Of a stretch of 64,000 bases of DNA, positions 1-64,000 are shown in pieces. Positions within the stretch are counted from its first letter, which is position 1; each line of letters opens with the position of its first letter. The notes beneath the pieces are model-generated. The model ran no database searches and had not been told where the DNA came from. It was given only the letters and a program-made list of their open reading frames with translations. The translations under genes and the position numbers were made by a program. The stretch is taken from the NCBI GenBank assembly GCA_963692995.1, contig OY843611.1, positions 2,874,440 through 2,938,439 of the forward strand, in the 5' to 3' direction. This stretch comes from Dehalococcoidia bacterium. GTDB taxonomy: Bacteria > Chloroflexota > Dehalococcoidia > Lucifugimonadales > UBA3495.

Positions 1-477
1 ACACAGCATCCGGTCGCAGGACATCCCCTCCGGGTAGCCCGCGGCCGCCGTCAGCAGCAGTTCCAGCAGTTCCGGCTTCACGTACAAACGCCGGGACACC
101 TCCTCTAACTCCCCTTCCGGCAAACCCCACGCGCGTCGCGCTTGCGCCAGCCGCCGCCGTAGCCGCGCCACTCCCTGGGGCCAGCTCTCCCGCCAGGGAT
201 GCGCCGCCAGCTCTTTTTCCACCGCTTCCAGCAACGCCAAGCTGATCCGCAAGTTGGCCGCCGTCGGCTGGTAAGGCGGCCGGCAGTTCCACTTTTTCAC
301 GTTCAGGGTCCGACGCTCCGCCGGCTCCAGCCCGTGACGCCACGCCTGCCGCTCCACGTAGGCCACCGGCAGCCGACGCCGGATCAGCAATTCCCGGACC
401 CGCCGCTGAAACTCTTCCCGGAAGCGCTGATATACCCGCCCTTCCGACGCGGATGCCGCGCCATTCTTCAGGCCCAT
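1..477 (-). CDS. hypothetical protein, first 159 codons only (continues past the window start)
   Basis: Absent from the ORF track because it has no stop inside the window. My minus-strand translation from the ATG at 477 reads MGLKNGAASASEGRVYQRFREEFQRRVRELLIRRRLPVAYVERQAWRHGLEPAERRTLNVKKWNCRPPYQP... It has strong G/C at codon position 3. Its ATG overlaps the primase stop (ATGGGCCTGA), suggesting translational coupling. Confidence 0.5.
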   Translation of the reverse strand, partial: MGLKNGAASASEGRVYQRFREEFQRRVRELLIRRRLPVAYVERQAWRHGLEPAERRTLNVKKWNCRPPYQPTAANLRISLALLEAVEKELAAHPWRESWPQGVARLRRRLAQARRAWGLPEGELEEVSRRLYVKPELLELLLTAAAGYPEGMSCDRMLC

Positions 478-1739
478 AGCGCCTCGAAGTTCCGGGGGTA
501 TCCGTTCAGGCAGTTGTTGATCCACTCCCCATTTACCACGGACGGCGCGGCGGGCAGCCGTTCTTGCAGCGCGTGCATCAGCTCGCCGGCTACCTTCCCG
601 TCGCGGCAGGCCACCGCGACTTGTCGGGGCGATAGCCGGGCGATTTGATCGATGATCCGCGCCGGATTGGGACGTAGCGGCATTACTCCCGCCAAATCCT
701 CTGCCGGTCCCGCAGCCCGCAGGATCAGAAACAGCCGCGGGTCGTCGGTGATTACTAACTTCGCCGGCCGCGGCGGCAGGTTCATCCGGCCCAGCAGCGC
801 CGGCCGCTGCCCCGGCAACGCCGTCCAATTAGGCGCTTGGGCCGGCCACTGCCGTCGCGCATTCAGCTCTTGCCGCGCCACGCCGGTGAAACTCATTACT
901 CCGCCGGCATGATCCAGCTCCGCTACCGTGAGGTAGCCCGACATCCGTTCCCGCCGCCCGGCGCCCCGAAACAGCGGCGACTGGTCAATCTCTTCCGGCG
1001 TCAAGTCCTGCCGCAACAGATAGCCGCGCAGGCCGTAGCCCGAACAATATCCGATGCCCGCCGCCGCCGCCTGCTCAATAGTCAAGTCCAGCCGGGTCAA
1101 ATAGCTCACGGCCGCCGGCTCGACCAGCCGTTCCTCAAACCACAGGGCCGCTCGGGTCAAGAGCGCGGTGTTTTGGGGGCGCGGCGGTTCGTGGTAGGTG
1201 GGCGAGTGGTCGTACAAAATCGCCGCCGGCCGCGCGCCACGGGCGTTCTCCGGGTCTTGCAGCCACTGCCGCGCTTCCATGATCGCCATTCCCCAGATTC
1301 GCGCGGCGAAGGCGGCGGCGTCGCCCCGGACGCCGCAGGTCCGACAGCCGAAGAAGTTGTCGTCAACGCTGATCTCCAGCGTGCGCGTCGGCTGACGCCC
1401 CTGGCTGCGGTGAAAGGGACAGATTCCTTGCCAGCGGGCGTTCATTTCATCCCGCGGCGTCAGGTTCGCGCCGACCCCTTTAGCCAGGGGGATCAGCAGC
1501 CGGCCTTGGTCGGCGTCGGGAATGTAGCTGTTGCGGCGCTCCCGATTTGGCTCCGGCGCGGCGTCGGCGCCGGTTGCTCCGGCGGCTGCCGTTTCCGGCG
1601 CGGCGTCGGCGCCAGTTGCTCCGGCGGCTGCCGTTTCCGGCCCTTCGGCGGCTGCCTTTTCCGGCCCTTCGGCCAGGTTCGCCGTCTCGTGGCCCGGCTC
1701 GCCGCCCGCCGTTTCCGTTTCCGTTTCCGTTTGCAGCAT
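468..1739 (-). CDS. DnaG-like DNA primase (CHC2 zinc finger plus Toprim-like region) with an Ala/Glu/Thr-rich N-terminal tail
   Basis: 423-aa ORF. CHC2-type zinc-finger signature CPFHRSQGRQPTRTLEISVDDNFFGCRTCGVRGD, as in bacterial and phage DnaG primases. A later acidic stretch (KLVITDDPRLF) is consistent with Toprim. GC3 bias is strong. Confidence 0.7.
   Translation of the reverse strand: MLQTETETETAGGEPGHETANLAEGPEKAAAEGPETAAAGATGADAAPETAAAGATGADAAPEPNRERRNSYIPDADQGRLLIPLAKGVGANLTPRDEMNARWQGICPFHRSQGRQPTRTLEISVDDNFFGCRTCGVRGDAAAFAARIWGMAIMEARQWLQDPENARGARPAAILYDHSPTYHEPPRPQNTALLTRAALWFEERLVEPAAVSYLTRLDLTIEQAAAAGIGYCSGYGLRGYLLRQDLTPEEIDQSPLFRGAGRRERMSGYLTVAELDHAGGVMSFTGVARQELNARRQWPAQAPNWTALPGQRPALLGRMNLPPRPAKLVITDDPRLFLILRAAGPAEDLAGVMPLRPNPARIIDQIARLSPRQVAVACRDGKVAGELMHALQERLPAAPSVVNGEWINNCLNGYPRNFEALWA
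1555..1638. repeat. 42-bp tandem duplication (2 copies, 1 mismatch) inside the primase N-terminal tail
   Basis: ggcgcggcgtcggcgcc(g/a)gttgctccggcggctgccgtttcc occurs twice back to back. It encodes the duplicated peptide AAAGATGADAAPET. Confidence 0.9.
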
Positions 1740-1814
1740 GATAGTTCAGCTCCTTTTGCGCGGCCCGGCCCAATTGCCGGCTAAGAGCCGGGCCAGGTCG
1801 CTGGGGTCAATGAT

Positions 1815-1842
1815 CGCGGGGAACGACGCCCCGCCTTTTTAT
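1815..1842 (+). terminator. intrinsic-terminator-like hairpin plus T-run in the divergent primase/ATPase intergenic region
   Basis: GCGGGG (1815-1820), 7-nt loop, CCCCGC (1828-1833), followed by CTTTTTATT. No obvious upstream + strand gene, so its role is unclear. Confidence 0.3.
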
Positions 1843-1983
1843 TGCGGTTTCGGTTGCCAAGCCCGGCCGATCAGGATTTCGCGGGCGACGGTCTCCTCGG
1901 TGGCCTCAGCCCCCTCAATTGGCTGGTAGCGCAGGTAAATGTCCTGAAATCCAGATAACACCGCTGCGTTATCTCTCCGCTGT

Positions 1984-4900
1984 ATGAATTTTTCGGGAAA
2001 TGGCGCCGGCCCGCATTTCTTTCGCGCTCCCGGACCATCCGTCCAGGTCGCCCGCGCTTTGCCCCCCCGCGCCGGCCAGCACACCCTCCTGGGCCTGGAA
2101 TCGGCCCTGGCCTCCCTGCGCTACCCCGAAAGCCGGTTCGCCTTCGAGATCTACGGACAAAACGGACAAATCTTCTACCTCGTCCGCGCCGAAAACTACC
2201 CGCCCTTGCCCTATGTCCTCGCGTCCTGCTACCCCCAGGCGCAGTTCTCCGGCCTCGGCGACTACGCCGGCCGGGACGACGAAATGGCCCGCGACTGGCT
2301 CAGCCTCCGGCACGATGAACGACAGCACGTCCTGCTGGGACACCTGGCCGCCGAACCCTATCTGCCGCTGAAAAGCTGCGACGACCAGGGCCTTCGACAA
2401 GGCGAGGTTGACCCCTTGGCTTCCATCCTCGGCTACCTCGCCGCCGTCAGTCGCGGCGGCCGTCGCGTCGGGGTTCGTCTCCTGTTCCGTCCCGCGCCGT
2501 CGGACTGGGGCGCCGCCTGGCAGCGCAACTTGCAACGCCGTCTGGACCGCCAGGACTTGTCCACTGCTCCCACCGCTCCCGCCGCCGGACGCGCTGCCGA
2601 CGCCGGCTTTCTCGAAAGCGTTCCCATCTGGGCCTGGCTGGCGCTGGCCGGCGCCGGCGGCCTGGGCTACCTCAACTGGCTATTGATCCAGCAGCAAAAC
2701 TACCTGGCCGCCGCCGGCGCCGATGCCGCCGCCCTGACCCTCAGCGCCGGCAGCGTCTTCCTCTACCGACGCCTTTTCGGCAAGCCCGCAACCCGTCAGT
2801 ATTTCGATGAGCAAATGGTCGCGGATAAACTGGCTTCCCTGGGCTTCATAACCGAACTCCAGCTGACCGCTTTCCTGCCGGCCCAAGAAGGCGACGCCAT
2901 CGCCCAAGACCTGCTCAACGGACTGGCTGCCGCCTACGTTCAGTTCGATCACTCCGCCGGCAACCGCTGGCGCTGGAGCCGGCGCCGCACCCTCAAAACC
3001 CCCACGCAGCAGCTGCTAACTTCCGAACCGGCGCCCCCGCTGCTCGGCTTTCAACCCCTCGACAAGCGCCGCGCCCACCGCTCCATACTGTCCCCCCGCG
3101 AACTGGCTACCCTCTGGCACCTGCCCCTGGGCGAGTCCGAAGTTGCCGCGATGCCCCGCGCCGCCGCCCGGCAGCTCCGTCCCTACCTGCTGGGCGTGGA
3201 TGACGGCCCCCTGGTCGGACACGTGGTGGGTTCCGACGCTCCCGTGCGCGTGTCCGACGCCGCCCTGCGCCGGCATATGCTCCTGCTGGGCAAGTCCGGG
3301 ATGGGCAAGTCCACCTTTCTCAAGCACATCTTGCAAGGCAAGTTTCAGGCGAAAGCCCGCGGCGAGGATAGCGACGCTATCGTGGTGGTCGATCCCCACG
3401 CCGACCTGATCGCCGACCTCATGCCCCTGGTGCCGCCGGAAATCGCCCATCTCACCCGTCTCATCGACATCGGACGCGAAGACCGGGCGCCGGCCATCAA
3501 TCTCATCGACCCGGACCGCTTCGCCGACCGCGACCGCTGCATCGCCAGCATCGTCGATACCCTGCGCTTTCTCTCCGGCGTCGCCTGGGGACCGCGCATG
3601 CAGGCGATTTTCGATCACGGCCTGAAGGGTTTGTATGAGTACAACGCGCACCCGGATACGCCCTATCAGCAGCGCTTGACCCTGCTGGACCTGCTGCCTC
3701 TGCTGGCCGGCGCCGAACCCGCGCCAGCGGCGGCGGCGGCTAGTAGCGGCGGCCGCGGCCGACGGCCGCCGCCGGCGGCGCCCTCCGCTTTTCAGCAGCA
3801 AGTCCTGGCCCGCGTCAGCGATCCCGAAGTCCTGGCCTGGTTCCGCCGCTTTCAGGGCTGGAGCGATCAACTGCGCTCGGAAGCCCTCGCTCCCGTAGAA
3901 ACCCGCATCAGCGCCTTCGCTTCCGACGTCCGCGCCAGAGGCGTTCTGGGCCAGTGGGAAACTACCGTCTCCTTCAGCGATGCCCTGCGGGAGGGCCAGA
4001 TCATTCTGGTCAACCCGGCCAGCGGCGTGGTTGGCCCCTGGGTCTCCGCGCTGCTGGGCAGCACCGTGGTCGGCCTGCTGGATTCCGCGCTACGGGAACA
4101 GGAAAAACTGCCTCCGGACCAGCGCAAGCGCTGTCTGCTGGTCGCCGACGAATTTCATACTATCGTCGGCGCCAACTGGGAAGAACTTCTGGCCGGCATC
4201 CGCAAGTACGGTTGTGCTGTTTTATTGGCAACGCAAAGCATGGCCCGGCTGGATACCCCGGAACGTAACCTCAAGGACGGCGTGCTGGCGAATGTCGGCG
4301 GCATTGTTTGCTACCAGATGTCCGGGGGCGACGCCCGCATTATCGCCGATCAAGTCGGCCGCGAATCGGGCATTACCGAAACGGATCTGGTCAGCCTTGA
4401 CCCCTATTACGCCTACGTCAAACTGACGACGGGCGAGTCCAGCCTGCCGCCCTTCGCCATTCGCACCCGGGAGCCGGACGCCGGCGACCCGGCGGCGGCG
4501 CAGCTGATCATCGACGGCTTGCCTAATTACACCAGGGATCGCCGGGAGTCGCTGGCGGCCATTGCCCGCCGCATGGCCGAACACGAAGGCTTTCCGCTGC
4601 CGGCCGAGGCCGGCGCGACCGGCGCGGCGGCGGCCGGTTCCGATAGGGCCGGCGGCGGTGCCGGCGCGGCGCCGGAAGGAACCCGACTGCGCGGCGTGGC
4701 GGAAGATGCCGTAGCCGCCAGTCAGCTGGACGAAACCACTCTGGCGATGATCCAGCGCCATCTTCACGATCCCGGAGTCCAGGCGGTGTTTGACGCCGGC
4801 CTGAAAGGCCGGGTCAACAGCCTGGTCGCCCAGGGTCGTCGGGAGGACCGGGAGCGCATTCGCCAGGAAGAACGGGAGCGGGCGCAACGGGAGCGGCCGG

Positions 4901-5121
4901 CGGCCGGAACGCCGGCGGCCCCGTCGGAACCGCCGTCGGAACCGCCGTCGGAACCAACCGCGGAACGGGCCGCCCCGCCGTCGGAACCAACCGCGGAACC
5001 GGCCGACATCTTCCCGCCGCTACCACCCGAACCGCCAGCGCCGCCGGTTGAACCGGAACCCGAATCGGCTCCCGCTTTACCTTTCAATCGCGGCCGCAGC
5101 CGCATGGGCAAACGCGGCTGA
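1984..5121 (+). CDS. TraD/VirD4-like type IV coupling protein / FtsK-HerA-class P-loop ATPase with a Pro/Glu/Ser-rich C-terminal tail
   Basis: 1045-aa ORF. Walker A is LLLGKSGMGKSTFLKHIL. Walker B and the following region read CLLVADEFHTIVGANWEELLAGIRKYGCAVLLATQSMARLD. A hydrophobic segment (WAWLALAGAGGLGYLNWLLI) lies N-terminal to the ATPase. The C-terminus has PSEPPSEPPSEPTAE repeats. The start codon is uncertain. Confidence 0.65.
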   Translation: MNFSGNGAGPHFFRAPGPSVQVARALPPRAGQHTLLGLESALASLRYPESRFAFEIYGQNGQIFYLVRAENYPPLPYVLASCYPQAQFSGLGDYAGRDDEMARDWLSLRHDERQHVLLGHLAAEPYLPLKSCDDQGLRQGEVDPLASILGYLAAVSRGGRRVGVRLLFRPAPSDWGAAWQRNLQRRLDRQDLSTAPTAPAAGRAADAGFLESVPIWAWLALAGAGGLGYLNWLLIQQQNYLAAAGADAAALTLSAGSVFLYRRLFGKPATRQYFDEQMVADKLASLGFITELQLTAFLPAQEGDAIAQDLLNGLAAAYVQFDHSAGNRWRWSRRRTLKTPTQQLLTSEPAPPLLGFQPLDKRRAHRSILSPRELATLWHLPLGESEVAAMPRAAARQLRPYLLGVDDGPLVGHVVGSDAPVRVSDAALRRHMLLLGKSGMGKSTFLKHILQGKFQAKARGEDSDAIVVVDPHADLIADLMPLVPPEIAHLTRLIDIGREDRAPAINLIDPDRFADRDRCIASIVDTLRFLSGVAWGPRMQAIFDHGLKGLYEYNAHPDTPYQQRLTLLDLLPLLAGAEPAPAAAAASSGGRGRRPPPAAPSAFQQQVLARVSDPEVLAWFRRFQGWSDQLRSEALAPVETRISAFASDVRARGVLGQWETTVSFSDALREGQIILVNPASGVVGPWVSALLGSTVVGLLDSALREQEKLPPDQRKRCLLVADEFHTIVGANWEELLAGIRKYGCAVLLATQSMARLDTPERNLKDGVLANVGGIVCYQMSGGDARIIADQVGRESGITETDLVSLDPYYAYVKLTTGESSLPPFAIRTREPDAGDPAAAQLIIDGLPNYTRDRRESLAAIARRMAEHEGFPLPAEAGATGAAAAGSDRAGGGAGAAPEGTRLRGVAEDAVAASQLDETTLAMIQRHLHDPGVQAVFDAGLKGRVNSLVAQGRREDRERIRQEERERAQRERPAAGTPAAPSEPPSEPPSEPTAERAAPPSEPTAEPADIFPPLPPEPPAPPVEPEPESAPALPFNRGRSRMGKRG

Positions 5122-5137
5122 ACTCCTGGAGCCAACC

Positions 5138-6682
5138 ATGATCGCCTCCCCCATTTCCCGTCCCGCCAGCGCCGCCGGTTCCGCCAGCCGCCGGCTCAGT
5201 CCGGCCGCCGCTCGATTAGCCGCCCTGCTCTGGCAAATGCCGCTGGCCTCCGCCGCCGACCTGGCCGATGTTTCCGGCGGCAGCCTCTCTTCCGCCTATG
5301 CCGCGCTTCAGGAACTGGAAAGCCTCGAACTGGCCGGCTCCGCCCCCCTGGGCGCTTCCTGCCGCGTCGTCCGCCGCTACTGGCCCCAAGCCCCCGACGA
5401 CGCCAGCGTTCCGCCGGACTGCTCCTATTACCTGACCCGCGCCGCCCGCCGCAACCTGCTGGCCCGCCTGCCGGTCCTCGAATGGTTCTATCGCATTCCC
5501 GGCTACCTCAGCCGACAATCATCAACTTCCCCAATGACCGCCTTTGCCTGGCATACCGACTACCCTTGCGACGCCGCCGTGCAGTTTGACCAAGGCTGGG
5601 CCGCCCTCTTCTACGCCGGCGTCTGGCAGGACGCGCCCGCCCTGCGCCAGCGCCTGGCCCGGCTGGGGCCGGACCTGGCCGATTCCGCCGCCGACGGCGG
5701 CCCTTCCTGGCCGGGACTGTTCGTTTTTGTGGTTCCCGACGCCTGGCAGTCCGACCTGACCCAGGAAGTTGTCGCCGAATTCGGCCTGCAACACAACAGC
5801 ATTATCTGCGACGTCAGCCGCGAACTGGTGTTCGGAACCGTCAATTGGGGTCTCAGCCGGGGCTGGCCCCGACGCCGCAAATACTACTCCGTGACCGCCG
5901 CCGATACCCGCGGCTGGCCCGACTTCCTTCGTCGCGCCGGCCAGACTAACGCCAACTCCCGCGGCGGCCTGGTCAGCCGCATCCTCGCTTTTTTGGAACA
6001 ATGGCCCGGCGCCAGCTACAGCCAACTCCGCCGGCTCCTCGGCGGCAGCGGCAGCGCCGTCTCTATCGTTCTCGACAACATGCTCGCCGCCGACCTCCTG
6101 GTCAAAGTCCGCAGGGGTTATTACCCAACCCGATCCAGCCTGCTCCGCGCCGCTCGCCGGGACCGGGTGCATCACCGCCTTCCCCAGTCTCGCCTGGGCA
6201 AGCCCGCCGCGCAACTCCGGCTGCAACGGCATGACCAGGGCGTCATTCGCCTGATCCAGTCCTTCGCCGACGCCGGCTGCCCCGTCGCTCCCGGCGGACG
6301 CGCCATCGACGACGCCGGGCCCCAGGGCAAACTCAACCCCGACGCCGTGATCCGCGTCGCCAGCCCCCACGGCTTCGGCTGGCACTACCTGGAGTACGAG
6401 CGCCGCGCCCGTTCCCCCGCTACCCTGGCTCACAAGCTGCGGAGCTATTTGATGCCGGCACGCGTTAACGATTGGCCCATCCTCTTTGTCGTGGACAAGC
6501 CGGCCGCCGAACCCCTCCTCTGGGAGGTCGGCCGCGGACTGCCCCTGCTGACCACTACCGCGGAACGGGCTTTTGCCGAACCTCCGGTTGACAACCCCGG
6601 CGTCTGGAGCAGCTTCGGCGTGCCGGCCACGCTGCGCCGCGATCCGGCGGACCGCGACCGGCCATCCGCCGCCAAACCGTAA
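5138..6682 (+). CDS. replication-relaxation (Replic_Relax)-like protein with winged-helix-like N-terminal regions
   Basis: I trimmed the start to the ATG at 5138 (MIASPISR), after the upstream stop. The C-terminal pattern HDQGVIRL...GKLNPDAVIRV...WHYLEYERRARSPATLAHKLRSYL...WPILFVV matches the H / PDa / E-x-D/E-R / K-l-x-x-Y / vlfv layout I recall for the PD-(D/E)xK-like Replic_Relax family. Two HTH-like stretches are present. Confidence 0.55.
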   Translation: MIASPISRPASAAGSASRRLSPAAARLAALLWQMPLASAADLADVSGGSLSSAYAALQELESLELAGSAPLGASCRVVRRYWPQAPDDASVPPDCSYYLTRAARRNLLARLPVLEWFYRIPGYLSRQSSTSPMTAFAWHTDYPCDAAVQFDQGWAALFYAGVWQDAPALRQRLARLGPDLADSAADGGPSWPGLFVFVVPDAWQSDLTQEVVAEFGLQHNSIICDVSRELVFGTVNWGLSRGWPRRRKYYSVTAADTRGWPDFLRRAGQTNANSRGGLVSRILAFLEQWPGASYSQLRRLLGGSGSAVSIVLDNMLAADLLVKVRRGYYPTRSSLLRAARRDRVHHRLPQSRLGKPAAQLRLQRHDQGVIRLIQSFADAGCPVAPGGRAIDDAGPQGKLNPDAVIRVASPHGFGWHYLEYERRARSPATLAHKLRSYLMPARVNDWPILFVVDKPAAEPLLWEVGRGLPLLTTTAERAFAEPPVDNPGVWSSFGVPATLRRDPADRDRPSAAKP

Positions 6683-6702
6683 TGACAACTCAGGAGGCAG
6701 TG

Positions 6703-6984
6703 ATGTCCGAGATGGATCACAAGCAGGACCGGCAGCGGCTGGTTCAGTCCGTCGCCATGCGCCGGCTGAAGCGACTGATGGATATTTGGAACGACGCCAA
6801 CTGCGTTATCGTGCTGGACCTGAAGGGTCAGCGCATCGGCTGGCGCGCTTATCCCGTAGCGGCCTGGGAAGCAACTGATGCCTTTGACGCACCGCAAACC
6901 TTATGGATCAACATGGAAATCGTATCCGACAATGACAACGCTGGGGCAACTCCCGCAACCGGCGGCGCCGCCGGTCCGGAATAA
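6703..6984 (+). CDS. small hypothetical protein (93 aa)
   Basis: ORF track 6682..6984. AGGAGG at 6692-6697 favours the ATG at 6703 (MSEMDHKQDRQ...). It is tightly packed after the upstream gene. Confidence 0.55.
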   Translation: MSEMDHKQDRQRLVQSVAMRRLKRLMDIWNDANCVIVLDLKGQRIGWRAYPVAAWEATDAFDAPQTLWINMEIVSDNDNAGATPATGGAAGPE

Positions 6985-7026
6985 ACGCTGATGCAACGGC
7001 GGACGCCGGGCAAAGTCGCCGTCGCT

Positions 7027-7074
7027 GAAATGCCAACGGCCCCAATCCTTCCGGATCGGGGCCGCTGCCATTTC
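7027..7074. terminator. long imperfect hairpin between convergent genes (possible bidirectional terminator, no U-tract)
   Basis: GAAATGCCAACGGCCCC ... GGGGCCGCTGCCATTTC forms a 17-bp stem with 2 mismatches by my pairing. An inner ATCC/GGAT stem is also present. It lies between the stops at 6984 (+) and 7108 (-). Confidence 0.35.
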
Positions 7075-7107
7075 AGTCCCACAGTTGATAGGTCCATCCG
7101 GCTGCGC

Positions 7108-9813
7108 TTAGCCGTACAACGGTCCAAACTCCGCGACGCTAACGCCGAAAATCCCCACCGGCGCGTCCGCAGTATTCCCCACGTCGCCCCGGTAGATCAC
7201 CCGCTGGCCGACTAGCGCGTCGCTGCTTGCGCCGCCCCAGGCCACAACGCGGCCGTCGGCAGCGCAAAACCGCGCCGCCCCGGTATCGTCCGCGGTCACC
7301 CAGTAAGCCTCGTCCGCAATCAAGGCGCCGTCCGGCTCCGTCGTGTAACCCGATAGCCAAGTCGGCTCCGCAACTCCGGAACCGTAAAAAGCCCGCAGCT
7401 CCGCTTCCGGCAAACTGAGCGCCGTCCGCTGCGCCGCAACGCTGAACTCAGCGTCTGGGCCTAACTGCGCAACTTGCAAGGCGGCGACCCTCAGCCACGC
7501 CGCCAGGGTCTCCCCCGGCGCCGCGCCTAAAGTCGTCATCTCCTGGTTCCAGGCCAGCATTAACCGCCGCTCCAGCTCAACCGTTTCCCGGTCAATGGCC
7601 TCAGTCCGGTGCTTGCGCTTCGCCCAGGCCATCGTTTTCTGCCGATTAACCCGCGCTTTGCGACGCCAGGCTAAACTCCATAGCGCCCGCCGGTCTCCGT
7701 GGGCCAGGCGCGCCGACGCCAGCAGTTCCTCGGCCAACGGATGCGTCAGCCAGCGCAGCGGCCCGTTGCTGAGGCGCTGCCGCGCCAGCTGGGCCCGGCG
7801 CATGCGCCGTCCCGCCAACGCTCCCCCCTGCCGCAGTTCCGCGACCCGGGGATCCTCGGCGTAACGCGGCTGAAAAGGCCGCTCTACTCCGTAACGCTCC
7901 TGCCAGGCGGCCGCGATTACTTCCCAGCGCACCCGCAACGCCGGCCGCCAGGCCGACGCGCCCTGGGCAATCTTTTGGCAAATTACGTCCAATAGCCCGG
8001 CAATCACCGGCGCCGCGTCGCCTTCGCCCTTCGTGGTCGTATCCAGGATGTCCGAAAAGGACGTCTTGCTCTCCGCAGGATCAAACCAGCCGCAAGCCAG
8101 CAAAATGCTCTGCAAATGACAAGTCAACCCCGTTTGCCCGACCAAAGGCAGGTTCCGCGCCGTATTCGCCAGCTGTCGGTCTTCGTCCCAATCAAATTGC
8201 GTCGGCGCAACCGCCGCCGGATGATAAACGTCCGCTTGCCGCGCCAAGTCCGGCCAAGCCGCCCCTTCCTGCCGCAATCCGTAAGCCCAAGCCCCGGTTC
8301 GCGCCATCAGCAAACGGGCGTCTTCCGACGTCAAACGCTTCAGCAAGCTGCACCCCGGATCCCGGGGCAAACGCCAGATCAGCAGACGCCAGTCCGCCGG
8401 AGCGCGCTCCGTCAGTACCCACTCAACTCGGTCGTCGTTGTCGTGACCGCCCAGCAAAGCGCGGGCTGCGTCGTTCTCCGCCGCGTTGAAGCCAATGCCG
8501 GCCAGCTGCGGCCCGCGCCAGCGCAAGCCAGCGTAACCGGCCGCCGGAGCTTCCTGCCCGACGTGGGCCGGACAATACAGATAAGCCGTGCCGCCCGAAA
8601 GCATCACGTTGGGAAAGTCCGGGTAATTACGCCTTTCCAAACTCTTTTGTTGCCGCAAGCCCGGAGGCCGCAACAGCGTCCAGACCAGCGGACTGGCCCA
8701 GGGACTGCCGCCGCCGGCTTCCAATGCCGTCAATAACGGCGCGTCCCGCTCCAGCCATTCCAGTCGACGCAGTACGTCCGCCTTTTCTCGCCAGGGCAAG
8801 TTCCAGTCGGTTTCCGACGGAGGCGCCAACGCTTCCGCCAATTCTTCCCGGACTGCGCCAGTCGGCGCGTCCAGCAACTCCCGCAACCACGTCGTGTTTT
8901 CACACTGGCCTACTACGTTATGCACCGCGCTGATCTCAGCCGCGTCTAGGTGATGCAATACCGGCTCCTGACCCTGAAACCAGGACAAGGCCCGCAAACT
9001 GCCGCGGGGCCGCTTGGTCGGCGTCGCATTTACGCTAATCAGCGTAACGCGATCCGAGGTCAGCTCACCGCGCACCGCGCAGGCGGCCGTTACCAGGTCG
9101 CAGTCGCCGTGGGGCCACTCCCGGTCCGGGATGATGATGTAGTTCCCTTTGATGTATTCCTCGCCGACGATTTTCAGCTGCAACTGGTCCGCGTGGTCAA
9201 TCAGCGACTCCGCCACTCCGCTGCCGGTCAGCAGCGCCAGCGCGGCCTTTTCGCGGATCGCCCCGCCGCCATCGTCGTGTTCCAGTTCCGCTTTGCTATA
9301 GCCGACGCGCAGATAATTGCCTTCGCCGATCCATAACTCGCCGGGCGGCGACGGACGCGGGGACAGCAACTGTCCGTGGGCCGTCGAAAGCAGACTGCCC
9401 AGCCGTTTGTTGGCTTGACTGCCCGGCGCGCCGCTTTTGATGCGGAGGCCGTAGTGGGCCGCCAGGCCGGCCGCGTCCAGATCGGCGTGTTCGCCCACGG
9501 CGATTACCCCGTGGCTGGCGTTAATTCGCGCCGCATAAACCCGCCGGTTCGCATCCTCGCCCAGCCAGGAGGCCAGGTCCGTCGGAATGGCTTCGGCGCA
9601 GTCCGGCGTTACCGTGATCAGCAGCGGGTGGCGAATGCCCCGCTCCGCCGCCATTTTGAAGAACATCGCGTTGTTATGCAGGCCGACGCTTCCCGACCAC
9701 GTAGTAGTGAACCACGGGCCGGATACGGTCTTGACCAGCCCTTTCGCTACCATCTCCCAGAGGGGACGGCAGCGCAGTACCCATTCCAAATTCTCAGTTT
9801 TGATGATTTCCAT
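7108..9813 (-). CDS. large protein of unknown function (901 aa); possible divergent two-barrel (YonO / cellular RdRP-like) polymerase
   Basis: The track ORF 7108..10212 was trimmed to the ATG at 9813 (MEIIKTENLEW), which is preceded by AAGGAG. In-order motifs are QLKIVGEEYIKGNYIIIPD (9124-9186), then GGTAYLYCPAHVGQE, then LLGGHDNDDRVEWVL (within 8410-8595). These resemble my recollection of the RdRP/YonO signatures QIRyGGyKGvvavdP, vlvaRnPclhPGD and sGsDlDGD. No alignment was run. Confidence 0.8.
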   Translation of the reverse strand: MEIIKTENLEWVLRCRPLWEMVAKGLVKTVSGPWFTTTWSGSVGLHNNAMFFKMAAERGIRHPLLITVTPDCAEAIPTDLASWLGEDANRRVYAARINASHGVIAVGEHADLDAAGLAAHYGLRIKSGAPGSQANKRLGSLLSTAHGQLLSPRPSPPGELWIGEGNYLRVGYSKAELEHDDGGGAIREKAALALLTGSGVAESLIDHADQLQLKIVGEEYIKGNYIIIPDREWPHGDCDLVTAACAVRGELTSDRVTLISVNATPTKRPRGSLRALSWFQGQEPVLHHLDAAEISAVHNVVGQCENTTWLRELLDAPTGAVREELAEALAPPSETDWNLPWREKADVLRRLEWLERDAPLLTALEAGGGSPWASPLVWTLLRPPGLRQQKSLERRNYPDFPNVMLSGGTAYLYCPAHVGQEAPAAGYAGLRWRGPQLAGIGFNAAENDAARALLGGHDNDDRVEWVLTERAPADWRLLIWRLPRDPGCSLLKRLTSEDARLLMARTGAWAYGLRQEGAAWPDLARQADVYHPAAVAPTQFDWDEDRQLANTARNLPLVGQTGLTCHLQSILLACGWFDPAESKTSFSDILDTTTKGEGDAAPVIAGLLDVICQKIAQGASAWRPALRVRWEVIAAAWQERYGVERPFQPRYAEDPRVAELRQGGALAGRRMRRAQLARQRLSNGPLRWLTHPLAEELLASARLAHGDRRALWSLAWRRKARVNRQKTMAWAKRKHRTEAIDRETVELERRLMLAWNQEMTTLGAAPGETLAAWLRVAALQVAQLGPDAEFSVAAQRTALSLPEAELRAFYGSGVAEPTWLSGYTTEPDGALIADEAYWVTADDTGAARFCAADGRVVAWGGASSDALVGQRVIYRGDVGNTADAPVGIFGVSVAEFGPLYG

Positions 9814-9935
9814 TTTTCGGCTCCTTTTACGGCGACCGTAAAAAAATGAGACCGTAGCGCAATGGCTACGATCTCCGTTTGCTGGGTTGACTGGTGTTGG
9901 GTGGGTTGGGTTGGGTTGTATTGGCCGGGGTCGGA

Positions 9936-10247
9936 TCAGCGGGGCAGCGGCGCCGGGATCAGCTGCTGATCCCGTTCCCACTGCTGCGCTTGCCGTTCCG
10001 CTTTTCCCGCGTTCCAGTTTCCGATTATTCCCGCCGCGCCAAATTGCAGGGCGGGCAGCGCCACCAGAAACAGGAGCAGCGCAATGAATACGCGACGCTT
10101 GCCGTTGCGCCGGAATAGCTTCCAGCACAACCAGCCCAGCGGCCGCAGCGCAAGGCGCAAGACCCCGCCGACTAGGCGCGGCAAACGCCCCGCGTTGACG
10201 GTTAAGCCCCACAAAATGAGGCGGATGATAGACAGGATTGGTGACAT
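9936..10247 (-). CDS. small membrane protein (103 aa)
   Basis: ATG at 10247 (MSPILSIIRLILWG...) is preceded by GGAGA. Hydrophobic segments include VFIALLLFLVALPALQF. The longer track ORF (to 10400) looks like an upstream run-on. Confidence 0.55.
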   Translation of the reverse strand: MSPILSIIRLILWGLTVNAGRLPRLVGGVLRLALRPLGWLCWKLFRRNGKRRVFIALLLFLVALPALQFGAAGIIGNWNAGKAERQAQQWERDQQLIPAPLPR

Positions 10248-10300
10248 GACGGTTCTCCGTGTCTGCTGCCAGTTCAATTGGTTCTCGCAGCGACGGTTTC

Positions 10301-10993
10301 TTACAGAATCACGCCGCTTGCGGCTTTCGGTTCCGGCGGGGACGCCACGGACTGCGCCGGCAGACGAAAGAAGCGCCGCAGGCCAGCCTCGACTCGCCAC
10401 GACGATTTTTCGCCGACGTAACGACGCAGCGCTTTGCGCTCCTCACGACAAATCCGATCCTTTACCCGGCGCAGTTTCGCCGGCATGCGGGATCCGGCCT
10501 TGGGATCGTGCATGGAACGCAATGCCGCGCTGAGCAATCTTTGAACCAGTTCCATTCTTTGCTCTTCCGATAAGTCTGCAACCTGGCCGCAGTGATACAA
10601 ACTGGACCAAACCTCGCCCTGCCGGTTTTTCCAGCCGGGCAGCGCGATGCCGTCCAGCAGATCGCTGTTCTGTTTCACTTCGCTGACGCTGAACTCCCCC
10701 AGCGGCCCGAAACCGTCGGATACCCGACGGCGAACCCGGTGGGACAGCGTGATCAGCCGGCCGTCCGCAGCGCAGACTTCCGGATGAACGGTGGACGTGA
10801 ATGGGGTTTCCCAGAGGGCGGCGATCAATCCCAGGGGGCTAACCCGCAGGGTTCGCTCCACCAGGCAATCCCGCGCCAGCCAGCGCTGGCCCGTTAGCGC
10901 CAGCGCCGCCGTCGGCGCCGCCGCGATCCGGTCGGGATAGTCGGGACTGATAATGCCCTGTTCCAGCATTCGATCAAAGTTCCAGCGGTTCAT
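10301..10993 (-). CDS. hypothetical protein (230 aa)
   Basis: ORF with GAGGAG upstream of the ATG. GC3 bias is present. No family recognised. Confidence 0.6.
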   Translation of the reverse strand: MNRWNFDRMLEQGIISPDYPDRIAAAPTAALALTGQRWLARDCLVERTLRVSPLGLIAALWETPFTSTVHPEVCAADGRLITLSHRVRRRVSDGFGPLGEFSVSEVKQNSDLLDGIALPGWKNRQGEVWSSLYHCGQVADLSEEQRMELVQRLLSAALRSMHDPKAGSRMPAKLRRVKDRICREERKALRRYVGEKSSWRVEAGLRRFFRLPAQSVASPPEPKAASGVIL

Positions 10994-11114
10994 CGCTTTA
11001 CTCCTCTTGATAGTCGGCAGCCGGCCCCGAAACCCCCAGGGGCCGGAGCCGGCTGCAATGACCCGTAATCAGCGCGGGCCGCGCTCGGTTGTCAGTCAGG
11101 CCACGGGTTTCCGC

Positions 11115-11360
11115 TCAGCACAGGGCGTCTTCTCCGCAGTAGCAAACCGCGGAGCTTACTCCGTAGCATTCGGTGTGGATCGCGGCGCCGCAGCGGCCGC
11201 AGTTCAGGCGGTCTTCGTATCCGATGATGGTCTCGTCGCAATAGCCGCAGGCGTCCGCTGCCTCCGTCGCGGCGCGGCGGCTGAGCCGCTGCATCGCTTG
11301 GCAGCGGCGCACCGGCGCGGGCGCCAACGCGGGCAGTTCCATGGGGTATGCGTAGGTCAT
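11115..11360 (-). CDS. small Cys-rich zinc-finger-like protein (81 aa)
   Basis: AAGGAGAA upstream of the ATG. Cys pattern CGYCDE...CGRCGAAIHTEC...CYC. Confidence 0.6.
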   Translation of the reverse strand: MTYAYPMELPALAPAPVRRCQAMQRLSRRAATEAADACGYCDETIIGYEDRLNCGRCGAAIHTECYGVSSAVCYCGEDALC

Positions 11361-11459
11361 GGGAGTTCTCCTTTTGGAGGGTCAAAAGGGCAAAGGCCGC
11401 AGCGAAACATTTCGCCGCGGCCTTTCAGGTGAGCGGATTCGGTGGGGATATTCAGTACA

Positions 11460-11657
11460 TTAGATTTTTGGCCAGAAGGCCAGCGCTCCATAGGTCAACG
11501 GCAGCGCGGCGATTCCCAAACCCAGGGCAATGCCCAGTATCCAGGCGACTCGCCGACGCTGGCGTCGCTCCAAGGACTGCCGGCGCCGTTCCTGGCGATA
11601 TTCGTTTTCGAGAAAACTACCGGCGCTGCCGTTGCCGACGTTGCCAATGCGTATCAT
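11460..11657 (-). CDS. small membrane protein (65 aa)
   Basis: ATG at 11657 (MIRIGNVGNG...) follows AGGAG. A C-terminal TM segment reads VAWILGIALGLGIAALPL. Confidence 0.5.
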   Translation of the reverse strand: MIRIGNVGNGSAGSFLENEYRQERRRQSLERRQRRRVAWILGIALGLGIAALPLTYGALAFWPKI

Positions 11658-11808
11658 GGTAAGCTCCTGGTGATTCGGTTCAGTAGTTGGCAAATTTCTT
11701 TTCAGTGTCAGATTTCGTTATTCGGTTTTTAACGGACTCCTGACGCTCCGCGTCAAGCCCACGCCGCCGGACGGCGGGAGACGCGGTTCCGCTGCTGGTT
11801 TCAGTTCA

Positions 11809-11851
11809 GAAAAAATGGCCGAAGCGACTCCGTGGGGAGTTCGCTTCGGCC
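11809..11851 (-). terminator. rho-independent terminator downstream of the 314-aa gene
   Basis: GGCCGAAGCGA(A)CTCC / GGAGTCGCTTCGGCC forms a near-perfect ~15-bp stem (11817-11851). On the minus strand it is followed by TTTTTT (A-run 11810-11815 on the + strand). It sits ~50 nt after the stop at 11901. Confidence 0.75.
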
Positions 11852-11900
11852 ATTGGCCGCTTTTGCCCGGAGCGGGCCGGAAGCCCGACTACGGGCCGTT

Positions 11901-12845
11901 TTAGATGATCTCTACCGTCGGCTCGCGCCGCTGGCTGCGGATCATTTGGAACGGATCGGTCTGGGGGAACGCTAGCGTTCCCGCGATGCTGTAATTTACC
12001 GTGGCTCCCTTGATCTCCGTCTTCCGGTAGAAGACGATCTCGTCAAGAAAACCTTGCAGTACGTCAATGCTGTCAGCTGAACGAGTTACGCCCCGCACGC
12101 TGGCGGCGCGCCGCACCTTGGGGTACGACACCTTGACCACGCTGATGATGACCCCGTTCAGCGAGCCTTGGGCGTCGCGTTGCAAGCCGGGCAGGTCCCC
12201 CATCAGGGACAAGGCCGCCTCCGCCGCTTCCGTTACTGCGGCGTTGTGCGCCGGCAAATGCTCAGGGTCGGGATCGAAAGACTGGTTTTCCAGACGCACC
12301 GGGTCTCGGGTCCGCAGCGCGGCCAGGGTCTGGCCCTCGCTCTCCCAGCCGCCTTCCGCCATGCGTTGCACCGTTTCCAGCGGCAGCTGCAACTTGCCCT
12401 TATTCGGGGTCAAGTCCTGGCTTAGCTTGTAGGGAGAAAAGACGTTGGAGCCGGTTCCCCGCAATTGCACTTCGCCGCTCAAGTCGGGAATTACGCCAAA
12501 GACGGTGATGTTGCGGGCTTTCATCGGGTTGTCCACGTCGTAGAAGTTCAAGGCATTAATGCCCATTACTAGCTCGACGCAGGTGTCAGTGACGGAGTCC
12601 CAGCTGCCGGCGACGGGAGTGTGATTCCAGTCTCGGATCGCCTGCATCCGCAGTCGGTTGAGACTGGCAATCTCCGATGCCCAGGCCGGCGCGCGGAAAA
12701 CAATCTCCGCCACGTTGACCAGGTTCTGCCACCGGGATTCGGGGGTGGACCGGGCGTAGCGATTGCCGTTGCCCCGACCGCCGTTTCCGCCGTTCTGCTC
12801 TGCCATGGCTTCAGCCTCGGCCATTATCTCTTCACGGGTAGCCAT
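11901..12845 (-). CDS. hypothetical protein (314 aa), first gene of a minus-strand operon, with its own terminator
   Basis: GAGGAA upstream of the ATG. The N-terminus has a Gly/Asn-rich patch (QNGGNGGRGNGN). No family recognised. Confidence 0.65.
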   Translation of the reverse strand: MATREEIMAEAEAMAEQNGGNGGRGNGNRYARSTPESRWQNLVNVAEIVFRAPAWASEIASLNRLRMQAIRDWNHTPVAGSWDSVTDTCVELVMGINALNFYDVDNPMKARNITVFGVIPDLSGEVQLRGTGSNVFSPYKLSQDLTPNKGKLQLPLETVQRMAEGGWESEGQTLAALRTRDPVRLENQSFDPDPEHLPAHNAAVTEAAEAALSLMGDLPGLQRDAQGSLNGVIISVVKVSYPKVRRAASVRGVTRSADSIDVLQGFLDEIVFYRKTEIKGATVNYSIAGTLAFPQTDPFQMIRSQRREPTVEII

Positions 12846-13319
12846 TTCAATAATTCCTCACTGCTGGTGTATCGGTTATTGGCCGGCATTATGAGTTTTG
12901 CCGACTTTTCCCTGTTGCGTGTTTCAGTTCCTCCTTGCGATTGACGCCGGTTTTTTCATCAAGTTTGCGCTCACTGGGGAGGGCAGGGACCTGAGGTTGT
13001 CCTTTAATTGTAAGGGACTGTTGCTGACCTTTTGACCGGACTGGTTGAGATAATGCTGTTACATAAGAGAATATGGATAAATATAAGCGTGCAAAAGGGG
13101 TAAATTTTATGGACTTTTTCGGAAGGGAAAAGCGGCTCGGTGGGTTATACTGCTAACCGGTCGCATTCTCCTCGCGGCCATCAAGCCGGTTTCCCGGCGG
13201 CCGCGCACTGCGGCTGCCGGGTTTTTTTGCCCTTCCGGCAGTCGCGGCAGTTCTGGAGCCGGGCCGAGGCCGGGCCGGGCCTGGGTCCGGTTGCCGGCAG
13301 TCCCGACGCCGCTGGTATA
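12846..13319. promoter_or_regulatory. AT-richer divergent intergenic region (likely promoters in both directions), containing one GCTGTTACA site
   Basis: About 470 bp without believable ORFs between divergent genes. G+C is visibly lower, e.g. taagagaatatggataaatataagcgtgc. TGTTACA at 13057-13063 matches the heptamer family of the 32.3-32.9 kb region. Confidence 0.45.
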
Positions 13320-14138
13320 ATGAGATCGCCAATTCGGTTCAGCGCAATGTCCACCGCTTACGCTTACGCCAACGCCCCACGCCGCGCCCTGGCCCGACGC
13401 TTGCAGGATCAAGTCGGCGCCGACACCCTGGCCGAATGCTTGGGCGTGACGCCTGACGCTCTGCCCGACCTGCTGGCCGACGCGGTTCCCTGGCCCAGCG
13501 CAGCCCTGGCCGGACTGGTGCGGCTGGCCCAACGAGTGGATCGGGCCAGCCCGGCGCAACCGGCTCCGCCGCCGGCAGAACCGTCGTCGCAATCGCAACC
13601 GTCTCTGCAATCGCAACCGTCACCGCAACCGCAACCGCCGCCCAACGCCGCGCCGCCGCTGATCTCCAAAGCAGCCCGACAGCAGGACCTCTATCGCCTC
13701 GTCGCCCTGGCCCGCCTGTGGGGCCTCAGCGACCAATTGCCCTTTGATGAATTCTGCCGCCTTCAGGAACTTCTCGCCCAGCTGGAACTGGCCCTGATCT
13801 TGGATTTCGGAGTCAGCGCTCCCCTGCCCGGCGAAAGATGGGACCTGCGCCGCCAGTGGCGGGAGGCCGAAACGCGCCTCAGCCGACTGCGGGAAATCCG
13901 CCAGGCCCGCGCCGCCTGGCAGCGCCGGGGCTGGCGACGCTGGCGGCCGGCCGGCAAACTACCCGATCCCGCCGCTCTGCTGCGCCAACTCATGGCCGAA
14001 GCCGACCGGCTGACCGTCGCCGCCGACGATTGCCCCGGCCCGGCCGGCGGCCTGGTTCTCAACCGCGCCGGCCTGGAGCCAATCCTGCAAGCCCGCTGGC
14101 GACAACCCTCCGCTGGAACCCCCGCAACCGCGCCTTAG
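13320..14138 (+). CDS. hypothetical protein with HTH-like N-terminus and a Pro/Gln/Ser-rich linker
   Basis: Track ORF 13140..14138 trimmed to the ATG at 13320; an alternative ATG lies at 13347, after a TATAAT at 13316-13321. The N-terminus reads ARRLQDQVGADTLAECLGVTPDALPDLL. The linker reads SSQSQPSLQSQPSPQPQPPP. Confidence 0.55.
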   Translation: MRSPIRFSAMSTAYAYANAPRRALARRLQDQVGADTLAECLGVTPDALPDLLADAVPWPSAALAGLVRLAQRVDRASPAQPAPPPAEPSSQSQPSLQSQPSPQPQPPPNAAPPLISKAARQQDLYRLVALARLWGLSDQLPFDEFCRLQELLAQLELALILDFGVSAPLPGERWDLRRQWREAETRLSRLREIRQARAAWQRRGWRRWRPAGKLPDPAALLRQLMAEADRLTVAADDCPGPAGGLVLNRAGLEPILQARWRQPSAGTPATAP

Positions 14139-15244
14139 TCCAGCCAGTCCCGCAGGGACCGCGCCCCCGCTTGCTCCCGCAATAAGCCCAAGGCTCGCGT
14201 CTCAATCTCCGGCAGACGATCCTCGTCAATTCCTATCAGCAGCGCCGTCTCCGCCGGACTGCGCTCCCCTTCCGCCGCCAGGCCGTAGCGCAATCGGATT
14301 ACTTGGGCCTCTAGCTCCGGCAGTCGGTTCAGTAGCCCGTCCATCTCTTGACTCAAGCCGCTGTCCAGACAGTCCGCCATGGTGTGGTCGGCGGCGGCCA
14401 GCAGCCCCGCGTTCCGCTCTTGCTCCGCCGTCTCGTCGTAAAGCAAAGCGTCCAACGATAGCGTCTGCCGGTTCAGCTCCCCCTCGGCCGGCTCCGCCTG
14501 CCGCGCCCGCTCCTGGGTCACCCGCTCGTTCAGATAAATCCCGTAGCCCTGGCGCAGCCCGCCGCGCTTGACCGCCGTCCGAATGTAAAACCGCGCCAGC
14601 GTGCCAAAGCGGTTGCCCCGACGGTGATCGTAACGGTTCAGCGCCTGCAACAGCCCCCAGCGGCCTTCCTGCTCCCGGTCTTCCTGGGGCATATCTCCGC
14701 AGTCGCTCTCCCGGGCGATGCGCTGGATCAGCGGCTCATAGGCTACCAATAACGCTTCCCGACTAGCCTCGGCAGCTTGTCGCCAGCCCCGTCCGTCTTC
14801 CGTTAACGCCGGCTCCAGCCGCCGCAACTCCCGTCGCAACCGCCGTCCATCCCGTGCGCGCTCCGCTAAATCGGACAGCGGCCCAGCCCACTGCGCCGCC
14901 GCCGGCGACAACGCCAGCCGGCATAATGACAATTCCGCCAGCAACTCAAGCGATGGCTCGCTGCCCAAGGCCCGCGCCAGCCGTCGGCTGACGCCGCGAC
15001 TAATGCACCCGTCAATCACATCGGCAACGAAGGGGTCTTCCTGAAAATCGGATACTGTCGGGTTTTCCAGCCAGGGCCGCCGCAATCGGGTCAGCGACCG
15101 GGCGATTAGCCGGCTCCCGGCGATTTCCTCAAGGAGCAGCGCGTTGGCTCCCGCCGGGTCCGGCGCGTCATTCAGCGCGGCGGACAGTTTCCGCGCCACG
15201 GCGATGTTCAGCAAATGACGCTGTTCCGCGGAGTAATCGAGCAT
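14135..15244 (-). CDS. sigma-70 family RNA polymerase sigma factor (369 aa) with an N-terminal extension
   Basis: Region 2-like sequence is EQEGRWGLLQALNRYDHRRGNRFGTLARFYIRTAV. Region 4-like sequence is LPELEAQVIRLRYGL...SPAETALLIGIDEDRLPEIETRALGLLRE. The start was set at the ATG at 15244 (MLDYSAEQ). The 917-aa track ORF upstream of it is antisense run-on. Confidence 0.75.
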   Translation of the reverse strand: MLDYSAEQRHLLNIAVARKLSAALNDAPDPAGANALLLEEIAGSRLIARSLTRLRRPWLENPTVSDFQEDPFVADVIDGCISRGVSRRLARALGSEPSLELLAELSLCRLALSPAAAQWAGPLSDLAERARDGRRLRRELRRLEPALTEDGRGWRQAAEASREALLVAYEPLIQRIARESDCGDMPQEDREQEGRWGLLQALNRYDHRRGNRFGTLARFYIRTAVKRGGLRQGYGIYLNERVTQERARQAEPAEGELNRQTLSLDALLYDETAEQERNAGLLAAADHTMADCLDSGLSQEMDGLLNRLPELEAQVIRLRYGLAAEGERSPAETALLIGIDEDRLPEIETRALGLLREQAGARSLRDWLD

Positions 15245-15394
15245 AGGGCCGGTTTCCGTCGCCGGGGTCTCAGTCCCCGGCATGCGCGTTTGTCCCGGAA
15301 TATACCCTGCGCCCCCGGAACCGCGCAAGGCCGGAGCGTCATCGCCGGCGCAGTCTGTTATCTGCCGGACAGTCGTGAAAGGAGGTCCCGGTTC

Positions 15395-16033
15395 GTGCTG
15401 CGGCCGTTTTTGCTCATCGCCGTCGGTTTCCTGCTGACCCTCGCCCTGGCCGCCTGCGGCGGCGGCGGCCCGTCCAACGATGATGATGATCTGGACCTGG
15501 ATATTGACTTTTCCGTGGAGGGGGGCGTTTTGAGCGTTGACGAAATGCAGGTGCTGGCGCAAAGCCGCCTGGCGCGGGTCGATTTCCTCGTCGGCTGGCT
15601 GACTCTCGCCGAATCCTTTCAGGAAAAGAGCCGCGGCCTGCGCCAGCTCGCCGAGCTGGAACGGACCGGTCTTGACGTGCGTTGGGTACGGCAAGTCCAT
15701 GACCTCAGCCGAAAGAACGACCTGATCTATGCCGAAGCCCAGCGCCTGGCTCCGCCCCAGGAAGCCGGCCAGGCTTACGCCCAACTGCTGGCCGACTTTA
15801 CCGCCGGCGTCGATTCCTTTCACCTGTCCAGCGGAAGATTGCTTGACGCCGCCATCATTTTCGGCCCCGCCTCGCGGGCTTACGACGATCTCAATGCGCT
15901 GGATCAAACGGCTTTCGACTCGGCCCGCCGGCAGGCCCGCTTTTATGAAATGGACGCCGCCCTGCTGCTGCAACGGACCGTAGCCGGACTGGAAGACGCC
16001 ATTGACGCCTTGCAGGTTGGCGACGGGGAATGA
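15395..16033 (+). CDS. lipoprotein (212 aa)
   Basis: GTG at 15395 follows GAAAGGAGG. The signal peptide with lipobox reads LIAVGFLLTLALAAC, followed by an Asp-rich stretch. Confidence 0.65.
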   Translation: MLRPFLLIAVGFLLTLALAACGGGGPSNDDDDLDLDIDFSVEGGVLSVDEMQVLAQSRLARVDFLVGWLTLAESFQEKSRGLRQLAELERTGLDVRWVRQVHDLSRKNDLIYAEAQRLAPPQEAGQAYAQLLADFTAGVDSFHLSSGRLLDAAIIFGPASRAYDDLNALDQTAFDSARRQARFYEMDAALLLQRTVAGLEDAIDALQVGDGE

Positions 16034-16057
16034 TGAACCAAAAGGCCGGAGGCTGCG

Positions 16058-17230
16058 ATGATGGCTGAGGATCAACGAAATTTCGACTACGGGGATGCGT
16101 CCGGGCGGCCACCGGACAATCCTCCTTTCGGGGCGGCTCCGCCGGGCGGTTTGGGCGGTTCCGGCCATCCTGCCGCTCCGCCCGGCGGCCCCACTGCTCC
16201 GCCGGGCAACCCCGGCTACCCCGGCGATCCCGGCAATCCCAATTACCCCGGCTACGCCGGCGGTCCCGGTTATGATCCCGCCGGCTCCTATCAATACCCC
16301 TATCCCGTCGCTGCCAACGGCGGCTGGAAAGCCCTGCTCCGTCGCCCGGTCGTTCTGCTCGGCCTGGCCCTGGCGCTGCTGCTCCCGATTAGCGTCGGAG
16401 CGCTTTTCCTGCTGCAAAGCGGCGCCGATAGCAATGACGCCAACCTTGAAACTTCTGACGATGCCCTGGTTCCGAACCTCGATTTGGACTTGGACTTGGA
16501 CCTGGACTCGCCGACGCCGGAACCCGTCGCTACTCCCGATGCCGATGCCCTGCTGCATCAGCTGGCCCAGCTCGGCTTTACCCCGCCGGCGACGGCTCCC
16601 GATCCCGCCGCGCCGGCCGGCCCCGGCAATAACTCCGCCGCTCCGCCCGGCGCCGCTCCTTGGACCTCCTTCGCCCAAAGCGGCGGCGTCGAACAAGACC
16701 CCTTGCCCCGAACCGCCGCTCCCGCCGCTGCGCCGAGCCTGATCGAAATCGACGTTATCTACCGCCTCGGTCCCGCAACCTGGCACCGGATTCAAGCCCA
16801 TGTGATGATGCAGCAACTGTCCATTCAGCCCCTCAGCGAATGGGATGCTTCCTACAGCGCTGGCCGGCTGGCCCTGGCCCAGGGACATCTGGAAAGGGCG
16901 GCGGCGGCATCAAGCCCCGTCGAACAGGATTTGCAAAACGATGCGCTCAACCTGGCTACGCGCGTCCGGGAATATGTCGCAATGATGCTGGACGGCCAGC
17001 GGCACCTCGAAGACGCTTACGACCTGCTGGCGGAAATGCAACGGGCGCTGGACGGCAACGCAGACGGCTGGTATGGCCTCACTGAGGAAGAACGGGGTCA
17101 GTTGAACCGGATTGCCTCCGACGATCTGTTGCAGGCATTGTTCGCCTTCGACCGGATCATGCAAACCTACGGCTGCTCGATCTGCGGCGAAGTCTATCGC
17201 CAGCCCGCCGAACCGGGCCGGCCCTCGTGA
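16058..17230 (+). CDS. bitopic membrane protein with a Pro/Gly-rich N-terminal domain (390 aa)
   Basis: GGAGG upstream of the ATG. PGNPGYPGDPGNPNYPGYAGGPGY repeats are present. There is a single TM segment (VVLLGLALALLLPISVGALFLL) and an (LD)n stretch. Confidence 0.65.
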   Translation: MMAEDQRNFDYGDASGRPPDNPPFGAAPPGGLGGSGHPAAPPGGPTAPPGNPGYPGDPGNPNYPGYAGGPGYDPAGSYQYPYPVAANGGWKALLRRPVVLLGLALALLLPISVGALFLLQSGADSNDANLETSDDALVPNLDLDLDLDLDSPTPEPVATPDADALLHQLAQLGFTPPATAPDPAAPAGPGNNSAAPPGAAPWTSFAQSGGVEQDPLPRTAAPAAAPSLIEIDVIYRLGPATWHRIQAHVMMQQLSIQPLSEWDASYSAGRLALAQGHLERAAAASSPVEQDLQNDALNLATRVREYVAMMLDGQRHLEDAYDLLAEMQRALDGNADGWYGLTEEERGQLNRIASDDLLQALFAFDRIMQTYGCSICGEVYRQPAEPGRPS

Positions 17231-18138
17231 AGGAGCCCGCCGCCATCCTGCCCCGCCGGCGCCGCGGTCGCCGCCGCTGGCTCTGGCTGCTCGCGCCGAC
17301 TCTGCTGGCCGCCGCTTTCTGGTGGACTAGCCAGTCCACGGCGGAACCGGCCGCCGCGCCGCCGGAGTCCGGCGACCCCGCCCGCTCCCGTCCGGCCGGC
17401 GCCGGCTTGCCGCCTCCTTTCGCCGGCGCCGGCCCAAGCGGCCCGCCTCCCTCTCCTCAGGCCACGTCCGCGGTTTCCGCCGGGCGACGTTCCTTTCCCG
17501 ACGCCAGCCCGCAAGGGAACCCGCCGCCGGTGATCCGGCGCTATCCCAAAGCACCCCATCACGCCCTGCCCGCGCCGGGCCGCGTGGACCGCGCCTCCTG
17601 GTATCGGGAACAAACCCGGTATCTCCAGCGGGCCGTAGATAATGTCTTTACCCTGCTGCGCTATACGCTGGCTCAGGATCCGGAATACTGGGATCAAGCC
17701 TGGGGACAAAGACTGCACTACGCCGCCGCCGGGCTGTCCCAGCATTACGCCCAGGGCGAAATAGCCCTGTGGCAACTGGCGCCGGACCGCTGGCGCTGCG
17801 ACGCCGCCCTGGACGCCGCTCTTCAGGAACAGGTCAGCGTCGGCTGCCCCGCCGCCGCCGAACTCCGGCAACTGGCAATCGTCTGGCGGCAGCTCGGACT
17901 GCTCAACCGCGAGCTCGAACTGCTGGGCCGCGTCGCGGCGCATTATGAAAACGACGGCGGGACCCGCGGCCTACGGGCGGAGGCCCTGCTCAGCGCAGTG
18001 GCCCGTCTGGAAGTCGCCCACGGGAGCCTGGAAGCGGAACGCCAGGCCCTGACCGCCCTGGGCCGACGCTACGAATTACGGATTCAGACGGCGGCGCCGC
18101 CGCTGGCCCGGCTGGCCCGGCTGGCCCGGCGCGATTAG
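17227..18138 (+). CDS. membrane-anchored / secreted hypothetical protein (303 aa)
   Basis: The GTG start overlaps the upstream stop (GTGA). The N-terminus reads RRRRGRRRWLWLLAPTLLAAAFWW. Confidence 0.6.
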   Translation: MKEPAAILPRRRRGRRRWLWLLAPTLLAAAFWWTSQSTAEPAAAPPESGDPARSRPAGAGLPPPFAGAGPSGPPPSPQATSAVSAGRRSFPDASPQGNPPPVIRRYPKAPHHALPAPGRVDRASWYREQTRYLQRAVDNVFTLLRYTLAQDPEYWDQAWGQRLHYAAAGLSQHYAQGEIALWQLAPDRWRCDAALDAALQEQVSVGCPAAAELRQLAIVWRQLGLLNRELELLGRVAAHYENDGGTRGLRAEALLSAVARLEVAHGSLEAERQALTALGRRYELRIQTAAPPLARLARLARRD

Positions 18139-18166
18139 CGCCGCCTGGCCGCCGGGATCGCTAACC

Positions 18167-18943
18167 GTGCTGCGACTTTTTCAACTAGCCACGCTGGCCG
18201 CGCTGGCCCTCGTCTGGTCGGCCTGCTGGTCCGCCGGTTCGCCGCTGCCGCCGGCGCCGCTGCCTACGGTGGCCCGCGCTACGGCGACGCCGGTTCCGCC
18301 CGCTCCCGAAATAGTCGCCGCAACCCGGCAGGCGGCGGAACGCATTCGCTTGCGCGAACAGCACGGCGAACTCTTGCAGCGATCCGCCGTCGCGCCGGGG
18401 GATTTCAACCCCCAAGGCCATTTGCTAGGCTCCGTCCAGCAGGCCCAGCGGGACCGGGCGCGCGCCGCCGCCGCCCGCGACGCCGGGCTGACCCCGCGGA
18501 CGGCCCCGGACCCGCCTCAGTTCGTCCGGCCCTACTGGTATCGGGACGGCGCCGGCGACCTGACCCCGCCGGGAGTGAATTCCCCCTACGCCGATCTGCT
18601 GCCGCCGGCACGGGCCTGCGCGCCTTACAGCGCCCTGGCCGACGGCCCGCGACGGAACGATTTCTACCGGGAACTCTATCGGCACGTCGCCGAACTGCTG
18701 CCCGTATCACCGCCGTCCCAGGATGATTTTCTGGCGCAAACTCAGGAACAATTGGCCTGGGAACTGCTGCCCGGTCCCGGTCCCGACGTCCGCCTGCGCC
18801 TTTGGCTGACCTTCCTGCACGACGGAGGACGTTATCTGATCGGCGGTGAAGCGCTAGGCGCGCTGGAAGACGTGGATCACGTCCGCTGTCCCGTCTTCGG
18901 AAGTTTCGATCATCAGTCGGTAGAGCTGGCGAGGCTGGAATGA
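18167..18943 (+). CDS. secreted / lipoprotein-like hypothetical protein (258 aa)
   Basis: The signal-like N-terminus reads LRLFQLATLAALALVWSAC. Its end overlaps the next start (ATGA at 18940). Confidence 0.6.
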   Translation: MLRLFQLATLAALALVWSACWSAGSPLPPAPLPTVARATATPVPPAPEIVAATRQAAERIRLREQHGELLQRSAVAPGDFNPQGHLLGSVQQAQRDRARAAAARDAGLTPRTAPDPPQFVRPYWYRDGAGDLTPPGVNSPYADLLPPARACAPYSALADGPRRNDFYRELYRHVAELLPVSPPSQDDFLAQTQEQLAWELLPGPGPDVRLRLWLTFLHDGGRYLIGGEALGALEDVDHVRCPVFGSFDHQSVELARLE

Positions 18944-21900
18944 AAAGGCGCAATCGACAACGCCGGATGCCCGGCCAAAGCGCCGGAGGCCGGATAACGG
19001 GACGCCGGATAACCTGGCGCCAGCGGCGGAACGCCGGACGAATGCCCGCCTTATTGCTGGCCCTCGCCGCGGTGATCGGCGCGACGCTCCTCTTCCGGCC
19101 GCCGCCGGCGGTGATCGAAGCTCAGTACGACGCAAGAGCGCAAGGCGGCGCCGATGCCCAGTGTTGGACCTCAGCCAACGGCTTCGCTCCGGCCCACGCC
19201 AGCGGCAGTCGCGTCAGCGTGGATCGCCGCTTCTTCAGCCCCGGACCGGAATCCGGCGCAACCGATTACCTGGATATCCGCGACCCGCTGACCAATATGG
19301 CCGACTACCGCTTCGACGCCCAGTGGCTCCGCAGTTTTACCACCGATGAAAATTACGACCCGCTGAAACTGCGCGACTATCAGGCCGGCCAGGCGGCGCA
19401 GGCTAATGACGGACGGAAGGAACTGATCGTCGATCCCGGCCTGGGCCTGACCACGCCGGCTCTGGTGGGCCAACTCAAGGGCTTTCCCGTGATGAGCGGC
19501 GACGCTACCGTCGATTCCGGGGATGGCGAAGGCTCCACCACTACTACCCTAAATCTAAAAACCATCAGAGTAGATGTGGACCACGAGTTGAGCGCGCAAT
19601 ATCCGGCGCAATCGGCCCTGGCCGACGCCGGCATTGACCTGGATAATCCGCCGGCTAATCTGCTGGATTGGATTCAGGACACCGGGCCAGCGCCCGCCGA
19701 CGGCTCTCCGCTGGTGGAAAAGCCCAATGGACTGATTACCGAACGACAGCTGATGCTGGATTCCGACAATCCGCTGGTTGATTTCGCCAGCGGAGATTTC
19801 GACGATGCCGACTCCCGCCTCGCCGCCCTGGGCCGCCACTTCTGGCCGAACCTGGCCGATGACCGGCTGGCCGTGGTCATCAAGCTCAATGAGGCGTATC
19901 GGCAGGATGAAGGGAACGGCGCCGGGGCGCGCAAACGCTTTCAGGGCGGCCGTGCGCTGCGTGATCCGGTGGACGGAACACCCCGGCAGTCTTACCTGTG
20001 GCCGCAGCCGCCGCCGCGCTCGCTGCCGGAGGCGGCATCGCTGACCGGCGGCGAGATCCGCTGGCCGGCGGACTTCGCCGCCCTTTCCTGGCACCTTTAT
20101 GCCGTCAATAACTTGGATTCCCGAACTTACGGGGACTACGATCTCGGCCCTTCCCTGGCCGGGTCGGAGCCGGCCGATGCCGCCGCCATGGCGAAAAATA
20201 TCTTCGGCGACGCTGCTGCCGAGTGGCTGGAGGTCATGGATGATGATGATGACGCCGACGGTCGCAAAGCAGTCCGGCGTATGCCGGATAACATACCGGC
20301 GCCGCCGACGGACCGGCCGGAATTGCGGCAGCGTCCGCTGCTGCCTTTTCAGCAAGGCGTCAATTGGACCGGCGGCGCGGGCCGACTGGTCAACGCCGGC
20401 GTCGTCGCTCCGGCCGATGGCGAACCCATGCCCGGAACCGCCGGACGCAACAGCTTCATCCAGTTTGAAATCAGGGACGGCGCCGGACCCCATTATCCCC
20501 AGCCCGGCGTCCGGCCGGATCAGGGTCATATCCCCACGCTGTTCGATGCGGACAGCCGGTTTCAAATCAATCCCAATCGGCCTTATCTGCTGGTCGTCGC
20601 TTTTTACGAAACCGAGTTTGACGAAGCCGGCCGAGAGCGATTCCGCCGGGTCCTCTGCCGGGTCGCCGTAGATCCCGCTATTACCCTGCGCGGGTCCGAC
20701 GCCCATGTCAGCGAGGGTTCAGCAGCCACGCCGGAAGTGGCCCGGACCAATCAGGGCGAAGGGCAGCAAGGCGTCTTTCGCCGCATGGCCCGCCGCTTGG
20801 AGGAAATCTCCCAGTTTGATGTCAGCCTGCCCCGGATGCTGTTCAACTACGGCAAAATGAAACTGGGCGAAGAAGTCGCCGCCGTCGCCAGCGAAACCTC
20901 CGCGCAAACCCAGCAACTGCTCAGCCAAAAAGTCTTTCAGGGCCACGCCGACAACGATCCCCGCTGGCAAGAATGGGAAGACGCCGCGCAAGCTCATAGC
21001 AGCATCGCTTTTGGCGGCGTGGACGGCCTGCCCGACAGCAGCCTGCAACTCCCCCGACCGGAACTGCAAATCGAACAGATCGATGGAGAGTACGCCACGA
21101 CGCTGGAGAAGAAAAGGGGCAATGATTGGGAACTGACTCCGAAATATCAGGTGTGGAACCCCGAAACCCAGGAATGGGGCTTAATCAGCCACGAAGACGT
21201 CGGCCTCAGCCGGGACACTTGGGAAGTAGGCTGCCCCGATGGTATCTGCCCACCGGGCTACGCCGACTCCGATAAGTTCCTGCCCAAAGTTCCAGTAACC
21301 TGGACGGCGCCGGGCGGCGATCACGACGGCTACCGCGTCTGCGTCGTTTCCGACCCCCGATCCGCCGCCGTCTGGCGCTATCAACAAGTCAACGGCGACG
21401 GCGATCCAATCTATCAGCCCGCGCCGGCTTCCGCAGAGCAGTGCTTCAACCTGCCCCGGTTTGTGAATAACGCCGGTTCTTACGCGGATCTGGCCGCCTC
21501 CGGCCTGGAGCTGGGGCATGGCGGCAACGCTTTCGCCAACGTCGGCTTTGATCCCGACACAGACGCGGACACGCATCCGCACCTGAAAGATTTTACCGAC
21601 TACGCTCAGCAGCGCCTGCTGCTGCCCGTCGGCTTCGTCCATCAGATCAGAGTCGCTGCCTACTTCGGCGTGCCGGAGTGGGCCGAGGCCGCCGCAATAC
21701 GGCACTCCGCCGACGGCCTGCGCCTGGGCGTCTTCTCCCCCGTAATCACCCTCTCCGGCGCCGATGCCACTTGCCACGGCTTTGTTGCGGCCGGTTCAGG
21801 ACCTGTCCACGATTTCCAGCGCGCCGCCGGCTGCGCCGACCCCGCCGCCCTTGACGCCCTCGACCCCCTCGACGGCTTCTGGGCGCTGGCCGGCGACACC

Positions 21901-22791
21901 ATCTGCCAGGACATTTTCACCGGCATTCCCGCGCACTTCACCTACGACTCCGGCGTGATCCGCCGCGGCTGGAGCGTAATGTGGATCGTCGCGCTTATCC
22001 TCATCCCCGTTATCCTTTTCTGGGAACTGCTGCGCCTTTCCGCCGGCGCCTGGTTCGGCGAAGGCGGCGTCGTCGTCCTCCGCAACCTCTTTCCCCGCAT
22101 TATCCTGGCCCTGCTGCTGGTCTGCCTCAGTTTCTACATCTGTCAGGCCCTGATCGGCTTTACTTCCGCGCTAACCTGCTACGTCAGCCAGTCCCTGGAC
22201 GTCAGCCTGGCCAGCGTGGCGACCAGCGGATTATTCGGGTTTTTCAAATCGGTTATTGCATTCGCCCAAACCGGCGGCAATCACGCGGTTCTCCTGACCA
22301 TCTTGGCCTTGCTGATGCTCGTCGCCATGCTGGCTATGTTCATCAAACTGGTCTTGCAGCTGCTGCTGCGCGTCGTCGTCATCTCGGTTTTGGTCGTCCT
22401 GGCTCCCGTCGCTATGGCCCTGTCCCTTTCCGACAGCACCCTGGGCTGGTCCCGCAAGTGGCTGGGCATCCTGCTGGCGACCCTTTTCCAGCAAGTCCTG
22501 ATTGTCGTTACCCTCTTTGTGGGCATGGGCATCATCGACCAAATGAACTGGTTCGGCGGCAACCTGGGAGTCAGGCTGGTCCCCGATTACGGCGAACTTT
22601 GGCACGTAATCACCCAGTCGGTCATGGCCTTTCTCGTCTTTTACCTGGCCGGGAAAATTCCGGCCATGGTCAATCCCACCATGGGCGCCGTCTTCGGCCA
22701 GGTCTGGGACGAAGTTCGCCGCAGCGGACAGTCCACGGCCATGATGGCCCTGGCCATGGGCCGAAGGATCGGGTCCGGCATGGTCCGCTGA
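18940..22791 (+). CDS. large envelope protein (1283 aa): ~1000-aa extracytoplasmic region plus a C-terminal polytopic VirB6/TrbL-like membrane domain
   Basis: An N-terminal TM is present (MPALLLALAAVIGATLLF). The last ~300 aa contain about 6-7 hydrophobic helices (WIVALILIPVILFW..., ILALLLVCLSFYICQALIGF..., VLLTILALLMLVAMLAMFIKLV..., VVISVLVVLAPVAMAL..., ILLATLFQQVLIVVTLFVGMG...). This is the layout of TrbL/VirB6-type channel subunits. Confidence 0.6.
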   Translation: MKRRNRQRRMPGQSAGGRITGRRITWRQRRNAGRMPALLLALAAVIGATLLFRPPPAVIEAQYDARAQGGADAQCWTSANGFAPAHASGSRVSVDRRFFSPGPESGATDYLDIRDPLTNMADYRFDAQWLRSFTTDENYDPLKLRDYQAGQAAQANDGRKELIVDPGLGLTTPALVGQLKGFPVMSGDATVDSGDGEGSTTTTLNLKTIRVDVDHELSAQYPAQSALADAGIDLDNPPANLLDWIQDTGPAPADGSPLVEKPNGLITERQLMLDSDNPLVDFASGDFDDADSRLAALGRHFWPNLADDRLAVVIKLNEAYRQDEGNGAGARKRFQGGRALRDPVDGTPRQSYLWPQPPPRSLPEAASLTGGEIRWPADFAALSWHLYAVNNLDSRTYGDYDLGPSLAGSEPADAAAMAKNIFGDAAAEWLEVMDDDDDADGRKAVRRMPDNIPAPPTDRPELRQRPLLPFQQGVNWTGGAGRLVNAGVVAPADGEPMPGTAGRNSFIQFEIRDGAGPHYPQPGVRPDQGHIPTLFDADSRFQINPNRPYLLVVAFYETEFDEAGRERFRRVLCRVAVDPAITLRGSDAHVSEGSAATPEVARTNQGEGQQGVFRRMARRLEEISQFDVSLPRMLFNYGKMKLGEEVAAVASETSAQTQQLLSQKVFQGHADNDPRWQEWEDAAQAHSSIAFGGVDGLPDSSLQLPRPELQIEQIDGEYATTLEKKRGNDWELTPKYQVWNPETQEWGLISHEDVGLSRDTWEVGCPDGICPPGYADSDKFLPKVPVTWTAPGGDHDGYRVCVVSDPRSAAVWRYQQVNGDGDPIYQPAPASAEQCFNLPRFVNNAGSYADLAASGLELGHGGNAFANVGFDPDTDADTHPHLKDFTDYAQQRLLLPVGFVHQIRVAAYFGVPEWAEAAAIRHSADGLRLGVFSPVITLSGADATCHGFVAAGSGPVHDFQRAAGCADPAALDALDPLDGFWALAGDTICQDIFTGIPAHFTYDSGVIRRGWSVMWIVALILIPVILFWELLRLSAGAWFGEGGVVVLRNLFPRIILALLLVCLSFYICQALIGFTSALTCYVSQSLDVSLASVATSGLFGFFKSVIAFAQTGGNHAVLLTILALLMLVAMLAMFIKLVLQLLLRVVVISVLVVLAPVAMALSLSDSTLGWSRKWLGILLATLFQQVLIVVTLFVGMGIIDQMNWFGGNLGVRLVPDYGELWHVITQSVMAFLVFYLAGKIPAMVNPTMGAVFGQVWDEVRRSGQSTAMMALAMGRRIGSGMVR

Positions 22792-22875
22792 GGGCAAGTC
22801 GAATCCGCAACGGGGAATGTTATCTGCTTTTCGTGATGGCAACAGTCTGAATCGCAATAGTCTGAGGTTCGCAGC

Positions 22876-23505
22876 ATGGACATTATCATCAACATAATCT
22901 GGGACGGCGGCAAGTGGGTGGTGGGCATTGGCGCCGCTGTACTAGTGATAGCGCTGCTGATTAGCGTGGCTCGTTATGGAATGTCCGCGGGCAATCCCCA
23001 GTCGGCCGCCTCGGCCCGGGCGGCCATGGTCGCCTGCCTGTTTGGCCTGGTCGCCCTGCCTTCGGTTCTGGTAGGCTATCGGCTTTTCTATGCCGACGTC
23101 ATCGCGCCCAATACCGGCAGCGATGTCGCCGTCTTTGAGGTTTCGTGCAATCGCATTTTGCAACGGCAACTGCAAGCTCGGCCAAATGTCGATACAAAGG
23201 GGGAGGTGGATCAGTTAATTAGAGCAATACAGTTGCAGAAGCAGGATTGCGCTAAGGATGCCTGGTCATTGACCCCTTTGAAGAGCAATGCGAGCTTGTG
23301 TACCACACCCTCTAATGGAGATGTAGCAACTTTTCTTCCGCTAGATTCAAACATACCTTTGAAAGAAGCTGTGGGTGCTGAAGGAATCGGGCGCGCGCCC
23401 GGATATATTGTGGTGGTATTTGCGCATGGTAGCAGTAGTGGACTGACGGCTGCGAATGATTGCTGGGGGTACTCCGCTGATCTGGGCCAATGGGTCGCCG
23501 GTTGA
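22876..23505 (+). CDS. small two-TM membrane protein (209 aa) with a compositionally distinct C-terminal domain; possibly VirB2/TrbC-like
   Basis: The N-terminus has two hydrophobic helices (WVVGIGAAVLVIALLISV and MVACLFGLVALPSVLVGY). The C-terminal ~110 codons (about 23170-23400) have much lower G+C than the flanks. Confidence 0.55.
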   Translation: MDIIINIIWDGGKWVVGIGAAVLVIALLISVARYGMSAGNPQSAASARAAMVACLFGLVALPSVLVGYRLFYADVIAPNTGSDVAVFEVSCNRILQRQLQARPNVDTKGEVDQLIRAIQLQKQDCAKDAWSLTPLKSNASLCTTPSNGDVATFLPLDSNIPLKEAVGAEGIGRAPGYIVVVFAHGSSSGLTAANDCWGYSADLGQWVAG

Positions 23506-23747
23506 CGCGCCGTTCTACTCCCGACTTACGACCAGCGCCCGCGCCAACTCGTGAGACTTGCCGCGCAATGGCCGATGGCTTGCCCCTTGACACCCTTCCC
23601 GTTTGACTGCTGCGCCGGCTATTCCGGCCAACCGATTGGCGTAGCCGCCGGTTGCCATTAGCGGCTCAATCCCCGTCAATGCGTTATCTGAAATCCCGAC
23701 GGCGCCATCGGCCGTCAATCCAGCCCTATTCCCAGGAGGAAACCAAG

Positions 23748-24605
23748 ATGTCCCTACTTCCCGCCGGAACGTTTGAACGCTACGTTGACCGCAACGGCAA
23801 CCCCGACAGCATCCTCGCCGTGGGGCAAGACATCCCCATTATGTGCGTTCCCATTCCCCAAGGCGCCCGCCTGACCCGCCAGCAAGGCGAGGTTCTCCTC
23901 TATGCTCCCCAGCCAGTACAGGCTTACCAATGCGGCCTGGTCGAAATCTGCGGCTATTATCTGCCGGATTTGAACCGCGCTAAGATTTGCGACGCAATGG
24001 ATGAAGTCAAAACCAATTTCTACGATGCTTTCGCCAAGCGGATGCACGACAGCGCGGCCCGCTGCGCTACGTCCGGAGATGCCAGCGAAATCGGACTGAC
24101 CGGCGAATTGCAGCGTCAGTACCCTGATGAAAGGGATGCCGAAAACTCTCCCCGAATGTTCTTTCAGCGCCAAGTCCGGCTCGGATTGCCCTACCATAAT
24201 GCGGTTCGCTCCGGCGATGCCAACGTCCGGGAACCCAGTACCGGCTATGACGCCACCGGCTATAACTACCTGGCTTCCGTTCCAATTCAGGCCGTCGGTG
24301 AACTGGGCAGCGATGCTTGGAACTCCTACGTCCTCTGGATGGCCTGCAATCCCGACGTCGCCTCAGATTGGCAATCTGAAGAGGCTGACCTTTTTGCCCT
24401 CTCCGGCCAATGGCCGGATCAGGAGTCCCATATCAACCCCGCCGCTCAGCCAGCGCCAGCAACGACCGTTGATCTGGAACGCTGGTCCAGCGTCTGGGTC
24501 TTTGATCAATCCAGCGACTTCGACGACTTCGACGCCTTTGGCGGGTTCCTCGCCCAACGGGACCTGCGTCTGCGCGCTCGGCTCCAGGGCGTCTTTAAGC
24601 CCTAA
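23748..24605 (+). CDS. hypothetical protein (285 aa), upstream partner of the GHKL ATPase
   Basis: ATG at 23748 (MSLLPAGTFERY) follows AGGAGG. It has an acidic C-terminus. No family recognised. Confidence 0.6.
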   Translation: MSLLPAGTFERYVDRNGNPDSILAVGQDIPIMCVPIPQGARLTRQQGEVLLYAPQPVQAYQCGLVEICGYYLPDLNRAKICDAMDEVKTNFYDAFAKRMHDSAARCATSGDASEIGLTGELQRQYPDERDAENSPRMFFQRQVRLGLPYHNAVRSGDANVREPSTGYDATGYNYLASVPIQAVGELGSDAWNSYVLWMACNPDVASDWQSEEADLFALSGQWPDQESHINPAAQPAPATTVDLERWSSVWVFDQSSDFDDFDAFGGFLAQRDLRLRARLQGVFKP

Positions 24606-24669
24606 CCCCTTGGCGCAACCCCCCTTGGTTAGCCGGCAACAGCTTCGCGGCTAATTCCCGGAGCGGCCA

Positions 24670-26826
24670 ATGAACGCCAGAAAACTTTGCAACGATCTGC
24701 TTTATGCCGAGACCGAAACAACCGTAGTGAAAACCCTCAAGGACGCCGGGTACTGGGACGATCCCGCCGCCTGGCGTCCTTACGGCGACCTCGAAAACAA
24801 CTACGGCACCATCGGCAACCAGCAAAGCGAAGCCGTGGCCGCCCTGGTCGAAAAGATCGTCAACGCCATCGATGCCCGCCTTGCCAACGAATGCCTGAAA
24901 CGGGGTGAAGACCCGGCCTCCGCCGATGCTCCCCAGTCCATCCGGGAGGCCGTGCATCGCTACTTCGGCGGCGGCGGATCTTTTGATCCCGACCGCGACG
25001 GCCGCTTGTCCAACTGGCCTGATGCCCGACTCAATGCTGAAGGGGATTACATCACCGTGGCCGCCACCGGAGGGCGTCCCGAAGGGCGCGGCGGTTCCCG
25101 CAATGCCCGTCCTTGCCTGACCATTTCCGATAACGGAGAAGGCCAGACACCCGACGATTTTCCCGATACCTTTCTATCGCTGCACCGCAACAACAAGATC
25201 GGCACTCACTTCGTCCAGGGCAAGTTCAATATGGGCGCTACCGGCGCCCTGCCCTATTGCAGCGAACGCTACAACCTGCAACTGATCGTCTCGCGGCGCA
25301 ATCCCGCTTTACTGAACGGCAACGCTGCAAGGCGGGCCGGCGAATGGGGTTTTACCGTGGTTCGGCGCCAGCCGCCTACCAAGGACTCTCGTAGCTCCGT
25401 CTTTCAGTATTTGGCGCCGTTGAACGCTCAAAAGGACAAGTACGGCGACGTCCTGTCATTTCCGGCCGACGCCTATCCCATATTCCCCGACCGCAAGGGA
25501 GCGTATTCCAGGAACTCGCCACACGGCTCGCTGGTCAAGCTGTACGAGTACCACTGGCGGGGAACGAACTCCAATGTCCTGATGCCCGGCGATGGCGGCG
25601 GGTTGATCCGGCGCATTGAAATCGCCCTGGCCGAACCGGCCCTGCCGGTGAAACTATACGAATGCCGGGGCTATTCCGGCCACGCCAACTTTCGCGGCGT
25701 CCGGGGCATCCTGACCGACCTGGAACGCAACCCGGAGGACCTGGAACCCGGCTTTCCCCAAAGCGCCGACCTCAGCGTCGGCCGGAACCGGGTGAAAATC
25801 GGCCTCTATGTCTTCCAGCCAGATGCTTATCAAAGCCACCGCACCGCCCAGCACGGCGTTCTCTTTCTCTACAACGGCCAATTGCACGCGGCTTATCCGA
25901 CGCGCTTTTTCCGCCGTCAGAGCGTACGCAAGAGCTACCTCGCCAATGACCTGTTGGTCACCGTTGATTGCAGTCGCATCGACCGGCGGGATTTTGAGGA
26001 ACTCTTTATGAATAGCCGCGACCGACTGCGGACGAATTCCCCGATGGCCGTGGGCATGGAAAGCAAACTGGCCGATTTTCTGTATCACGACGCCGGCCTG
26101 CGCGCTTTGGATAAGGGGCGAAGGGACGCCGCCATCGCCGGCAAGTACAAAAACGACGCGGCCCGCACCGACCTGCTGAAAGAAATACTGACGAATAATC
26201 CCGATATATCCCGGTACTTGCTGAAAGGATCGGCGATTGCCCAAAGGGGGCGCGGTCCGCATTCCGCTCCATCGTCCCAGTTCGTCGGCCGGCAGTTCCC
26301 AACTTACTTCAAGCCCCGACGCCAGCGATGGCGCGTCGGCGCCGGCCGCACGGTTACGGTAGAGTTTGAAACCGACGCCGAAAACAACTACTTCGACCGC
26401 AAAGTCTCGCCGGGCCGCTGGTCAATAGCCGATGGCGACGGCGCCGACTGGACGAATTGCTGGGACCGTACCGGCCCGACGGGCGGCATCGCCCGTTTCC
26501 GCTGGGATACCGGAGATTCCCTGGCCGCAATCGGCCAGCCCGGCGATACTTACGACTTCACCTGGGCCGTGTCCGACGAGTCCCGCATCGAGCCTTTAGA
26601 AAGCCGCGCGACCGTCAGCGTTATCGAACCCATCATCCGCGACGGCGGCGACAACCGCAAACGGCGCGACAATATCGCGGAACTCCTCGATGGTCTCAAC
26701 ATTATCGAGGTTCGGGAAAAGGACTGGGCCGATCATCCTCTGGGCAAGTTCGACGGCAGAACGCAGTCCGCATCGCGGCGAACTCCGCTAACGCCGGGGA
26801 CCGGGAAGCGTGGGATTTTTACGTGA
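24670..26826 (+). CDS. GHKL (HSP90 / MutL / histidine-kinase-type) ATPase domain protein, apparently frameshifted near its 3' end
   Basis: N-box AALVEKIVNAIDARL. G1 box LTISDNGEGQTPDDF. G2-like GKFNMGATGALPY. The track ORF is 718 aa. Confidence 0.7.
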   Translation: MNARKLCNDLLYAETETTVVKTLKDAGYWDDPAAWRPYGDLENNYGTIGNQQSEAVAALVEKIVNAIDARLANECLKRGEDPASADAPQSIREAVHRYFGGGGSFDPDRDGRLSNWPDARLNAEGDYITVAATGGRPEGRGGSRNARPCLTISDNGEGQTPDDFPDTFLSLHRNNKIGTHFVQGKFNMGATGALPYCSERYNLQLIVSRRNPALLNGNAARRAGEWGFTVVRRQPPTKDSRSSVFQYLAPLNAQKDKYGDVLSFPADAYPIFPDRKGAYSRNSPHGSLVKLYEYHWRGTNSNVLMPGDGGGLIRRIEIALAEPALPVKLYECRGYSGHANFRGVRGILTDLERNPEDLEPGFPQSADLSVGRNRVKIGLYVFQPDAYQSHRTAQHGVLFLYNGQLHAAYPTRFFRRQSVRKSYLANDLLVTVDCSRIDRRDFEELFMNSRDRLRTNSPMAVGMESKLADFLYHDAGLRALDKGRRDAAIAGKYKNDAARTDLLKEILTNNPDISRYLLKGSAIAQRGRGPHSAPSSQFVGRQFPTYFKPRRQRWRVGAGRTVTVEFETDAENNYFDRKVSPGRWSIADGDGADWTNCWDRTGPTGGIARFRWDTGDSLAAIGQPGDTYDFTWAVSDESRIEPLESRATVSVIEPIIRDGGDNRKRRDNIAELLDGLNIIEVREKDWADHPLGKFDGRTQSASRRTPLTPGTGKRGIFT

Positions 26827-27113
26827 ATGCCGACCACGACGCCATCCATCACTATAGCCAGGCCGGCAGCCGGCCGATTGCCGCGGCGCGGGAGGTCTTC
26901 GTCACCGCAGTGGCGTTTCTGGCCCTGGCGATAATTCGCGGCGCGGCCCAGCCGCCGCCCGGCGGGAAATCGGGACGGGACGGCGCTGCGAACCGTGGGC
27001 CGGAAACGGACCGGCCGGAGGAAGCCAGCCGGATACTCAGCGACCTCGCTCCCGTTCTGCTGCCCCTCATTGGCTCGCTGTGGGTGACCAGCGAGAAGGA
27101 AGCCGCCTCCTGA
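26757..27113 (+). CDS. probable C-terminal continuation of the GHKL ATPase in the -1 frame (about 118 codons)
   Basis: From about 26757 the -1 frame reads (Q)NAVRIAANSANAGDREAWDFYVNADHDAIHHYSQAGSRPIAAAREVFVTAVAFLALAIIRG..., with native-like codon usage. The annotated frame instead decays into RTQSASRRTPLTPGTGKRGIFT-stop. Confidence 0.5.
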   Translation, partial: QNAVRIAANSANAGDREAWDFYVNADHDAIHHYSQAGSRPIAAAREVFVTAVAFLALAIIRGAAQPPPGGKSGRDGAANRGPETDRPEEASRILSDLAPVLLPLIGSLWVTSEKEAAS

Positions 27114-27481
27114 CGGCGGCCAATTCCGCCAATGCCTCAGGTAGGACGAAATTCGATGCAGTTTCCCTAACCGGCTGACCTTGCCATCGCCTCCCACCAC
27201 CCAAATACGAATCCTAACACCATGATCAGCACGGGGTGAACGAGGACGAACAATAAAATCCCGATCCTTCCGGTCCTTAGGTTCCAGATACGGTGGGTTT
27301 TCAATAAGGGCCTCCTGGCCGATGGCGCGACAGAATTGTTCCCACGAGACTGTCATCCACGCTTTCCAACAGCGTGAGCTCATTCGCGTGGACGGGGACA
27401 TCTATCGGGTGGGCAATGCCTACGAGCTGTGCAATCCTCGCAACCTGCGGGCGGTCAAGATCAACCGACGCGCATCAGGGA

Positions 27482-28276
27482 TCAGCTCCCCGGTTCGTCG
27501 TCGCGCCGCCGCAGCTCTCCTTCCAGTTCCCGAATGCGGGCTTCGGCAGCCTGACGGGCCGTCCGCTCCCCTTGGGCCTGGGCTTCGGCAGACTGACGGG
27601 CCGTCCGCTCCCGTCGGGCCGCCGTCCGCTCCCGTCGGGCCACCGCCTCGGCCCGTTCCCGGGCCACCCGTTCCGCCTCAAAGGTGGCGATGTGTTCCCC
27701 CGTGGCCGGGTCAATCCAGCGCAGTTCGCCCAGTTCCCAGCGCAGGATCAGATCCAGCGCCGGGCTGTAGCCTTCCCACACGCCAGCCGCCGTCGGCCGC
27801 ACCGGGACGGGAACGTACCGGCCGTCCACCAGCCGGTCGCCAGCCAGCCGGGACCCGTGATGCTCTCCGGTGTGGTCAAAGCGCCAATACTCCCCAACGC
27901 CCAAAGCGGCGTAGTCGACTCGCTTGGCGCCGGTGTCCACTTCCGCCGTGCTGGGCGAGGCTACTTCCAGCACGAAGTCCGGCGGCTTGCCCTGCTCCGA
28001 CACGACGTAGCCGTTGGCCGTTTCGTAAGCAGCCGCGTTCACGTCAAAGGCGATCAGCAGGTCGGGGTAGCGCGCCCGCTCCCGAAAGGTTCCCGGCGCG
28101 GCGACAATCCACCGATCCGCTTCCACCAGCGTGGTTTCGGGACTGCCGAAGCGCTGCGCCAGGTAATGGGCGCTGCCGTGTTTATGCAGGTGGTCGTAAG
28201 CGGTCACTTCGTCAGGCTCGCGGGGCGGCGGGTCCGGCAGCCGGAAGGAAGCGCCGGTTGGATTGAGGACGACCAT
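27482..28276 (-). CDS. Uma2 family (DUF820) PD-(D/E)xK endonuclease with an Arg/Glu/Ala-rich C-terminal coiled-coil tail
   Basis: YPDLLIAFDV ... PPDFVLEVASPSTAEVDTGAKRVDYAALGVGEYWRFD is the classic Uma2 D...E-x-S/K core. The start was set at the ATG at 28276 (MVVLNP), after GGAGA. The tail reads RERAEAVARRERTAARRERTARQSAEAQ. Confidence 0.8.
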   Translation of the reverse strand: MVVLNPTGASFRLPDPPPREPDEVTAYDHLHKHGSAHYLAQRFGSPETTLVEADRWIVAAPGTFRERARYPDLLIAFDVNAAAYETANGYVVSEQGKPPDFVLEVASPSTAEVDTGAKRVDYAALGVGEYWRFDHTGEHHGSRLAGDRLVDGRYVPVPVRPTAAGVWEGYSPALDLILRWELGELRWIDPATGEHIATFEAERVARERAEAVARRERTAARRERTARQSAEAQAQGERTARQAAEARIRELEGELRRRDDEPGS

Positions 28277-28484
28277 GGCAGTCTCCATGTTTGGCAGATG
28301 GGCGCCGTTTCGCATTCCAGCCCGGCCATCGGCGACGCCGGCACGAAACCCGCGCCAGGCCCAAGCCGGGCGGCGCCGACCGCATCGTCAGCTGCGCTCC
28401 TGACGCCAGCCGGCCCGACTAAAATAGTCGGGAAGGTCCGCCGCGTCAAGGCAACGGGTTATCTTTTGAAATCGCCGACCGACT

Positions 28485-28988
28485 ATGGACTACTGGCACG
28501 AATCGCCCACCTTCCTCAACCGACGCAATGAGCTCGCCCTGGGCCTGTCGCCGGCGCAACTGCTGTTCGTCATGGCTACCCTGGCGATCTGGGGCTTCAT
28601 CTGCCTCATGCTGGGCGCCTGGATCACCATTGCCCTGATCCAGTGGGGACTGGCCCTCCTGGGCGCCGGGGCCACCGTCGCCCTCGCCCTCGTCAAACTC
28701 GGCGGCCTGCGCCTGTACCACTGGCTGGCTCTCTTCGTCTGGCGGCAGCTGAGTCGCCCGATTTACCTGGGCGACCTGGCTACCCTGCTCACCGAGCCAA
28801 CCGACGCCGGAGGCTCGCGTTGGAAAACCGGCGCCGCCCAGGGCTGGCGCAGCCTCCGCGGCAGCGCCGCCCTGCGTCAGGGCATGTGGCAAACCGAAGG
28901 ACACGCCGGCAACTTCTACCGGGGCCTGACCCGCGCCGTCCGCGAAACCGCCCGCTTCTTCTGGAAAGGGCCAGCCCGATCCGGCTGA
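28485..28988 (+). CDS. PrgI / VirB3-like small T4SS membrane protein (167 aa), tentative
   Basis: The N-terminus reads NRRNELALGLSPAQLLFVMATLAIWGFICLMLGAWITIALIQWGLALLGAG. This is a short cytoplasmic lead, a G-L-t/s-x-x-Q-l motif and then two TM helices, as I recall for PrgI/TcpE/VirB3-type proteins. Confidence 0.4.
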   Translation: MDYWHESPTFLNRRNELALGLSPAQLLFVMATLAIWGFICLMLGAWITIALIQWGLALLGAGATVALALVKLGGLRLYHWLALFVWRQLSRPIYLGDLATLLTEPTDAGGSRWKTGAAQGWRSLRGSAALRQGMWQTEGHAGNFYRGLTRAVRETARFFWKGPARSG

Positions 28989-29163
28989 AGGACCCGCCGG
29001 CTATCCCGAAAACCGCCCAGAGGCCCGGAGCGGCCCCGGAACCGCAGCAAAGGGGAAATCCCCAAAGAATGCCCGAAGGCCAGCGAGGGGCGTTTCCGGG
29101 CTATTCCAGGCCCGCTACGGATCAAGCCGGACGCCCAATTCGCCCCAGCGCCGCTAAAAACGC

Positions 29164-29198
29164 GAATGGGCCGGACTACGTTACTTTCCGGCCCATTC
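29164..29198. promoter_or_regulatory. perfect 12-bp-stem hairpin 38 nt upstream of the Toprim/D5-like gene
   Basis: GAATGGGCCGGA (29164-29175), 11-nt loop, TCCGGCCCATTC (29187-29198). The T-run (GCGTTTTT) is on the minus-strand side only. Confidence 0.4.
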
Positions 29199-29235
29199 CT
29201 TGCCCGCTCACCGACACCCGCGAAGGACAGAAAGC

Positions 29236-31911
29236 ATGGCAACTACATCGTATCAGAAACTCGCCCATCCCGACAATATCGCCCGCTGGCTCCGCGGCCG
29301 CAAGATCGGCGCCAACGACTGGCGCATTCCCCACCTCTGCGGCGGAGAACGCGCCCTTTCCGATAACCCCGGACTGAGCCTGTCCCTGGACAAAAATGGC
29401 CGCACGATTTTTTACTGCCACTACGGCTGCGACCCCGACGATACCAGAGCCGCCCTGGCGCCCTTCGCCGTCGGCCGAGGCAAGGTTCCTCCGCCCATCG
29501 CCCCGCGCCGCTCTTCGCGCAACAACGGCGGCAGCAGCAGCGGCAACGGCGGCAACGGCGGCAGCAGCGGCAACGGTAGCAACGGCGGCAACGGCAGCAG
29601 CAGCGGCAACGGTAGCAACGGCAGCAGCAGCAACGGCAACGGCAATGGCAGCAACGGCGGCCCCTCTTTCGCCCCCGGCAATCACCCCTGCCCCCAGTGC
29701 GGCAACCCCGCCGGGTTTCAGGCCCAGTCCGACCCCCGCTCCGGCTGGCCGATCCTTACCAGCCTCTGCTCCTGCGCCCTTTCCTACTCCCGGATGCTCG
29801 CCGCCCTGCCTCCCGCCGTCGGCGCCGCCTGGCAAGCCTGGGCCGATTACGCCACCGGCGCCGGCTCCCGCCGCATTATCCGCGCTTTTCCCGAAACCGC
29901 TAAATCCGGCAAATCCAAATCCCGCTGGTCCGGCAAAGGCCCTCTGGCCGGTCTGCAACCCCGCCGCTGGCTTCCCGATGCCCCAGCTCAGTCCATCATC
30001 CTCGCCGAAGGCGAAAAGGCCGCCGCCGCCGTCCATTCCGCCCGGCTCAACCTCCCCATCGTCGCCGCCAGCCTCCCCGGCGCCGCCGCCATGGCAACCG
30101 CCGACTACTCCCCCTTCGCCGGATGCGATATCACCGTCTGGCCCGATAACGACGCCACCGGCCAGGCCGCCGCCCAACGCGCCATCGCCGCCCTCTACCG
30201 CGCCGGCGCCGCCACCGTCCGCATGGTCTCCCCCGACGAATGCGCCCGCTTCCTGCCTGCCGACGCCGCTACCGTCGGCTGCGACGCCGCCGACCTGGAC
30301 GCCGCCCTGGTCCGCCTCCTGATCCAGCGCGCCGCTACCGCCGATCCCCCAGTGGAAAAGGACGATCCCTATATGCAGCCGCTACCCTCCGATCTCCTCA
30401 ACTCCGCCAGCCTGCAAGGCGAAAAACCCACCTGCGACGGCACCATGCTCCGCATGCTCTGCGCCGACCAGGGCAGCGGTCTCCTCTTCGCCGCCGCCGC
30501 CGCCGGCTCCCCCGACCAACTCCTGGTCAGCGACGACACCGGCGTCTGGCGGGCCGATACCGGCGAACTCCGCTACCGCGTCCGCGCCGCCGCCTACCAC
30601 TGGGCCGCCGCGGCGCAAGAAGCCGCCGACGCCGGACGAGTCAAGCCCGCCTACGCCCGACAAGTCAAAAACTGGGCGCAGTCCTGCGAAAACGCCGCCG
30701 CCCAAGACCGCGCCCTCGCCTCCGCCGGCGCCGTCTATCACAGCCTGGCCGCCGCCGGCGCCCTCCCCGCGCAACTCCTGGTCAGCTCCGGGGACGCCCT
30801 GGATCAGGACGACGCCAGCCTGGGCGCCCGCAACGGCGTGATCAATTTGCAAACCGGAGAACTCCTCACCGGCGACGCCGCCCGGGCCCGCCGCGTTACC
30901 CGCCGCATTCCCGACGATTACCACCCCGACGCCGTTCATCCCACCCTGGATCGCCTGCTGGAACTGCTGCCCGCCCAGGAAGCCGACGGCCTGTTGGATA
31001 CCTTCGCCTTCGCTCTCGGCGGACAGCCGGCCGGACAAATCGTTCTGCTGGCCGGCCCGCCTAACTCCGCCCGCAGCCTGCTGTCCGCCGCCGTAACCGC
31101 CGTCCTCGGCGACTTCCGCAGCCGCGGCTACGCCATGTCCCTGCACCCCGACGCCCTGCTCCGGCCCCGCGCCAGCGGCGGAGTCTATAGCCACAGCCAT
31201 CAAGCCTGGCTGGTCGGCGTGCAAGACGCCCGCGTCGCTACCCTGCCCAACTTCGACCCGGAGCCGGACGCCGCTCTGGACACCGGCCTGCTCAGCCGAC
31301 TGGACGGCAGCAAAGTCCTCGCCCTGCGCGACGTGGGCGACCGCGCCGGCGTCTCCCGCCCCGCCGCCGCTACTCTCTTCATCCCGGTCAGCGAGCAAAC
31401 CCTCGACGAAACTTTTCTCGATACCTACGGCCGCGAACTGGCCGGACGCCTGCGCGTCTTTCACTTCCCGCCGCAACCCCCCGGACGGGCCGAGGGCAGC
31501 GCCGCCGACTTGCTCCGGGAACCGGCCGGCCGGCAAGCCCTGCTGGCCCGGCTGGTCCGGCGGGCCGCCGCCCTGACCGACCGCCAGGACCCGCCGCAGC
31601 CGCCGACGTACCGCGAGCCGGAAGACGCCGCGCCGTCGCCGCGGGAACGCGCCGCCCGGTGGATCCGCGACTGCGTGGAAGTCACCGGCGACCCGGCCCA
31701 CCGGATCAGCGCCGCCGAACTGATGCGGGCCGCCGCCCAGGCCCTGGGCGGCGACGGACGGGAACGCGCCGGCGGGCTGACCCGCAAAGCGCTGCTGTTT
31801 CTCCTCAAAAGCCACGACCCCAACTTCCCGGAATCGGCGCCGCTGCGGATGGGATCGCAAGTGGCGCGGGGCTACGCCGGCGTGCGCCTCAAGCCGAAGG
31901 CGGGATCGTGA
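29236..31911 (+). CDS. primase-helicase-like protein (891 aa): N-terminal Zn-binding region, Gly/Ser/Asn low-complexity insert, Toprim domain, and a D5/P4-alpha-like NTPase region with a degenerate Walker A
   Basis: ATG at 29236 (MATTSYQKL). Cys/His clusters are HLCGGE...FYCHYGCD and CPQCGNP...CSC. Toprim motifs are IILAEGEKAAAAV ... ITVWPDNDATGQAAA. The P-loop position reads LLAGPPNSARSLL, where GxxxxGK[ST] is expected. Confidence 0.65.
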   Translation: MATTSYQKLAHPDNIARWLRGRKIGANDWRIPHLCGGERALSDNPGLSLSLDKNGRTIFYCHYGCDPDDTRAALAPFAVGRGKVPPPIAPRRSSRNNGGSSSGNGGNGGSSGNGSNGGNGSSSGNGSNGSSSNGNGNGSNGGPSFAPGNHPCPQCGNPAGFQAQSDPRSGWPILTSLCSCALSYSRMLAALPPAVGAAWQAWADYATGAGSRRIIRAFPETAKSGKSKSRWSGKGPLAGLQPRRWLPDAPAQSIILAEGEKAAAAVHSARLNLPIVAASLPGAAAMATADYSPFAGCDITVWPDNDATGQAAAQRAIAALYRAGAATVRMVSPDECARFLPADAATVGCDAADLDAALVRLLIQRAATADPPVEKDDPYMQPLPSDLLNSASLQGEKPTCDGTMLRMLCADQGSGLLFAAAAAGSPDQLLVSDDTGVWRADTGELRYRVRAAAYHWAAAAQEAADAGRVKPAYARQVKNWAQSCENAAAQDRALASAGAVYHSLAAAGALPAQLLVSSGDALDQDDASLGARNGVINLQTGELLTGDAARARRVTRRIPDDYHPDAVHPTLDRLLELLPAQEADGLLDTFAFALGGQPAGQIVLLAGPPNSARSLLSAAVTAVLGDFRSRGYAMSLHPDALLRPRASGGVYSHSHQAWLVGVQDARVATLPNFDPEPDAALDTGLLSRLDGSKVLALRDVGDRAGVSRPAAATLFIPVSEQTLDETFLDTYGRELAGRLRVFHFPPQPPGRAEGSAADLLREPAGRQALLARLVRRAAALTDRQDPPQPPTYREPEDAAPSPRERAARWIRDCVEVTGDPAHRISAAELMRAAAQALGGDGRERAGGLTRKALLFLLKSHDPNFPESAPLRMGSQVARGYAGVRLKPKAGS

Positions 31912-31922
31912 GGACGGGGGAC

Positions 31923-32172
31923 GCCGCAATGGGGCCAGGAAGGGCCGGAAAGGGGCCGGAGACGCCGGGAACGCCGCAAAAGGGCGCAAAGGTAGGGAAG
32001 GGCGGCAAAGGGGCCTCAGAGACGCCGGAACGCCGCAAAGCGGGGTCGCCAGACCGCAGCGGGGCCAGAAGGCCAGGGAACGCCGCAAGGGAAGGATCGC
32101 GCCGCCGCCGCAAAGGGAGGTCAGGGATGTCGCCGGAACTGCCGCCGCAAGGGGACGCTGGGGATGCCGCAA
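31923..32172 (+). repeat. left array of GCCGCAA(A/G)GG motifs (7 exact plus 2 variant copies, + strand orientation)
   Basis: GCCGCAA occurs at 31923, 31973, 32032, 32082, 32107, 32144 and 32166. Variants gcgcaaagg (31984) and gcggcaaagg (32002) are also present. Spacing is irregular. Confidence 0.85.
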
Positions 32173-32258
32173 AGGGACTTCGGGAAGGCCGCCAGGGGAA
32201 CGGATCGGGCCGGGCAAACCAGCCACGCCGCCGCCCTCAAATCGGCCTCCGCAGCGGC

Positions 32259-32304
32259 CTTCAAACCGGCCCAAAACCGGCCCTCAAACCGGCCCAAAAT
32301 CGGG
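32259..32304 (+). repeat. four tandem CAAA(A)CCGGCC-like units abutting the inverted-repeat core
   Basis: cttcaaaccggcc caaaaccggcc ctcaaaccggcc caaaatcggg. Confidence 0.75.
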
Positions 32305-32306
32305 TT

Positions 32307-32416
32307 TGTAACACTTGTAACAGGAAATCCTTAATTAACTATAGAGCTGAGAATTTAAAATCGAAAATTCAGTTTAACCTAAAGCACTATAGGGATCTCC
32401 TGTTACAAGTGTTACA
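32307..32416. other. candidate origin / DNA-unwinding core: a perfect 19-bp inverted repeat flanking a 72-bp, 29% G+C spacer
   Basis: TGTAACACTTGTAACAGGA (32307-32325) and its exact reverse complement TCCTGTTACAAGTGTTACA (32398-32416). The spacer has 21 G/C of 72 by my count. It contains GAATTT-n8-AAATTC and two ACTATAG copies. Confidence 0.6.
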
Positions 32417-32475
32417 TTTGCCAAAATATTAGAACAAATCACCCTAATTTGTTCGGGAAATTAGTACATTTGTCC

Positions 32476-32892
32476 TGTAACAAAAGTGTTCGGAACACGC
32501 CCCTCCAGCTGTTACAAAGTGTTACAAATCGGCCTCTCCTGTTACATTTTGGCCGCTTTTTTAGAATTCGTATGGGAAAACGGGCGCAAAAAACGCTTTT
32601 TTCAGCCGCAACGCCGCCTTCTCGACGAAAAAAACCGCATTTTTTGCGCCTGCGGAGCCGCTGATCCGCGTTTTTAACCCCGTCAGAGGCGCTTTTTACT
32701 GAGTTTTGCCCGTTTTTTGCGCCTTGGCCAGGCTGTTACGCGCCGTTTTTGCCGCTTTTTGCGCCCTGGACATGGCAAAATTTCGGCCCTAAACCCCCAT
32801 TTCGGCCCCTGAGGGCGGGAATTTGGCCCCAAAACCGGGATTTTGTAACACTTTGTAACAGCTGGAACCCCCCGTCCCGCCCTCCTGTTACA
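32476..32892. repeat. TGTAACA/TGTTACA heptamer (iteron-like) field, including a second perfect 19-bp inverted pair
   Basis: GCTGTTACAAAGTGTTACA (32508-32526) and its exact reverse complement TGTAACACTTTGTAACAGC (32844-32862). Single heptamers lie at 32476, 32540 and 32886, with a variant TGTTACG at 32734. TCCTGTTACA recurs at 32398, 32537 and 32883. Counting the core pair, there are at least 11 heptamers in 600 bp. Confidence 0.85.
32583..32765. repeat. TTTTTGCGCC boxes and closely spaced T-tracts (possible bent DNA)
   Basis: GGCGCAAAAAA (32583-32593) is inverted relative to TTTTTTGCGCC (32640-32650). Further copies lie at 32713-32723 and 32756-32765. T4-6 runs recur, several only ~9-10 bp apart. 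Confidence 0.7.
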
Positions 32893-33083
32893 CCCCGCAA
32901 CGGCCCGGCGCCGCCCCTTCCGGAGGGCCTGCGAAGGCCAGCCCGCAGCCGCTTTCCGGCCCGCTTTTTGCCCTCTCCTGAGGGCGCCGCTGCCCTTGAT
33001 CCGCGGTGGCCGCTGGACCGGCTGGGCGGCCCTTTGCAGCAGCATTCCGGGGGGTCTCGGCGGCGTCCCCGCCGACCTCGGCC

Positions 33084-33495
33084 TTGCGGCTACCGGCCCC
33101 GTCTGCACCGGCCTTGCGGCAGCGTCTCCGCCTACTCCGGCTTTGCGGCTATCGGCCCGGCCCACCTCGGCTTGCGGCACCAGCCTTGCTCAGCCCGGCC
33201 TGTGGCAGTGGCCTCGCCGGCATCGGCCTTGCGGCAGCGTCTCCGCCTACTCCGGCTTTGCGGCTATCGGCCCTGCCTACCTGGGCTTGCGGCTACCGGC
33301 CCCGTCTGCACCGGCCTTGCGGCTACCGGCCCCGCCGGCCTCGGCTTGCGGCTACCGGCCTCGCTTACCCCCGCTTGCGGCAGCGGCCCCGCCCACCTCG
33401 GCTTGCGGCGGCGTCTTCGCCTACCTCGGCTTGCGGCAGCGTCTCCGCCTACTCCGGCTTTGCGGCTACTGGCCTCGCTTACCCCGGCTTGCGGC
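33084..33495 (-). repeat. right array: 14 copies of TTGCGGC (the reverse complement of the left-array GCCGCAA core) at ~29-bp spacing, organised as higher-order tandem repeats
   Basis: TTGCGGC occurs at 33084, 33114, 33143, 33172, 33229, 33258, 33287, 33317, 33346, 33375, 33403, 33431, 33470 and 33489. Inter-core segments also repeat (agcgtctccgcctactccgg x3; taccggccccgtctgcaccgg x2). All three + frames are open, which fits repeats rather than coding. Confidence 0.9.
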
Positions 33496-33936
33496 AGCGG
33501 CCCCGCCGGCCTCGCCGGCCCCGGCCTCGTTCAGCCGAAATCCCGCGTCTTGCGGGATCAGTAATGACGTGTTCCGTCACAATAAAGTCAGGGAGTGCTG
33601 ACTTTCACCTCATACGAGGCGCTGTCGGAGATAAATCCGCTACAATTGCCCCTGCTTGACGATGCTCTTCGTCGCCAATAAGCCGCGGCCCAACGCCTTC
33701 CGGCTAACTATTCCCGCTCAGCCAACGCTTTCCGCCAGGAAGATGCCGGAACTCAACCCCTTCCCCAATCCGGCCCGGCCCGTCTTTCCCCTTTCACTCG
33801 GCGCCGGGCCAATGCGGTTGCGCTTTCCCGCCGTCAACCGCCCCAATTGCGACCTTTTCCGCTACTCCGGTCCGCAACCCCTAAACTATTCCCCTCATTG
33901 CCGTCCGCAATCCCTGCGCCTCAGTGCAGCCCAGCA

Positions 33937-34695
33937 TCAAATTCCAGCGCTCAACTCAGCAAACGCCGCCAAGTTCGACAATCGGACATCAGCATCCTGC
34001 GCCGTCCGCGACAGCCGGCCAGTCCACGCCGCTCCCGCCAGCCTACTAGCCCACGCCGCTTCCGTTTCCCTGAACTCGGCGCAATAAATCAGCGCCGCCC
34101 GCGACAGTTCCGCATCGGCAGCCACCGCTTCTTGCGCCGCCTCAATGAGGTCCGGCAGTCGTTGCGCCGCCGCGTCTCCCTCGGCCGCCGAAGCCGGGTC
34201 AGGGCGCAGCAAGGTCGCCAAGGCCGCCAGGGCTGCGCCGGCCGCGCCAGCCTTTTCCGACAACGCGCCGGGAACCGCCAGCTCAACGTCATAGGCGCCG
34301 GCCACTAGCGCGTAAGCGTCGCCCAGTCGAAAGCCGCCCTCCAGCGCCGTGTCCGTAGCCAGGGCGAAGTTAATTTCCTCCGTCGCCGCCGCCGCCCGCC
34401 GGTTCGCCAATGACAGCGCGTTTGCCGCGTCCGCTCCGGCGATGCCGGCAATCCCCAGGATCGCCGCGGTGTAGGCGCGCGACATGGCGACGGCGTACAA
34501 GGCGTATTGGGACAAGTTCTCTTCCCCGGCGTGGTCAAAAGCGCCATCTTGCAGCTCCGTCAGGTAATCGGCGAAAACGCACTCGCCAGCCAGGGCGCGG
34601 GCCGCGTAACCAGCCAGATAATGACCGCTTTCATCCATCGCTTCCGCCTGGGCCAGCGCCGCTTCCCAGCGGTCAGTAGGCATTGTCATAACCAT
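33937..34695 (-). CDS. Ala-rich hypothetical protein (252 aa)
   Basis: ORF with a GGGGGA-type SD and GC3 bias. No family recognised. Confidence 0.55.
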   Translation of the reverse strand: MVMTMPTDRWEAALAQAEAMDESGHYLAGYAARALAGECVFADYLTELQDGAFDHAGEENLSQYALYAVAMSRAYTAAILGIAGIAGADAANALSLANRRAAAATEEINFALATDTALEGGFRLGDAYALVAGAYDVELAVPGALSEKAGAAGAALAALATLLRPDPASAAEGDAAAQRLPDLIEAAQEAVAADAELSRAALIYCAEFRETEAAWASRLAGAAWTGRLSRTAQDADVRLSNLAAFAELSAGI

Positions 34696-34907
34696 TTTCC
34701 CCCTTGCGGGGCGCAGCGCCCCAGTTCAGTGTCAGTGCAATACCGATCAATCGCGGCAATTCCTTCGCGTTAACCGCCGACCGGCCCGCCGCGATTTGAT
34801 TCGATTGCCGATTAGATGTCGCAACCCAAGGATCTTTCCGGCCGGCCGCCTGGCCAACCCGGGTTGGTTCCCCCTCTTCACTCTCCCTCTGGCAACGGCG
34901 CTGCAAC

Positions 34908-35162
34908 CTACCGGATCGGCGCCGACGCCGGCGGCCGCGTCCTCTCCCCATCCTCCGTCTCATAGATCAATATCCCCCGCCTTTCCAGCCGGTACACCGG
35001 CCCAATGCAAGCGTCGGGGCCGCCCGCCGTCTCCGCGCAGTAGCACTCCATGGGCAATGCCCAGAGATCATCCTCATCGACCCACATCCGCCCTTCGCTT
35101 GCGTAGCAAATCCCCGCCAGCGCAATGCCCGCCGGGGCGCTCTCCCACACGTATATGCTCAT
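34908..35162 (-). CDS. small hypothetical protein (84 aa)
   Basis: GAGGAG upstream of the ATG (MSIYVWESAPAG...). Confidence 0.55.
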   Translation of the reverse strand: MSIYVWESAPAGIALAGICYASEGRMWVDEDDLWALPMECYCAETAGGPDACIGPVYRLERRGILIYETEDGERTRPPASAPIR

Positions 35163-35172
35163 TCCTTACTCC

Positions 35173-35468
35173 TCAGCAACCCGACGTTGCCTGAGCTGCC
35201 GCTCCAATCCGCTGAACTCTCATCCCAACTAGCTGCCGGCGCTGCGTGAATGTTCCGTCAGCGTTCATCCAGTCGTACAACTCCACGTCCACGGCGGCCA
35301 GCGAGTTCACCAGGGTCCGGATGCTGTCGTAATACTGCTGCTCCCGCAATGCGGCGATGCGGTCGTTCTCGTTTATGGGGCTATTGCTGTAATGGCTGCT
35401 CGGCTAATTTTGGCGACGGCGCCACGCGGCAGTCTCAGCCGGCATTCCCTTGGGCAAAGAGCGTACAT
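35173..35468 (-). pseudogene. small ORF pair or frameshifted gene, paralogous to 39243-39458
   Basis: A 31-codon ORF (35373-35468, MYALCPRECRLRLPRGAVAKISRAAITAIAP) is followed, in another frame, by a 76-codon open frame (35173-35403, ...NENDRIAALREQQYYDSIRTLVNSLAAVDVELYDWM...). That frame has no ATG near its 5' end. The paralog at 39243-39458 carries the LCPKECRLRLPRCAVAQIS and LRERQQQ parts in one frame. Confidence 0.35.
35408..35459. repeat. 52-bp dispersed repeat, copy 1
   Basis: ttttggcgacggcgccacgcggcagtctcagccggcattcccttgggcaaag. It has 3 mismatches to copy 2 at 39359-39410 by my alignment. Confidence 0.85.
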
Positions 35469-35534
35469 CGCGTACTGGAAAAGGTCTTCCCTGCCATTAT
35501 TGTTGCCGGCCGGGTCGTTTCATGCCAGTGATCG

Positions 35535-35753
35535 TTATTCATCCGCATTCTCCGGGCTGCCGCCCGCGCAGTAGGCGTCGGCCTGCGCTTGATGGATTCG
35601 CCTGGCGTCTTGCTGACTATCGGCCGGCACTACCCCGTTGCAGCGCTGGCACCGCCATATGCCCATGTACCGCAACCGATTGCCGGATGCGTGAAACTGC
35701 CGGATTACCGGCTTGCCCAGGTCGTCAACGATTGGCGTCATGGTGAACGGCAT
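35535..35753 (-). CDS. small zinc-ribbon protein (72 aa), distant member of the PYHC family
   Basis: ATG at 35753 (MPFTMTPIVDD) follows GAGAGGA. Motif YMGIWRCQRCNGVVPADSQQDARRIHQ. Confidence 0.55.
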   Translation of the reverse strand: MPFTMTPIVDDLGKPVIRQFHASGNRLRYMGIWRCQRCNGVVPADSQQDARRIHQAQADAYCAGGSPENADE

Positions 35754-36115
35754 GCTTGGTCCTCTCTTGCGGCGAAGGTCGCATAATGCGGGGCGCGCTG
35801 CCGGATAGCAGAGACGGCGGCGCGGCAAAGTCGCTCGGGCGCGTTTCCAGCCGGCGAACGGGTCAGCCGCACGCGCGGCAGAATGCGGCGCTCTCAGCGC
35901 CCCGCCGACATTGGGGCTGTACGGGGGATAGCGACGCCGGACGGCGGCGATAGCCGGGACCCTGGAGATACGAGCCGCCGCGCCGGCGCTCAATGAAGGG
36001 GAGCCGACGCCTTTTCTTGCCGGGCGCGGTCGGCGGTCATAGCAGTACACCTTCTCCCCGTAGCGATTTGGGGTTGCTTCGCCGACGGCCCCCGGCGCCG
36101 GGGCTAGTCGGCGGG

Positions 36116-36601
36116 TTAGCCGTCGGCCAGCGCTTCGGCCTCGGCTTTGGCTTTGGCGGCCAGGACTAAATCGCGGCCGGCTTCGCCGGCTTGCCGGTTG
36201 GCCTCAATCAAGTCATCGATGGATTGGTCCGTGTCTTCGATAAGTTCGATACCCTCGTGGCGGGGAAGTCCCACGCAGACGGTCTTCTCATAGGCGTCAA
36301 GGGCGGCCCAGGCCGCCGTTGCCAGGGCGTGGGCGAAAGGGTCGTTGCCTTCACCCTTGTCGCGGACGTAAGAGCAGGCGGCGGCCGCCGTTTCTACCGA
36401 CATCACGGCCACGCTGAGGGCGGTTGCGGCATGGGCGAGGGCCGCGGAAGCGTCTTTGGCGTCACGGGCGTTCAAGGCGGCTTTGGCGGTCTCAGTCCAG
36501 GGCTTACGAACCTCCCGGAACTCCCGGAGCGCGGCTTCGCCGGTGGGCTTGTTCCAGGGCTTTGCTTCCTCCCGGACGGCGGTTTCGGTAGTTTTCTTCA
36601 T
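36116..36601 (-). CDS. hypothetical protein (161 aa)
   Basis: TAAGGAGA upstream of the ATG (MKKTTETAVREE...). Ala-rich and helical-looking. Confidence 0.65.
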   Translation of the reverse strand: MKKTTETAVREEAKPWNKPTGEAALREFREVRKPWTETAKAALNARDAKDASAALAHAATALSVAVMSVETAAAACSYVRDKGEGNDPFAHALATAAWAALDAYEKTVCVGLPRHEGIELIEDTDQSIDDLIEANRQAGEAGRDLVLAAKAKAEAEALADG

Positions 36602-36643
36602 GTTCTTTCGTCTCCTTATGCGTAGCGGCTTGATTGCGTCGCT

Positions 36644-36895
36644 TCAGTATCCGACTGCACAGTCCGGGAAGCGATCCGCCAGCGTGTCGATGGCGATGGT
36701 CGGCCCCGGTATGCTGCTGCCGTCCTGGAATACCCAGTAGAGGTCAATTCCGTAGATGACGTTTTCCAGGGCCACCATGCAAAACACCTGCCGGATGATC
36801 TCCGGCGCCTGCTCTGCGTATTCCCGTTGCAGTTCTTCGCCGTGGGCGTTGATAACCCGGTCGATGCCGTTCATCGCGGATAGGTCTCCCATCAT
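36644..36895 (-). CDS. small hypothetical protein (83 aa)
   Basis: AAAGGAGGAA lies immediately upstream of ATGATG at 36895 (MMGDLSAMNGIDRV...). The longer track ORF (to 37213) is upstream run-on. Confidence 0.6.
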   Translation of the reverse strand: MMGDLSAMNGIDRVINAHGEELQREYAEQAPEIIRQVFCMVALENVIYGIDLYWVFQDGSSIPGPTIAIDTLADRFPDCAVGY

Positions 36896-37002
36896 TTCCT
36901 CCTTTTGAGGCAGCGGCGCTCCGGCCGGCCGGCCCGGAGCGTGTTTGTTGCTGACGCCGGACGGCGATACGCCTGACCCACGTGGTTCTGACGCCAAATC
37001 CG

Positions 37003-37284
37003 CTACCGCGCCTTCCTGCTTGGCAACCCGTAGCAGATGACCTGTTTCGTCTGTTTCTCTTCTGCGCAGGCCGCGCAGGAGGCTTGGTACAGCCCGTAGT
37101 CGCTGCGTCTTCCCCGGTGGCCGGCGGCATACGTCAGTACTACGCCCTTGTGATCTGCCAGGCTGTGCCGGCAATAGCGGCAGTGGTACGGCTCGATGTA
37201 GATCGGGTGCCATTGCACCGCGGTTCCCTTGCCGCTGATAAAATTAATGTCGATGCGACTCGGTCTGGTCGTTTTGCTGCCCAT
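37003..37284 (-). CDS. PYHC zinc-ribbon family protein (93 aa)
   Basis: Motifs IYIEPYHCRYCRHS ... CAACAEE. GAGAGAAAGG upstream of the ATG. Confidence 0.55.
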   Translation of the reverse strand: MGSKTTRPSRIDINFISGKGTAVQWHPIYIEPYHCRYCRHSLADHKGVVLTYAAGHRGRRSDYGLYQASCAACAEEKQTKQVICYGLPSRKAR

Positions 37285-37446
37285 ACCTTTCTCTCGTGTC
37301 CGCCATTACTGCTCACCTGGCGCTGCGTCCGGCGCCGGACGCAGCGCCAGGCCAACCCAGCGCCGGATCCAATCCTCAGCCGCCGGCGCGAAGGCCTCAA
37401 CGCCGCTCCGGCCGCCTGGGCCGCCGTCGCTACCGCCAATTTCGTT

Positions 37447-37656
37447 TCATTGGACCTTGCTGTGCAGTTCCATCGCAATCGGGATAGCCTCCTCAAGCAT
37501 CGCCAGCGTGTCCCTGCTGACGATAGGATAGTGCATACTCGCATACTGCAACTCCTGACCGATGTGCGCCGCCGTGAGTTCGGGGGTTTCCCTGACCATC
37601 TGCTCAATGGCTGCTATGTAAGTCGCAACCCTGACGGCTGCCTCTTTTATCTCCAT
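37447..37656 (-). CDS. small hypothetical protein (69 aa)
   Basis: ATG at 37656 (MEIKEAAVRVATY...) overlaps the upstream stop (TAATG). Confidence 0.5.
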   Translation of the reverse strand: MEIKEAAVRVATYIAAIEQMVRETPELTAAHIGQELQYASMHYPIVSRDTLAMLEEAIPIAMELHSKVQ

Positions 37657-37820
37657 TACCTCACCAGCCCTCGCGCTACCACCGGCGGGAACTCCGGGTC
37701 GGTGACTGCCCGGTGGCAGAACTCCGTGGTAGATACCACGATGGTCAGCGGCATTAGCCGCCAGTCCGGTGCGGCCCCGCACTCGCCGCACGTGATAGTG
37801 AAAGCGCCAAGTGGTGTCAT
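37656..37820 (-). CDS. small zinc-ribbon-like protein (54 aa), not in the ORF track
   Basis: My translation reads MTPLGAFTITCGECGAAPDWRLMPLTIVVSTTEFCHRAVTDPEFPPVVARGLVR. GGAGG lies 7 nt upstream. Its ATG overlaps the upstream stop (ATGA) and its stop overlaps the next ATG. Confidence 0.5.
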   Translation of the reverse strand: MTPLGAFTITCGECGAAPDWRLMPLTIVVSTTEFCHRAVTDPEFPPVVARGLVR

Positions 37821-38023
37821 TCCGAGCCTCCGCAGCGGCCGCCGGCTAGGTCGTCGTGCATGGCTCTCGCCTCATCTGCCGAAGTCGCCTTGACGCCTAC
37901 CCCGCAAATGGCGCAGTGGTAGGGTTCGATTATTAGCAGCAGTCGTTGAAATAAGTCCGGGCATTTTCGTATCGCCACCAGGCGAGGTGAGCCATTTTCT
38001 CGGCGATGCGCTCGGCTCCCCAC
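37817..38023 (-). CDS. PYHC zinc-ribbon family protein (start uncertain)
   Basis: IIEPYHCAICGVGVKATSADEARAMHDDLAGG closely parallels the C-terminus of 40250-40588 at both protein and DNA level. The 5' part overlaps the preceding gene by ~90 nt, so the true start may be internal or non-canonical. Confidence 0.5.
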   Translation of the reverse strand: MGSRAHRRENGSPRLVAIRKCPDLFQRLLLIIEPYHCAICGVGVKATSADEARAMHDDLAGGRCGGSE

Positions 38024-38268
38024 AGGGCGGATAGGGTCAAGTTTTGCAGCGGGGTACGGGCCGGATGCCGCTGGCGGCGGAGCATCGGGCTGTGGCCGGG
38101 ATGCGCCTTGGCGTAGGCAATCGCCGCGGCCTTGAGATGACGGTGGAAGGCGTCAGCGGCGTCCGCCTCGCGGGACAGCATCGTCAGGTCAGCTTCTGCC
38201 ATGGGCGTGGCGAAGCCGACGCAGGTGGCGGCGGTCAGCAGCGCAGGGGGCAGTGGCTCAGGGGTCAT
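37933..38268 (-). CDS. hypothetical protein (111 aa)
   Basis: GAGGAGA upstream of the ATG (MTPEPLPPALL...). Confidence 0.55.
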   Translation of the reverse strand: MTPEPLPPALLTAATCVGFATPMAEADLTMLSREADAADAFHRHLKAAAIAYAKAHPGHSPMLRRQRHPARTPLQNLTLSALWGAERIAEKMAHLAWWRYENARTYFNDCC

Positions 38269-38460
38269 GGTCAGTCTCCTCTCGCTGCGCGCGGCGGTCT
38301 GACACCGCTAGATCAGGTCAACGGAGCCGCCGGGCAGCGCCGGTTCATCGGGTCTATCCCGGTGCGCAGGGAAACTACCGGGGGCGGCCGGCTATCGCGG
38401 CAGCGTGGCGGGGTCTATCCCGATGCGATAGGCACGTCCCTGTGCGCCTGCAAAAGCCCC

Positions 38461-38679
38461 TTATTGTGGCTTTTTACCTCCGTCATTTTCCGTGCTCCCT
38501 TCAGTAGTCAGTCGGTTCTCCAATCTCACTGTGTCCCAATCGGCCATGCTCAACTGGCAAATTTTGGTACACACCGGCCTGCGCCGGGGATGCTCGGCCA
38601 CCGGCGGTCCGATGTCATACCAGCCGTTAACCGGCCTTTCGTCGTTGCACATAAAGCAGCGTCTTTCGTCGGCAATCAT
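38461..38679 (-). CDS. small Cys-rich protein (72 aa)
   Basis: ATG at 38679 (MIADERRCFMCNDERPVNGWYD...VCTKIC) with AGGGGA 7 nt upstream. Confidence 0.5.
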   Translation of the reverse strand: MIADERRCFMCNDERPVNGWYDIGPPVAEHPRRRPVCTKICQLSMADWDTVRLENRLTTEGSTENDGGKKPQ

Positions 38680-38689
38680 GGTCATTCCC

Positions 38690-38932
38690 CTACCGTTCAC
38701 CTGTCGCCATCGTCGGATACGAAATCGGGTCGGCTACCTCGCGGCGGCAGTACTCGGCGGTATGCCACTGCGGGCCCAGCCCGAACTGGTGCCACAGGAC
38801 GTCGTGGCAATTCGCGCAGATGTCAATAACGTTGCAGTACTCGGCGTCTATCCGCTGGCTCTCGGCGTGGACGGTAATGCCGCCTTCCTCGGCCAGTAAC
38901 TCGCCGCAACTTCCGCAGTCTTGTCTTTCCAT
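38690..38932 (-). CDS. small zinc-ribbon protein (80 aa)
   Basis: AGGAGA upstream of the ATG. Motif MERQDCGSCGELL...CANCHDVLWH. Confidence 0.6.
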   Translation of the reverse strand: MERQDCGSCGELLAEEGGITVHAESQRIDAEYCNVIDICANCHDVLWHQFGLGPQWHTAEYCRREVADPISYPTMATGER

Positions 38933-38993
38933 ATCAATCTCCTATTCGGTTTTTAAGTGGTCGGATATTCCATTAGACTATTTCTCCGAGCCA

Positions 38994-39209
38994 TCATGGT
39001 CGCCGGCCGGGTCGTCCAGGGCCGCTATAGTCGGCGAAAGTCCGCTCCCCGGCCAAGGCCAGCAACGGCTGGCCCGTCCAGCAATGACCGCCGTGATACA
39101 GCAGCGGCGGGGCAAATCCTTTCACGTAACGCCGGCATTGGGCAGCCTTCTGCGGTGCAGATAACGCCGGGCCGGGACAGCTCCGTAACGACGGGAGGCA
39201 ACCTGGCAA
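38994..39209 (-). CDS. small hypothetical ORF (71 aa, TTG start), weak
   Basis: Track ORF. It contains YHGGHCW, reminiscent of CPAHCWNHG in the next ORF. There is no good SD. Confidence 0.3.
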   Translation of the reverse strand: MPGCLPSLRSCPGPALSAPQKAAQCRRYVKGFAPPLLYHGGHCWTGQPLLALAGERTFADYSGPGRPGRRP

Positions 39210-39242
39210 CGGCTCCGGCCGGGTCGCCGATGCGGGGTTTAG

Positions 39243-39698
39243 CTATTCGGGCCGGGCCGGCGTCCCTTCCAGCGCGGCCAGCAGGACCGCCTGCTCTGCT
39301 TCCGGCAGCGCTGGGGCCAGCCGGTCAAACTGCTGCTGCCGCTCCCGCAATACGCTGATTTGGGCGACGGCGCAACGCGGCAGTCTCAGCCGGCATTCCT
39401 TTGGGCAAAGGGGTACTGCCGGCGGTTCTCCGGGAAGGACGGCAATCGGCCGCCCGCTTTATTCTCCCGTAGCGCCCCGGACCATCGCCAGCTCAGCCGA
39501 AAGCCTTGCGCCAGCCGGATCGGAAATGAAGGATTGCGTCGCCGGCTGTTTGGCGGCGTGCGAATGGGGCGGCATTCCCGCGGCATTCCGGGGGGACTTA
39601 TCGGCGGACGGGCAAAGTCTGCTCGTCTGCCTTAGCCTGCCGACATTTCCGTGATTCCAGCAGTGCGCGGGACACTCGCCCTGCGTCGGAATCGTCAT
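39243..39698 (-). pseudogene. Cys/His-rich small ORF interrupted by an in-frame TAA (or two abutting ORFs); the 3' part is a paralog of 35173-35468
   Basis: The ATG at 39698 gives MTIPTQGECPAHCWNHGNVGRL... up to a TAA at 39459-39461. The same frame stays open for 71 more codons (SGRPIAVLPGEPPAVPLCPKECRLRLPRCAVAQISVLRERQQQFDRLAPALPEAEQAVLLAALEGTPARPE) to a TAG at 39243. Confidence 0.4.
39359..39410. repeat. 52-bp dispersed repeat, copy 2
   Basis: tttgggcgacggcgcaacgcggcagtctcagccggcattcctttgggcaaag. See copy 1 at 35408-35459. Confidence 0.85.
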
Positions 39699-39723
39699 AC
39701 TCGATGTCGTGTGAGCGTTTCGG

Positions 39724-40047
39724 TTAGAAGTCTCCTTCGTACCGGGCGGCGGAAGCCTCTGCCTGGTTCAGGGCGATGCCCAAAATGTCGGCTCGGCCGG
39801 CCTTTTGGGCCATGATGTTCTTGAGAGTACGCCATGCGGCTGATACCCCCAGTCCGGCGGCTTGGCCCACGTCTCCCTTGGCTTCTCGGGCGCAGGCCAC
39901 TGCCAGGGCGTCTATGTCGATGCTGGCATTAGCGCGTTCGTCTCTGTCGTATCCTGCTTCCTAGAACGTCATGCGGAGGGACCACTTGGCGGCTTCGAAG
40001 GCGCAGGTGGCGTGTTCGCTGTCTGTGAGGCTTTCATTGAGTACCAT
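39724..40047 (-). pseudogene. small ORF interrupted by an in-frame TAG (28 codons + TAG + 78 codons)
   Basis: The ATG at 40047 follows GAGGAAA. It reads MVLNESLTDSEHATCAFEAAKWSLRMTF, then TAG (39961-39963). The same frame continues EAGYDRDERANASIDIDALAVACAREAKGDVGQAAGLGVSAAWRTLKNIMAQKAGRADILGIALNQAEASAARYEGDF to a TAA at 39724. Confidence 0.4.
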
Positions 40048-40249
40048 GTGTTTTCCTCGCTGGTCGTCAGGCCCGCCGGTGGTGTGGTTCTTTTCTCTGA
40101 TGAGGTCCGTGTCGTGGGAGGGGAGTCATGTGTCGGTTTCTTGAACTGCCACCGGGGATTCGGCGGGTTGCCTGTTGTGCCGTGGCTTGGCTGGTTTCGA
40201 CGCCGGATCGCTGGCCCGGCGTGGGCTAACTGGCCGACTGCCGAGGTCG

Positions 40250-40588
40250 TTATACTGCGCCCCGGTGGCGAATGCCAGTCAGGTAGTCGTGCAGGGCATT
40301 CGCTTCTGCCGCTGAGGTCGCCTTGACCACTAACCCGCAACGGGTGCAGTGGTAGGGTATGATTCGCATCTCAATGGGCTTTCCATCGGTGGCAAATCCC
40401 GTCCGCACGTCCGTACAGCGGTGGTGAGACTCTATTGGTGTGCCGTCCGGCATCACTACTCCGAAGTCTGCACCGCAACTGCGGCAGTGGAAAAGCGTGA
40501 TTGGGGCGCCGTCTAAGCCAATGCCCCGCCAGGGGGAACCGTCGGCGGAACTGGTCAGATCGGGTTCGCCGACGGGGACAGTTGGCAA
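40250..40588 (-). CDS. double zinc-ribbon protein (112 aa), PYHC family
   Basis: TTG start with TGAGG upstream. Motifs are TLFHCRSCGADFGVV...HHRC and IIPYHCTRCGLVVKATSAAEANALHDYLTG. Confidence 0.6.
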   Translation of the reverse strand: MPTVPVGEPDLTSSADGSPWRGIGLDGAPITLFHCRSCGADFGVVMPDGTPIESHHRCTDVRTGFATDGKPIEMRIIPYHCTRCGLVVKATSAAEANALHDYLTGIRHRGAV

Positions 40589-40608
40589 CCAGTTGCCTCA
40601 ACTAGGCG

Positions 40609-41730
40609 TCATGCGTCCTCAGGGTCCTCATTAGTTATGACTGCTGCAATTTGCGGATTCAGCAAACGCCACCTTTGTCCCACTCGTTCGAGATCCCCTA
40701 TTGCAACTACTGGCTCTTTCCTCGTGTGAGCTTCAATCGCCTTGTGGTAATCAGATTGGCTCAACACCGCGACGACAGACCGAAGGTTCCCTGCGACGGA
40801 TGTTCGCAAGGTCACGGTTCCCTCAGTGTCGTCGTCATCACGTTTTAGCGTTTGTACGGAACACAGCAACTCAACATCCGGCTGCGGCTCCCGGTTGCGG
40901 AAAATCCGGGACGCCTCGCTCAGCATCGGCACGTCGTCCTGGGTAAACTGCACTGGACGTTGCGACAGTGTCACCGGCCGTGTTCTAGCCCAAGTGAACC
41001 GGATGTCGAGCGCGGAGAAGGGTTCAATCATCTGAACCAGCGCGTCACACAGGTTGGCGCTAATACCATCACTGATGGCGTTAGCGAATGCGTCTTTATC
41101 GCCGCTTACCGCCTTTTCGGACGCCTGCTTGGTCGCATGCAAAGCGTCGTACAGCCGTGTAGTTATTCGCCTTGCAACTGGGGGGTCAGCGTCGCCGGCG
41201 TCCTCAAGCAGAGGGCGTTGCAACGGCGGCACGATTACGGGAGGCAACAAAGTAACTATAAAACTGCCCGGCTCGGTTTGGCCCAGACGAACTTGCGACA
41301 GGAAATCCACGGCTTCCCGGTTGGCCCCGGCCCGGTAAAGCAGCTGGGGACTGTTCAGTGAACAGGCCGCTGCCAAAAGCATATCCCGCGCGCCGGAGAT
41401 CAAGCTGGCGCCTTCGTTTATATCAACCGTGCTATCGTCTTCAGCCACCCTCACCCGAATGACGTCCCGGTCCGTGGTCATTAAGTCTTTGCAGAGCGCA
41501 ATCTCGCTGATACCGGCAACGCGAGCCAGAATCTCGACTAACTGCGCGGTCACGCGTCCGTAGTCGCCGATGTCTCTAGTTCGGGGAACCAGTAATTCCG
41601 GCAACCCGACACCGGTGTACACATCGGAATGAGAACCAAAGATGTCAGTTTTGGTCCAGCCTTGACCACGTATGTAGGCCGCCAAGGCCGCGGGCGACAC
41701 TGCTGATCGGTCGTTTCGGTCTGGGATCAT
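40609..41730 (-). CDS. hypothetical protein (373 aa), downstream partner of the DUF4365 gene
   Basis: Its start overlaps the upstream stop (ATGA at 41727-41730). G+C is lower than the surroundings. No family recognised. Confidence 0.7.
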   Translation of the reverse strand: MIPDRNDRSAVSPAALAAYIRGQGWTKTDIFGSHSDVYTGVGLPELLVPRTRDIGDYGRVTAQLVEILARVAGISEIALCKDLMTTDRDVIRVRVAEDDSTVDINEGASLISGARDMLLAAACSLNSPQLLYRAGANREAVDFLSQVRLGQTEPGSFIVTLLPPVIVPPLQRPLLEDAGDADPPVARRITTRLYDALHATKQASEKAVSGDKDAFANAISDGISANLCDALVQMIEPFSALDIRFTWARTRPVTLSQRPVQFTQDDVPMLSEASRIFRNREPQPDVELLCSVQTLKRDDDDTEGTVTLRTSVAGNLRSVVAVLSQSDYHKAIEAHTRKEPVVAIGDLERVGQRWRLLNPQIAAVITNEDPEDA

Positions 41731-42242
41731 GGTAGTTGCGAGATCCTCCCAGTGCGGGACTGTTCCATGAGCGCCTTCAGTCCGTCAACATCAAACCGGT
41801 TTTGTTTCGGAATCCGGACGGTCACGCTAGTCTCGTTGTCGGTCTCATCCCGTCCCAACAGATTCAGCCAGTAGGCACGGCGCCTTATTATTAACTCGTC
41901 ATCGGCAATGGTCGCCCATCGTAGCGGGTCTTTTGGCAAGTCAAGCACCACCAGCAAACGCGGGGTCTGGGTTTCGATGCGCAGAAGGTCGTAGTTCCGA
42001 CGCAGTAGCGGGAAGGCTACACGGTCATCGCCGACATCGTGCAGGTTGACCGTCGCCTTCAACTGAAGTTCAAGGGCCGGCCGCATATCGCCCCCGGCCT
42101 GTATACGCAAGTCTATGCCGTCCCGGTCCCTCTCGTACACAGCGGTGACGTAACCGGCCCGCGCCGCTACCACTTGGGCATAGGCCATGGAAAGCAACTC
42201 CTCCTGGTCAGGACCAGTTAGCAGGCGGTCCTCCGACAACAT
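41727..42242 (-). CDS. DUF4365 domain protein (PD-(D/E)xK-like, 171 aa)
   Basis: EELLSMAYAQVVAARAGYVTAVYERDRDGIDLRIQAGG...ALELQLKATVN fits the DUF4365 pattern I recall (e..a.ayv.a.a...G......D.GiDl.i......l.vQlKat). GGAGAGG upstream of the ATG. Confidence 0.65.
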   Translation of the reverse strand: MLSEDRLLTGPDQEELLSMAYAQVVAARAGYVTAVYERDRDGIDLRIQAGGDMRPALELQLKATVNLHDVGDDRVAFPLLRRNYDLLRIETQTPRLLVVLDLPKDPLRWATIADDELIIRRRAYWLNLLGRDETDNETSVTVRIPKQNRFDVDGLKALMEQSRTGRISQLP

Positions 42243-42465
42243 GGCGCCTCTCCGAAGCGAGATCGTGGCATGTACTCGCCGTCCGCAACTCGTAGCCGGC
42301 GGCTATAGCGCTAGGCAGGCTCGCCACACGCCGCCGGTTAGGATCAGATTTTTGCCGACTGGTTGAGTTGCCGCGTATGACCGCCTCGCCACACCAGGCT
42401 AGGCGCGGCGATTGTAGCAAGCGATTGTGCAGGTTGATAGTACAGGGGATTCGCGTCAGCAACCC

Positions 42466-43083
42466 TCAGTCCCTCGGCTCAATGAGCGTCGGCTCCCCCA
42501 GGAATTGGATCGTCGCGCCGTCGGCGCCGTCGGTGTTTAGCCCGGCGCCTTCCAGCAGAAAACTGTGCGCCTTAGCGTCGTCCAGTTCCGTTACCAGCGT
42601 CCGGTGGCGATCCGGCGCTACCGGCAGCACGGTCAGCAGGGTGATGCCGTCTGCGGAATGAGCAAAGACGCTGAGCCGGTATTCTGCCAAGTTCGCCTCC
42701 GGGGGCCAGCTGACCGCCACTACGCCCGGTTCGTCCGTCCAGTCGGCGGTCAGGCGCGCCGGCGGTTCCGGCGTGGGCGTGGGTGGCGGCTCCGGCGTCG
42801 GCGGCTCTGCCGTGGCCGCGGGCGGCGGCTCCGGCGTGGCCGTGGGCGTCGGCTCCGGCGTGGCCGTGATGGTGGGCCGGGGAACCGCAGTCGCCGTCGG
42901 CGCAATGGTCGCCGCACGGGTCGCCGCTGGCTCCGTCGGCGCCGCCGCCGTCGCGCTGGCCGCGGTGGGCAGCGGACGGGCCAGCGGCTCCGCTGGGGTC
43001 GTGCAGCCGGCGGCGCTCAGCGCGACGGCAATGACGCCGCCAATGAGCAGGAAGCTGGGGCGAGGGAATGGGACGCGAAACAT
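42466..43083 (-). CDS. lipoprotein with a Pro/Thr/Ala-rich linker and an FN3-like C-terminal domain (205 aa)
   Basis: ATG at 43083 (MFRVPFPRPSFLLIGGVIAVALSAAGC, with lipobox) follows GGAGGA. The domain sequence LTADWTDEPGVVAVSWPPEANLAEYRLSVF resembles the N-terminal domain of the LRR protein. Confidence 0.65.
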   Translation of the reverse strand: MFRVPFPRPSFLLIGGVIAVALSAAGCTTPAEPLARPLPTAASATAAAPTEPAATRAATIAPTATAVPRPTITATPEPTPTATPEPPPAATAEPPTPEPPPTPTPEPPARLTADWTDEPGVVAVSWPPEANLAEYRLSVFAHSADGITLLTVLPVAPDRHRTLVTELDDAKAHSFLLEGAGLNTDGADGATIQFLGEPTLIEPRD

Positions 43084-43245
43084 GGCAAATCCTCCGGGGA
43101 CAATATTACGGGTGCAACGACGATTGTTCAAATCTCTGGCCGGACGTGGGCCGCGCCGATCCCGACGGCAATCAAGAAATCAGCCCCGCCGCGACTGCGA
43201 CAGGGCTGACCGGCGACGCCGCCGGATCAGGCCGGCGCCAGCGGC

Positions 43246-44499
43246 CTAGTTAGTCCAGCCCAAGGCCGCCTTGATCTCGGCCAGGCTGCAAACGGACAGC
43301 CCGGCAATTTGGCGCGTTGTTCCGCCCAGTCGGTAGTGGCAGATCAGCGTCGGCTCCGGGCGGGATACCGTCCCGTCGGACGGCGATCTTCCCGACTGGG
43401 ACGGCGCCTGGGGCGGCACGGTTATGCTTTGAGCCTTTCCTCGCTTGCCGTCGCGGTAGCTGTTCAGTATGTACCGGCTTCCCACTTCGGGGCGCGGGTT
43501 CTCGTGCTGAAGGGAGTTGCCGTAGGTAGTCAGCAATTCCCACCGGCCCCGGTCCGGCAGATATTCAACGGTGTAATACTGCGCCGGACAATTCCGGTTT
43601 ACGTCCCAGGTCAGATTGATCCGGCTGCGGTCGTCTTGCGGCGACTCGCGCCGGAACCGGCGGGGAGTGTGATCGCAGCCGGGTTTGCCGGCCAGCGGCT
43701 CCCCGCGGTTGCCCGGCGGCTCTTCGCTACTCGCCGGCGGCTCTTCGCTGTTGCCCGGCGGCGACTCGCTGTTCGACTGGCCGCCGCTGCGCACGGTGGT
43801 TTGCAGTCGCTGGCCGGACTCCTTCCCGTTGCGGACACTGATCAGCCGATAGGACAACGGCCCGGTCGCCGGGGCGCTTCGGTCCAGGTAGGTGGTAGCG
43901 CCGCTAATCTCTACCTGGTCATCGGGACTGCTTGCATCGTCCGTTATTCGCAAAACGATGTAGGAATCGGCCCGGCAGTCGCTTCGATACGACCAGGTGA
44001 GCCGGATTGCGCCGTTTTGCGGGTCGTTGTTGAAACGCCTGGGCAAATGAACGCACGGCTCTTTTCCGGGGACTTTGATGGAGCGACCCATGGCCGAGTC
44101 CACGCCGTCGCGAACGCCCTTCAGGACGTAGGTTGTTTCTTTTTCCGGATTGCTTTGGCTATGTACAAGGTAACTGCGATGGGTGTTGAACTCCCCGTCT
44201 CCCGTGTCCGGGCGTATTGAGATGCGGAAATAGTCTGCCGGACAGTCGGCGTTTATCGACCAGGTTAGCCTGACCTTGTTGCCCTCTTGTCGGCGGTAGC
44301 GGAACCGCGATGGCGTGTAGTCGCATTCTGCGTCGGCGACGGGGAGCACTCCGCCGTTTGCCGCTAAAGGCGCCCCGACGGTAGCAGCGGTAGCCGGGGG
44401 CGCTCCGCCGCTCGTGGCCGACAGCAGGCCGACGGCCAGGGCCGCGGTCATAAGGCCGCCGGCGACCAGCGCCGCCGGCATTTGGTATCGTCTGAACAT
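43246..44499 (-). CDS. secreted protein with three Cys-bracketed FN3-like repeats (417 aa)
   Basis: ATG at 44499 follows AGGAGG. A signal/TM segment reads MPAALVAGGLMTAALAVGLLSA. Three modules are present: CDYTPSRFRYRRQEGNKVRLTWSINADCPADYF, CVHLPRRFNNDPQNGAIRLTWSYRSDCRADSY and CDHTPRRFRRESPQDDRSRINLTWDVNRNCPAQYY. Confidence 0.7.
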   Translation of the reverse strand: MFRRYQMPAALVAGGLMTAALAVGLLSATSGGAPPATAATVGAPLAANGGVLPVADAECDYTPSRFRYRRQEGNKVRLTWSINADCPADYFRISIRPDTGDGEFNTHRSYLVHSQSNPEKETTYVLKGVRDGVDSAMGRSIKVPGKEPCVHLPRRFNNDPQNGAIRLTWSYRSDCRADSYIVLRITDDASSPDDQVEISGATTYLDRSAPATGPLSYRLISVRNGKESGQRLQTTVRSGGQSNSESPPGNSEEPPASSEEPPGNRGEPLAGKPGCDHTPRRFRRESPQDDRSRINLTWDVNRNCPAQYYTVEYLPDRGRWELLTTYGNSLQHENPRPEVGSRYILNSYRDGKRGKAQSITVPPQAPSQSGRSPSDGTVSRPEPTLICHYRLGGTTRQIAGLSVCSLAEIKAALGWTN

Positions 44500-44571
44500 A
44501 ACAATGCACCTCCTGGCATTTTGTTCAGACAGATAACCCGACGCCAATGCTGCCGGCCGGCAACGCCGGGG

Positions 44572-45303
44572 TCAGTTCCGGCCCGGCAGTTCGGCCCATC
44601 CCGCCGGCATCTCGTCCCACGTCCGCCCGTCCAGCTCCCGACCATTCCGCTTCTTGAATACGCCGCCCCACTGCTTGAAATGAAAAGGCACGCCAGCGTC
44701 AAGGCACTGGTCGCGGATGTCCCGCGCCCAATCGGGTTGCATCGGACGGGCGCCCGGCCCGGATTCGCCGCCCACAATCACCCAGTCAATCCCTTCCAGA
44801 TTCAGATTGGGCAACGGGCCGAGCAGCGGTTCCAGCGAGAGGAACTTCACGGCGGCGCCGGTCTCGCGCAATTGGTCAATGCGATGGGCGTACTTCCCGT
44901 TCTCCACGCTGACGCCCAGCCCGACTTGCGCCGGCCAGGGCAGGCGTGAGTTGAGACTGGCCAGGCGCTCCGGCCGCTTGGTCAGTACCTGGTAACGGTG
45001 CCAATCGGCGCGGGCCATTACGTCGAACACCTCCGCGATGAACTCATCCGGCACCTTCGGGTGAAACAAGTCGCTCATGGAGTTGACGAAAATGGCCCGC
45101 GGCCTCGGCCAGCGCAAGGGCATTGCCAGCGTGTCGGGATGCAGGGTTACGGTAAAGCCGTTGCGATACTTGGCGACGCCCATGGCCTGGAGCCGCTTTG
45201 CCATTCGCTCGGCGTAGCAGCGCTGGCAGCCGGGGCTGATCTTGTCGCAGCCGGTGACCGGGTTCCAGGTGGCGTCGGTCCACTCGATCTTGGACGCGGC
45301 CAT
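44572..45303 (-). CDS. phage Gp37/Gp68 family protein (DUF5131)
   Basis: [35 protein letters not shown] is the hallmark N-terminus of this family. ATG at 45303 follows AAAGGAG. Confidence 0.8.
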
Positions 45304-45468
45304 GCTGACTCCTTTCTTCCTTGAGGGTAACGAAAAAGTCTTGGCGAGATGCTGAGACTTTTGGTCAGATGGCGCGACGTGGCGAGAACGCAATTTGATC
45401 AACGCTTTTGCCGAACTTGGAGCGAGCAGGGGCGTAGCAACAGCGCTATTAGGCAGCGCTTGTGGTTG

Positions 45469-45984
45469 CTAGGGCGGTTGCCAGTCAAATCTGGCACCAA
45501 ACGCGCGTAGCATAGCGATGGTATTCATGCTGCGGATTTGGAACTGATTGCAGAGGTCAGGCAGTGGAACTTTGCGTTTCGCATCCGGCGCGGAGACTTC
45601 GTTGGTTACTACGACTGCGCCGTGAACAATGGCATAGGCAGCGAGCCAACCGTCCGCTCCTCGAGCGAAATCAGCGCGGGCCACTGGGGTGAATTGCGAG
45701 TTTTCCTGTACCCAATCCATTAGTTGCTGATAAGCATTGGCGACGGGCGGTGTAGCCGTAGTAGGAAAGTAGTCGTTAGTAGCCTGTTTTATCCACTGAG
45801 ATAGCTCTAAGGGATGGATTATTTCGGCGCTTACTCGATCTATAATCAGGAGATGTCCGGTAGCCAAGTGGTGAATCAGCCAGTCCCAAAAGCCGGGGAA
45901 CAGGTCCGGTGGGTAGCGATTACGGTACGCCGCGATCAGGACATCGGCATCCGGCAAGTAGCGAGTTTGACCGTGATTGGTCAT
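45469..45984 (-). CDS. DUF4411 family (PIN-like) protein
   Basis: YLPDADVLIAAYRNRYPPDLFPGFWDWL matches the DUF4411 N-terminal signature. Its start overlaps the upstream stop (ATGA). Confidence 0.75.
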   Translation of the reverse strand: MTNHGQTRYLPDADVLIAAYRNRYPPDLFPGFWDWLIHHLATGHLLIIDRVSAEIIHPLELSQWIKQATNDYFPTTATPPVANAYQQLMDWVQENSQFTPVARADFARGADGWLAAYAIVHGAVVVTNEVSAPDAKRKVPLPDLCNQFQIRSMNTIAMLRAFGARFDWQPP

Positions 45985-47147
45985 AGACGGAGGGCCATCT
46001 TTTCGGGCATATTGGCAAAAGCAGAGGGGCTCAGATCGGTGAGGACGCAGGCTTCACGGTACGGCAAACGGCCGGCTTGCATGGCGCGCACTACCGTCTC
46101 GGCAAAGCGTCGTCCGATGCGCCAGCTTTGGTTATTCCAGAAATTGCCGCTGCTCTTGGTTAGCTGGCTGCGGCTTCCCTGGTTTTTGTGAGCGTTATAG
46201 AAATCAAAAAATGTCTCTCGGTCAATCAAGTCCAAGTCAAGAGCGCGGCGCGCGGCTACAATGCGGCTGACTTTGAAGTGGTGCGCTGCTTGCTGGTAGG
46301 GATCGAGATATTCGCCGACGTAATCCCAGAACTCTCTGAATTCAATCTCCGGCACTAGAAACTCTGCCGCTATTTTATCGCACAGTTGTTCAGTAGCGTG
46401 TGCCGATGGCAGCAGTAACTCAAAGGCCGAAACCCCTTCTGATCCGACGAAAAGATGCGCTAATTCATGGGCCAGGGTGAACATCTGAGCAGATCTGAAG
46501 TCGGCGTTATTCACGAAGATGAACGGGGCGTACTCGTCCACCAACGCAAAGCCTTGGAATTCGCCAGGGTTGAGCTTGCGGCTGGTGTTGTTGCCCACCA
46601 CCCCGTTGCAGACTACCAGTATGCCGGCGCGCTCCGCCTGATCCCGAAGCAGTCGGATGGCGTCGGACCAGGTGGGCGCGGATGAAGCCCAATCGTCGTC
46701 AAGTAGGAGCGCATCGCGCATTGCGCCGGCCACCGCTCCGTAATCCCCGTTGAGATGGTGAGCGCCGACGAAATCAAGGGGATCGGCGCCGGTGTCAATC
46801 AATTCTTCTCGCATCCAGTCCTGACGCCGCTGCATCGAGTAAATTGTTTCCAGCAAGTCAACGCTGGGACGCGCCGGCGCCTCACTGGCGCGGGTGCGGA
46901 AGTCTTGAATGGGCAGATGCTCATAGGGCGGGAAAGACAGGAACAAGTAACCCAAAGGCGTATGGGTGGCATGGGCTAGTCGCTTGGCCCAGGCCATGCT
47001 GATTTGGCCGGAGCGTTCCCATTCCAGAACCCGCTCTACGCGCAGCTTGATCTTCTGCGCCAGTGCATCGTGCTTCAACTCGGCCCGCTCACGCGCCCAG
47101 CGTAGAACGTCAGGTTGTAGTAGCAGAAGTTCCGGTTGGCGAGTCAT
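45981..47147 (-). CDS. XRE-type HTH plus ImmA/IrrE family zinc metallopeptidase
   Basis: The N-terminal HTH-like region reads LRWARERAELKHDALAQKIKLRVERVLEWERSG. The HExxH motif lies in FTLAHELAHLFVG. Confidence 0.8.
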   Translation of the reverse strand: MTRQPELLLLQPDVLRWARERAELKHDALAQKIKLRVERVLEWERSGQISMAWAKRLAHATHTPLGYLFLSFPPYEHLPIQDFRTRASEAPARPSVDLLETIYSMQRRQDWMREELIDTGADPLDFVGAHHLNGDYGAVAGAMRDALLLDDDWASSAPTWSDAIRLLRDQAERAGILVVCNGVVGNNTSRKLNPGEFQGFALVDEYAPFIFVNNADFRSAQMFTLAHELAHLFVGSEGVSAFELLLPSAHATEQLCDKIAAEFLVPEIEFREFWDYVGEYLDPYQQAAHHFKVSRIVAARRALDLDLIDRETFFDFYNAHKNQGSRSQLTKSSGNFWNNQSWRIGRRFAETVVRAMQAGRLPYREACVLTDLSPSAFANMPEKMALRL

Positions 47148-47167
47148 GATGGCACTATCTGGGCTGG

Positions 47168-47197
47168 ATGTTAGTTAGAGGAAGGGCAATTTGTCAA
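47168..47197 (-). promoter_or_regulatory. candidate sigma-70-type promoter for the ImmA/IrrE-DUF4411 operon
   Basis: On the minus strand: TTGACA (47192-47197), 18-bp spacer, TAACAT (47168-47173). It lies ~20 nt upstream of the ATG at 47147, with no SD, so the transcript may have a short leader or none. Confidence 0.3.
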
Positions 47198-47207
47198 ACG
47201 GCATGGT

Positions 47208-47410
47208 GTGGCATATCTTCACACTGCCCCCGCGACGCCAAAGCCGAAGGTAGCGCCCGCTAACACGCCCGTTCCGGTTGAAGATGACGGTTCGGGTTCA
47301 ATCCAACGTCCTTACTGCGAAAGGTTTCCGTCATCGGCTCTCTGTTGTCGATCCAGCCCTACGGCTACGCTGAGGCCGGTTCTCAGGAATACGCCGGTTC
47401 CGACGAATAG
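47208..47410 (+). pseudogene. fragment related to the N-terminal PT-rich / PYCER module of the 1734-aa repeat protein
   Basis: 47311-47400 aligns by eye with 50230-50320 (cttactgcgaaagg ... ctacggctacgc ... ggccggtt ... gaatacgcc). The peptide RPYCERFPSSALCCRSSPTATLRPVLRNTPVPTN corresponds to LPYCERNPWAYSCRALNSTATPRPVPTNTPTP. Confidence 0.35.
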
Positions 47411-47736
47411 GCTGACGCCCCAACCAGGCCGCCGATCCGGTGAATGTAGCGTTCTTTTCCGTCGCCGGGGATGGCGTCGGGCAGCCAACGGAGCCGGTCT
47501 TCCGTGGTGTCGGTCAGGTGTATCCAATAGGAATGGGCGTCGGGCAGGGGATGCCAGCTGAGTTGTACGGCGCCGTCGGTCTCGCTCCAGTGGGCGGTTA
47601 GGCTAAATTCGTGGGGTGTCCGGGCGTCGTCATCCGGCCCGTCGGCTTCCGCCGGTTGGACGGCGATTGTGATTGCAGCCCAGAGGCCAGCAACGAGTAG
47701 GGCGAGAACGGGGAGCGTGAACTTGGCGTATGATAT
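47383..47736 (-). pseudogene. truncated duplicate of the LRR-protein 5' end, with ATG replaced by ATA
   Basis: 47443-47754 is collinear with 49003-49314 (offset 1560) and includes the same AAGGAGATCAAGCC leader. The start position reads ATA. The 117-codon frame reads ISYAKFTLPVLALLVAGLWAAITIAVQPAEADGP...LTAHWSETDGAVQLSWHPLPDAHSYWIHLTDTTEDRLRWLPDAIPG... and then diverges and stops. Confidence 0.6.
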
Positions 47737-47805
47737 GGCTTGATCTCCTTGGATCAGTTCAACGCTTTTGCGAAATTGGTTGCGGAGTATTTTTGCGGTT
47801 GGGCT

Positions 47806-49296
47806 TTATTTTTGGTCTCGGATCAGGTCAATGCGGACGGTGCCGGCGGGGCTGCTCCATCCGGTGAAGCCGGTTCCGTCATAGTGTTTCCAGGTTATGT
47901 TCCGGCTGGTATAGACGAATTTGTATCGCGCGTTCAGCTTGTGCGCCCGGCTTACCGTTTCGTCGTAATTTTCCAGGGATGCGTATATGTAGATCGCCCT
48001 GAGGCGGTGCAATCGCTCCCGGACCAAGGGGTGCAGGTCATTGAGCCGGTTTTCGTCAATGCCAATGTTATTTAGTTTGGGCAGATGGTCAAACCATTGG
48101 TGATTTAGCGTCGCCAGCGGATTTCCCGAAACTTGTAGGGTATGCAATGAGGGAAGATTTTCAAAGGCGTCGGGGCGGATCTCGGCGATGCCATTGTCGC
48201 GGAGGTCAAGAATGCCCAGTCTTGTTTGGGCGGGGAACAGATCGGGTGGCAGCCGGGTCAGGCCGGGGTTCTGGCAAAGGTCAAGCACGCGCAGGCCGGT
48301 TAGTCCGGCGAAGGTTCCTGGCTCCAGGGCGGTAAGTTTGTTGCCGCACAGGACCAGGTATTGCAGACTGGCGAGATCATTGAAAAGATTGGGATCGATA
48401 CTTGCCAGCTGGTTGTCTTGAATCCAGAGTCGCTTTAAGCGGGGCAGGTTACGGAAAGTCCCCGGTTCGATTTCGGTCAGCTGATTGTGGCCGAGATAGA
48501 GAATGGATAGCTCAGGCAGGTTCTGGAAGGTGTCGGGATGCAGTTCGCTGATCCGGTTGGTGTGCAGCCAGAGTTGGGTCAGATTAGGCAGGTTCTGAAA
48601 GAGGTCGGGATGCAGTTCGCTGATCCGGTTTTCGGACAGAATTAGTCTGCTCAGATTGGGCAGGTCATTGAAGTCGCCGGGCTTCAGGGCAGTCACTTCT
48701 TTTTGTTGCAGAACCAGGAGGGTGACCTGGGCGAGGTCTCCCGCGGTTACTTCCGAGCAGCGGCTTTTGTCGGTTTGCCGGATCAGTTCGGCAACCACTT
48801 CGGGGGTACGGTCGCAAACCGGTATCGGCCCGGTTCGGGGTTTGGGGGTGGGAAGGACAGCGGATAACCAAGCGGCGCGGTTGGGCAGCCGGATCAGTGC
48901 GCTGGGGTTGGACCAATTGTTCTGATAGTGCGCCGCGTTTTTACGTCGGGCGATGATCTGAAAGGTGTAGTCCGCCTCTTCGTTCAGGCCGTTAACCGGG
49001 TAAATGTAGCGTTCTTCACCTCCGCCGGGGATGGCGTCGGGAAGCCAGCGGAGCCGGTTTTCCGTGTTATCGGTCAGGTGTATCCAATAGGAATGGGCGT
49101 CGAGCAGGGGCTGCCAGCTGAGTTGTACAGCGCCGTTGGCCTCGTCCCAGTGGGCGGTTAGGTCAAACTGGTGGCGGGGCAGGGCTTCGTGATCCGGTCC
49201 GTCGGCAAAGGTGGGCAGAGCGGCGGCTGAAATTGTTGCGAAGAAGCCGGCGACGAACAGAGCGAGAACGGAGAGCGTGAACTTGGCATAAGACAT
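47806..49296 (-). CDS. secreted leucine-rich-repeat (LRR) protein with an FN3-like N-terminal domain (496 aa)
   Basis: ATG at 49296 (MSYAKFTLSVLALFVAGFFATISAAA) follows AAGGAGA. It has about 11 consecutive ~24-aa LRRs, e.g. LPNLSRLILSENRISELHPDLFQN, LPNLTQLWLHTNRISELHPDTFQN and LPELSILYLGHNQLTEIEPGTFRN. Confidence 0.8.
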   Translation of the reverse strand: MSYAKFTLSVLALFVAGFFATISAAALPTFADGPDHEALPRHQFDLTAHWDEANGAVQLSWQPLLDAHSYWIHLTDNTENRLRWLPDAIPGGGEERYIYPVNGLNEEADYTFQIIARRKNAAHYQNNWSNPSALIRLPNRAAWLSAVLPTPKPRTGPIPVCDRTPEVVAELIRQTDKSRCSEVTAGDLAQVTLLVLQQKEVTALKPGDFNDLPNLSRLILSENRISELHPDLFQNLPNLTQLWLHTNRISELHPDTFQNLPELSILYLGHNQLTEIEPGTFRNLPRLKRLWIQDNQLASIDPNLFNDLASLQYLVLCGNKLTALEPGTFAGLTGLRVLDLCQNPGLTRLPPDLFPAQTRLGILDLRDNGIAEIRPDAFENLPSLHTLQVSGNPLATLNHQWFDHLPKLNNIGIDENRLNDLHPLVRERLHRLRAIYIYASLENYDETVSRAHKLNARYKFVYTSRNITWKHYDGTGFTGWSSPAGTVRIDLIRDQK

Positions 49297-49427
49297 GGCT
49301 TGATCTCCTTGGATAAGGGGCTGGCTGGTTGGGAAGGTGGCCCGGAAACGGGCCATCGTAAAATTCCGGGTTATCTGTTTGCTGCGAGATAACGCGGGCG
49401 GCGGGACGCCGGCCCGACGGGAAGGCG

Positions 49428-52400
49428 ATGATGGTAGCAGTATGGGCGTTGATTTGGCAGTTTCGGCGGGTCGCGCTGCTGGCGGTTCCGCTGCTGGTGC
49501 TTCTGGCGATTATGAGCCTGGGCTGGTTCGCTCAAACCGGCTATGGCGACTTTCATCCTCCTGAGTCTCTTCCGGACCCTGGTATCACAAAAGATGATCA
49601 AGAGATTGTTACTGAGGTAGAGAGGGGGGAAGATGCGAATGGGAGGCCGTTTGCAGAGATTACGAAGGGTCGAGATGACATGGGCTATCATACCCATTGC
49701 CGTGGCGCTGGGTGCGACGGCGGCGGCGGCGGCGATGATGACGAACCTGATGCTCAGGATATAGCAAATACCGCGGCCGCAGATGAGATGCGGAGGGCTA
49801 CGCTAAGGGCGGCCTGGACGCCGACGCCTACGCCGAGGCCGACGCGGACTCATTGCGAGAAGTATCCGGGCAGTACGTTCTGCGTCACGCCGGAGCCCAC
49901 GCGGCCCTTTTGCGAGAGGAATCCGGATCATCATCGGTGTTCTACGGCATCGCTAAAGCCAACGCCGGCGCCCACGTCCTCGCTTACTTCTGCTCAGTAT
50001 TGCGGGAAGTATGGGGATGGTTCAAACGCCAGCGGCGCATGGTGTCATAACCACTTTTATACGCCCACGCCCCGGCCCACGGCAATGCCGACGCCCCGGC
50101 CCACGTCTGCTGCCACGGCAATGCCGACGCCCCGGCCCACGGCAATGCCGACGCTACGGCCCACGGCAATGCCGACGCTACGGCCCACGCGGGCGCCCAC
50201 GCTTGCGCCCACGCTTGCGCCCCAACTTCCTTACTGCGAAAGGAATCCGTGGGCGTATTCCTGCCGTGCGCTTAATTCTACGGCTACGCCCAGGCCGGTT
50301 CCCACGAATACGCCGACGCCCCGGAACGATGGCGACCGCCCGCCGGACTACGCCGCAACTCGCCGCGCGGAATCCGACCTGGCGACTCGTCGCGCTGAAA
50401 TCGACAACCTGGCAACCCGCCGCGCCGAAATCGCCGACCTCGCAACCCGCCGCGCCGAAATCGACAACCTGGCAACCCGCCGCGCTGAAGCCGCCGATCT
50501 GGCAACCCGTCAGGCGGAAGCCCTCAATCTCGCCACTCGCCGCGCCAACGCCGATCTGGCAACCCGCCGCGTGGCATCCGACCTGGCTACCCGCCGCGCC
50601 GAATCCAACCTGGCCACCCGCCGCGCCGAGGCCGACGCCGACCTCGCCACCCGCCGCGCCGACGCCAACCTCGCCACCCGCCGCGCCAACGCCGACCTGG
50701 CAACCCGCCGCGCTGACGCCGCCGACCTGGCAACCCGCCGCGCTAACGCCGACCTGGCAACTCGCCGCGCCAACGCCGACCTCGCTACCCGTCGCGCTGC
50801 CGCCGACCTGGCAACCCGTCGCGCTGCTGACCTCGCCACCCGCCGCGCCGCCGACCTGGCAACCCGTCGCGCCGCAGCCGCCGCCACCCGCGTCGCCATC
50901 GATACCCTGCGCCGGGCCGCGTTGGATGCCGCCAAGCAGGCCAACCGGGCCGCTGAACTGGCCGAAAAGGCCGCCGATTTAGCCGATGCCACTACCGGCG
51001 GGTCGGATAAGGCCGAGGAACGCATCACCGATGCCCGCGGCAAGGCCGACGCCGCCGACACGGCGGCCCGCATCGCCGAAAAGGCCGCGGACCGGGCCCG
51101 CAACACCGGGCGCCCCGACGCCGTGCGCGCCGCCGACCAGGCTGATCAGGCCGCCAAACGGGCCCGCGACGCCGCCATCCGCGCTCGTGTCGCTGCCGAC
51201 CGCCTGGCCGACCGCGTGGCCTTGCACCAAGCGAGGGAGCAGGCGCTGAAAGACGCCACCGCCGTCGTTGCCGACGCTTTACGAGCCAAGACTAAGGCTG
51301 ATGAGGCCGCGGACCAGGCCGATGCCACCACCGGCTCCGACCCGAAGGCTAAGAGCATCGCCACCGTGGCCCGGAAGGCGGCCGACGACGCTTTCGAGAA
51401 GGCCGACCTGGTGGACGATGTGGCCGAGCGGCTGCGCCGACTGGGACTGACCGACCATGCCGACCGGCTGGAACGGATTGCGGATCTGGTGCGCGACGCC
51501 GGCCGCAAGGCCGACTTGGCCGCCGCTAATCTGGAAGAGCGCATCGCCGACGCCCAGTCGGACCAGGCTCTGATCGACGCCGCAGACACCGCCGCCCGCA
51601 ACGCCGACGTAGCGTCCCGCGATGCCCACACCAAGGCGGCCGACGCGGAAAGCGCCGATTGCGCCGCCGCCGACGCTGCGGATAAAGTCGCCGCGGCGGA
51701 AGACGCCGGGCGAATCGCCCGGCAGAAGGCCGACCTGGCGGAGGCGGCGGCCGGCCGGGCCGCTGCCGCCGGGCTAAAAGCCGCCGCCGGCCGGGCCCAG
51801 CGCGCTGCCGGCCGGGCCGACCGGGCCGCCGACCGGGCCTTCCGGGCGGCGCGCAACCTGGCGGCCTGCATCCGGCAAGCCGAGATCGATGCGGCAACCG
51901 ACGCGGCTAACGACGCCGCCGACGCTGCCAACGTCGCGGCGGACGCGCTGGCCGCGGCGGACTGCTCCGACGCCGACGTTGCGGACAAGATTGCGGCGGC
52001 GCAGGAACGGGCGGCGCTGGCCGTCGGCAAGGCGCGGGAGGCCCGCGCCGCCGCTGGCCGGGCCCGTCGGGCCGGCTTGACCGACGCCTCGGCGCGGGCC
52101 AACGCCGCCGCCGGCCGCGCCGAGGCGGCGGCGCAGCGCATCGCTACGTTGCTGGCCGATTTGTCAGCCTGCGTTCCCGGCGCGGCAACGGATGCCGACG
52201 CCCTGGCGAAAGCCGCCGAGGATGCCGCCGACGCTGCTGTCGCGGCGGCGGAAGTCGCTAATGACGCGGCGGACGATGCCGACGCCGTAGTAAAGGCCGC
52301 GGACTGCTCCGACGCCGCCGCTCCCGGCAAGGTCGCCGCGGCGCGGGCCGCCGCCGTTGCCGCGGACCGGAAGGCCCACGCCGCCCGCGTGGCCGCCGCC

Positions 52401-54632
52401 GCCGCGCGTCGCGTGGGACGGACGGACGCTGCGGATAAGGCTGACCGCGCCGCGGCTGCCGCATCATCCGCCGCCGACCGAGCTACTGCTTCGGCGCTGA
52501 CCCTGGAACTCTGCATTTTGGAGGCGGCGACCGACGCCGCCGCTGATGCGGCGAATCGGGCGGCCAAGGTTGCCAACGCCGCCGCGGACGCCGCGGACGC
52601 CGCTGATCCGGCCGCCGCCGACGCCACCGATAAGGTCGTCGAGGCCCGCAGGGCCGGCAAGGACGCCCTGGTCAAGGCTGACGCGGCGGAAGACGCGGCT
52701 GGCAAGGCCCGCGTCGCCGGCTTGATCAAGGCCGCGGACCGGGCGAAGGCCGCCGCGGATCGGGCCCGGACGGCGGGCCGACGGGCCCTGGCGGCCGCCG
52801 ACAATCTGGCGGCTCGGATTGTCGCCGTCCGGTCGGTCTCCGCCATTTGCGACGCGGCGCGTCAGGCGGCGACGGACGCCAATACCGCCGCGGACGTGGC
52901 GAACCTGGCCGCGACGCAAGCCGACAAGGCTGATCCGTCGGCTTCCGACGCCAAGGCTAAGGCTGACCGGGCCGAAGCCGCCGCCGACCGGGCGTCGGAG
53001 CAGGCTCGCATTGCCGAAGTCAAGGCGGATCTGGCGAACAAGGCCGGCTGCATCGCGGACGGCGACGCCGCGGTCGCGGCGGCGGTGCGCGCTCGTGACG
53101 CCGCCCAGAAAGCGCGTCAGGCGGCGGCCGACCTGAGGGCGAAAATCGCCGCGCTGGGCCAAACGCCGGACGGCAGCGACACGTTGGCCTTGCGTCAGGA
53201 GGTGGCCGACGCCATCGCCGCCGCCCGATTGGCGGCGCAGCGGGCCGACGCTGGCGTCAAGGCGTTGCAGGATGTTGATTGCTCGGCGGATAACGCGGCG
53301 GCTGAAGCGGCGCAGGTGGGCGCTTGGGCAGCGCAGGCCCGGTTGAAGGCCGCGGCATTGCGCGAGGCGGGCAGCCGCGCGGCGGCGGCCGGCTTGTCGG
53401 CGCTGGCCGGCGACGCGGCCCGGATCGCCGGCGCGACGGAGGCCGCGGCGCAGCGGGCTTGGGACGCGATGCAGGCCAAGAACGCTTGCATCCGCGCGGC
53501 CGGCGGCGACGTAATTGCGCCGGTTGACACTCTGGACGATGCGGCCGACGCTCTGAAGGACGCGGTGGACGGCGCGCAGGACGCGGCGGATGATGCGGAC
53601 GGCTACGCGGATCGCGCGGAGGATTACGCCGACCAAGCGCGGGATAAGGCGGATGCGATAGAGGGAGACCCGGAGGCCAGCGACCAGGCCAAAGCCGACG
53701 CGCGCCAGGCTAAAGCCGATGCGCGGACCGCCGCGGATCAGGCGCGGACCGCCGCGGATCGGGCGCAGGACTTGGCGGACGATGCCGCCCAGCCGGAAGT
53801 CACCCTGACGCAGGCTCAGCAGCTCCGGAAGGCTGCCGAGGAAGCGCGGGATGCGGCGCGGGAGGCCATGGCCCAGGCCGCCGCCGCCGTAGGCCGGTTC
53901 ATTGTCATCATTCGCTTTTTGCCGCCGCCGACGCGGATTTACGTGCGGCCGACGCGCCGCTCTTTCTGGCGGACGCCGACGCCGCGCCCGACGCCGACGC
54001 CGGCGCCGTCATCCTTCGCCGGACCCGTGGGCAGCCCGGGCGAGGCCGTGCCGGTGGCAATGCCCCGGCCCAGGCCGGCGCCGCGTTGGTTCGAGACGGG
54101 CCGGATGGCGCGGGCCGAGCCGCGGGCCGCCGGCGCCGCGGCCGGCCGGGTTCCTCTGCTGGCTATCGGTTCAGGAGTTCGGCTGGGCCGGCCTTGGGGA
54201 GCGGCGGAGCAGGCCGCGCCGCCGTCCTGCCCCGGTCGGCAAGAGGAAATGGATGCTTACCGGGCGATGTTCGCCGAGCAGCAAACGGCCATAGCCGATC
54301 CGGACGCCGCTGCCGGCAAAGCGCTACCGGCGCTGGAAACCCCCCATGCCTACTGCGCCCGGTTGCAGTTGCTGGACTCCGTGCGCGGCTTTCTCCGTTC
54401 CATCACCGGCCTGGTTCTGGCGCTGACCGGGATGCTGCTGCTCTTTGTCGTTATCGTCTGGGGTCTCGACGCCGGCTCTTCGCAAACCCGGAGCTGGGTC
54501 CGGCAGACGGCTTCCGGCTCCCTGGTCGCCACAATCGGCGTGAGCGCCCTCTGGGGGTTTTACGAAATCGTCCTGGGCGCTTTGCTGGGCGTCGGTTTGT
54601 CCAGCGGTTATTTCTACTTTTTCTTTCCCTAA
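49428..54632 (+). CDS. giant Ala/Asp/Arg-rich repeat protein (1734 aa) with an N-terminal TM anchor, PT-rich linkers, an octapeptide array, long helical repeats and a C-terminal two-TM module
   Basis: One uninterrupted ORF. The N-terminus reads VALLAVPLLVLLAIMSLGWF. PTPRPTAMPT linkers and PYCERNP Cys modules follow, then about 19 DLATRRAE-type repeats and about 8-9 units of ~100-115 aa. The C-terminus reads ITGLVLALTGMLLLFVVIVWGL...LVATIGVSALWGFYEIVLGALLGVGL. It lies directly upstream of the VirB4-like gene. Confidence 0.75.
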   Translation: MMVAVWALIWQFRRVALLAVPLLVLLAIMSLGWFAQTGYGDFHPPESLPDPGITKDDQEIVTEVERGEDANGRPFAEITKGRDDMGYHTHCRGAGCDGGGGGDDDEPDAQDIANTAAADEMRRATLRAAWTPTPTPRPTRTHCEKYPGSTFCVTPEPTRPFCERNPDHHRCSTASLKPTPAPTSSLTSAQYCGKYGDGSNASGAWCHNHFYTPTPRPTAMPTPRPTSAATAMPTPRPTAMPTLRPTAMPTLRPTRAPTLAPTLAPQLPYCERNPWAYSCRALNSTATPRPVPTNTPTPRNDGDRPPDYAATRRAESDLATRRAEIDNLATRRAEIADLATRRAEIDNLATRRAEAADLATRQAEALNLATRRANADLATRRVASDLATRRAESNLATRRAEADADLATRRADANLATRRANADLATRRADAADLATRRANADLATRRANADLATRRAAADLATRRAADLATRRAADLATRRAAAAATRVAIDTLRRAALDAAKQANRAAELAEKAADLADATTGGSDKAEERITDARGKADAADTAARIAEKAADRARNTGRPDAVRAADQADQAAKRARDAAIRARVAADRLADRVALHQAREQALKDATAVVADALRAKTKADEAADQADATTGSDPKAKSIATVARKAADDAFEKADLVDDVAERLRRLGLTDHADRLERIADLVRDAGRKADLAAANLEERIADAQSDQALIDAADTAARNADVASRDAHTKAADAESADCAAADAADKVAAAEDAGRIARQKADLAEAAAGRAAAAGLKAAAGRAQRAAGRADRAADRAFRAARNLAACIRQAEIDAATDAANDAADAANVAADALAAADCSDADVADKIAAAQERAALAVGKAREARAAAGRARRAGLTDASARANAAAGRAEAAAQRIATLLADLSACVPGAATDADALAKAAEDAADAAVAAAEVANDAADDADAVVKAADCSDAAAPGKVAAARAAAVAADRKAHAARVAAAAARRVGRTDAADKADRAAAAASSAADRATASALTLELCILEAATDAAADAANRAAKVANAAADAADAADPAAADATDKVVEARRAGKDALVKADAAEDAAGKARVAGLIKAADRAKAAADRARTAGRRALAAADNLAARIVAVRSVSAICDAARQAATDANTAADVANLAATQADKADPSASDAKAKADRAEAAADRASEQARIAEVKADLANKAGCIADGDAAVAAAVRARDAAQKARQAAADLRAKIAALGQTPDGSDTLALRQEVADAIAAARLAAQRADAGVKALQDVDCSADNAAAEAAQVGAWAAQARLKAAALREAGSRAAAAGLSALAGDAARIAGATEAAAQRAWDAMQAKNACIRAAGGDVIAPVDTLDDAADALKDAVDGAQDAADDADGYADRAEDYADQARDKADAIEGDPEASDQAKADARQAKADARTAADQARTAADRAQDLADDAAQPEVTLTQAQQLRKAAEEARDAAREAMAQAAAAVGRFIVIIRFLPPPTRIYVRPTRRSFWRTPTPRPTPTPAPSSFAGPVGSPGEAVPVAMPRPRPAPRWFETGRMARAEPRAAGAAAGRVPLLAIGSGVRLGRPWGAAEQAAPPSCPGRQEEMDAYRAMFAEQQTAIADPDAAAGKALPALETPHAYCARLQLLDSVRGFLRSITGLVLALTGMLLLFVVIVWGLDAGSSQTRSWVRQTASGSLVATIGVSALWGFYEIVLGALLGVGLSSGYFYFFFP
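50346..50890 (+). repeat. coding array of about 19 degenerate 7-11-aa repeats ((D/N)LATRRA(E/N/D)xx)
   Basis: DYAATRRAESDLATRRAEIDNLATRRAEIADLATRRAEIDNLATRRAEAADLATRQAEALNLATRRANADLATRRVASDLATRRAES... Confidence 0.9.
50990..53650 (+). repeat. about 8-9 divergent ~100-115-aa Ala-rich helical repeat units, several carrying a conserved Cys pair (approximate bounds)
   Basis: Recurrent unit starts include TTGGSDKAEERI, TTGSDPKAKSIA, ESADCAAADAADKVAAA, AADCSDADVADKIAAA, AADCSDAAAPGKVAAA, ADPAAADATDKVVEA, ADPSASDAKAKADRA and VDCSADNAAAEAAQ. A second Cys occurs in LAACIRQ, LSACVPG, LELCILE, SAICDAA, AGCIADG and NACIRAA. Confidence 0.7.
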
Positions 54633-54669
54633 CCCGTTCTTTTCCCAACCCGGTAGCGGAGGCGGAATT

Positions 54670-56994
54670 ATGACCAGGGCAATGACGGCGGCGACGCGGC
54701 GGATCAAAAGGGCGACGGCCGATTTGCTGCGTCCGCAGCGGCACGTCGGCGACCTGCTGGGCGTGGACGCCGCCGGCGCCGACTTCGTGCTGGGTAGCGA
54801 CGGAGCGCGCACTTGCGCCTGGCAGATCGCCAGCCAGGATTTCCGCGACGAACGGACGCTGGCGGCCTGGCGGCGCTTTCTGCTGGCCCTGCGCTTTCCG
54901 GCGTCCTTTCTGGTGCGGCAGCATCCGCCGGGGTTCGGCGAACTGATCGACTGGTTCGAGCGGCGTCGTCCGCCGGGGCTGAGTTCGGGCGTTCCGGCCG
55001 CCGTCGGCGACTCCCTGACCCACTGGCTAAACCGCCTGCCCGGCGACGGGGACGCGCTGGATCGGGAAATCTACCTGCTGACCGGTCAGGATCACGCCGC
55101 CGACGCGGAGTCCCTGCTGGTCGCGGCCGGCTGGGCCGCCCGCCCGGTGTCCGGCGACGATCTGCGACGGCTGTGGGCGGCCAGCGTAGCCGGCCGTTCC
55201 GCCAGCTCCTGCTACGGGATGGAGCCGGGGGATGTGGCCGTTCCCGACTGCGCGCCGGGCGTGAGCAGCCTGCGCCTGGGCCAGCGCTGGGTTCGGGTCT
55301 TTGAAGTTGACCAGTGGCCGCGGCGGCTCTCGCCGATGTTTCTGGAAAGCGTGTTCGGCCTGGGCTTTGAGTTGGACTTCATCCTGCGCCTGTACCCGCT
55401 GAACAAGGCGGAATCCCTCGGCTTTCTCAATATGAAGAAACTGGCTTTCGAGTCCCAGCAGATCCATCTGATCAAGCGGGGCCGGCTGGTGCCGCCGGAG
55501 GTGGAAGGCGGCATCGGCGACGCGGATCGGATGCTGGAACAGCTCAGCCGCAACGAAGGCGGCCTGTTCCGGGTCGCCGCGTCGCTGGCCCTGTACTGCG
55601 ACACGCCGGAAGCCCTGGAGGAAGCCGGTCGGCAGGTCAAAATCCATTTCCAGGGCATGCAGGCCGGCGCCCGTCCCTTCCGCTTGCGCCAGGGCGAAGC
55701 CTTTGCCCGGCTGATGCCCCGAATGCAGTCGCCCCTGGGCGCTTTGCATATGGTGGATCAGGGAACGGTGGAACGCCTCTTTCCCTTCGGCCCGCCCCGG
55801 CTCAACACCGGGGTGGGCATTCCTTTCGGGATGGATTTCCGCAGCCGCGACGTGGTGGTCTTCGACCGTTTCGCCACCGGCGGCTTCACGGCGGAATCGG
55901 ACCGGCTGGGGGTGGGCGAAGTCCGTCGCAACCCGCATATGACGGTGCTGGCGCCGGCCGGTTCGGGGAAGTCTTTCGCGGTCAAGGTGCTGGCCCTGCG
56001 GGAATGCAGCCGGGGCATTCCGGTGTATTTGATTGACCCGGAAGGGGAATACGCCTTGTTGGCTCGGCAGATGGGCGGACGGGTTTTCCATCCGGGCCGG
56101 GAGAACTCCGGCGTCAACCCCTTTCAGCTGATCTATCAGTCGGTGGATCAATTGGCGCTGCAAGTGGCCGGGCTGGTTGCGCTGCTGGAGATGATGCTGG
56201 CCCGGCGCGGGCCGGCGTCGGGCCTGGAGACGACGCTGGACTATTGCCTGAACCGGTTTTATCAGCAGGAACTGGCGCAAGCGACGGAGCCGTCGCCGGT
56301 TCTGGGCAACGGCGGGATTTTCGCCTTTGAGCGTTTCCTGCGGGAGCTGGCGGTCAGCGTCGTCGAAGCCGGGACGCTGGCCGACGAACTGGCTCCCTTC
56401 GTTACCGGCAGCTATCGGTTTCTTTTCGCGCAAGAAGGGGACTCCGCCCTGGTCCAGCGGGAGGAAGCGCCCTTCACCGTGTTCAATTTGCAGGCGCTGC
56501 ACGACGATATGAAAGCGGCGGCGACGATGCTCTGCTGCCAGACGGTGTGGGGGCTGGCGATGTCGGTGACCCGGCCTCGGCTGATGGTGGTTGACGAATG
56601 CTGGACGGTGCTGATGTCGCCCAGCGGCGCGCAGGCTCTGATGACCATGGTCAAGCGGGGGCGCAAGTATCGTTTGGGACTGGTTACGATTACGCAGGAC
56701 ATTGAGGACTTTCTGGACGGGGACAGCCAGGCGGGGCTGGCTGGCCACGCCGGACTGTCGCTGCTGGCTAATTCCGCGGACTGCTTTCTGCTGCGGCAGA
56801 GTCCGGGGGCGGCGGAACTGATCCAACGCAAGTTGGCCTTGAGCGATGAACAGCGGGTTTTCTTGACCCAGGCGCGGGTGGGCGAAGGACTGCTGCTGAC
56901 GGATCAGGGCAGTTTTCCGGTGCGGGTGGTGGCGACGCCGGCCGAGTACGAACTGATTGAGAACGACGGCTGGCGCAGGGACGCGGCGGGTTAG
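54670..56994 (+). CDS. virB4: VirB4 / TraE / TrbE-like type IV secretion ATPase (774 aa)
   Basis: Walker A is VLAPAGSGKSFAVKVL. Walker B is LMVVDECWTVL. Downstream sequence reads GRKYRLGLVTITQDIEDFLDG. The N-terminal half has the typical VirB4 length and layout. Confidence 0.8.
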   Translation: MTRAMTAATRRIKRATADLLRPQRHVGDLLGVDAAGADFVLGSDGARTCAWQIASQDFRDERTLAAWRRFLLALRFPASFLVRQHPPGFGELIDWFERRRPPGLSSGVPAAVGDSLTHWLNRLPGDGDALDREIYLLTGQDHAADAESLLVAAGWAARPVSGDDLRRLWAASVAGRSASSCYGMEPGDVAVPDCAPGVSSLRLGQRWVRVFEVDQWPRRLSPMFLESVFGLGFELDFILRLYPLNKAESLGFLNMKKLAFESQQIHLIKRGRLVPPEVEGGIGDADRMLEQLSRNEGGLFRVAASLALYCDTPEALEEAGRQVKIHFQGMQAGARPFRLRQGEAFARLMPRMQSPLGALHMVDQGTVERLFPFGPPRLNTGVGIPFGMDFRSRDVVVFDRFATGGFTAESDRLGVGEVRRNPHMTVLAPAGSGKSFAVKVLALRECSRGIPVYLIDPEGEYALLARQMGGRVFHPGRENSGVNPFQLIYQSVDQLALQVAGLVALLEMMLARRGPASGLETTLDYCLNRFYQQELAQATEPSPVLGNGGIFAFERFLRELAVSVVEAGTLADELAPFVTGSYRFLFAQEGDSALVQREEAPFTVFNLQALHDDMKAAATMLCCQTVWGLAMSVTRPRLMVVDECWTVLMSPSGAQALMTMVKRGRKYRLGLVTITQDIEDFLDGDSQAGLAGHAGLSLLANSADCFLLRQSPGAAELIQRKLALSDEQRVFLTQARVGEGLLLTDQGSFPVRVVATPAEYELIENDGWRRDAAG

Positions 56995-57004
56995 GGGCTT
57001 GGTA

Positions 57005-57739
57005 ATGTTCTCCGGCTGGCGATCTTGGGCCTTGCTGCTGCCGGCCTTGCTGCTGCTGGCGGTGGCTTGCCGGGGGCCGGCGGCGGACCCGGCGCCGCTT
57101 TCCGCCGGAACCGCCGTCAACTCTCCGACTAATCCCGCGCCGACCGTTTTCGTTACGGCTACGCCCTGGCCGACTTTCACGCCGCCGCCGCCGCCGCCGC
57201 GGGCTGACGTCGCTCCGCCGGTTGCGGCCAACCTCGCTGATGCCCGCGATGCTCGCTCTCAGGCCCGTGGTCGGGCGTTGCCGGCGCTTTTCGTCCCGCC
57301 GCCGCCGGAAACCTGCGCCGAGGGCGCAGTGGGCGATTCGGGCGTGGTTCTGGTCGATACCGCCTTCTTCCCCATGCGCTCTTTCGGCTTTCCCGCTTAT
57401 GATCCGGGGCGGCGGCAGGTGTTTTACGCCGCCGGCGACCTGCGCTGGCTGGTCTGGCGGCTGACTTTTCGGCTTTCGCCAGCGACGGCCTCGGACCCGG
57501 ACGATGCGGCGGCGCAACCCTTTTACCGCTGGGGACGCATTGCCGCCGGCGGCGGCGTGACAACTTTAGCGGTAAAGCCGGGCGATGTCTTCGATCCGGT
57601 CTTCGGGAAGGCCCGGACGCAGATCGTTCAGGAAGGGCTGGGCGCCGATGGGCCGGGTTTCTGGCAAGCCGGACGCTACTTCGCGGAGGCGTGGACGGCG
57701 GATTGCGTCATCGCCCGGCATTTCTTTGAAATCCGCTGA
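57005..57739 (+). CDS. lipoprotein (244 aa)
   Basis: ATG at 57005. The signal peptide with lipobox reads MFSGWRSWALLLPALLLLAVAC. Confidence 0.6.
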   Translation: MFSGWRSWALLLPALLLLAVACRGPAADPAPLSAGTAVNSPTNPAPTVFVTATPWPTFTPPPPPPRADVAPPVAANLADARDARSQARGRALPALFVPPPPETCAEGAVGDSGVVLVDTAFFPMRSFGFPAYDPGRRQVFYAAGDLRWLVWRLTFRLSPATASDPDDAAAQPFYRWGRIAAGGGVTTLAVKPGDVFDPVFGKARTQIVQEGLGADGPGFWQAGRYFAEAWTADCVIARHFFEIR

Positions 57740-57752
57740 GGAGCGCAGGAAT

Positions 57753-58496
57753 ATGGTTCTGGTCAAGCGCAAGATTAGTCGCATTCTGGTCGTCGGGCCG
57801 CTGGGACTGCAAGTATCGGAGTATCAACCGGACGCGAATGGCGAGCCGCCCGCCGCGGGCCGGACGCTGCTGTCCGTGGGCGGACGCGGCTTGGCCGCGG
57901 CGACGGAACTGCGCCGCCGGGGGCAGTGGTCGGAGCTGGCCGGGGCGCTGAACGAGGCGACTTTCGCCGGCCGCTTTATCTTGCGTTCCTTGCGCCAGCG
58001 GGGCTTTTATCCGAACTATCTGATCCACGAAGCGGAGCTGCCCGATCCGGTGCTGAACGAAGGCGCTTTCCCCCTGTGGGATTCCCGGCGCCTGCCGGAG
58101 TTGATGAACCCCTTGCTGGCGGATTTCGACTGGCTGCTTTGCGACGGCGAGTTGGGCGAGGCGGCTTTGCGGCGGGCCGCCGCCGTGGCTCAGGAACTGG
58201 GAGTGCGGGTGGCCGGCATGGGCGCTGGCGAGAACGCGCGGCGGCTGCTGGAGCTGATCCCCGACTTGCAGGGGCTGTGCTGCGACTACTCGGCGGCCCA
58301 GGCGCTGCTGGGCCGCAAGCGGCGCGGTGTCGCCGGCTGCATCGCCCTCAGTCGGGACCTGGGCGGGCTGCGCTTGCGCGCGCCGACGGACGGCGGCGGG
58401 TCGTTGACTTTGGCGGCGGGCGAAACGGTGGATTGCGGCGTCTGGCAGGGCTTGGCTACGGAGAGCGCCGGGCTGGTCGCGGGATTGCTGGACTAG
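57753..58496 (+). CDS. hypothetical protein (247 aa); faint PfkB/ribokinase-like N-terminal pattern
   Basis: ATG at 57753 follows GAGGAG. ILVVGPLGLQV...LLSVGGRGLAAATELRRRG loosely recalls the ribokinase-fold N-terminus. This is weak. Confidence 0.5.
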   Translation: MVLVKRKISRILVVGPLGLQVSEYQPDANGEPPAAGRTLLSVGGRGLAAATELRRRGQWSELAGALNEATFAGRFILRSLRQRGFYPNYLIHEAELPDPVLNEGAFPLWDSRRLPELMNPLLADFDWLLCDGELGEAALRRAAAVAQELGVRVAGMGAGENARRLLELIPDLQGLCCDYSAAQALLGRKRRGVAGCIALSRDLGGLRLRAPTDGGGSLTLAAGETVDCGVWQGLATESAGLVAGLLD

Positions 58497-58630
58497 TGAT
58501 TGGACGTCAGCACTTTCAGCAGCGCGCCGTTGACCGGCGAGTCCGGGTTCATGGCGTGGTTGACCGTGAATTCCGCTCCGCACCGGAGTAGGCTGCCCAG
58601 GCCGATGGCGATTAGGATGCTTTTGAGCAT
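58493..58630 (-). CDS. very small secreted / membrane peptide (45 aa), weak
   Basis: ATG at 58630 (MLKSILIAIGLGSLLRCGAEF...). It is convergent with the previous gene and overlaps it by 4 nt. Confidence 0.3.
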   Translation of the reverse strand: MLKSILIAIGLGSLLRCGAEFTVNHAMNPDSPVNGALLKVLTSNH

Positions 58631-59159
58631 GATCGGGTTCCTTTGGGATTGGGTGATGCGGTTCCGGCAGTGGCAGTCGGGCGCGGGATTGCGCCGCGCT
58701 GATGGCAAAGGGGGGAGTTTTGACAACTCCCCCCTTCTTGCTGGGTGGTTGGTTTGACGGCGGTTTCAGCCGCGCCGCCGCCCGGCCGGCGGGCCGGTTT
58801 GCGGTCGTTGGCAAGCCGCTTCGGGCCGGTTTTTATGCTGAACTAACATCAATCTCTTCGGGATAGCGGGTACAAACTTTACTTTATGCTGAATAGGGGA
58901 CTTTCGCTGGGGAGAATAGGGGACAATGTTTCCAGGGTTCGGCGCCAGGGGGATCAGGGCTTATCCGAGGGGTATTCGCTTCGTAAAACCGGGGCGGGAC
59001 TTTCCGTAGCGCCGGGCCGTTGCGACAGGCCGGGGGTGATGTACCAGGATTTGAGCGTGATTTGACGCCGGTTGTGGGGAGAAACTTTACGGCGCCGGAG
59101 CGGGTCGTTTTGGCGATGGCGCCGGGGGTTCTCCCGATGGCGCCGGGCGCGTCGGGGGA

Positions 59160-59864
59160 TTAGTCGTTGGGTACGATGATGACGGTTACGTCGTGAGCGG
59201 CGGCGTATTCCCGGCTGGCGTCGGCAGCGCCGGTTCCGATGGCGGCGGCGGCGACGGGGCTGCCGGTGGCGGCGGCGAGGATGTCGGCGCGTCGGCGGGC
59301 GCGGTTCACGTCTTCGTGGTGGATGGTCAGGGAGATTTCGGCCAGGGCGTAGCGGGCTGGGCCGGGTTCGGCGGCGCTGCGGATCACCAGGTCGGTGAGT
59401 TCGGCTTCGTCGGCTTGTTGGTCGGTGATGTGGTTGAGCGCGGCGGCGTTTTCCAGGAGTTCGGAGAGGGCGGTGGCGTCGGGCATAGTGGGGGAGTAGA
59501 TGGGGTAGGCGCCGGGCATATTGAGTTGGGAGCGGGCGATGCGGCGGGCGCGGCGGGCGATTTTGCGTTCGTAGTCGGAGCCGGTGAGGTTATTGAGCTG
59601 GCCCTGCATTCTGGTTTGGTTGTTCTTGAGTTCGGCCACGTCGCTCCTGAGTTCGGCCTGGCCGCTTTCCAGCCGGTCGAGCCGTTGGTTGATGACGGCG
59701 ACGGCGGCGTTGAGTTCTTGGACGGACTGGACTAGTTGGGCTACGATGGCGGGGAGTTGCAGGAGTTCATCGGTGAGGATATGGCGGCGCATGGCTTCGC
59801 GGAGTTCGGGGTTTTGGGACATGGCGTTGAGGATGTCGGCGAAGGTGGTGATGGCGGGGGACAT
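59160..59864 (-). CDS. hypothetical protein (234 aa) with an N-terminal coiled coil
   Basis: The coiled-coil stretch reads VQELNAAVAVINQRLDRLESGQAELRSDVAELKNNQTRMQGQLNNL. The C-terminal half (DLVIRS...ALAEISLTIHHED) may be nuclease-like, but I cannot support that. Confidence 0.6.
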   Translation of the reverse strand: MSPAITTFADILNAMSQNPELREAMRRHILTDELLQLPAIVAQLVQSVQELNAAVAVINQRLDRLESGQAELRSDVAELKNNQTRMQGQLNNLTGSDYERKIARRARRIARSQLNMPGAYPIYSPTMPDATALSELLENAAALNHITDQQADEAELTDLVIRSAAEPGPARYALAEISLTIHHEDVNRARRRADILAAATGSPVAAAAIGTGAADASREYAAAHDVTVIIVPND

Positions 59865-60916
59865 GGCGGTCTGGACCTCGTTGGCGGGGGTATGGGATGG
59901 TTTGATTTCGTTGACGATTGGCTAATGCAACTCGGTAGGCAAGGTTGCATTGACGCAACAGTTTGAGTGGCTTCCCCTGGGGCCTGTTTGATTTTAGCAT
60001 CGCGGCGGGGGTCTCCCGCAAGCGGGGGTGCGGGCGGCGGGCCGGTTTGGCGATGCGGTTCCGGTTCGGCGGGCGGGATGCCGGGAGCCGGCCCGGTTTG
60101 CCCCGTAGCGGGGCGGTGTCGGACGCGGTTCAGGTCTTCGTGGTGGCTGGCGACCCGACGGTTGCGGCTGGCGACCCGGCGGTTGCGGTTGGCGCAGCGC
60201 CGCTATGGTGTCGTCCGTCGTCCGCGCCTTGGACGCGATTGTGCGGAATGGCGGGTTGGCATTCGTGATGTCCGCCAGCCGGATAGCCCGGCGCGTCGCC
60301 GCCGCGTCTCAGGAGGTCGGGCTAGGCGACGGGTTTTCCGGCGACTCCGGCCGTATAGGGATGGCCGTGGGGATGTCGCAAGGGGGCGCGCCGGATGGGG
60401 CGATGCTGCGTCGGCCAGCCCGGTGATGGTGGCTTGCTATACGGGGGCGCCCGCGCCGCGCACGCCCCCGCTGCCTGGACTAGTCGTCTTTTGCGGGGCT
60501 GGGGCGTGTCGTATGAGGCCCGTACAGGCCCTAAAGTCGGCCCGAAGGCGTTACGGGGCCTTTTGTTTCATTCACTGCGTCGCCCGGTCTTATGCGGCGG
60601 CTGGCGGGCGCTTCGGGGCGGGTGTTCGGGGATACGAATGAGGGCGGGCCGTAGCCCGCCCCTGGTGGCCGTCGGACTATCCCCGCGTTGACGGCGACAG
60701 TATTCGCGTGGCGTTTTTCCCAGCGGGTGAGGCTGGGGTTTTGGCCCGGACTGGCGACGGCGGCTTTTAGGTTAGCCGGGGTGTCCCGGGGTGTCAAGGG
60801 GTGCGGCGGCGTGTTGGGCGGCGTGCGTGTTGCGTTTTTTCCCGCAGCGGGAGCCGGGGCGCCTTGCGAGCCGGTTTTGGTCCAGGGGGTTCTCCCGGTC
60901 TGGTTGGGTGTGTGGC

Positions 60917-61147
60917 TTATTCTGACGGGGGTTTGGGGCAGATTGGGCAGTGGTTTGCGGGGTAGCCGACGGTGGCGACGTGGCCGATTAGGTTGCCGAC
61001 GCTGCGCCGGGCGGCTTGGCGGGTGGGGTGGGGTTGGGGGTTGGGGCGGATCATTTGGCCGTAGGCTTCGCGGAAGATGTGGTAGTGTCGGGTATGGGGG
61101 CCGAAGTCGCCGCTTTGGAGTTCGCAGTTGAATTGAGGGTTGGGCAT
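60917..61147 (-). CDS. small hypothetical protein (76 aa)
   Basis: GGAG ~9 nt upstream of the ATG (MPNPQFNCELQSGDFGPHTRHYHIFREAYG...). Confidence 0.4.
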   Translation of the reverse strand: MPNPQFNCELQSGDFGPHTRHYHIFREAYGQMIRPNPQPHPTRQAARRSVGNLIGHVATVGYPANHCPICPKPPSE

Positions 61148-61380
61148 TGGTTTGGCTCCGGGGCGGGGTTGTGGGTGGAGTGTGGCGGCCTGGTGGTCAT
61201 TGGGGGCGCTTCTTGGGGGGGTGACCTTGAAGAACTGGGCGATTGGTTCGTTCCGGCTTTGCTAACAGGCGCGCATTTCGCAGCGTTTGCATAGGGTGGC
61301 CCAGTATTGAATGCGGTGGGCGCCGGTGACGGGTTGAGCGGTGGTGTCAAAGTTGCCCATGGGCGGGATCTAGGGGGCGT

Positions 61381-61626
61381 TCACGGGGTTCGCTCCTGTT
61401 TAGCGAGGGTGAAGTGGTTGCCGTTTTCGTTGACGATGCAGATTTGGTCGTCGGGGTCGATGTTGGCCCAGTGTTCCAGCACGGGGCTGTAGTCGCCGAA
61501 GGCTTCGGCCAGGGCGTCCTCGACTCTCCTGACCCATTGTTCTTCGAAGGAGTCGGGGCGGAGCAGGGGGAAGCGGAAGCGGAAGAGGATGGCGGGGCCG
61601 GGGTCTTGGTCGTCAGGTCGGTACAT
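61381..61626 (-). CDS. small hypothetical protein (81 aa)
   Basis: AGAGG upstream of the ATG (MYRPDDQDPGPAILFRFRFPLLRPDSFEEQW...). Confidence 0.55.
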   Translation of the reverse strand: MYRPDDQDPGPAILFRFRFPLLRPDSFEEQWVRRVEDALAEAFGDYSPVLEHWANIDPDDQICIVNENGNHFTLAKQERTP

Positions 61627-61733
61627 TTTGGGCCTCTGCTTCGTGCTGTGGCGGGTGGGAGGACTGGTGGTGTTCTCAGTTTCTTTGGATTGATGGGGGG
61701 CGGTTGCTCGGCTCCGGGGTTGTGGCCGGCGGG

Positions 61734-62234
61734 TTATTCCAGCACCCAGACGCTCATGGCCTTGCGTTCGCCGGCGAGGACGGAGCCGTCGGGCTGGCGG
61801 TAGCGGTAGGTTCGTCCGTCCCAGGTGTTCCAGAGGGCGTTGTCGCGGAGGCCGGCGATGTGCCGGCGGGTGGTTACTAGGCAGCCGCCGCGGTGTCGGC
61901 CGTAGTCGGCGTAGGCTTGGGTGTAGGTGGGTCGGGGGCCGGGGGGCAGTCTGACTTTTTGCAGTCCGAATAGGGCGAGGTCGGCGTCGTTGTCCTGGCG
62001 GCTCCAGGGCTTGCCGGTGACGCTGGATTTGGCGCGGCAGGCGTAGGCGGTGGCGCTGGCGGGGAAGCCGCGGGCTTTGCGGTTTTCGGCCAGGGTGAGG
62101 TACACGTCTCGGTAGTCTCGGTCGGTGATTAGGGCGATGGCGCGGGGCAGGCAGTCGTGGGCCTTGCCTTGGTAGCCGGCGTGGGCGCGGCCGCCGTCGC
62201 TTTTGACGAATCCGATCATTCCGAGTCCGATCAT
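61734..62234 (-). CDS. hypothetical protein (166 aa)
   Basis: Its start overlaps the upstream stop (ATGA). GFVKSDGGRAHAGYQGKAHDCLPRAIALITDRDYRDVYLTL resembles a conserved phage/plasmid protein family whose name I cannot place. Confidence 0.6.
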   Translation of the reverse strand: MIGLGMIGFVKSDGGRAHAGYQGKAHDCLPRAIALITDRDYRDVYLTLAENRKARGFPASATAYACRAKSSVTGKPWSRQDNDADLALFGLQKVRLPPGPRPTYTQAYADYGRHRGGCLVTTRRHIAGLRDNALWNTWDGRTYRYRQPDGSVLAGERKAMSVWVLE

Positions 62235-62656
62235 TTTTGCGGCGTCTCCGGGGCGGTATTGGGGAGGTTGGGGTTGGGGTTGGGGTTGGTGGCAGGGTCG
62301 GAGGTCGGCGCTGATAAAGGCTTGGGCCGTTGAGTAGCAGTTTGGGCAGGAGTTTTCGGGGGCGCTGTGTTGGCGGTCACGACTTTGGGCGTTGCGGATA
62401 AGCCTAGCGGGTCGAGGCGGCGGCGGATTGCGGCGTCGGCGGCGCCGGCCGCCAGGATTTTGCGGATGGAGTTATCCTGCGCCATCCCAGGTTTGGATTC
62501 CGCCAGGTCCGGCGGCCGGGGAGGTCGCTCCGGTATGGCGTACTGGGCATCCGATTGCGCGGTTTGGGTGGATCGGTTATTGCGTGGGGCTGATTTGCTG
62601 GATGGAGCGGCGTAGCCGTTTGCCGTCAACATCATCGTATTCCGCACAAATCTCAA
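62231..62656 (-). CDS. Pro/Ala/Thr-rich hypothetical protein (start uncertain)
   Basis: Track ORF. Its 5' end overlaps the 62577-62777 gene, and an internal ATG at 62485 (MAQDNSIRKIL) is possible. Confidence 0.4.
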   Translation of the reverse strand: MRFVRNTMMLTANGYAAPSSKSAPRNNRSTQTAQSDAQYAIPERPPRPPDLAESKPGMAQDNSIRKILAAGAADAAIRRRLDPLGLSATPKVVTANTAPPKTPAQTATQRPKPLSAPTSDPATNPNPNPNLPNTAPETPQK

Positions 62657-62777
62657 TGGTTCCCTGGTCGGTGAAATGCACGGTAAGTTTCCCGTTCAGT
62701 TCGCCCAGGGTAGCCCGCAGGCGGTATATTTGGGATTGCAGACTGTTGACTAGGGCGTCGTGGCGTTGGGCGTCCAT
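62577..62777 (-). CDS. small hypothetical protein (66 aa)
   Basis: MDAQRHDALVNSLQSQIYRLRATLGELNGKLTVHFTDQGTIEICAEYDD... Confidence 0.5.
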   Translation of the reverse strand: MDAQRHDALVNSLQSQIYRLRATLGELNGKLTVHFTDQGTIEICAEYDDVDGKRLRRSIQQISPTQ

Positions 62778-63012
62778 AATATTCTCCGTAATAGCCGGAT
62801 TGGGGCTTACCGCCGTCGTCGCCGGCTGGTACGGCCCGGCGCCCGGCGCATCCGTAGGTTGTTCTCATTGCAAGCTGATGGGCGCGTAGCGATCTCGCTT
62901 TCCCTTGTTGCGCGGCGGACAGAGCAACGTCAGGTTGTCGTAAGCGTTGGTGTTCCTTTTCCTGCGCGTAAGGGGGGCAGATTGGCTACCGCCGGACTGT
63001 CCCCGGCTCTGC

Positions 63013-63195
63013 TCACGCCAGGGGGTGGCATTGCAGGTATAGGAGTTTCTGGCCGGACCAGCCGCACCGGGCGCAGTTGGCCGTGGTGAAGGTGTGTCCA
63101 TCCGGCGGTTGCGCGTCTTTGCGGCGTTGAATGACGATTTCGCCCTTCATTCTGATGGCGCCCTTACAGCGTGGGCAGCCGATAGTGATTCGCAT
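63013..63195 (-). CDS. small zinc-ribbon protein (60 aa)
   Basis: ATG at 63195 follows GAGAAGGAA. Motif MRITIGCPRCKGAIRMKGE...ANCARCGW. Confidence 0.55.
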   Translation of the reverse strand: MRITIGCPRCKGAIRMKGEIVIQRRKDAQPPDGHTFTTANCARCGWSGQKLLYLQCHPLA

Positions 63196-63254
63196 TTCCT
63201 TCTCTCTTACGGCTGGGGGCAGTCTGGTGGTAGCCGGTCTGCCTCCGTCCAGGC

Positions 63255-63452
63255 TTACTCTTCCCATTCTCCGTTAGCGATGGCTTGGCATTGGTACTCG
63301 TGGTCTTTCATAAACTCGGCTACGTCCCGCCGGCTCCATCGCTCCTTGGACCACCACTGTCCACAGATGAGACAGGTCATTCTCCATACGGTGATTTGCT
63401 GGACGAATGCCTGTCCGTGCTCGGTGATAATGTCCTGTTCTTGCCACGTCAT
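63255..63452 (-). CDS. small Cys-containing protein (65 aa)
   Basis: ATG at 63452 follows AAGGAG. It reads MTWQEQDIITEHGQAFVQQITVWRMTCLICGQWW... Confidence 0.55.
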   Translation of the reverse strand: MTWQEQDIITEHGQAFVQQITVWRMTCLICGQWWSKERWSRRDVAEFMKDHEYQCQAIANGEWEE

Positions 63453-63596
63453 GCGTCTGCTCCTTTCCCGGTGCGTTTGCACTGCGTTCAGCCGTCCTTG
63501 CAGGGTGTAGATTGCCCGGTCGGCGGGGGCGCTTTGGAGCAAGTCGCGGCATCATTCACCCCGTGCTGGCGGGCGGGAGGGTTCCGGCGTTGGCGT

Positions 63597-63866
63597 TCAC
63601 AGCCATCTTTTCAGGTAGCCGCCGTGGGGCTGGCGGTGAACGCCGTGCTGGTCGCATTGGGCGGTGATTTTGACTGGGCTGCCGGCTTTTTCAGCAGGGA
63701 AGCCGGGGCAAGGGAGCATGCTGATGGGGATGCGGAAGGCGCAGTTCTGGCAGATTGGCCGGTTGCGGCAGCCTTTGGGGTCATGGAACCAGAGGTTCGT
63801 ATAGTGATTGGCCTGGGTGATGGGGTGTTTGGCGTCGGGGGTTGAGAATCCGCAATTGACTGGCAT
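63597..63866 (-). CDS. small Cys-rich protein (89 aa)
   Basis: ATG at 63866 (MPVNCGFSTPDAKHPI...CRNRPICQNCAF...). Confidence 0.5.
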   Translation of the reverse strand: MPVNCGFSTPDAKHPITQANHYTNLWFHDPKGCRNRPICQNCAFRIPISMLPCPGFPAEKAGSPVKITAQCDQHGVHRQPHGGYLKRWL

Positions 63867-64000
63867 GGTGGCCTCGGCGGTATGGGGGGCATCAGGTTTC
63901 GTTTGGGGGCATGACAAAGGGCGCCGGACGGGAAGGTCGGGCGCCCTGGTTTTGGCGGGTTGGCGGGTTCAGAAAATTGGGTTGGGGCTGTTGCAGGTGG

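Follow-up and report, generated by a model that had tools for sequence, protein, structure and literature searches.

What is the function of a dense cluster of short, oriented repeats in a gene-free stretch of a conjugative element? The 64-kb stretch of DNA analysed here (hereafter, the window) belongs to a conjugative element with a G+C content of approximately 65%, which encodes coupling-protein-like ATPase, Replic_Relax-like, VirB6-like, and VirB4-like proteins, together with a large protein with a sigma-70-like C-terminus. TGTAACA heptamers are found inside a 2-kb gap without credible genes (31912–33936). The gap begins at the stop codon (31911) of a primase-helicase gene, the proposed initiator gene (29236–31911, + strand; 890 aa from ATG, or 903 aa from a TTG at 29200), and the first heptamer lies 396 nt downstream, at 32307; the stretch between them is filled by a different repeat array. 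Because the two flanking genes converge on it, no gene is left that a promoter or operator inside the gap could control. The preliminary description of this DNA had proposed that the heptamers are iteron-like and serve an origin of replication, and we examined this proposal together with its rivals.

The heptamer is enriched in the window. TGTAACA or its complement TGTTACA occurs in 12 exact copies, compared with 1.14 ± 1.10 in 100 dinucleotide shuffles of the window, in which the largest count was 4. Eleven of the 12 copies fall in 32307–32892, and a local-composition model expects 0.08 copies in 32201–33000. The heptamer is a TGT-N-ACA pseudo-palindrome; the words TGTCACA and TGTGACA have zero copies anywhere in the 64-kb window. 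The cluster had been placed at 32476–32892; it is real, but this range omits the heptamers at 32307, 32316, 32401, and 32410, which constitute a first inverted pair. The finer observations of the preliminary description were all found again in the sequence: the single heptamers at 32476, 32540, and 32886, a variant heptamer (TGTTACG) at 32734, the extended form TCCTGTTACA three times (32398, 32537, and 32883), the near-palindrome GTGTTCGGAACAC at 32487–32499, and GCTGTTACAAAGTGTTACA at 32508–32526, exactly reverse-complemented at 32844–32862 as part of a pair that extends to 25 nt with 100% complementarity.

The cluster is organized around four doublets of the form 5′-TGTAACAC(T)TTGTAACAG. Doublet U1 (TGTAACAC TT GTAACAG; 32307–32322, + strand; heptamers at 32307 and 32316) and its mirror U2 (32401–32416, − strand; heptamers at 32401 and 32410) have a spacing of 9 bp, and doublets U3 (− strand; heptamers at 32510 and 32520) and U4 (+ strand; heptamers at 32844 and 32854) have a spacing of 10 bp. 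The single heptamers lie at 32476–32482 (+ strand), at 32540–32546 (− strand; in helical phase with the second U3 heptamer, from which it is spaced by 20 bp), and at 32886–32892 (− strand; facing U4, 32 bp from its second heptamer). Neighbouring heptamers are thus 9, 10, 20, or 32 bp apart, and therefore most copies lie on the same helical face. The single heptamer at 32476 and the GTGTTCGGAACAC that follows it may together (32476–32499) represent the U3 doublet unit in degenerate form; a direct-repeat family, D15, pairs 32483–32506 with 32516–32539 at 71%.

The doublets are carried by two inverted pairs. In the first, I1, 27-nt arms at 32307–32333 (with U1) and 32390–32416 (with U2) show 93% complementarity and are separated by 56 nt, giving a unit of 110 bp. 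In the second, I2, 25-nt arms at 32504–32528 (with U3) and 32842–32866 (with U4) are 100% complementary and separated by 313 nt, giving a unit of 363 bp. The orientation is U1 >> A+T spacer << U2 in I1 and U3 << ... >> U4 in I2, such that TGTAACAC occupies the outer position in I1 and the inner position in I2; that is, the doublet polarity is reversed between the pairs.

This reversal bears on the possibility that I1 and I2 are two nested or adjacent MITEs, whose terminal inverted repeats would contain transposase-binding heptamers. The long near-perfect inverted repeats, their TGT start, the non-coding interior, and the C-rich runs on both sides of I2 would fit such elements. We nevertheless find the explanation hardly credible, mainly because of the reversed polarity, which is unfit for a single transposase that recognizes defined ends, and in view of the comparative data described below, where more than 200 other loci show multi-copy clusters by helicase genes and not dispersed two-ended units. 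Moreover, I1 is not flanked by a target-site duplication, the 64-kb window contains no further copy, and a metagenome scan with the U1 19-mer returned 10 A+T-rich matches and no high-GC relative.

The two inverted pairs enclose DNA of distinctive composition. The spacer of I1 (32323–32400), the proposed unwinding region, contains two CTATAG palindromes and is 68% A+T overall and 73% A+T in its inner 56 nt (32334–32389), compared with 35% in the window. For I1, a hairpin or cruciform structure is possible (−26.2 kcal/mol, z = −7.7). The zone enclosed by I2 (32547–32841) contains eight T-runs phased at 10.5 bp, with a resultant of 0.93 compared with at most 0.35 at the other periods tested; this phasing suggests an intrinsic bend. 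The same zone holds copies of the TTTTTTGCGCC type (at 32640, 32713, and 32755) together with their inverted form GGCGCAAAAAACG at 32583, the variant heptamer, and the repeat families D9, D12, D14, I21, and I22. No DnaA box with one mismatch or fewer was found in 31900–33950.

Other features of the gap were also considered. A structured RNA in the T-tract zone was rejected, the RNA fold being unremarkable (z = 0.1); the 64-kb window contains no Rfam match and no tRNA. In the spacer, CACTATAGGGA was considered as a T7-like promoter, and this reading was dropped because Pfam scans of the window ORFs gave no single-subunit RNA polymerase. A sigma-70-like site with a heptamer as its −35 element (GTAACA-18-TATAGT) runs from 32415 to 32386. 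On the left, an array of approximately eight irregularly spaced (A)CGCCGCAA(A)GGG repeats (31920–32200, + strand), possibly auxiliary or control sites, is followed by tandem AAACCGGCCC-type repeats with periods of 11–12 and 23 bp (32215–32303, + strand), which abut U1; a motif similar to the latter adjoins heptamers in two Dehalococcoidia loci. On the right, 15.6 tandem copies of a 29-bp unit with CCGCAAG(C/G)C (33058–33514, − strand) are also represented by the inverted pairs I3–I8, and their CCGCAAG core is oriented opposite to the left array.

These surroundings raise the possibility that another protein of the element, such as a repressor or partition adaptor, uses the heptamers as operators or as a centromere, and that they serve in transcription control, plasmid segregation, or copy-number handcuffing. 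A spacing of 9–10 bp also suits tandem winged-helix regulators and ParR/ParG-type centromeres, the large flanking tandem arrays could be accommodated, a heptamer serves as the −35 of the sigma-70-like site, and a remote copy lies in a promoter-like spacer. However, the convergence of the flanking genes leaves an operator without a target, and no ParA/ParB-type domain was detected in the approximately 50 ORFs scanned. Elsewhere, the motif tracks helicase 3′ ends, by 51 to 0 among the matches listed, and at the BLAST level no protein is common to the window and the cluster-bearing viral loci. We regard an operator or centromere as improbable.

It had been suggested that the remote copy could couple origin function to transcription of the 314-aa operon. 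The sequence in question, GCTGTTACA, is present at 13055–13063, and its heptamer, at 13057, sits in the spacer of a promoter-like TTGAGA-16-GAGAAT (13045–13072). However, chance predicts one copy outside the cluster (1.1–2.3 expected, one found), and a regulatory link is therefore not supported. In addition, the 5′ flank of this copy, in the TGTAACA orientation, is A, a base that the family tends to avoid (4 of 98 sites). The heptamer at 13057 probably lies outside the origin system, and a single copy situated 19 kb from the cluster, in a promoter, should not be taken as a regulatory link. A strong terminator-like hairpin follows the promoter-like site at 13193–13221.

Since the element is conjugative, inverted repeats recognized by relaxosome proteins, that is, an oriT, were also considered. 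The element has a coupling protein and VirB4-like ATPase, VirB6-like, and Replic_Relax-like proteins, and inverted repeats occur in oriT sites. In contrast, the candidate relaxase and coupling-protein genes are approximately 26 kb distant, the phage loci with heptamer clusters are without conjugation genes, and 11 oriented iterons around an A+T-rich centre correspond to the anatomy of an oriV. An oriT at this position is highly improbable.

We propose that the TGTAACA heptamers are probably the iterons of the oriV of this conjugative element, of the type used by self-loading primase-helicase initiators such as SaPI/PICI Rep, P4 alpha, and pRN1 ORF904. The iteron-like character and origin function suggested in the preliminary description are supported by the position of the cluster 3′ of the primase-helicase gene and by its opposed doublets around an A+T-rich spacer, as well as by the occurrence of the same heptamer layout at replicative-helicase genes, on their 3′ ends, in many phages and mobile elements that are unrelated.

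Which protein, then, would read the heptamers? Among the candidate binders named in the preliminary description, the predicted C-terminal winged helix of the 891/903-aa primase-helicase favours this protein. Pfam detected D5_N (5.6e-9) and Toprim_3 (1.2e-4) domains; the P-loop core is degenerate. The AlphaFold2 model of the full-length helicase was too poor for structure comparison (pLDDT 44), which used the C-terminal domain alone. This domain (aa 805–903, 99 residues; 31612–31908, + strand), the proposed iteron-binding domain, was confidently modelled by AlphaFold2 with a pLDDT of 85.7 and an H-b-b-H-H-b-b topology. In a Foldseek search of the PDB, its best solved matches were RFX5 (8zjr_M, E 7.8e-4) and the RFX1 DNA-binding domain (1dp7_P), and in BFVD its matches were to phage primases, VapE proteins, and D5 helicase-primases, in their C-terminal parts. 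The window protein showed no sequence similarity to solved structures, including the origin-binding domain of P4 alpha.

The replication protein of this element has almost no database relatives. Besides the window's own protein (entry P0001, 100% identical), the protein database contains two homologs, P0002 (33% identity) and a weak partial one, P0003. The closest homolog, P0002, sits on a metagenome contig, where a GTAGGG/CCCTAC repeat in a 54-bp palindrome lies 21 nt after the stop codon; its C-terminal domain is similar to that of the window protein and the repeats are different. DNA and protein searches of a plasmid collection with the region and the helicase gave no match, nor did a protein scan of genome contigs with the primase-helicase, and a phage collection gave one weak match, to Microbacterium phage Cece, with which 20% of the query could be aligned at 29% identity. 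Thus, the plasmid, phage, genome, and metagenome searches provided no close relative of the element for phylogenetic footprinting.

The helicase core of the protein is altered at two key positions. In a MAFFT alignment with six relatives, the window protein shows GPPNSARS in place of their G..xGK[ST], and FIPVS in place of their sensor-1 Asn motif, ..(A/S)N; the replacements are GK to AR in Walker A and N to S in sensor-1. The D5_N domain is present and the Toprim E...DxD motifs are kept; an intact SF3/D5-type ATPase is not. Because the Walker A Gly-Lys and the sensor-1 Asn are missing, a self-loading, ATP-driven helicase is doubtful here. As these residues are lost, unwinding may depend on a helicase of the host; alternatively, the module may have been inactivated recently and be a relic.

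The latter possibility would mean that the layout is that of an origin, that the module is no longer used, and that its repeats persist since the inactivation is recent. The two replacements in the initiator are in keeping with this idea, the only database copy is on a contig of 3,293,860 bp, and the searches found no relatives of the element. However, the 2.7-kb primase-helicase ORF is intact, with a GC3 of 0.83 and its Toprim motifs conserved, and the I2 arms are perfect (25 of 25 positions) and all 11 heptamers exact, which is not expected from neutral decay. The perfect repeats and the intact ORF argue against a long decay of the module. The protein could still be an origin binder and primase that acts beside a host helicase. 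We consider a relic origin unlikely and prefer the oriV reading given above.

Comparison with other genomes places the cluster in a broad context. In pattern scans, K-TGTAACA-S occurs in a matching layout in more than 230 phage and bacterial loci. A doublet scan of viral contigs gave 91 loci, 17 of which are true clusters with 5–15 heptamers in 600 bp, arranged as forward copies, a 60–110-bp A+T-rich spacer, and reverse copies. The architecture pattern TGTAACA N1-3 TGTAACA N60-90 TGTTACA was present at 119 or more loci of the genome collection, with at least five heptamers within 500 bp at 81 of the 119 among the matches listed; the sources were Bacteroidota, Clostridia, Streptococcus, Cyanobacteria, Gammaproteobacteria, Chloroflexota, and candidate phyla. 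In the viral collection, at least 120 loci had this pattern, compared with 37 and 10 loci for two composition-matched pseudo-palindromic heptamers, such that the architecture is at least 3–12 times commoner for TGTAACA than for these words. The flanks of the heptamer are also constrained. At 98 viral sites, position −1 is T or G in 81 and A in four, and position +7 is C or G in 92 and T in none. Similarly, among the 11 sites of the window, position +7 is C or G in 10 and never T, and position −1 is T or G in eight.

The neighbouring genes point in the same direction. In a seed-based census of the D5, VapE, DUF927, and AAA_25 helicase families, a helicase 3′ end lay within 400 nt of the motif at 51 of the 230 loci among the matches listed, and a helicase 5′ end at none of the 230. 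The helicase genes adjoining clusters always run into the cluster. Approximately three quarters of the cluster loci have no recognized helicase within 400 nt; many of the loci are incomplete, and the seed search is insensitive. Pfam analysis of 68 ORFs ending within 200 nt of a cluster identified DUF5906 in 15, VapE-like domains in 11, DUF927 in four, and AAA_25 in three. The neighbours include VapE-like proteins (L019, L039, L050, L124, L150, L160, and L196), proteins with D5_N, DUF5906, and Pox_D5 (L011 and L060), proteins with a Toprim or zinc-ribbon domain, DUF927, and a Cch-type HTH (L128, L200 of Proteus, and L201 of Xenorhabdus), and AAA_25 proteins with a C-terminal HTH (L054, L057, and L086). 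At one cluster locus, the C-terminus of a D5-type helicase gave a weak match to Pfam RFX_DNA_binding (E 7e-4). In an E. coli P4-like satellite with a DUF927 helicase, GGTAACA repeats follow directly after the gene, and this helicase has a homolog in 918 of 5,426 genomes.

The composition-matched heptamers, intended as negative controls, were also found at helicase 3′ ends, at four of 37 and five of 10 loci. This indicates that the architecture is general and that the word differs between elements; we therefore use these heptamers as evidence of generality, and no null rate is taken from them. TGTAACA is a very common word of this kind. The idea that a common C-terminal domain was swapped, together with the ori module, between helicase families was rejected at the sequence level, where the C-terminal domains show no significant similarity; the swap survives at the level of the predicted fold only. 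A shared binder of the TGTAACA clusters is accordingly one that we infer from fold and position only. Literature searches by motif returned nothing but noise.

How might such an origin work? The C-terminal winged helices of an oligomerizing primase-helicase would bind the heptamers, those spaced by 9–10 bp being placed on one face of the helix. Two assemblies would load, one at either flank of the A+T-rich spacer, which would melt, and the Toprim primase would then begin synthesis. U1 >> A+T-rich spacer << U2 would be the core of strand separation, the bent T-tract zone with its flanking doublets U3 and U4 would act as an auxiliary or second loading site, and the GCCGCAA arrays would be accessory or control sites. 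The primase-helicase itself may serve as both origin binder and primase, with a host helicase needed for unwinding. The anatomy of the cluster, its enrichment, its placement with respect to the gene, its association with helicase genes in other genomes, and the prediction of a winged helix are direct results of this analysis, and from them we infer the identity of the binder and initiation at this site.

This study thus assigns a probable vegetative origin core to 32307–32416, with an auxiliary module to 32892, and names the most likely binder; a minimal replicon or copy-number test is easy to design for this conjugative element. Furthermore, two TGTAACA, 60–90 nt, and then TGTTACA may serve as an annotation rule for origins by helicase genes, and this pattern yields candidate origins, by the hundreds and from many phyla, in phages and mobile elements that are uncultivated.

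The known systems differ in how closely they resemble this locus. Classical iteron plasmids (pPS10, RK2, F, and P1) have direct repeats of 17–22 bp and DnaA boxes, and their dimeric winged-helix initiator of the Rep_3 type recruits the host DnaB. They share with the window initiator-site repeats beside an A+T-rich unwinding region and extra arrays for control; in contrast, the window repeats are of 7 bp, in opposed sets, and without a DnaA box, and no Rep_3-type protein was matched among the ORFs scanned. In these respects, the window does not fit a classical Rep_3-type origin.

The P4 alpha protein is closer, as its single polypeptide joins Toprim primase and SF3 helicase domains to D5_N and a C-terminal winged helix. 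P4 replication needs a second, distant cis site, crr. The C-terminal winged-helix origin-binding domain of P4 alpha binds short repeats (PMC4234260) and is RFX-like (PMC2777425). The origin of pRN1 is an inverted repeat of approximately 100 bp, with a 21-nt stem and a 58-nt loop, located 54 bp 3′ of orf904 (PMC4234260). As in pRN1, compared here together with Bordetella phage BIP-1, the inverted repeat I1 lies 3′ of the gene, and the 27-nt arms and 56-nt spacer of I1 are of similar dimensions to the pRN1 stem and loop. In contrast, pRN1 ORF904 has an archaeo-eukaryotic prim-pol, its origin has no recognizable iterons, and specific binding was not found for pRN1.

RFX-like winged helices are present in both ORF904 and P4 alpha (PMC2777425; PMC10516667), and the RFX DNA-binding domain is also the best structural match of our C-terminal domain model. 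The RFX monomer site is GTTRCY (PMC10530576). GTTACA of the window agrees with this half-site at five of six positions, the sixth base being A and not Y, and GTTACC of the E. coli satellite agrees at all six. We regard the likeness between TGTTACA and the RFX half-site as a resemblance, which is no test of common recognition; RFX, unlike the proposed initiator, acts in transcription, as a factor whose dimer binds palindromic X-boxes. Tentatively, and with more doubt than confidence, we suggest that K-TGTAACA-S, with its core GTTAC, is a cross-phylum origin word read by an RFX-like winged helix at the end of D5, VapE, DUF927, and related helicases of phages, satellites, and conjugative elements, that the X-box half-site GTTRCY is the same code, and that it is used here by an ATPase-dead initiator. 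If this is true, RFX transcription factors would have obtained their fold and DNA specificity from the origin-binding domain of a mobile-element helicase, and the initiator of the window would be an origin binder and primase obliged to borrow a host helicase.

The closest parallels are the origins of the SaPIs and other PICIs (SaPI1, SaPIbov1, SaPI5, and E. coli EcCICFT073), in which element-specific iterons are the rule among SaPIs. There, as at the proposed origin described here, a gene for an SF3-type helicase or primase-helicase is followed on its 3′ side by the origin, iterons of 5–7 nt form two opposed sets around an A+T-rich region with at least two per side, a C-terminal winged helix reads the iterons (a predicted helix and putative reader in our case), and DnaA boxes are absent. 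The SaPI origin has 6–12 iterons just 3′ of rep with an A+T-rich centre; two or more iterons per side, in opposite directions, are bound by the C-terminal winged helix of Rep (PMC9371898). The functionally tested origins of E. coli PICIs "always" have two iteron sets around an A+T-rich region (PMC6092414). The window differs in that its element is large and conjugative and not a phage satellite, its first iteron is 396 nt from the stop codon and not immediately adjacent, its primase is of the Toprim type, its helicase is without key ATPase residues, and it has a second inverted pair around phased T-tracts and long flanking accessory arrays. The kind of origin is therefore already known, and the cluster described here adds another case.

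In the primase-helicase, the proposed initiator encoded at 29236-31911 (+), the Walker A Gly-Lys is absent, with GPPNSARS in its place (window positions 30990-31020), and the sensor-1 Asn is also absent, with FIPVS at the corresponding position (about 31360-31380). Both elements are present in its homolog P0002 and in five D5-type helicases. The open reading frame of the primase-helicase gene is unbroken and the Toprim motifs are conserved; despite this, the protein is probably ATPase-dead. Its N-terminal zinc-binding region and Toprim domain are separated by some 50 residues of Gly/Ser/Asn low-complexity linker (NNGGSSSGNGGNGG..., about 29510-29665), which probably swamped the word-based homology search.

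The gene-free gap 3' of this gene holds the TGTAACA/TGTTACA heptamers, the proposed origin iterons, and contains a single sigma-70-like site, at 32386-32415 (-), in which a heptamer serves as the -35 element (GTAACA-18-TATAGT) and which is directed into the A+T-rich spacer between the heptamer doublets U1 and U2. Its weaker mirror image on the opposite arm reads GTAACA-17-TATAGA. These heptamer-containing sites might mean that the origin is activated by transcription, or else they might be a coincidence. Between the second pair of doublets, U3 and U4, intrinsically curved DNA is predicted, because eight T-runs of at least 5 bases in 32557-32760 fall in phase at a 10.5-bp period (resultant, 0.93). 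The same zone holds three copies of the TTTTTTGCGCC type (32640, 32713, and 32755), and their successive distances of 73 and 42 bp are likewise near multiples of the helical turn.

Within 13045-13230 of the window, a promoter-like site (TTGAGA-16-GAGAAT, +) is followed after about 120 nt by a strong terminator-like hairpin of 13 pairs, 11 of them G-C, and then T7; this segment may correspond to a leader upstream of the 13320 gene or to a short non-coding transcript. The 917-aa protein encoded at 14135-16888 (-) shows weak matches to sigma-70 regions 2 and 4, confined to its C-terminal 200 residues; one possibility is a sigma-like factor encoded by the element and joined to a large, unassigned N-terminal part.

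The heptamer zone is flanked by two arrays that share the core GCCGCAA(G/A)G in opposite orientation: about eight irregular copies on the left (31920-32200) and, on the right (33058-33514), a 29-bp unit repeated 15.6 times in tandem. These arrays may be control iterons or a centromere. Short repeats of the AAACCGGCCC / AAATCGGCCC type adjoin the heptamers in the window (32215-32303) and in two Dehalococcoidia chromosomes (L181, 2380-2405; L132, 5890-5915), and all three also have TTTTGGCGG-TTTTT motifs, together with CTATAG palindromes within the spacer. No protein common to the window and these two loci was found at the BLAST level.

The only real homolog of the primase-helicase lies at L001, on a metagenome contig that is a tandem repetition of an approximately 8.4-kb unit and probably represents a small circular replicon. 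From 21 nt after the stop codon of this helicase homolog, a 54-bp palindrome of GTAGGG/CCCTAC hexamers extends over 7480-7533. Composition-matched control heptamers, TTGACAA and GTTAAAC, scanned in the two-plus-one layout in viral loci (L341-L387), likewise occurred at the 3' ends of helicase genes, at 4 of 37 and 5 of 10 loci, respectively; other origins with the same architecture probably use them as iterons. In E. coli NZ_CP028769.1 (L212, 7940-8140), a DUF927 primase-helicase gene, with homologs in 918 of 5,426 complete E. coli genomes, is followed by GGTAACA/TGTTACC repeats. This locus is a P4-like satellite, with Icd-like, ogr/Delta-like, and P2-family capsid genes and an integrase at tRNA-Arg, and its repeats match exactly the eukaryotic RFX monomer site GTTRCY, the half-site to which the heptamer core GTTAC was likened.

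Follow-up and report, generated by a model that had tools for sequence, protein, structure and literature searches.

Two overlapping genes, here termed A and B, in the 64,000 nt window (the whole stretch of DNA that was analyzed) are a typical copy of PDC-M02, a PADLOC candidate with a predicted function in phage defence. The favored reading, with a probability of approximately 0.6, is that of a defence pair in which the B protein docks on the A nuclease and licenses or targets DNA cleavage upon an invader cue. The genes and their immediate surroundings are located as follows.

41727–42242, minus strand: gene A, 171 aa, ATG start, DUF4365 (DREN-type) PD-(D/E)xK nuclease, PADLOC PDC-M02A
40609–41730, minus strand: gene B, 373 aa, ATG start, PADLOC PDC-M02B
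41727–41730, minus strand: ATGA overlap, with the B start codon over the A stop codon, from the open reading frame coordinates
42243–42465, minus strand: non-coding leader of 223 nt, 5′ of gene A, read from the sequence

A preliminary description of this DNA had given the same coordinates for the two minus-strand open reading frames with their ATGA overlap, and had pointed to a lower G+C content and to the upstream non-coding stretch; all of these are confirmed. The G+C content of the pair is 57.6% compared with 65.0% for the window, which is at the 3rd percentile among all 1634-bp windows, and GC3 is 62–69% compared with 73–83% in the conjugation and replication genes. The overlap of start and stop codons implies a putative translational coupling of A and B. 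A GGAGAGG Shine-Dalgarno ribosome-binding site is located directly 5′ of the gene A ATG. The hexamers TTGCTG-17-TATCAA, which had been described as promoter-like, are indeed present in the leader, however only seven of 12 positions agree with the sigma-70 consensus, which is a weak match, and a scan of positions 40100–42600 for that consensus detected 0 promoters, against a chance expectation of 0.8; the promoter reading is therefore unsupported. On the other side of the pair, a minus-strand open reading frame at 40250–40588 begins 20 nt 3′ of the B stop codon, and no terminator is predicted between the two, thus the transcription unit may extend past A and B.

Gene A matches the Pfam family PF14280 (DUF4365) with an E-value of 2.6e-23 and 83 bits (cut-off 24.3), in agreement with the assignment made earlier, and the PADLOC PDC-M02A model PDLC04278 with an E-value of 1.1e-52 over residues 9–166 of 171. 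No match to gene A was found in NCBIfam, nor among PDB sequences when A was used as the only query. The residues that appear to form the active site are found in one segment.

42057–42200, minus strand: catalytic core of A, with E15, D39, D41, D44, E58, Q60 and K62

Across 46 full-length homologues there is no variation at E15, D39, D41, D44, Q60 or K62, and 45 of the sequences have D or E at position 58; D44, Q60 and K62 are still invariant in a homologue set that extends down to 25% identity. A profile alignment places E15/D44/Q60/K62 of A in register with E45/D74/D90/K92 of EcoRV, with a marginal E-value of 0.038. The Q-x-K motif of A has its counterpart in the Q62/K64 active site that was mutated in TmuRE, and in SPARDA the role of DUF4365 as DNase effector has been demonstrated (PMC10810196). 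A is a DUF4365/DREN nuclease of the PD-(D/E)xK type whose active site, E15/D44/Q60-x-K62, is intact.

Gene B matches the PADLOC PDC-M02B model PDLC04298 with an E-value of 3.8e-116 over residues 2–368 of 373, and the best 25 of its 38 PADLOC matches are to PDC-M02B models only. No family in Pfam or NCBIfam was matched by gene B. As both proteins match the models of PDC-M02A and PDC-M02B, the pair is already named, and the earlier statement that no named system with this pair was known is superseded by the PADLOC match. A and B lie next to each other on one strand (minus), as PDC-M02 specifies, and overlap by 4 bp; this arrangement of order, strand and start/stop overlap is shared with 70 of 80 related loci, and both HMMs are matched nearly end to end. 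There is no essential difference between this copy and PDC-M02, except that here the pair is on a conjugative element and outside of type I R-M, BREX or DISARM loci. PDC-M02 was put forward by Payne, Hughes, Fineran and Jackson in their guilt-by-embedding work (2024, bioRxiv 10.1101/2024.01.29.577857) and was first predicted from its embedding in loci of these three types. The defence role of PDC-M02 is a candidate role derived purely from genomic association, and a literature search under several spellings of the name found no experimental test of it.

The best-studied DUF4365 nucleases are those of SPARDA (for example TmuRE-Ago and NbaSPARDA), which share with A the DUF4365/DREN domain and the Q-x-K motif. 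In SPARDA, however, APAZ is fused to the nuclease and a short Argonaute (MID-PIWI) is encoded by the adjacent gene, whereas A consists of DUF4365 alone and has no Argonaute gene nearby. Pfam and PADLOC analyses of the flanking open reading frames (40250–40588 and 42466–44547) gave no Argonaute match. B was considered as an APAZ or Argonaute-like partner and this was rejected, as neither sequence nor fold matched. With no APAZ or Argonaute match in B and no Argonaute gene, the cue would not be a guide-directed target recognition. A similar dependence of the nuclease on its partner for activation is likely here.

The B family is very large, with 4428 cluster representatives (50% identity, E ≤ 1e-3). 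The protein is predicted to consist of four parts.

41440–41730, minus strand: B residues 1–97, alpha-beta-beta-beta-alpha(-alpha-beta) domain, from AF2 models
40885–41439, minus strand: B residues 98–282, helical bundle with small beta elements, from a predicted model
40639–40884, minus strand: B residues 283–364, predicted OB fold (beta1-3, helix, beta4-5)
40609–40638, minus strand: B residues 365–373 and stop codon, acidic tail TNEDPEDA

Residues 1–97 probably serve to dock B onto the DUF4365 nuclease. The first 60 or so residues show a local match to the HicA fold (6g26, probability 0.98–0.99, TM 0.66–0.70, E-value 0.2–0.3), which is a weak hint from modelling. The helical domain displays three invariant motifs, RLGQTE-GSF (positions 148–157), SANLC (224–228) and WA-T-P (247–252). 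The model of residues 1–282 has a pLDDT of 87.3 and a pTM of 0.84. A fold search of the helical domain against the PDB gave no structural relative (best E-value 0.044, probability 0.25), and matches of residues 1–282 to KpsE, cytochrome bc1 and similar folds were rejected at probabilities of 0.25 or below. When PDB sequences were searched with the B profile, the sole matches were a de novo helical bundle (E-value 8e-4) and a chance match. The helical core with its invariant polar residues in QTE and SANLC could have an enzymatic function or form a pocket for a ligand, a possibility that is outside of what a docking model accounts for.

The OB fold at residues 283–364, which carries a conserved GQRWRLLNP motif, is a predicted assignment at a Foldseek E-value of only about 1e-2. 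The PDB matches are to the SSB-type OB folds 3koj and 2hql (E-values 8e-3 to 2e-2, probability 0.99–1.0, TM 0.46–0.54), and OB and SSB proteins are also matched in BFVD. With a net charge of −2 for the domain and a pI of 4.9 for the whole protein, simple binding of single-stranded DNA is not favored. The C-terminal tail is likewise acidic in many homologues, at least four of the last 12 residues being acidic in 56 of 80.

The pairing of A with B was analyzed in 80 related loci, a B-centred sample selected for intact B. In 70 of these, the gene immediately upstream of B is a homologue of A. Of 69 junctions, 36 show a 4-bp overlap and a further 20 a 1-bp overlap, i.e. 56 of 69 together. The same arrangement extends to distant relatives: on plasmids of five genera an annotated DUF4365 gene is directly upstream of B homologues that are 23%–27% identical, and genes 0038/0037 of Leptospira phage LE1 are the same pair. 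Two proteins, P0227 and P0215, are possible A-B fusions. B appears from these sequence comparisons to be an obligate, translationally coupled partner of A. The preliminary description had taken the genes for a candidate defence or abortive-infection pair and had named two points on which this would fail, a lack of synteny between the partner and DUF4365 and a lack of profile support for DUF4365; as synteny and the domain were both found, the reading is supported.

B is without a detectable A in the remaining 10 of the 80 loci. That a divergent DUF4365 is present upstream of B at these positions was rejected for nine of the ten, with locus L048 left out. In the nine loci the upstream genes include those for a PIN protein, a HamB-like helicase (PDC-M23B), DUF1828/DUF1829 (PDC-M24B) and a nucleotidyltransferase, as well as HsdS, an epimerase, a GLUG protein and one unknown.

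In the proposed mechanism, A and B would form a complex through the N-terminal domain of B, and A by itself would be kept inactive or untargeted. The variable part of B, i.e. the helical domain, the OB fold and the acidic tail, would sense a phage or plasmid cue, most likely a feature of nucleic acid, and the cue-bound B would then license or direct the cutting of DNA by A. Protection of host and element would come either from restriction directed at the invader or from an indiscriminate degradation of DNA, that is, from abortive infection. The latter is the mode of the SPARDA DREN nuclease, which degrades DNA indiscriminately (PMC10810196).

The N-terminal domain of B is conserved beyond B itself. 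An A-centred sample of 30 loci was searched with an HMM built for the purpose from B residues 1–97, and in all 30 of these relatives the open reading frame following the M02A-type nuclease bears this domain of about 97 residues. Nineteen of the downstream open reading frames are canonical B and 11 have other C-terminal modules, among them PDC-S11/DUF4268 and PF28530. For example, the chimera L094 displays M02B positions 1–97 (E-value 2.3e-25) followed by a complete PDC-S11-type protein with DUF4268. PDC-S11 is reportedly named ‘Madara’ in a preprint. The chimeric pairs in the same genus have a nuclease that is 40% identical to A, a partner with the same N-terminal domain, and the same 4-bp gene overlap; they differ in that PDC-S11/DUF4268 or PF28530 replaces the helical domain and OB fold of the window B. 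TPR repeats are found in place of or after the OB fold in P0138 and P0126. Comparison of three of the alternative C-terminal modules with PDB sequences gave chance-level matches, save for the DUF433-type region of VapBC49 (E-value 0.13), and this is a hint only of a DUF433-like tail in one of them. The N-terminal domain of B is constant with the nuclease in every case examined, and the remainder of the protein is replaceable.

PDC-M02 may be the most frequent form of a broader class of split nucleases, hitherto undescribed, that are made up of DUF4365, a docking domain of about 97 residues and interchangeable recognition modules. This is a tentative proposal, to which somewhat less than an even chance is given. 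The modules of the class would be helical plus OB, PDC-S11/DUF4268, the PF28530 reader shared with Mrr enzymes, the possible DUF433-like tail and TPR. If the proposal is correct, specificity for invaders could evolve by the swapping of cassettes at a fixed locus, and the central helical domain of B with its invariant motifs would represent a novel fold of a sensor or an enzyme.

The same modules bring in the foremost alternative, a constitutive two-subunit restriction endonuclease with a type IV-like logic and no suicide component. B would here be the recognition subunit for modified, single-stranded or unusual DNA and would tether a non-specific A. DUF4268 is associated with GmrSD type IV enzymes (PMC4619093), and in MdgA/B it is proposed to act as the motif for substrate recognition (10.1101/2025.02.28.640651); PF28530, the module of one alternative partner, is elsewhere fused to Mrr_cat. 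The marginal alignment of the A active site with EcoRV, the frequent position of the pair beside type I R-M genes, and the predicted OB fold of B together with its dsRBD/HicA-like N-terminal fold are in keeping with such an enzyme. Mrr-family type IV enzymes likewise combine a PD-(D/E)xK nuclease with a separate recognition module. They have the reader and Mrr_cat in one chain, however, while here there are two chains linked by the probable docking domain, and A is DUF4365 and not Mrr_cat although the catalytic architecture is the same. Against a type IV-like enzyme, the canonical B, including that of the window, has no modified-DNA reader recognized by Pfam, DUF4268 and PF28530 being confined to the alternative partners of relatives; its OB domain is not basic; NTPase and translocase are absent; and the best-studied DUF4365 nuclease, that of SPARDA, is a collateral DNase that depends on activation. 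A constitutive enzyme of this kind is considered unlikely.

A second alternative is a toxin-antitoxin or addiction module that stabilizes the conjugative element. A would be constitutively toxic and B its protein antitoxin, so that A would be released and the cell killed once the element is lost, and protection from phage would be merely a side effect. The tight overlap of the genes and the carriage of the pair by an ICE, by plasmids and by a temperate phage are consistent with this, and an acidic B with an acidic tail could mimic DNA and block a nuclease. A is degraded or absent with B intact in 25 of 78 B-centred loci, which resembles orphan antitoxins; however, an asymmetry of decay between A and B is not claimable from this figure because the loci had been chosen for intact B, and the proposition that A decays more often than B was dropped for the same reason. 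In the A-centred sample, an intact A is found with an interrupted or truncated B in about four of the 30 loci, a state that should kill in a simple toxin-antitoxin pair. B is large (373 aa), is downstream, and is conserved as much as A, whereas a type II antitoxin is usually a small, rapidly evolving protein, often with a DNA-binding autorepressor domain. The exchange of C-terminal parts of B for DNA-reader modules is also easier to reconcile with a specificity subunit than with an antitoxin. An addiction module is considered unlikely as well.

The window copy alone adds little since PDC-M02 is already in PADLOC, but the family merits attention as it is very large and is spread over many phyla, plasmids and one phage, and PDC-M02 uses the nuclease domain of the Argonaute-based SPARDA without an Argonaute. 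The layout of a docking domain with swappable modules offers a way to study the coupling of one common nuclease to various sensors, and the pair could supply a small portable adaptor and nuclease for engineering.

The A-B pair is low-GC cargo of an integrated conjugative element. It sits between the replication and transfer genes of the element, and a VirB4 gene is found at 54670–56994 in the same window. Its neighbours are a Zn-ribbon open reading frame and secreted-type proteins, and the window has no restriction, BREX or DISARM locus around the pair. Other defence candidates are 2–4 kb away, namely genes encoding DUF5131, with matches to the models for the B components of PDC-M41 and PDC-M30, and DUF4411 with ImmA. 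That A and B are instead a non-defence DNA-processing pair of the mobile element, acting in recombination, repair or the processing of transferred single-stranded DNA, is suggested by this location and by the OB fold, which is typical for the handling of single-stranded DNA, but is very improbable, as the pair also occurs in many settings that have nothing to do with conjugation (flanked by type I R-M genes, in chromosomal islands, in a phage, and in plasmids of which 10 of the 16 matching records are non-mobilizable), is carried by only some genomes of the genus, and across the 80 loci has no link to a particular relaxase or T4SS gene.

The defence reading is favored by the patchy, multi-copy distribution of the pair and by its surroundings in relatives. 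Within the genus, 17 of 25 genomes carry the pair, at 26%–75% identity and at different sites, with up to three divergent copies. Among the 128 nearest neighbours of the pair in relatives are 10 HsdR-type and eight HsdS-type proteins, and PDC-M24B and PDC-M23B candidates are also located near it.

The two genes are open reading frames on the minus strand, and an ORF scan gives exactly the positions assigned to them in the preliminary description:

40609–41730, minus strand, gene B, encoding the 373 aa partner protein
41727–42242, minus strand, gene A, encoding the 171 aa DUF4365 protein

Nucleotide positions 41727–41730 are common to both genes, with the ATG of B overlapping the TGA of A by 4 bases. 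The DUF4365 assignment of A agrees with the profile search (PF14280, E-value = 2.6e-23). The B sequence shows no match in Pfam or NCBIfam. The pair had been thought to be without a name, but a search of PADLOC-DB assigns both proteins, at almost full length, to PDC-M02, a predicted phage-defence candidate (A to PDC-M02A, E-value = 1.1e-52; B to PDC-M02B, E-value = 3.8e-116). The pair agrees with PDC-M02 in both protein matches and in the adjacency of the two genes on one strand, and is a new copy of this catalogued candidate, with a predicted role in defence. The PDC entries of PADLOC, "phage defence candidates", go back to genes located inside BREX, DISARM and type I R-M loci (bioRxiv 10.1101/2024.01.29.577857). 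No paper naming or testing PDC-M02 came up in a literature search, and PDC-M02 is not among the candidates tested in a cold-seep study.

The lower G+C content noted for the pair is borne out, i.e. 57.6% compared with 65.0% for the window, which is the 3rd percentile among equal-sized windows. GC3 is 62%–69% in the pair vs 73%–83% in the replication and transfer genes. Upstream of A is a non-coding leader of 223 nt that ends in a GGAGAGG ribosome-binding site. The promoter-like hexamers described in this region are present in the sequence, but as a promoter they do not hold up, as they agree with the sigma-70 consensus at 7 of 12 positions and a promoter scan of the pair's region reports none. 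The transcript may continue beyond B, since the next minus-strand open reading frame is 20 nt downstream of the B stop codon and no terminator is predicted between them. This open reading frame (positions 40250–40588, 112 aa), for which Pfam gives a weak Zn-ribbon match under the cut-off, may form part of the same transcript as the pair; the related loci have no conserved third gene that corresponds to it.

Residues E15, D39, D41, D44, Q60 and K62 of A are invariant among 46 full-length homologues, and 45 of these have D or E at position 58. D44, Q60 and K62 do not vary even in a set extended to relatives with as little as 25% identity. A profile of A homologues can be aligned with EcoRV (E-value = 0.038, marginal) in exact register, with E15/D44/Q60/K62 of A on E45/D74/D90/K92, the catalytic residues of EcoRV. 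Because of these invariant residues and this register, A looks like an active PD-(D/E)xK nuclease. As judged from its sequence, the nuclease active site is intact.

A genome scan with B-derived patterns, using one genome per species, shows at least 567 stretches that encode relatives, of which the best 80 loci were kept. Almost all are from MAGs (Chloroflexota, Latescibacterota, Acidobacteriota, Binatia, Proteobacteria, Spirochaetia, Gemmatimonadota and others). Among these best 80, a homologue of A is found directly upstream of B on the same strand in 70, and the junction is a 4 bp overlap in 36 and a 1 bp overlap in 20 of the 69 measurable cases. On plasmids (Streptomyces, Pusillibacter, Phaeobacter, Entomospira, Rhizobium), the homologues of B with 23%–27% identity all follow directly on an annotated DUF4365 gene. 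Among viral proteins, the best structural match to B comes from Leptospira phage LE1 (E-value = 3.6e-20); the upstream neighbour of its gene is DUF4365, and the genes of this LE1 pair match PDC-M02A and PDC-M02B. The suggested co-occurrence of DUF4365 with homologues of the 373 aa protein is thus present, and an objection from lack of synteny clearly fails in view of the 70 loci, the plasmid homologues and the LE1 pair. The pairing of A and B is obligate and, as the overlaps imply, translationally coupled.

The nuclease gene is degraded in 15 and absent in 10 of 78 B-centred loci, a sample that was selected for intact B and is not to be read for asymmetry. Internal stops or frameshifts upstream of an intact B are seen in L003, L005, L007, L046 and L062 and in L045, L059 and L074. 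L003 and L005, which belong to a single MAG, have in common a stop at query residue 74. In another B-centred locus a 1078 aa HamB-like DEAD-box helicase (L026:2741–5977, PADLOC PDC-M23B, E-value = 0) is at the usual place of DUF4365, and its gene overlaps the start of the B homologue by 4 bp.

The B family is large and of nearly constant length. A word-indexed search gives 1218 matches, and an exhaustive search at E ≤ 1e-3 gives 4428 cluster representatives (50% identity). An AlphaFold2 model of B from 28 homologues has a mean pLDDT of 80.7, and a second model of residues 1–282 has a pLDDT of 87.3 and a pTM of 0.84. The predicted organization of B is:

residues 1–97, alpha-beta-beta-beta-alpha unit plus one further helix and strand (predicted)
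residues 98–282, helical bundle with small beta elements (predicted) and the invariant motifs RLGQTE-GSF, SANLC and WA-T-P
residues 283–364, beta1–3, helix, beta4–5, the order of an OB fold (predicted)
residues 365–373, acidic tail

Among 80 homologues, 56 have at least four acidic residues in the last 12 positions. Foldseek comparison of the full model with the PDB gives OB folds only (SSB domains 3koj and 2hql, E-value about 1e-2, probability 0.99–1.0), and residues 283–364 are predicted from the model to form an OB fold. Residues 1–282 give no credible PDB match apart from a local HicA-like one over the first ~60 residues (probability 0.98–0.99, TM 0.66–0.70, E-value 0.2–0.3). A plain ssDNA-binding role for B is not assured, since the predicted OB domain has a net charge of −2 and the pI of the whole protein is 4.9.

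Weak matches to the first 90 residues of B in genomes of the same genus led to sister two-gene modules (L094:1630–3434, L096:2209–4004, and L095). In these a DUF4365 gene with 40% identity to A overlaps a 438 aa gene by 4 bp. The 438 aa protein matches PDC-M02B at positions 1–97 only (E-value = 2.3e-25), and residues 112–423 match the single-gene candidate PDC-S11, including DUF4268, and make up a complete protein of that type. This module is a chimera of two PADLOC candidates, i.e. the PDC-M02B N-domain and PDC-S11/DUF4268. DUF4268 is associated with GmrSD type IV enzymes (PMC4619093) and has been proposed as a substrate-recognition motif of the MdgA/B defence proteins (10.1101/2025.02.28.640651).

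When the same 41 genomes were searched with A, 30 loci were kept. In all 30, the open reading frame that directly follows the nuclease gene is matched by an HMM of B residues 1–97 (iE 1e-7 to 1e-49), and an HMM of residues 98–373 matches only 19 of them. Four of the 11 non-canonical partners are PDC-S11-like, and three more have the start of the PDC-S11-like module with a shorter and different tail. Two (L116 and L122) combine the M02B N-domain with PF28530. This family is also found with PF22722 and Mrr_cat (PF04471) in Mrr-like enzymes of about 320 aa, one of which is named "Mrr-cat superfamily restriction endonuclease" in a source, and together with the N-domain in proteins of about 429 aa (database proteins with PF28530: P0283, P0325). 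One partner has a tail that a weak match suggests may be DUF433-like, and another is cut down to 124 residues (measured stop-to-stop), with no C-terminal module. Among database proteins, two carry TPR repeats joined to B or to its first 268 residues, and in two more a portion of DUF4365 is fused to B; these four fusions could be gene-calling artefacts. The N-terminal domain of B is constant and the remainder is variable. The simplest reading is that residues 1–97 couple to the nuclease and that the remainder serves as an exchangeable module for recognition or sensing.

In the proposed mechanism, A and B would form a complex via the N-terminal domain of B, the variable part of B would recognize an invader cue, and this recognition would license or direct DNA cleavage by A. 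Direct restriction and abortive infection are the two possible outcomes. The alternative modules of reader type speak for a restriction-like logic. By analogy, the precedent of SPARDA (short prokaryotic Argonaute with a DREN-APAZ effector) favours activation-dependent collateral cleavage. DUF4365 is the DREN nuclease domain of these systems, and with the effector TmuRE, DNA cleavage required TmuRE and its Argonaute together, a Q62A/K64A mutant being the inactive control (PMC10810196). A simple toxin-antitoxin pair is less likely, since A is intact with B interrupted or truncated in about 4 of the 30 A-centred loci. Unlike SPARDA, the pair has neither an APAZ domain nor an Argonaute, two features that define that system.

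Across related loci, the genomic company of the pair is of the defence type. The nearest neighbours in 66 related loci (n = 128) include 10 HsdR-type and 8 HsdS-type proteins, and 13 of 80 loci have a DUF1828/DUF1829 protein (PDC-M24B, PADLOC 5e-100) no more than 6 kb from B. A single copy of the pair is present in the window's genome. The distribution is patchy and mobile, as expected for accessory conflict genes, given that 17 of 25 genomes of the same genus have one to three copies (26%–75% identity) at differing positions, compared with only 2 of the 16 genomes that belong to other families of the order.

The PDC-M24B protein (e.g. L017:4487–5266, L042:7113–7913, L047:4419–5315) is directly upstream of B in some loci and directly downstream in others, and in L043 and L047 it is in place of A. 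Within the window, positions 44572–45402 encode a DUF5131 protein (Pfam E-value = 2e-104) that matches the PADLOC B-component models PDC-M41B and PDC-M30B (about 1e-117). Positions 45469–47147 contain two genes of low GC (54%–57%) that overlap by 4 bp (45981–45984), one encoding a DUF4411 protein (171 aa) and the other an ImmA/IrrE-type Peptidase_M78 (388 aa); the latter protein has weak RmrA and CapP matches in PADLOC, and the two genes look like a second candidate conflict pair. Positions 47806–49356 encode a 516 aa protein with strong leucine-rich repeats (LRR_8, E-value = 2e-55) and a weak fn3 match. Its gene adjoins those of a 1734 aa repeat protein and of a VirB4-type ATPase (positions 54670–56994; PDB 4ag5, E-value = 8e-24).

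Follow-up and report, generated by a model that had tools for sequence, protein, structure and literature searches.

The stretch of DNA analysed here (64,000 nucleotides of contig OY843611.1 of a Dehalococcoidia bacterium, hereafter the window) carries, directly upstream of a gene for a VirB4-type ATPase, an open reading frame for a 1734-aa repeat protein rich in Ala (29.6%), Arg (10.4%) and Asp (10.0%) and ending in two hydrophobic helices. The question raised by this locus is whether these helices make the protein a pilin or another component of a type IV secretion system (T4SS), or only hold a surface protein in the membrane, and whether the repeats and the hairpin are indeed encoded as one polypeptide. 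A preliminary description, made from the sequence, had divided the protein into six parts. All six are present, with twenty short repeats counted where about 19 had been given, nine long ones of about 107 aa where 8-9 of 100-115 aa had been given, several with a Cys pair, and the pair of hydrophobic helices at the extreme C-terminus as described. The features of the gene, including those revealed by comparison with the orthologous loci L090 and L091, are as follows.

49428-54632, forward strand: whole gene, encoding a secreted repeat protein of 1734 aa whose C-terminus is a pilin-like anchor (open frame, codon-position GC, L090 ortholog)
49428-49538, forward strand: signal peptide or signal anchor, aa 1-37 (Kyte-Doolittle peak 2.49)
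49542-49727, forward strand: hypervariable tip of acidic character, aa 39-100, including Cys91/Cys96 and the stretch GGGGGDDDE (comparison with L090 and L091)
49728-50351, forward strand: small C-x8-C Cys-loop modules with Pro/Thr linkers, aa 101-308 (sequence, TRF, weak Pfam PT-repeat match)
50355-50912, forward strand: twenty short 8-11-aa DLATRRAxx (ATR[RQV]) repeats, aa 310-495 (TRF, motif spacing)
50958-53867, forward strand: nine repeats of ~107 aa, predicted to be all-alpha, aa 511-1480 (iterated HMM on protein, AlphaFold2)
53868-54218, forward strand: linker rich in Pro and Arg, basic (net charge +13), aa 1481-1597 (composition)
54219-54629, forward strand: conserved C-terminal module, aa 1598-1734 (phmmer, profile search, alignment, AlphaFold2, hhalign)
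54402-54467, forward strand: first transmembrane helix (TM1), aa 1659-1680 (hydropathy)
54468-54521, forward strand: 18-residue polar loop between the helices (sequence)
54522-54599, forward strand: second transmembrane helix (TM2), aa 1699-1724 (hydropathy)

The N-terminal hydrophobic segment lies at aa 7-38 by hydropathy, and the signal peptide is probably cleaved at a motif A-x-(T/V/A)↓G-Y (AQT↓GY, AQV↓GY and AEA↓GY in the window, L090 and L091). In the tip that follows, the window and L090 differ by 43 nonsynonymous and 12 synonymous codons out of 62, and the L091 sequence differs again. Cysteines of the N-terminal part come in pairs (91/96, 143/152, 162/171, 192/206, 270/279), three of which are C-x8-C loops (CEKYPGSTFC, CERNPDHHRC, CERNPWAYSC) joined by PT-rich linkers; TRF finds 24-nt units at 50113-50189, and L090 has two additional linker units (16 aa). 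The short repeats, detected by TRF with a period of 27/30 and about 19 copies and covered by the direct-repeat families D1, D2 and D6, are the only strongly repetitive part of the gene at the DNA level.

As for the long repeats, first-pass phmmer found four further copies at E 1e-11 to 2e-3, and HMM iteration recovered all nine, the scores of later rounds being inflated due to self-iteration on low-complexity sequence. Four repeats have a Cys pair at i,i+69 (745/814, 846/915, 960/1029, 1285/1354), while a fifth pair (1141/1208, i,i+67) is out of register and spans repeats 6 and 7. An overlapping two-repeat alignment (A6) was discarded, as it was aligned by identity and not by register, and A7 was used instead. 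AlphaFold2 models repeats 3 and 4 as long antiparallel helices (pLDDT 90, pTM 0.79), so that the repeats are predicted to be all-alpha; the Cys pairs may form disulfides. Foldseek and PDB sequence searches with the long repeats returned no significant match. The unit length (about 106-107 aa) and the predicted long antiparallel helices resemble spectrin three-helix repeats; however, spectrin appears in Foldseek only at rank 23 (E 1.3), has no sequence match and lacks Cys staples. Between the window and L090, the differing codons of the long repeats are 57 synonymous and 41 nonsynonymous, and 71 of the 116 base differences fall at codon position 3, a pattern indicative of purifying selection. 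The amino-acid sequence of the Pro/Arg-rich linker is kept in L090 and, through frameshifts, in L086; we propose that this linker may span the cell wall.

The C-terminal module begins with a juxtamembrane segment containing Cys1601 and Cys1643, and the loop between its helices (DAGSSQTRSWVRQTASGS) contains two Arg. AlphaFold2 predicts a hairpin of two long helices (pLDDT 80-89). The module, of about 137 residues, defines a family of seven members in about 2-6 billion proteins: a word-indexed search with the C-terminal 129 aa retrieved only the near-identical fragment P0067, an exhaustive phmmer search of 1.84 billion representatives only P0067, P0068, P0069 and P0070, and a profile search added P0072 and P0073. 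It is conserved among the members, whereas their N-terminal ectodomains, from about 80 to 1600 aa, are unrelated, and the orthologs and family members vary in size, as anticipated. A pilin-type hairpin can therefore be a portable C-terminal module bearing unrelated ectodomains of 80 to 1600 residues, if the relationship discussed below is accepted. The short forms (183-204 aa) are located directly upstream of virB4 in L083, L084 and L089, in pilin-PrgI-X-VirB4 operons, and have the appearance of normal pilins carrying a small ectodomain. The long gene occupies the same place in the window, L086, L090 and L091. The expected linkage of orthologs to virB4 holds for all these loci; the long forms of L082, L087 and L088 are not adjacent to virB4 and lie elsewhere in the element (in L082, in the same element as virB4). 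These long-form relatives adjoin a CAP-domain gene, with UvrD as another neighbour; homologs of these neighbours and of the P0070 ectodomain were searched for in the window and none was found.

The relation of the hairpin to pilins had been proposed from its position, with VirB3 as the other option. The pilin likeness stands, in a remote form; the likeness to VirB3 does not. The arguments are as follows. By hhalign, the module family matches 20 proteins of Patescibacteria (CPR) from the T4SS_pilin family PF18895 with 78% probability (E 1.8e-5) over 77 columns, in the register of the hairpin, and the short forms alone do so with 79%. One version of the module profile (A2) gave only 22% against the CPR pilins, so that the evidence for remote homology is moderate and not decisive; the same version gave 67% against the family of another pilin of the window, a 209-aa protein described below. 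The loop motif G-(D/S)-S-P-Q-T-x-x-W-A-R is conserved in the module and aligns with S-G-G-D-P-K-x-x-x-x-A-K of the CPR pilins. Among 5192 ORFs the CPR pilin HMM found P0073 at E 2.3e-5 and P0069 at E 6.3e-5, the next match outside pilins and module relatives being at E about 1, and the ten best matches of the module HMM among 176 small CPR ORFs with 2-3 TM helices are all pilin-array genes. The negative control, a PrgI-like two-TM family, scored 1.1% against the module and 0.3% against the CPR pilins in hhalign. As to single sequences, a 210-aa protein of L085 matches weakly (CPR pilin HMM E 0.059, PF18895 E 0.016), P0070 reaches E 0.19 with PF18895 in the correct register, and the module of the window itself only E 14 with the CPR pilin HMM, with no match to PF18895 or PF04956 (TrbC/VirB2) in Pfam even at E<=10; all three remain below the PF18895 gathering cut-off of 26.6 bits. 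Pilin membership of the 1734-aa protein is hence remote and transitive. In Foldseek the Aeropyrum conjugation pilin 8dfu takes rank 4 with the module, non-significantly, and searches of the PDB by sequence and by fold gave nothing significant for the parts of the protein searched; no weight is given to such matches, since hairpins and repeats made of helices resemble many folds without being related to them. Altogether, the module forms a family that is linked to T4SS loci and has remote similarity to VirB2-like PF18895 pilins.

Other genes of the window provide the T4SS context.

1984-5121, forward strand: VirD4-like coupling protein (PF10412 TrwB_AAD_bind, DUF87)
18940-22791, forward strand: extended VirB6/TrbL-like protein, 1283 aa (PF04610 E 5e-4, below threshold)
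22876-23505, forward strand: VirB2-like pilin of 209 aa, composed of an N-terminal hairpin and a C-terminal ectodomain of ~135 aa (PF18895 E 5e-4, hhalign, NCBIfam)
28485-28988, forward strand: PrgI/VirB3-like small membrane protein (tblastn to proteins beside virB4 in L082 and L083, E 1e-23)
47806-49356, reverse strand: secreted LRR/fn3 protein, divergently transcribed (Pfam LRR_8 E 1.6e-55, signal peptide)
54670-56994, forward strand: VirB4-type T4SS ATPase, 774 aa (Pfam AAA_10, P-loop_TraG, DUF87)

The stop codon of the long gene precedes the virB4 ATG by 37 nt, in agreement with the "directly upstream" of the preliminary description, and GGAGG is found 7 nt before that ATG; the two genes are probably co-transcribed. 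In a scan for promoters and terminators the counts were no higher than the shuffled expectation. Homologs of the VirB4 protein at 35-37% identity bear Chloroflexota names. A VirB4 search of a species-representative genome collection returned only Patescibacteria (23-32% identity), which later served as the source of pilins, and the loci found in this way had no synteny for the 1734-aa gene. The position of the VirB6/TrbL-like gene matches that of the TrbL-like genes of L081 and L082. The 209-aa protein, annotated by NCBIfam as "pilin-like conjugal transfer protein" (E 2.5e-4), belongs to a family aligning with the CPR pilins at 97.4% (hhalign, E 1.4e-11), and by these matches it is the clearer pilin of the T4SS of the window. 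The 1734-aa protein is then an additional, diverged paralog rather than the main pilin of the system. The coupling protein, together with primases, makes the element look mobile rather than a chromosomal epibiont system. According to reviews, VirB2-type pilins are absent from monoderm T4SSs, Patescibacteria being the single exception (PMC12857230), where pilin arrays of this type are known and essential (PMC12102498; PMC12857230); the present locus places VirB2-like pilins in a probable Chloroflexota mobile element with a coupling protein.

On balance, and without great assurance, we lean towards the view that the gene encodes a modular T4SS pilin, or a pilin-like anchored adhesive fibre, for cell contact. 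The secreted, Cys-bearing, repetitive and predictedly all-alpha N-terminal part is as expected of the surface fibre that had been proposed. In this case the protein would be exported by means of its signal peptide, and its last ~80 residues would fold within the membrane into a VirB2/T4SS_pilin-type helical hairpin. The two ends of this hairpin would face outwards and its basic loop inwards, so that all residues before it would be extracellular. The basic Pro-rich linker would traverse the wall. A rod tens of nanometres long would be built from the nine ~107-aa repeats, stapled by disulfides, and from about 20 helical repeats of the short type, with the PT-linked Cys loops and the hypervariable acidic tip at its far end. 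Together with the VirB4 ATPase and the other components of a T4SS of monoderm type (Chloroflexota/Patescibacteria-like), the fibre could contact or adhere to target cells, the hairpin either docking it into the pilin assembly as a minor subunit or merely anchoring it beside the channel. The topology, rod length, adhesion and filament incorporation are all predictions from sequence. Against the fibre being a pilin stand the 1600-residue extension, which on every subunit would be hard to fit into a packed pilus lattice, the more canonical pilin elsewhere in the window, and the long-form relatives not adjacent to virB4.

The last point, with the CAP-domain neighbour recalling PrgA-type surface-exclusion proteins, is also compatible with a surface protein of the element (an adhesin, surface-exclusion or coat protein) whose hairpin is a membrane anchor only, one that the T4SS would at no time use as a pilin, the likeness reflecting old ancestry without shared function or the convergence of two-TM hairpins. 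Such a protein would be in line with Gram-positive conjugation, which typically uses the large repeat-rich PrgA, PrgB and PrgC instead of pili (PMC12857230), with the failure of the module in the Pfam pilin models, and with a size incompatible with a major pilin. However, the module has been kept whole in the family, down to the loop motif that aligns with that of the CPR pilins, the unrelated two-TM control family scores only about 1%, and the pilin-like short forms lie in pilin operons; we consider the anchor-only protein possible, though on the unlikely side. A bolder form of the modular pilin reading, which we put forward as speculation and hold to be doubtful, is that the hairpin functions as a VirB2-type pilin module, and that in a monoderm bacterium outside Patescibacteria the protein is loaded by VirB4 and VirB6, alongside the 209-aa pilin, into a pilus-like structure displaying a rod of roughly 50-100 nm with a hypervariable recipient-selecting tip. 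If this were true, T4SS pilins, like type IV pilins, could bear grafted functional modules, and conjugative-pilus-like filaments would exist in monoderm lineages outside Patescibacteria.

Like the PF18895 pilins of Patescibacteria, distant relatives of TrbC/VirB2 (PF04956), the protein combines a signal peptide with a hairpin of long hydrophobic helices, whose short basic loop bears the motif G-D-(P/S)...A-(K/R); it also shares with them Cys just before helix 1 as in some members, and a T4SS locus with VirB4, PrgI/VirB3-like, VirB6 and VirD4 genes and several divergent paralogs. Unlike these ordinary pilins of about 100-150 aa (about 70-150 aa when mature), it has 1734 aa, of which about 1600 separate the signal peptide and the hairpin, its module is below every Pfam threshold, and its host is not a member of Patescibacteria. 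The preliminary description was aware of no earlier account of such a fusion; its scale is unique, while its principle is not, as Patescibacteria loci encode smaller pilin-plus-ectodomain proteins of 247-576 aa. A conserved docking moiety with a grafted functional or adhesive module is also found in modular type IV pilins (PilB of Streptococcus sanguinis, PMC8179133), by analogy only: these belong to an unrelated superfamily (type 4 filament) with an N-terminal single helix, processing by prepilin peptidase and other machinery. PrgB, PrgA and PrgC of pCF10 and TraO of pIP501 are likewise large repeat-rich secreted proteins of monoderm T4SS clusters, with a Pro-rich wall-spanning segment before the anchor and a proposed role in contact or exclusion, and PrgA has a long helical stalk; in contrast to them, the 1734-aa protein has a two-TM hairpin anchor and no sequence similarity. 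It does not belong to the sortase-anchored PrgB/PrgC-type adhesins: the LPXTG sortase signal (LP.[TSA]G) is absent throughout it, and it has no polymer-adhesin, CAP or other Pfam domain, only a sub-threshold Alanine_zipper. CagY/VirB10 of Helicobacter and the extended VirB6 proteins of Rickettsiales similarly join a core T4SS membrane module to a long region of Cys-containing helical repeats, whose copy number changes between strains, but their core modules are different (VirB10, VirB6), the systems are diderm and there is no homology.

All this presupposes that the fusion is genuine. Alternatively, the large repeat protein and a separate two-TM protein of ~130-150 aa could be the products of two or three genes, joined in the window by assembly indels or by loss of a stop codon. 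Public gene calls do break up the region (782+, 341 and 151 aa in L086, 634+159 in L082, 843+132 in L088), and an in-frame ATG at 54249 with a weak SD-like GAGGA was considered as the start of a stand-alone pilin; its Met is not conserved across the module family. Each indel splitting the L086 copy is a 1-nt insertion in a C/G run of long-read contigs (window positions 53044, 53982, 54068 and 54148), and since the window-frame peptide runs on through the three frames of L086, these indels look like long-read errors. In L082 and L088 homology extends upstream of the called start codon in the frame of the module, and the conserved segment WC..G.FD..LD.YYARV runs across the putative boundary in all members of the family. 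In the window, 49428-54632 is a single open frame of 1734 codons, in which codon position 3 is the richest in GC and position 2 the poorest over nearly the whole length, the pattern being ambiguous or uninformative only at 53950-54250, in the Pro/Arg-rich part. At the corresponding place of the independent 3.15-Mb assembly L090, 37 nt upstream of a VirB4-type ATPase gene, there is an intact ortholog of 1754 aa (95% identity), so the repeat region is intact there as well; the L091 ortholog has one frameshift. The unrelated P0070 (797 aa, short-read contig) is uninterrupted and has the same layout with an unrelated ectodomain. The gene is real and conserved, and these two intact proteins show the fusion to be authentic rather than produced by read-through, a joining of separate genes being very improbable. 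The full protein and P0001 had no record in exact look-ups, and Pfam and NCBIfam gave no informative match for the module, the N-terminal 308 aa or the whole protein. A practical warning follows: homopolymer errors routinely split this gene in public long-read assemblies, due to which the database "proteins" P0067, P0068 and P0072 (132-159 aa) are fragments of much larger genes.

Finally, the reading of the module as a VirB4-docking protein of the VirB3/PrgI type with a surface domain attached deserves next to no credence: the two-TM hairpin just before virB4 does occupy the classical VirB3 position, but the module scores 1.1% against the elements' own PrgI-like family and has no PF12666 (PrgI) match in Pfam, a separate PrgI-like gene exists at 28485-28988 (its L082 homolog matches PF12666 at E 2e-4) and, in L083, between two pilin-like genes, and, as the signal peptide and the 1600-aa ectodomain require both hairpin ends to face outward, only the 18-residue cytoplasmic loop would be left to contact VirB4. 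The VirB3 reading and the artefactual-fusion reading are therefore both rejected.

The pilin-like fibre is a concrete candidate for how such T4SSs make and diversify cell contact. The LRR/fn3 protein encoded next to it has 80-83% identity to its L090/L091 counterparts as against 95-97% in the flanks, and its gene and the fibre tip share one hypervariable block. A hypervariable tip with an equally variable LRR neighbour points to recipient recognition under diversifying pressure.

The 1734-aa protein encoded at 49428-54632 (+), which the preliminary description suggested might be a pilin-like module fused to a surface fibre, is best read as a modular pilin-like fibre. It would be exported by Sec and held by a C-terminal pilin-type hairpin, a basic Pro-rich linker would carry it across the wall, and a helical rod would present a variable tip for cell contact in T4SS-mediated transfer. 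VirB4 and VirB6 might draw the hairpin into a filament as a minor pilin, or it might simply anchor the fibre. The rival reading, a surface protein with a plain membrane anchor, is possible, although we consider it rather unlikely. No LPXTG motif is present in the protein. All elements of the six-part architecture described initially were found, with twenty short repeats for the 19 or so reported and nine long ones for the eight or nine:

aa 7-38, hydrophobic N-terminus
Cys pairs, including three C-x8-C loops, with PT linkers between
aa 310-495, twenty DLATRRAxx units of 8-11 residues each
aa 511-1480, nine repeats of ~107 residues, four of the nine with a Cys pair at i,i+69
aa 1481-1597, basic Pro/Arg-rich stretch
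aa 1659-1680 and 1699-1724, two hydrophobic helices

Since spurious long ORFs are common in DNA of 65-75% GC, such as is found here, the frame of these 1734 stop-free codons was checked by GC content at each codon position. From ~49.5 to 54.6 kb GC is lowest at position 2 and highest at position 3 (uninformative at 53950-54250 only), and the phase shifts exactly at the start of the following gene. The latter, encoding a 774-aa VirB4-type ATPase, has its own GGAGG and begins 37 nt after the stop, so the protein does lie directly upstream of VirB4. Repetition at the DNA level is confined to the PT linkers and short repeats; between the long repeats, divergence has left 60-78% identity. An artefactual fusion of several genes might be supposed from a 7.5-kb public contig (L086, 95.7% identical), where the region is split into calls of 782+, 341 and 151 aa. 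These splits are due to single-base insertions in C/G runs (window 53044, 53982, 54068 and 54148), the peptide of the window's frame runs on through frames 0, 1, 2 and 0 of L086, and the pattern, as read from sequence, is that of long-read homopolymer errors. At the equivalent position L090, a 3.15-Mb contig assembled from a different sample, has an unbroken 1754-aa ORF of 95% identity (the gene as called begins at an internal Met, the full ORF being longer), and a third copy (L091) is frameshifted once, where the short repeats end. In the long repeats, the codons that differ between the window and L090 are 57 synonymous versus 41 nonsynonymous, and 71 of 116 base changes are at position 3. 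The intact copy, the third copy, the synonymous bias and the error pattern therefore indicate a conserved, translated-looking gene and make an assembly artefact very improbable. Single-base homopolymer indels break family genes in other long-read metagenome contigs as well (L082, 21150-21280; L088, upstream of 9800; L091, about 6215).

Just past the N-terminal hydrophobic core, a conserved A-x-(T/V/A)|G-Y motif suggests signal-peptidase cleavage, in which case the mature N-terminus would be the distal end of the fibre. Residues 39-100 are hypervariable relative to L090 (43 nonsynonymous and 12 synonymous codon differences), and the first ~300 residues of the L091 copy contain another set of Cys loops, the remainder being about 95% identical. 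The variable block (47757-50354) is 80-83% identical to L090 and L091, against 95-97% in its flanks, and spans a divergently transcribed gene for a secreted LRR/fn3 protein (47806-49356, -) together with the 5' end of the giant ORF; the tip of the fibre and the LRR/fn3 protein therefore vary in concert. In two related elements (L081 and L082), too, the T4SS is accompanied by LRR genes. As to the long repeats, their supposed helical nature agrees with the model of repeats 3 and 4 (pLDDT 90, pTM 0.79), which consists of long helices (26-60 residues each) running antiparallel. The Cys residues sit in the B-C loop and in the loop leading into helix A; both loops are at one end of the antiparallel bundle, which would be compatible with a disulfide staple. 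No Pfam family and no solved structure matched these repeats. By analogy with spectrin-type repeats of ~5 nm, the nine alone would span about 45 nm.

The last ~137 residues, comprising a juxtamembrane segment and the hairpin, are homologous to a protein, X, of two related elements (L083 and L089; tblastn E 1e-10). Only four real relatives of this module (P0067, 151 aa; P0068, 132 aa; P0069, 183 aa; P0070, 797 aa) emerged when 1.84 billion representatives were searched exhaustively with phmmer; two more (P0072, 159 aa; P0073, 204 aa) came from a profile search covering 5.8 billion sequences. P0067, P0068 and P0072 are not small proteins; they are pieces of larger genes broken by frameshifts in long-read contigs, and in L082 and L088 the homology extends 5' of the called start codons. 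In intact members a signal peptide is followed by an ectodomain that varies in length, is unrelated in sequence and in many cases contains Cys and PT linkers. Then come a juxtamembrane segment, which is conserved (WC..G.FD..LD.YYARV ... E.P..C[AS]R), and the hairpin, whose loop reads G-(D/S)-S-P-Q-T-x-x-W-A-R. Size-variable relatives, sought in related elements, thus exist, from the 1754-aa ortholog to family members of 183-797 aa. Only some of them are adjacent to virB4: X (183-204 aa) adjoins VirB4 in L083, L084 and L089, whereas the long forms of L087 and L088 adjoin a large CAP-domain (PF00188) protein (2740-4827, -, and 5593-7290, -, respectively) and lie beside a UvrD or SNF2 helicase. 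This neighbour recalls the CAP domain of PrgA, the surface-exclusion protein of pCF10; the window has no CAP homolog.

The window bears a T4SS and resembles a mobile element, with the following components:

1984-5121, VirD4-like coupling protein
18940-22791, extended VirB6/TrbL-like protein
22876-23505 (+), 209-aa protein with a sub-threshold match to PF18895 (T4SS_pilin)
28485-28988, PrgI-like gene
29200-31911, D5/Toprim primase

Homologs of its VirB4 with 34-50% identity are found on large metagenomic contigs, the few named ones being Chloroflexota; among species-representative genomes only Patescibacteria were retrieved (23-32% identity), and plasmid matches belong to Actinomycetota and Bacillota. 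The system is of the monoderm type, kin to that recently described in Patescibacteria (PMC12102498). VirB2-like pilins of monoderm T4SSs have so far been reported only from Patescibacteria, as essential arrays of small divergent pilins (PMC12102498; PMC12857230). The 209-aa protein, encoded immediately 3' of the VirB6-like gene, combines an N-terminal PF18895-type hairpin with a Cys-containing C-terminal ectodomain of ~135 aa. Of the VirB2-like pilins in the window system it is the clearest, and it shows that such pilins occur outside Patescibacteria; it is also a better candidate for the major subunit than the giant protein, against which sterics argue.

The preliminary description left the hairpin as either pilin or VirB3. 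We regard it as probably a divergent T4SS_pilin-type hairpin. Pfam gave no match for the window's module and only E 0.19 (PF18895) for P0070; comparisons of profiles told more. Compared by hhalign with 20 Patescibacteria proteins from pilin arrays adjoining VirB4 (eight array representatives being Pfam-confirmed as PF18895), the module family scored 78% (E 1.8e-5 over 77 columns, with the hairpin fully in register), and its short forms alone 79%; the score against the window's 209-aa family, itself clearly PF18895-like (97% against Patescibacteria pilins), was 67%. When the Patescibacteria pilin HMM was run against 5192 ORFs from all loci, it matched P0073 (2.3e-5) and P0069 (6.3e-5), followed by a weak PF18895-like protein of L085 (0.059) and then by E of about 1. 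Conversely, the ten best matches of the module HMM among 176 small ORFs with 2-3 TM helices were all pilin-array genes. One earlier alignment version, however, gave only 22%, and the window's own module scored E 14 against the pilin HMM, so that, alongside the scores of 67-79%, the link to pilins is transitive and moderate. AlphaFold2 predicts two long helices with a four-residue turn between them; Foldseek found nothing significant for the module, an archaeal conjugation pilin (8dfu) standing at rank 4. A VirB3-like identity can practically be dismissed: the PrgI-like two-TM family, used as a control, reached 1.1% with the module and 0.3% with the pilins.

The fusion was initially presented as undescribed, which holds in part. 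In Patescibacteria loci, PF18895 modules also occur inside larger proteins, mostly encoded immediately downstream of virB4, with the module C-terminal (247-266 aa) or N-terminal (519-576 aa, several of them exceeding the Pfam cut-off); one protein has two modules:

L005, 12583-14277
L007, 11729-12472
L008, 11713-13329
L009, 5240-6970
L010, 12404-13204
L012, 12071-13630
L034, 7160-8428

These proteins are not mentioned in PMC12102498 or PMC12857230, and the theme of a pilin module plus ectodomain is apparently undescribed; the window protein therefore represents the extreme end of a broader theme, in another lineage, probably Chloroflexota. In function its closest analogies are modular type IV pilins (PMC8179133) and, on Gram-positive plasmids, sortase-anchored conjugation adhesins, but it belongs to neither.

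The relatives have a compact T4SS core, consisting of VirB6, pilin (215 aa), PrgI-like protein (153-171 aa) and VirB4 in L081 and L082, and of pilin (196 aa), PrgI-like protein (184 aa), X and VirB4 in L083, L084 and L089. Judging by the position of its PrgI-like gene, cargo interrupts the core genes of the window, which are scattered over about 36 kb; the interruption (23600-49400) includes the primase, DUF4365, DUF5131 and many genes without a family match. A 917-aa protein (14135-16888, -) has sigma-70 regions 2 and 4 confined to its C-terminal 200 residues, and a similar gene flanks the T4SS cluster of L081. At 45421-47756 the window shares with L091 a cassette that L090 lacks. It encodes an M78/IrrE-type peptidase (45981-47147), preceded by a small gene that is called DUF4411 in L091, and has the look of a toxin-antitoxin or defence-like module gained or lost as an indel. 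At the extreme end of the giant ORF, before virB4, a hairpin and T-rich run in succession (54582-54607, +; GYFYFFFP codons) could attenuate read-through into virB4; terminator-like sites in this region showed no enrichment over shuffles. Three distinct VirB4 variants of at least 90% identity (P0001, P0076 and P0077) are recorded on a contig of one and the same length, 3,293,860 bp, which suggests several copies of the element in one genome.
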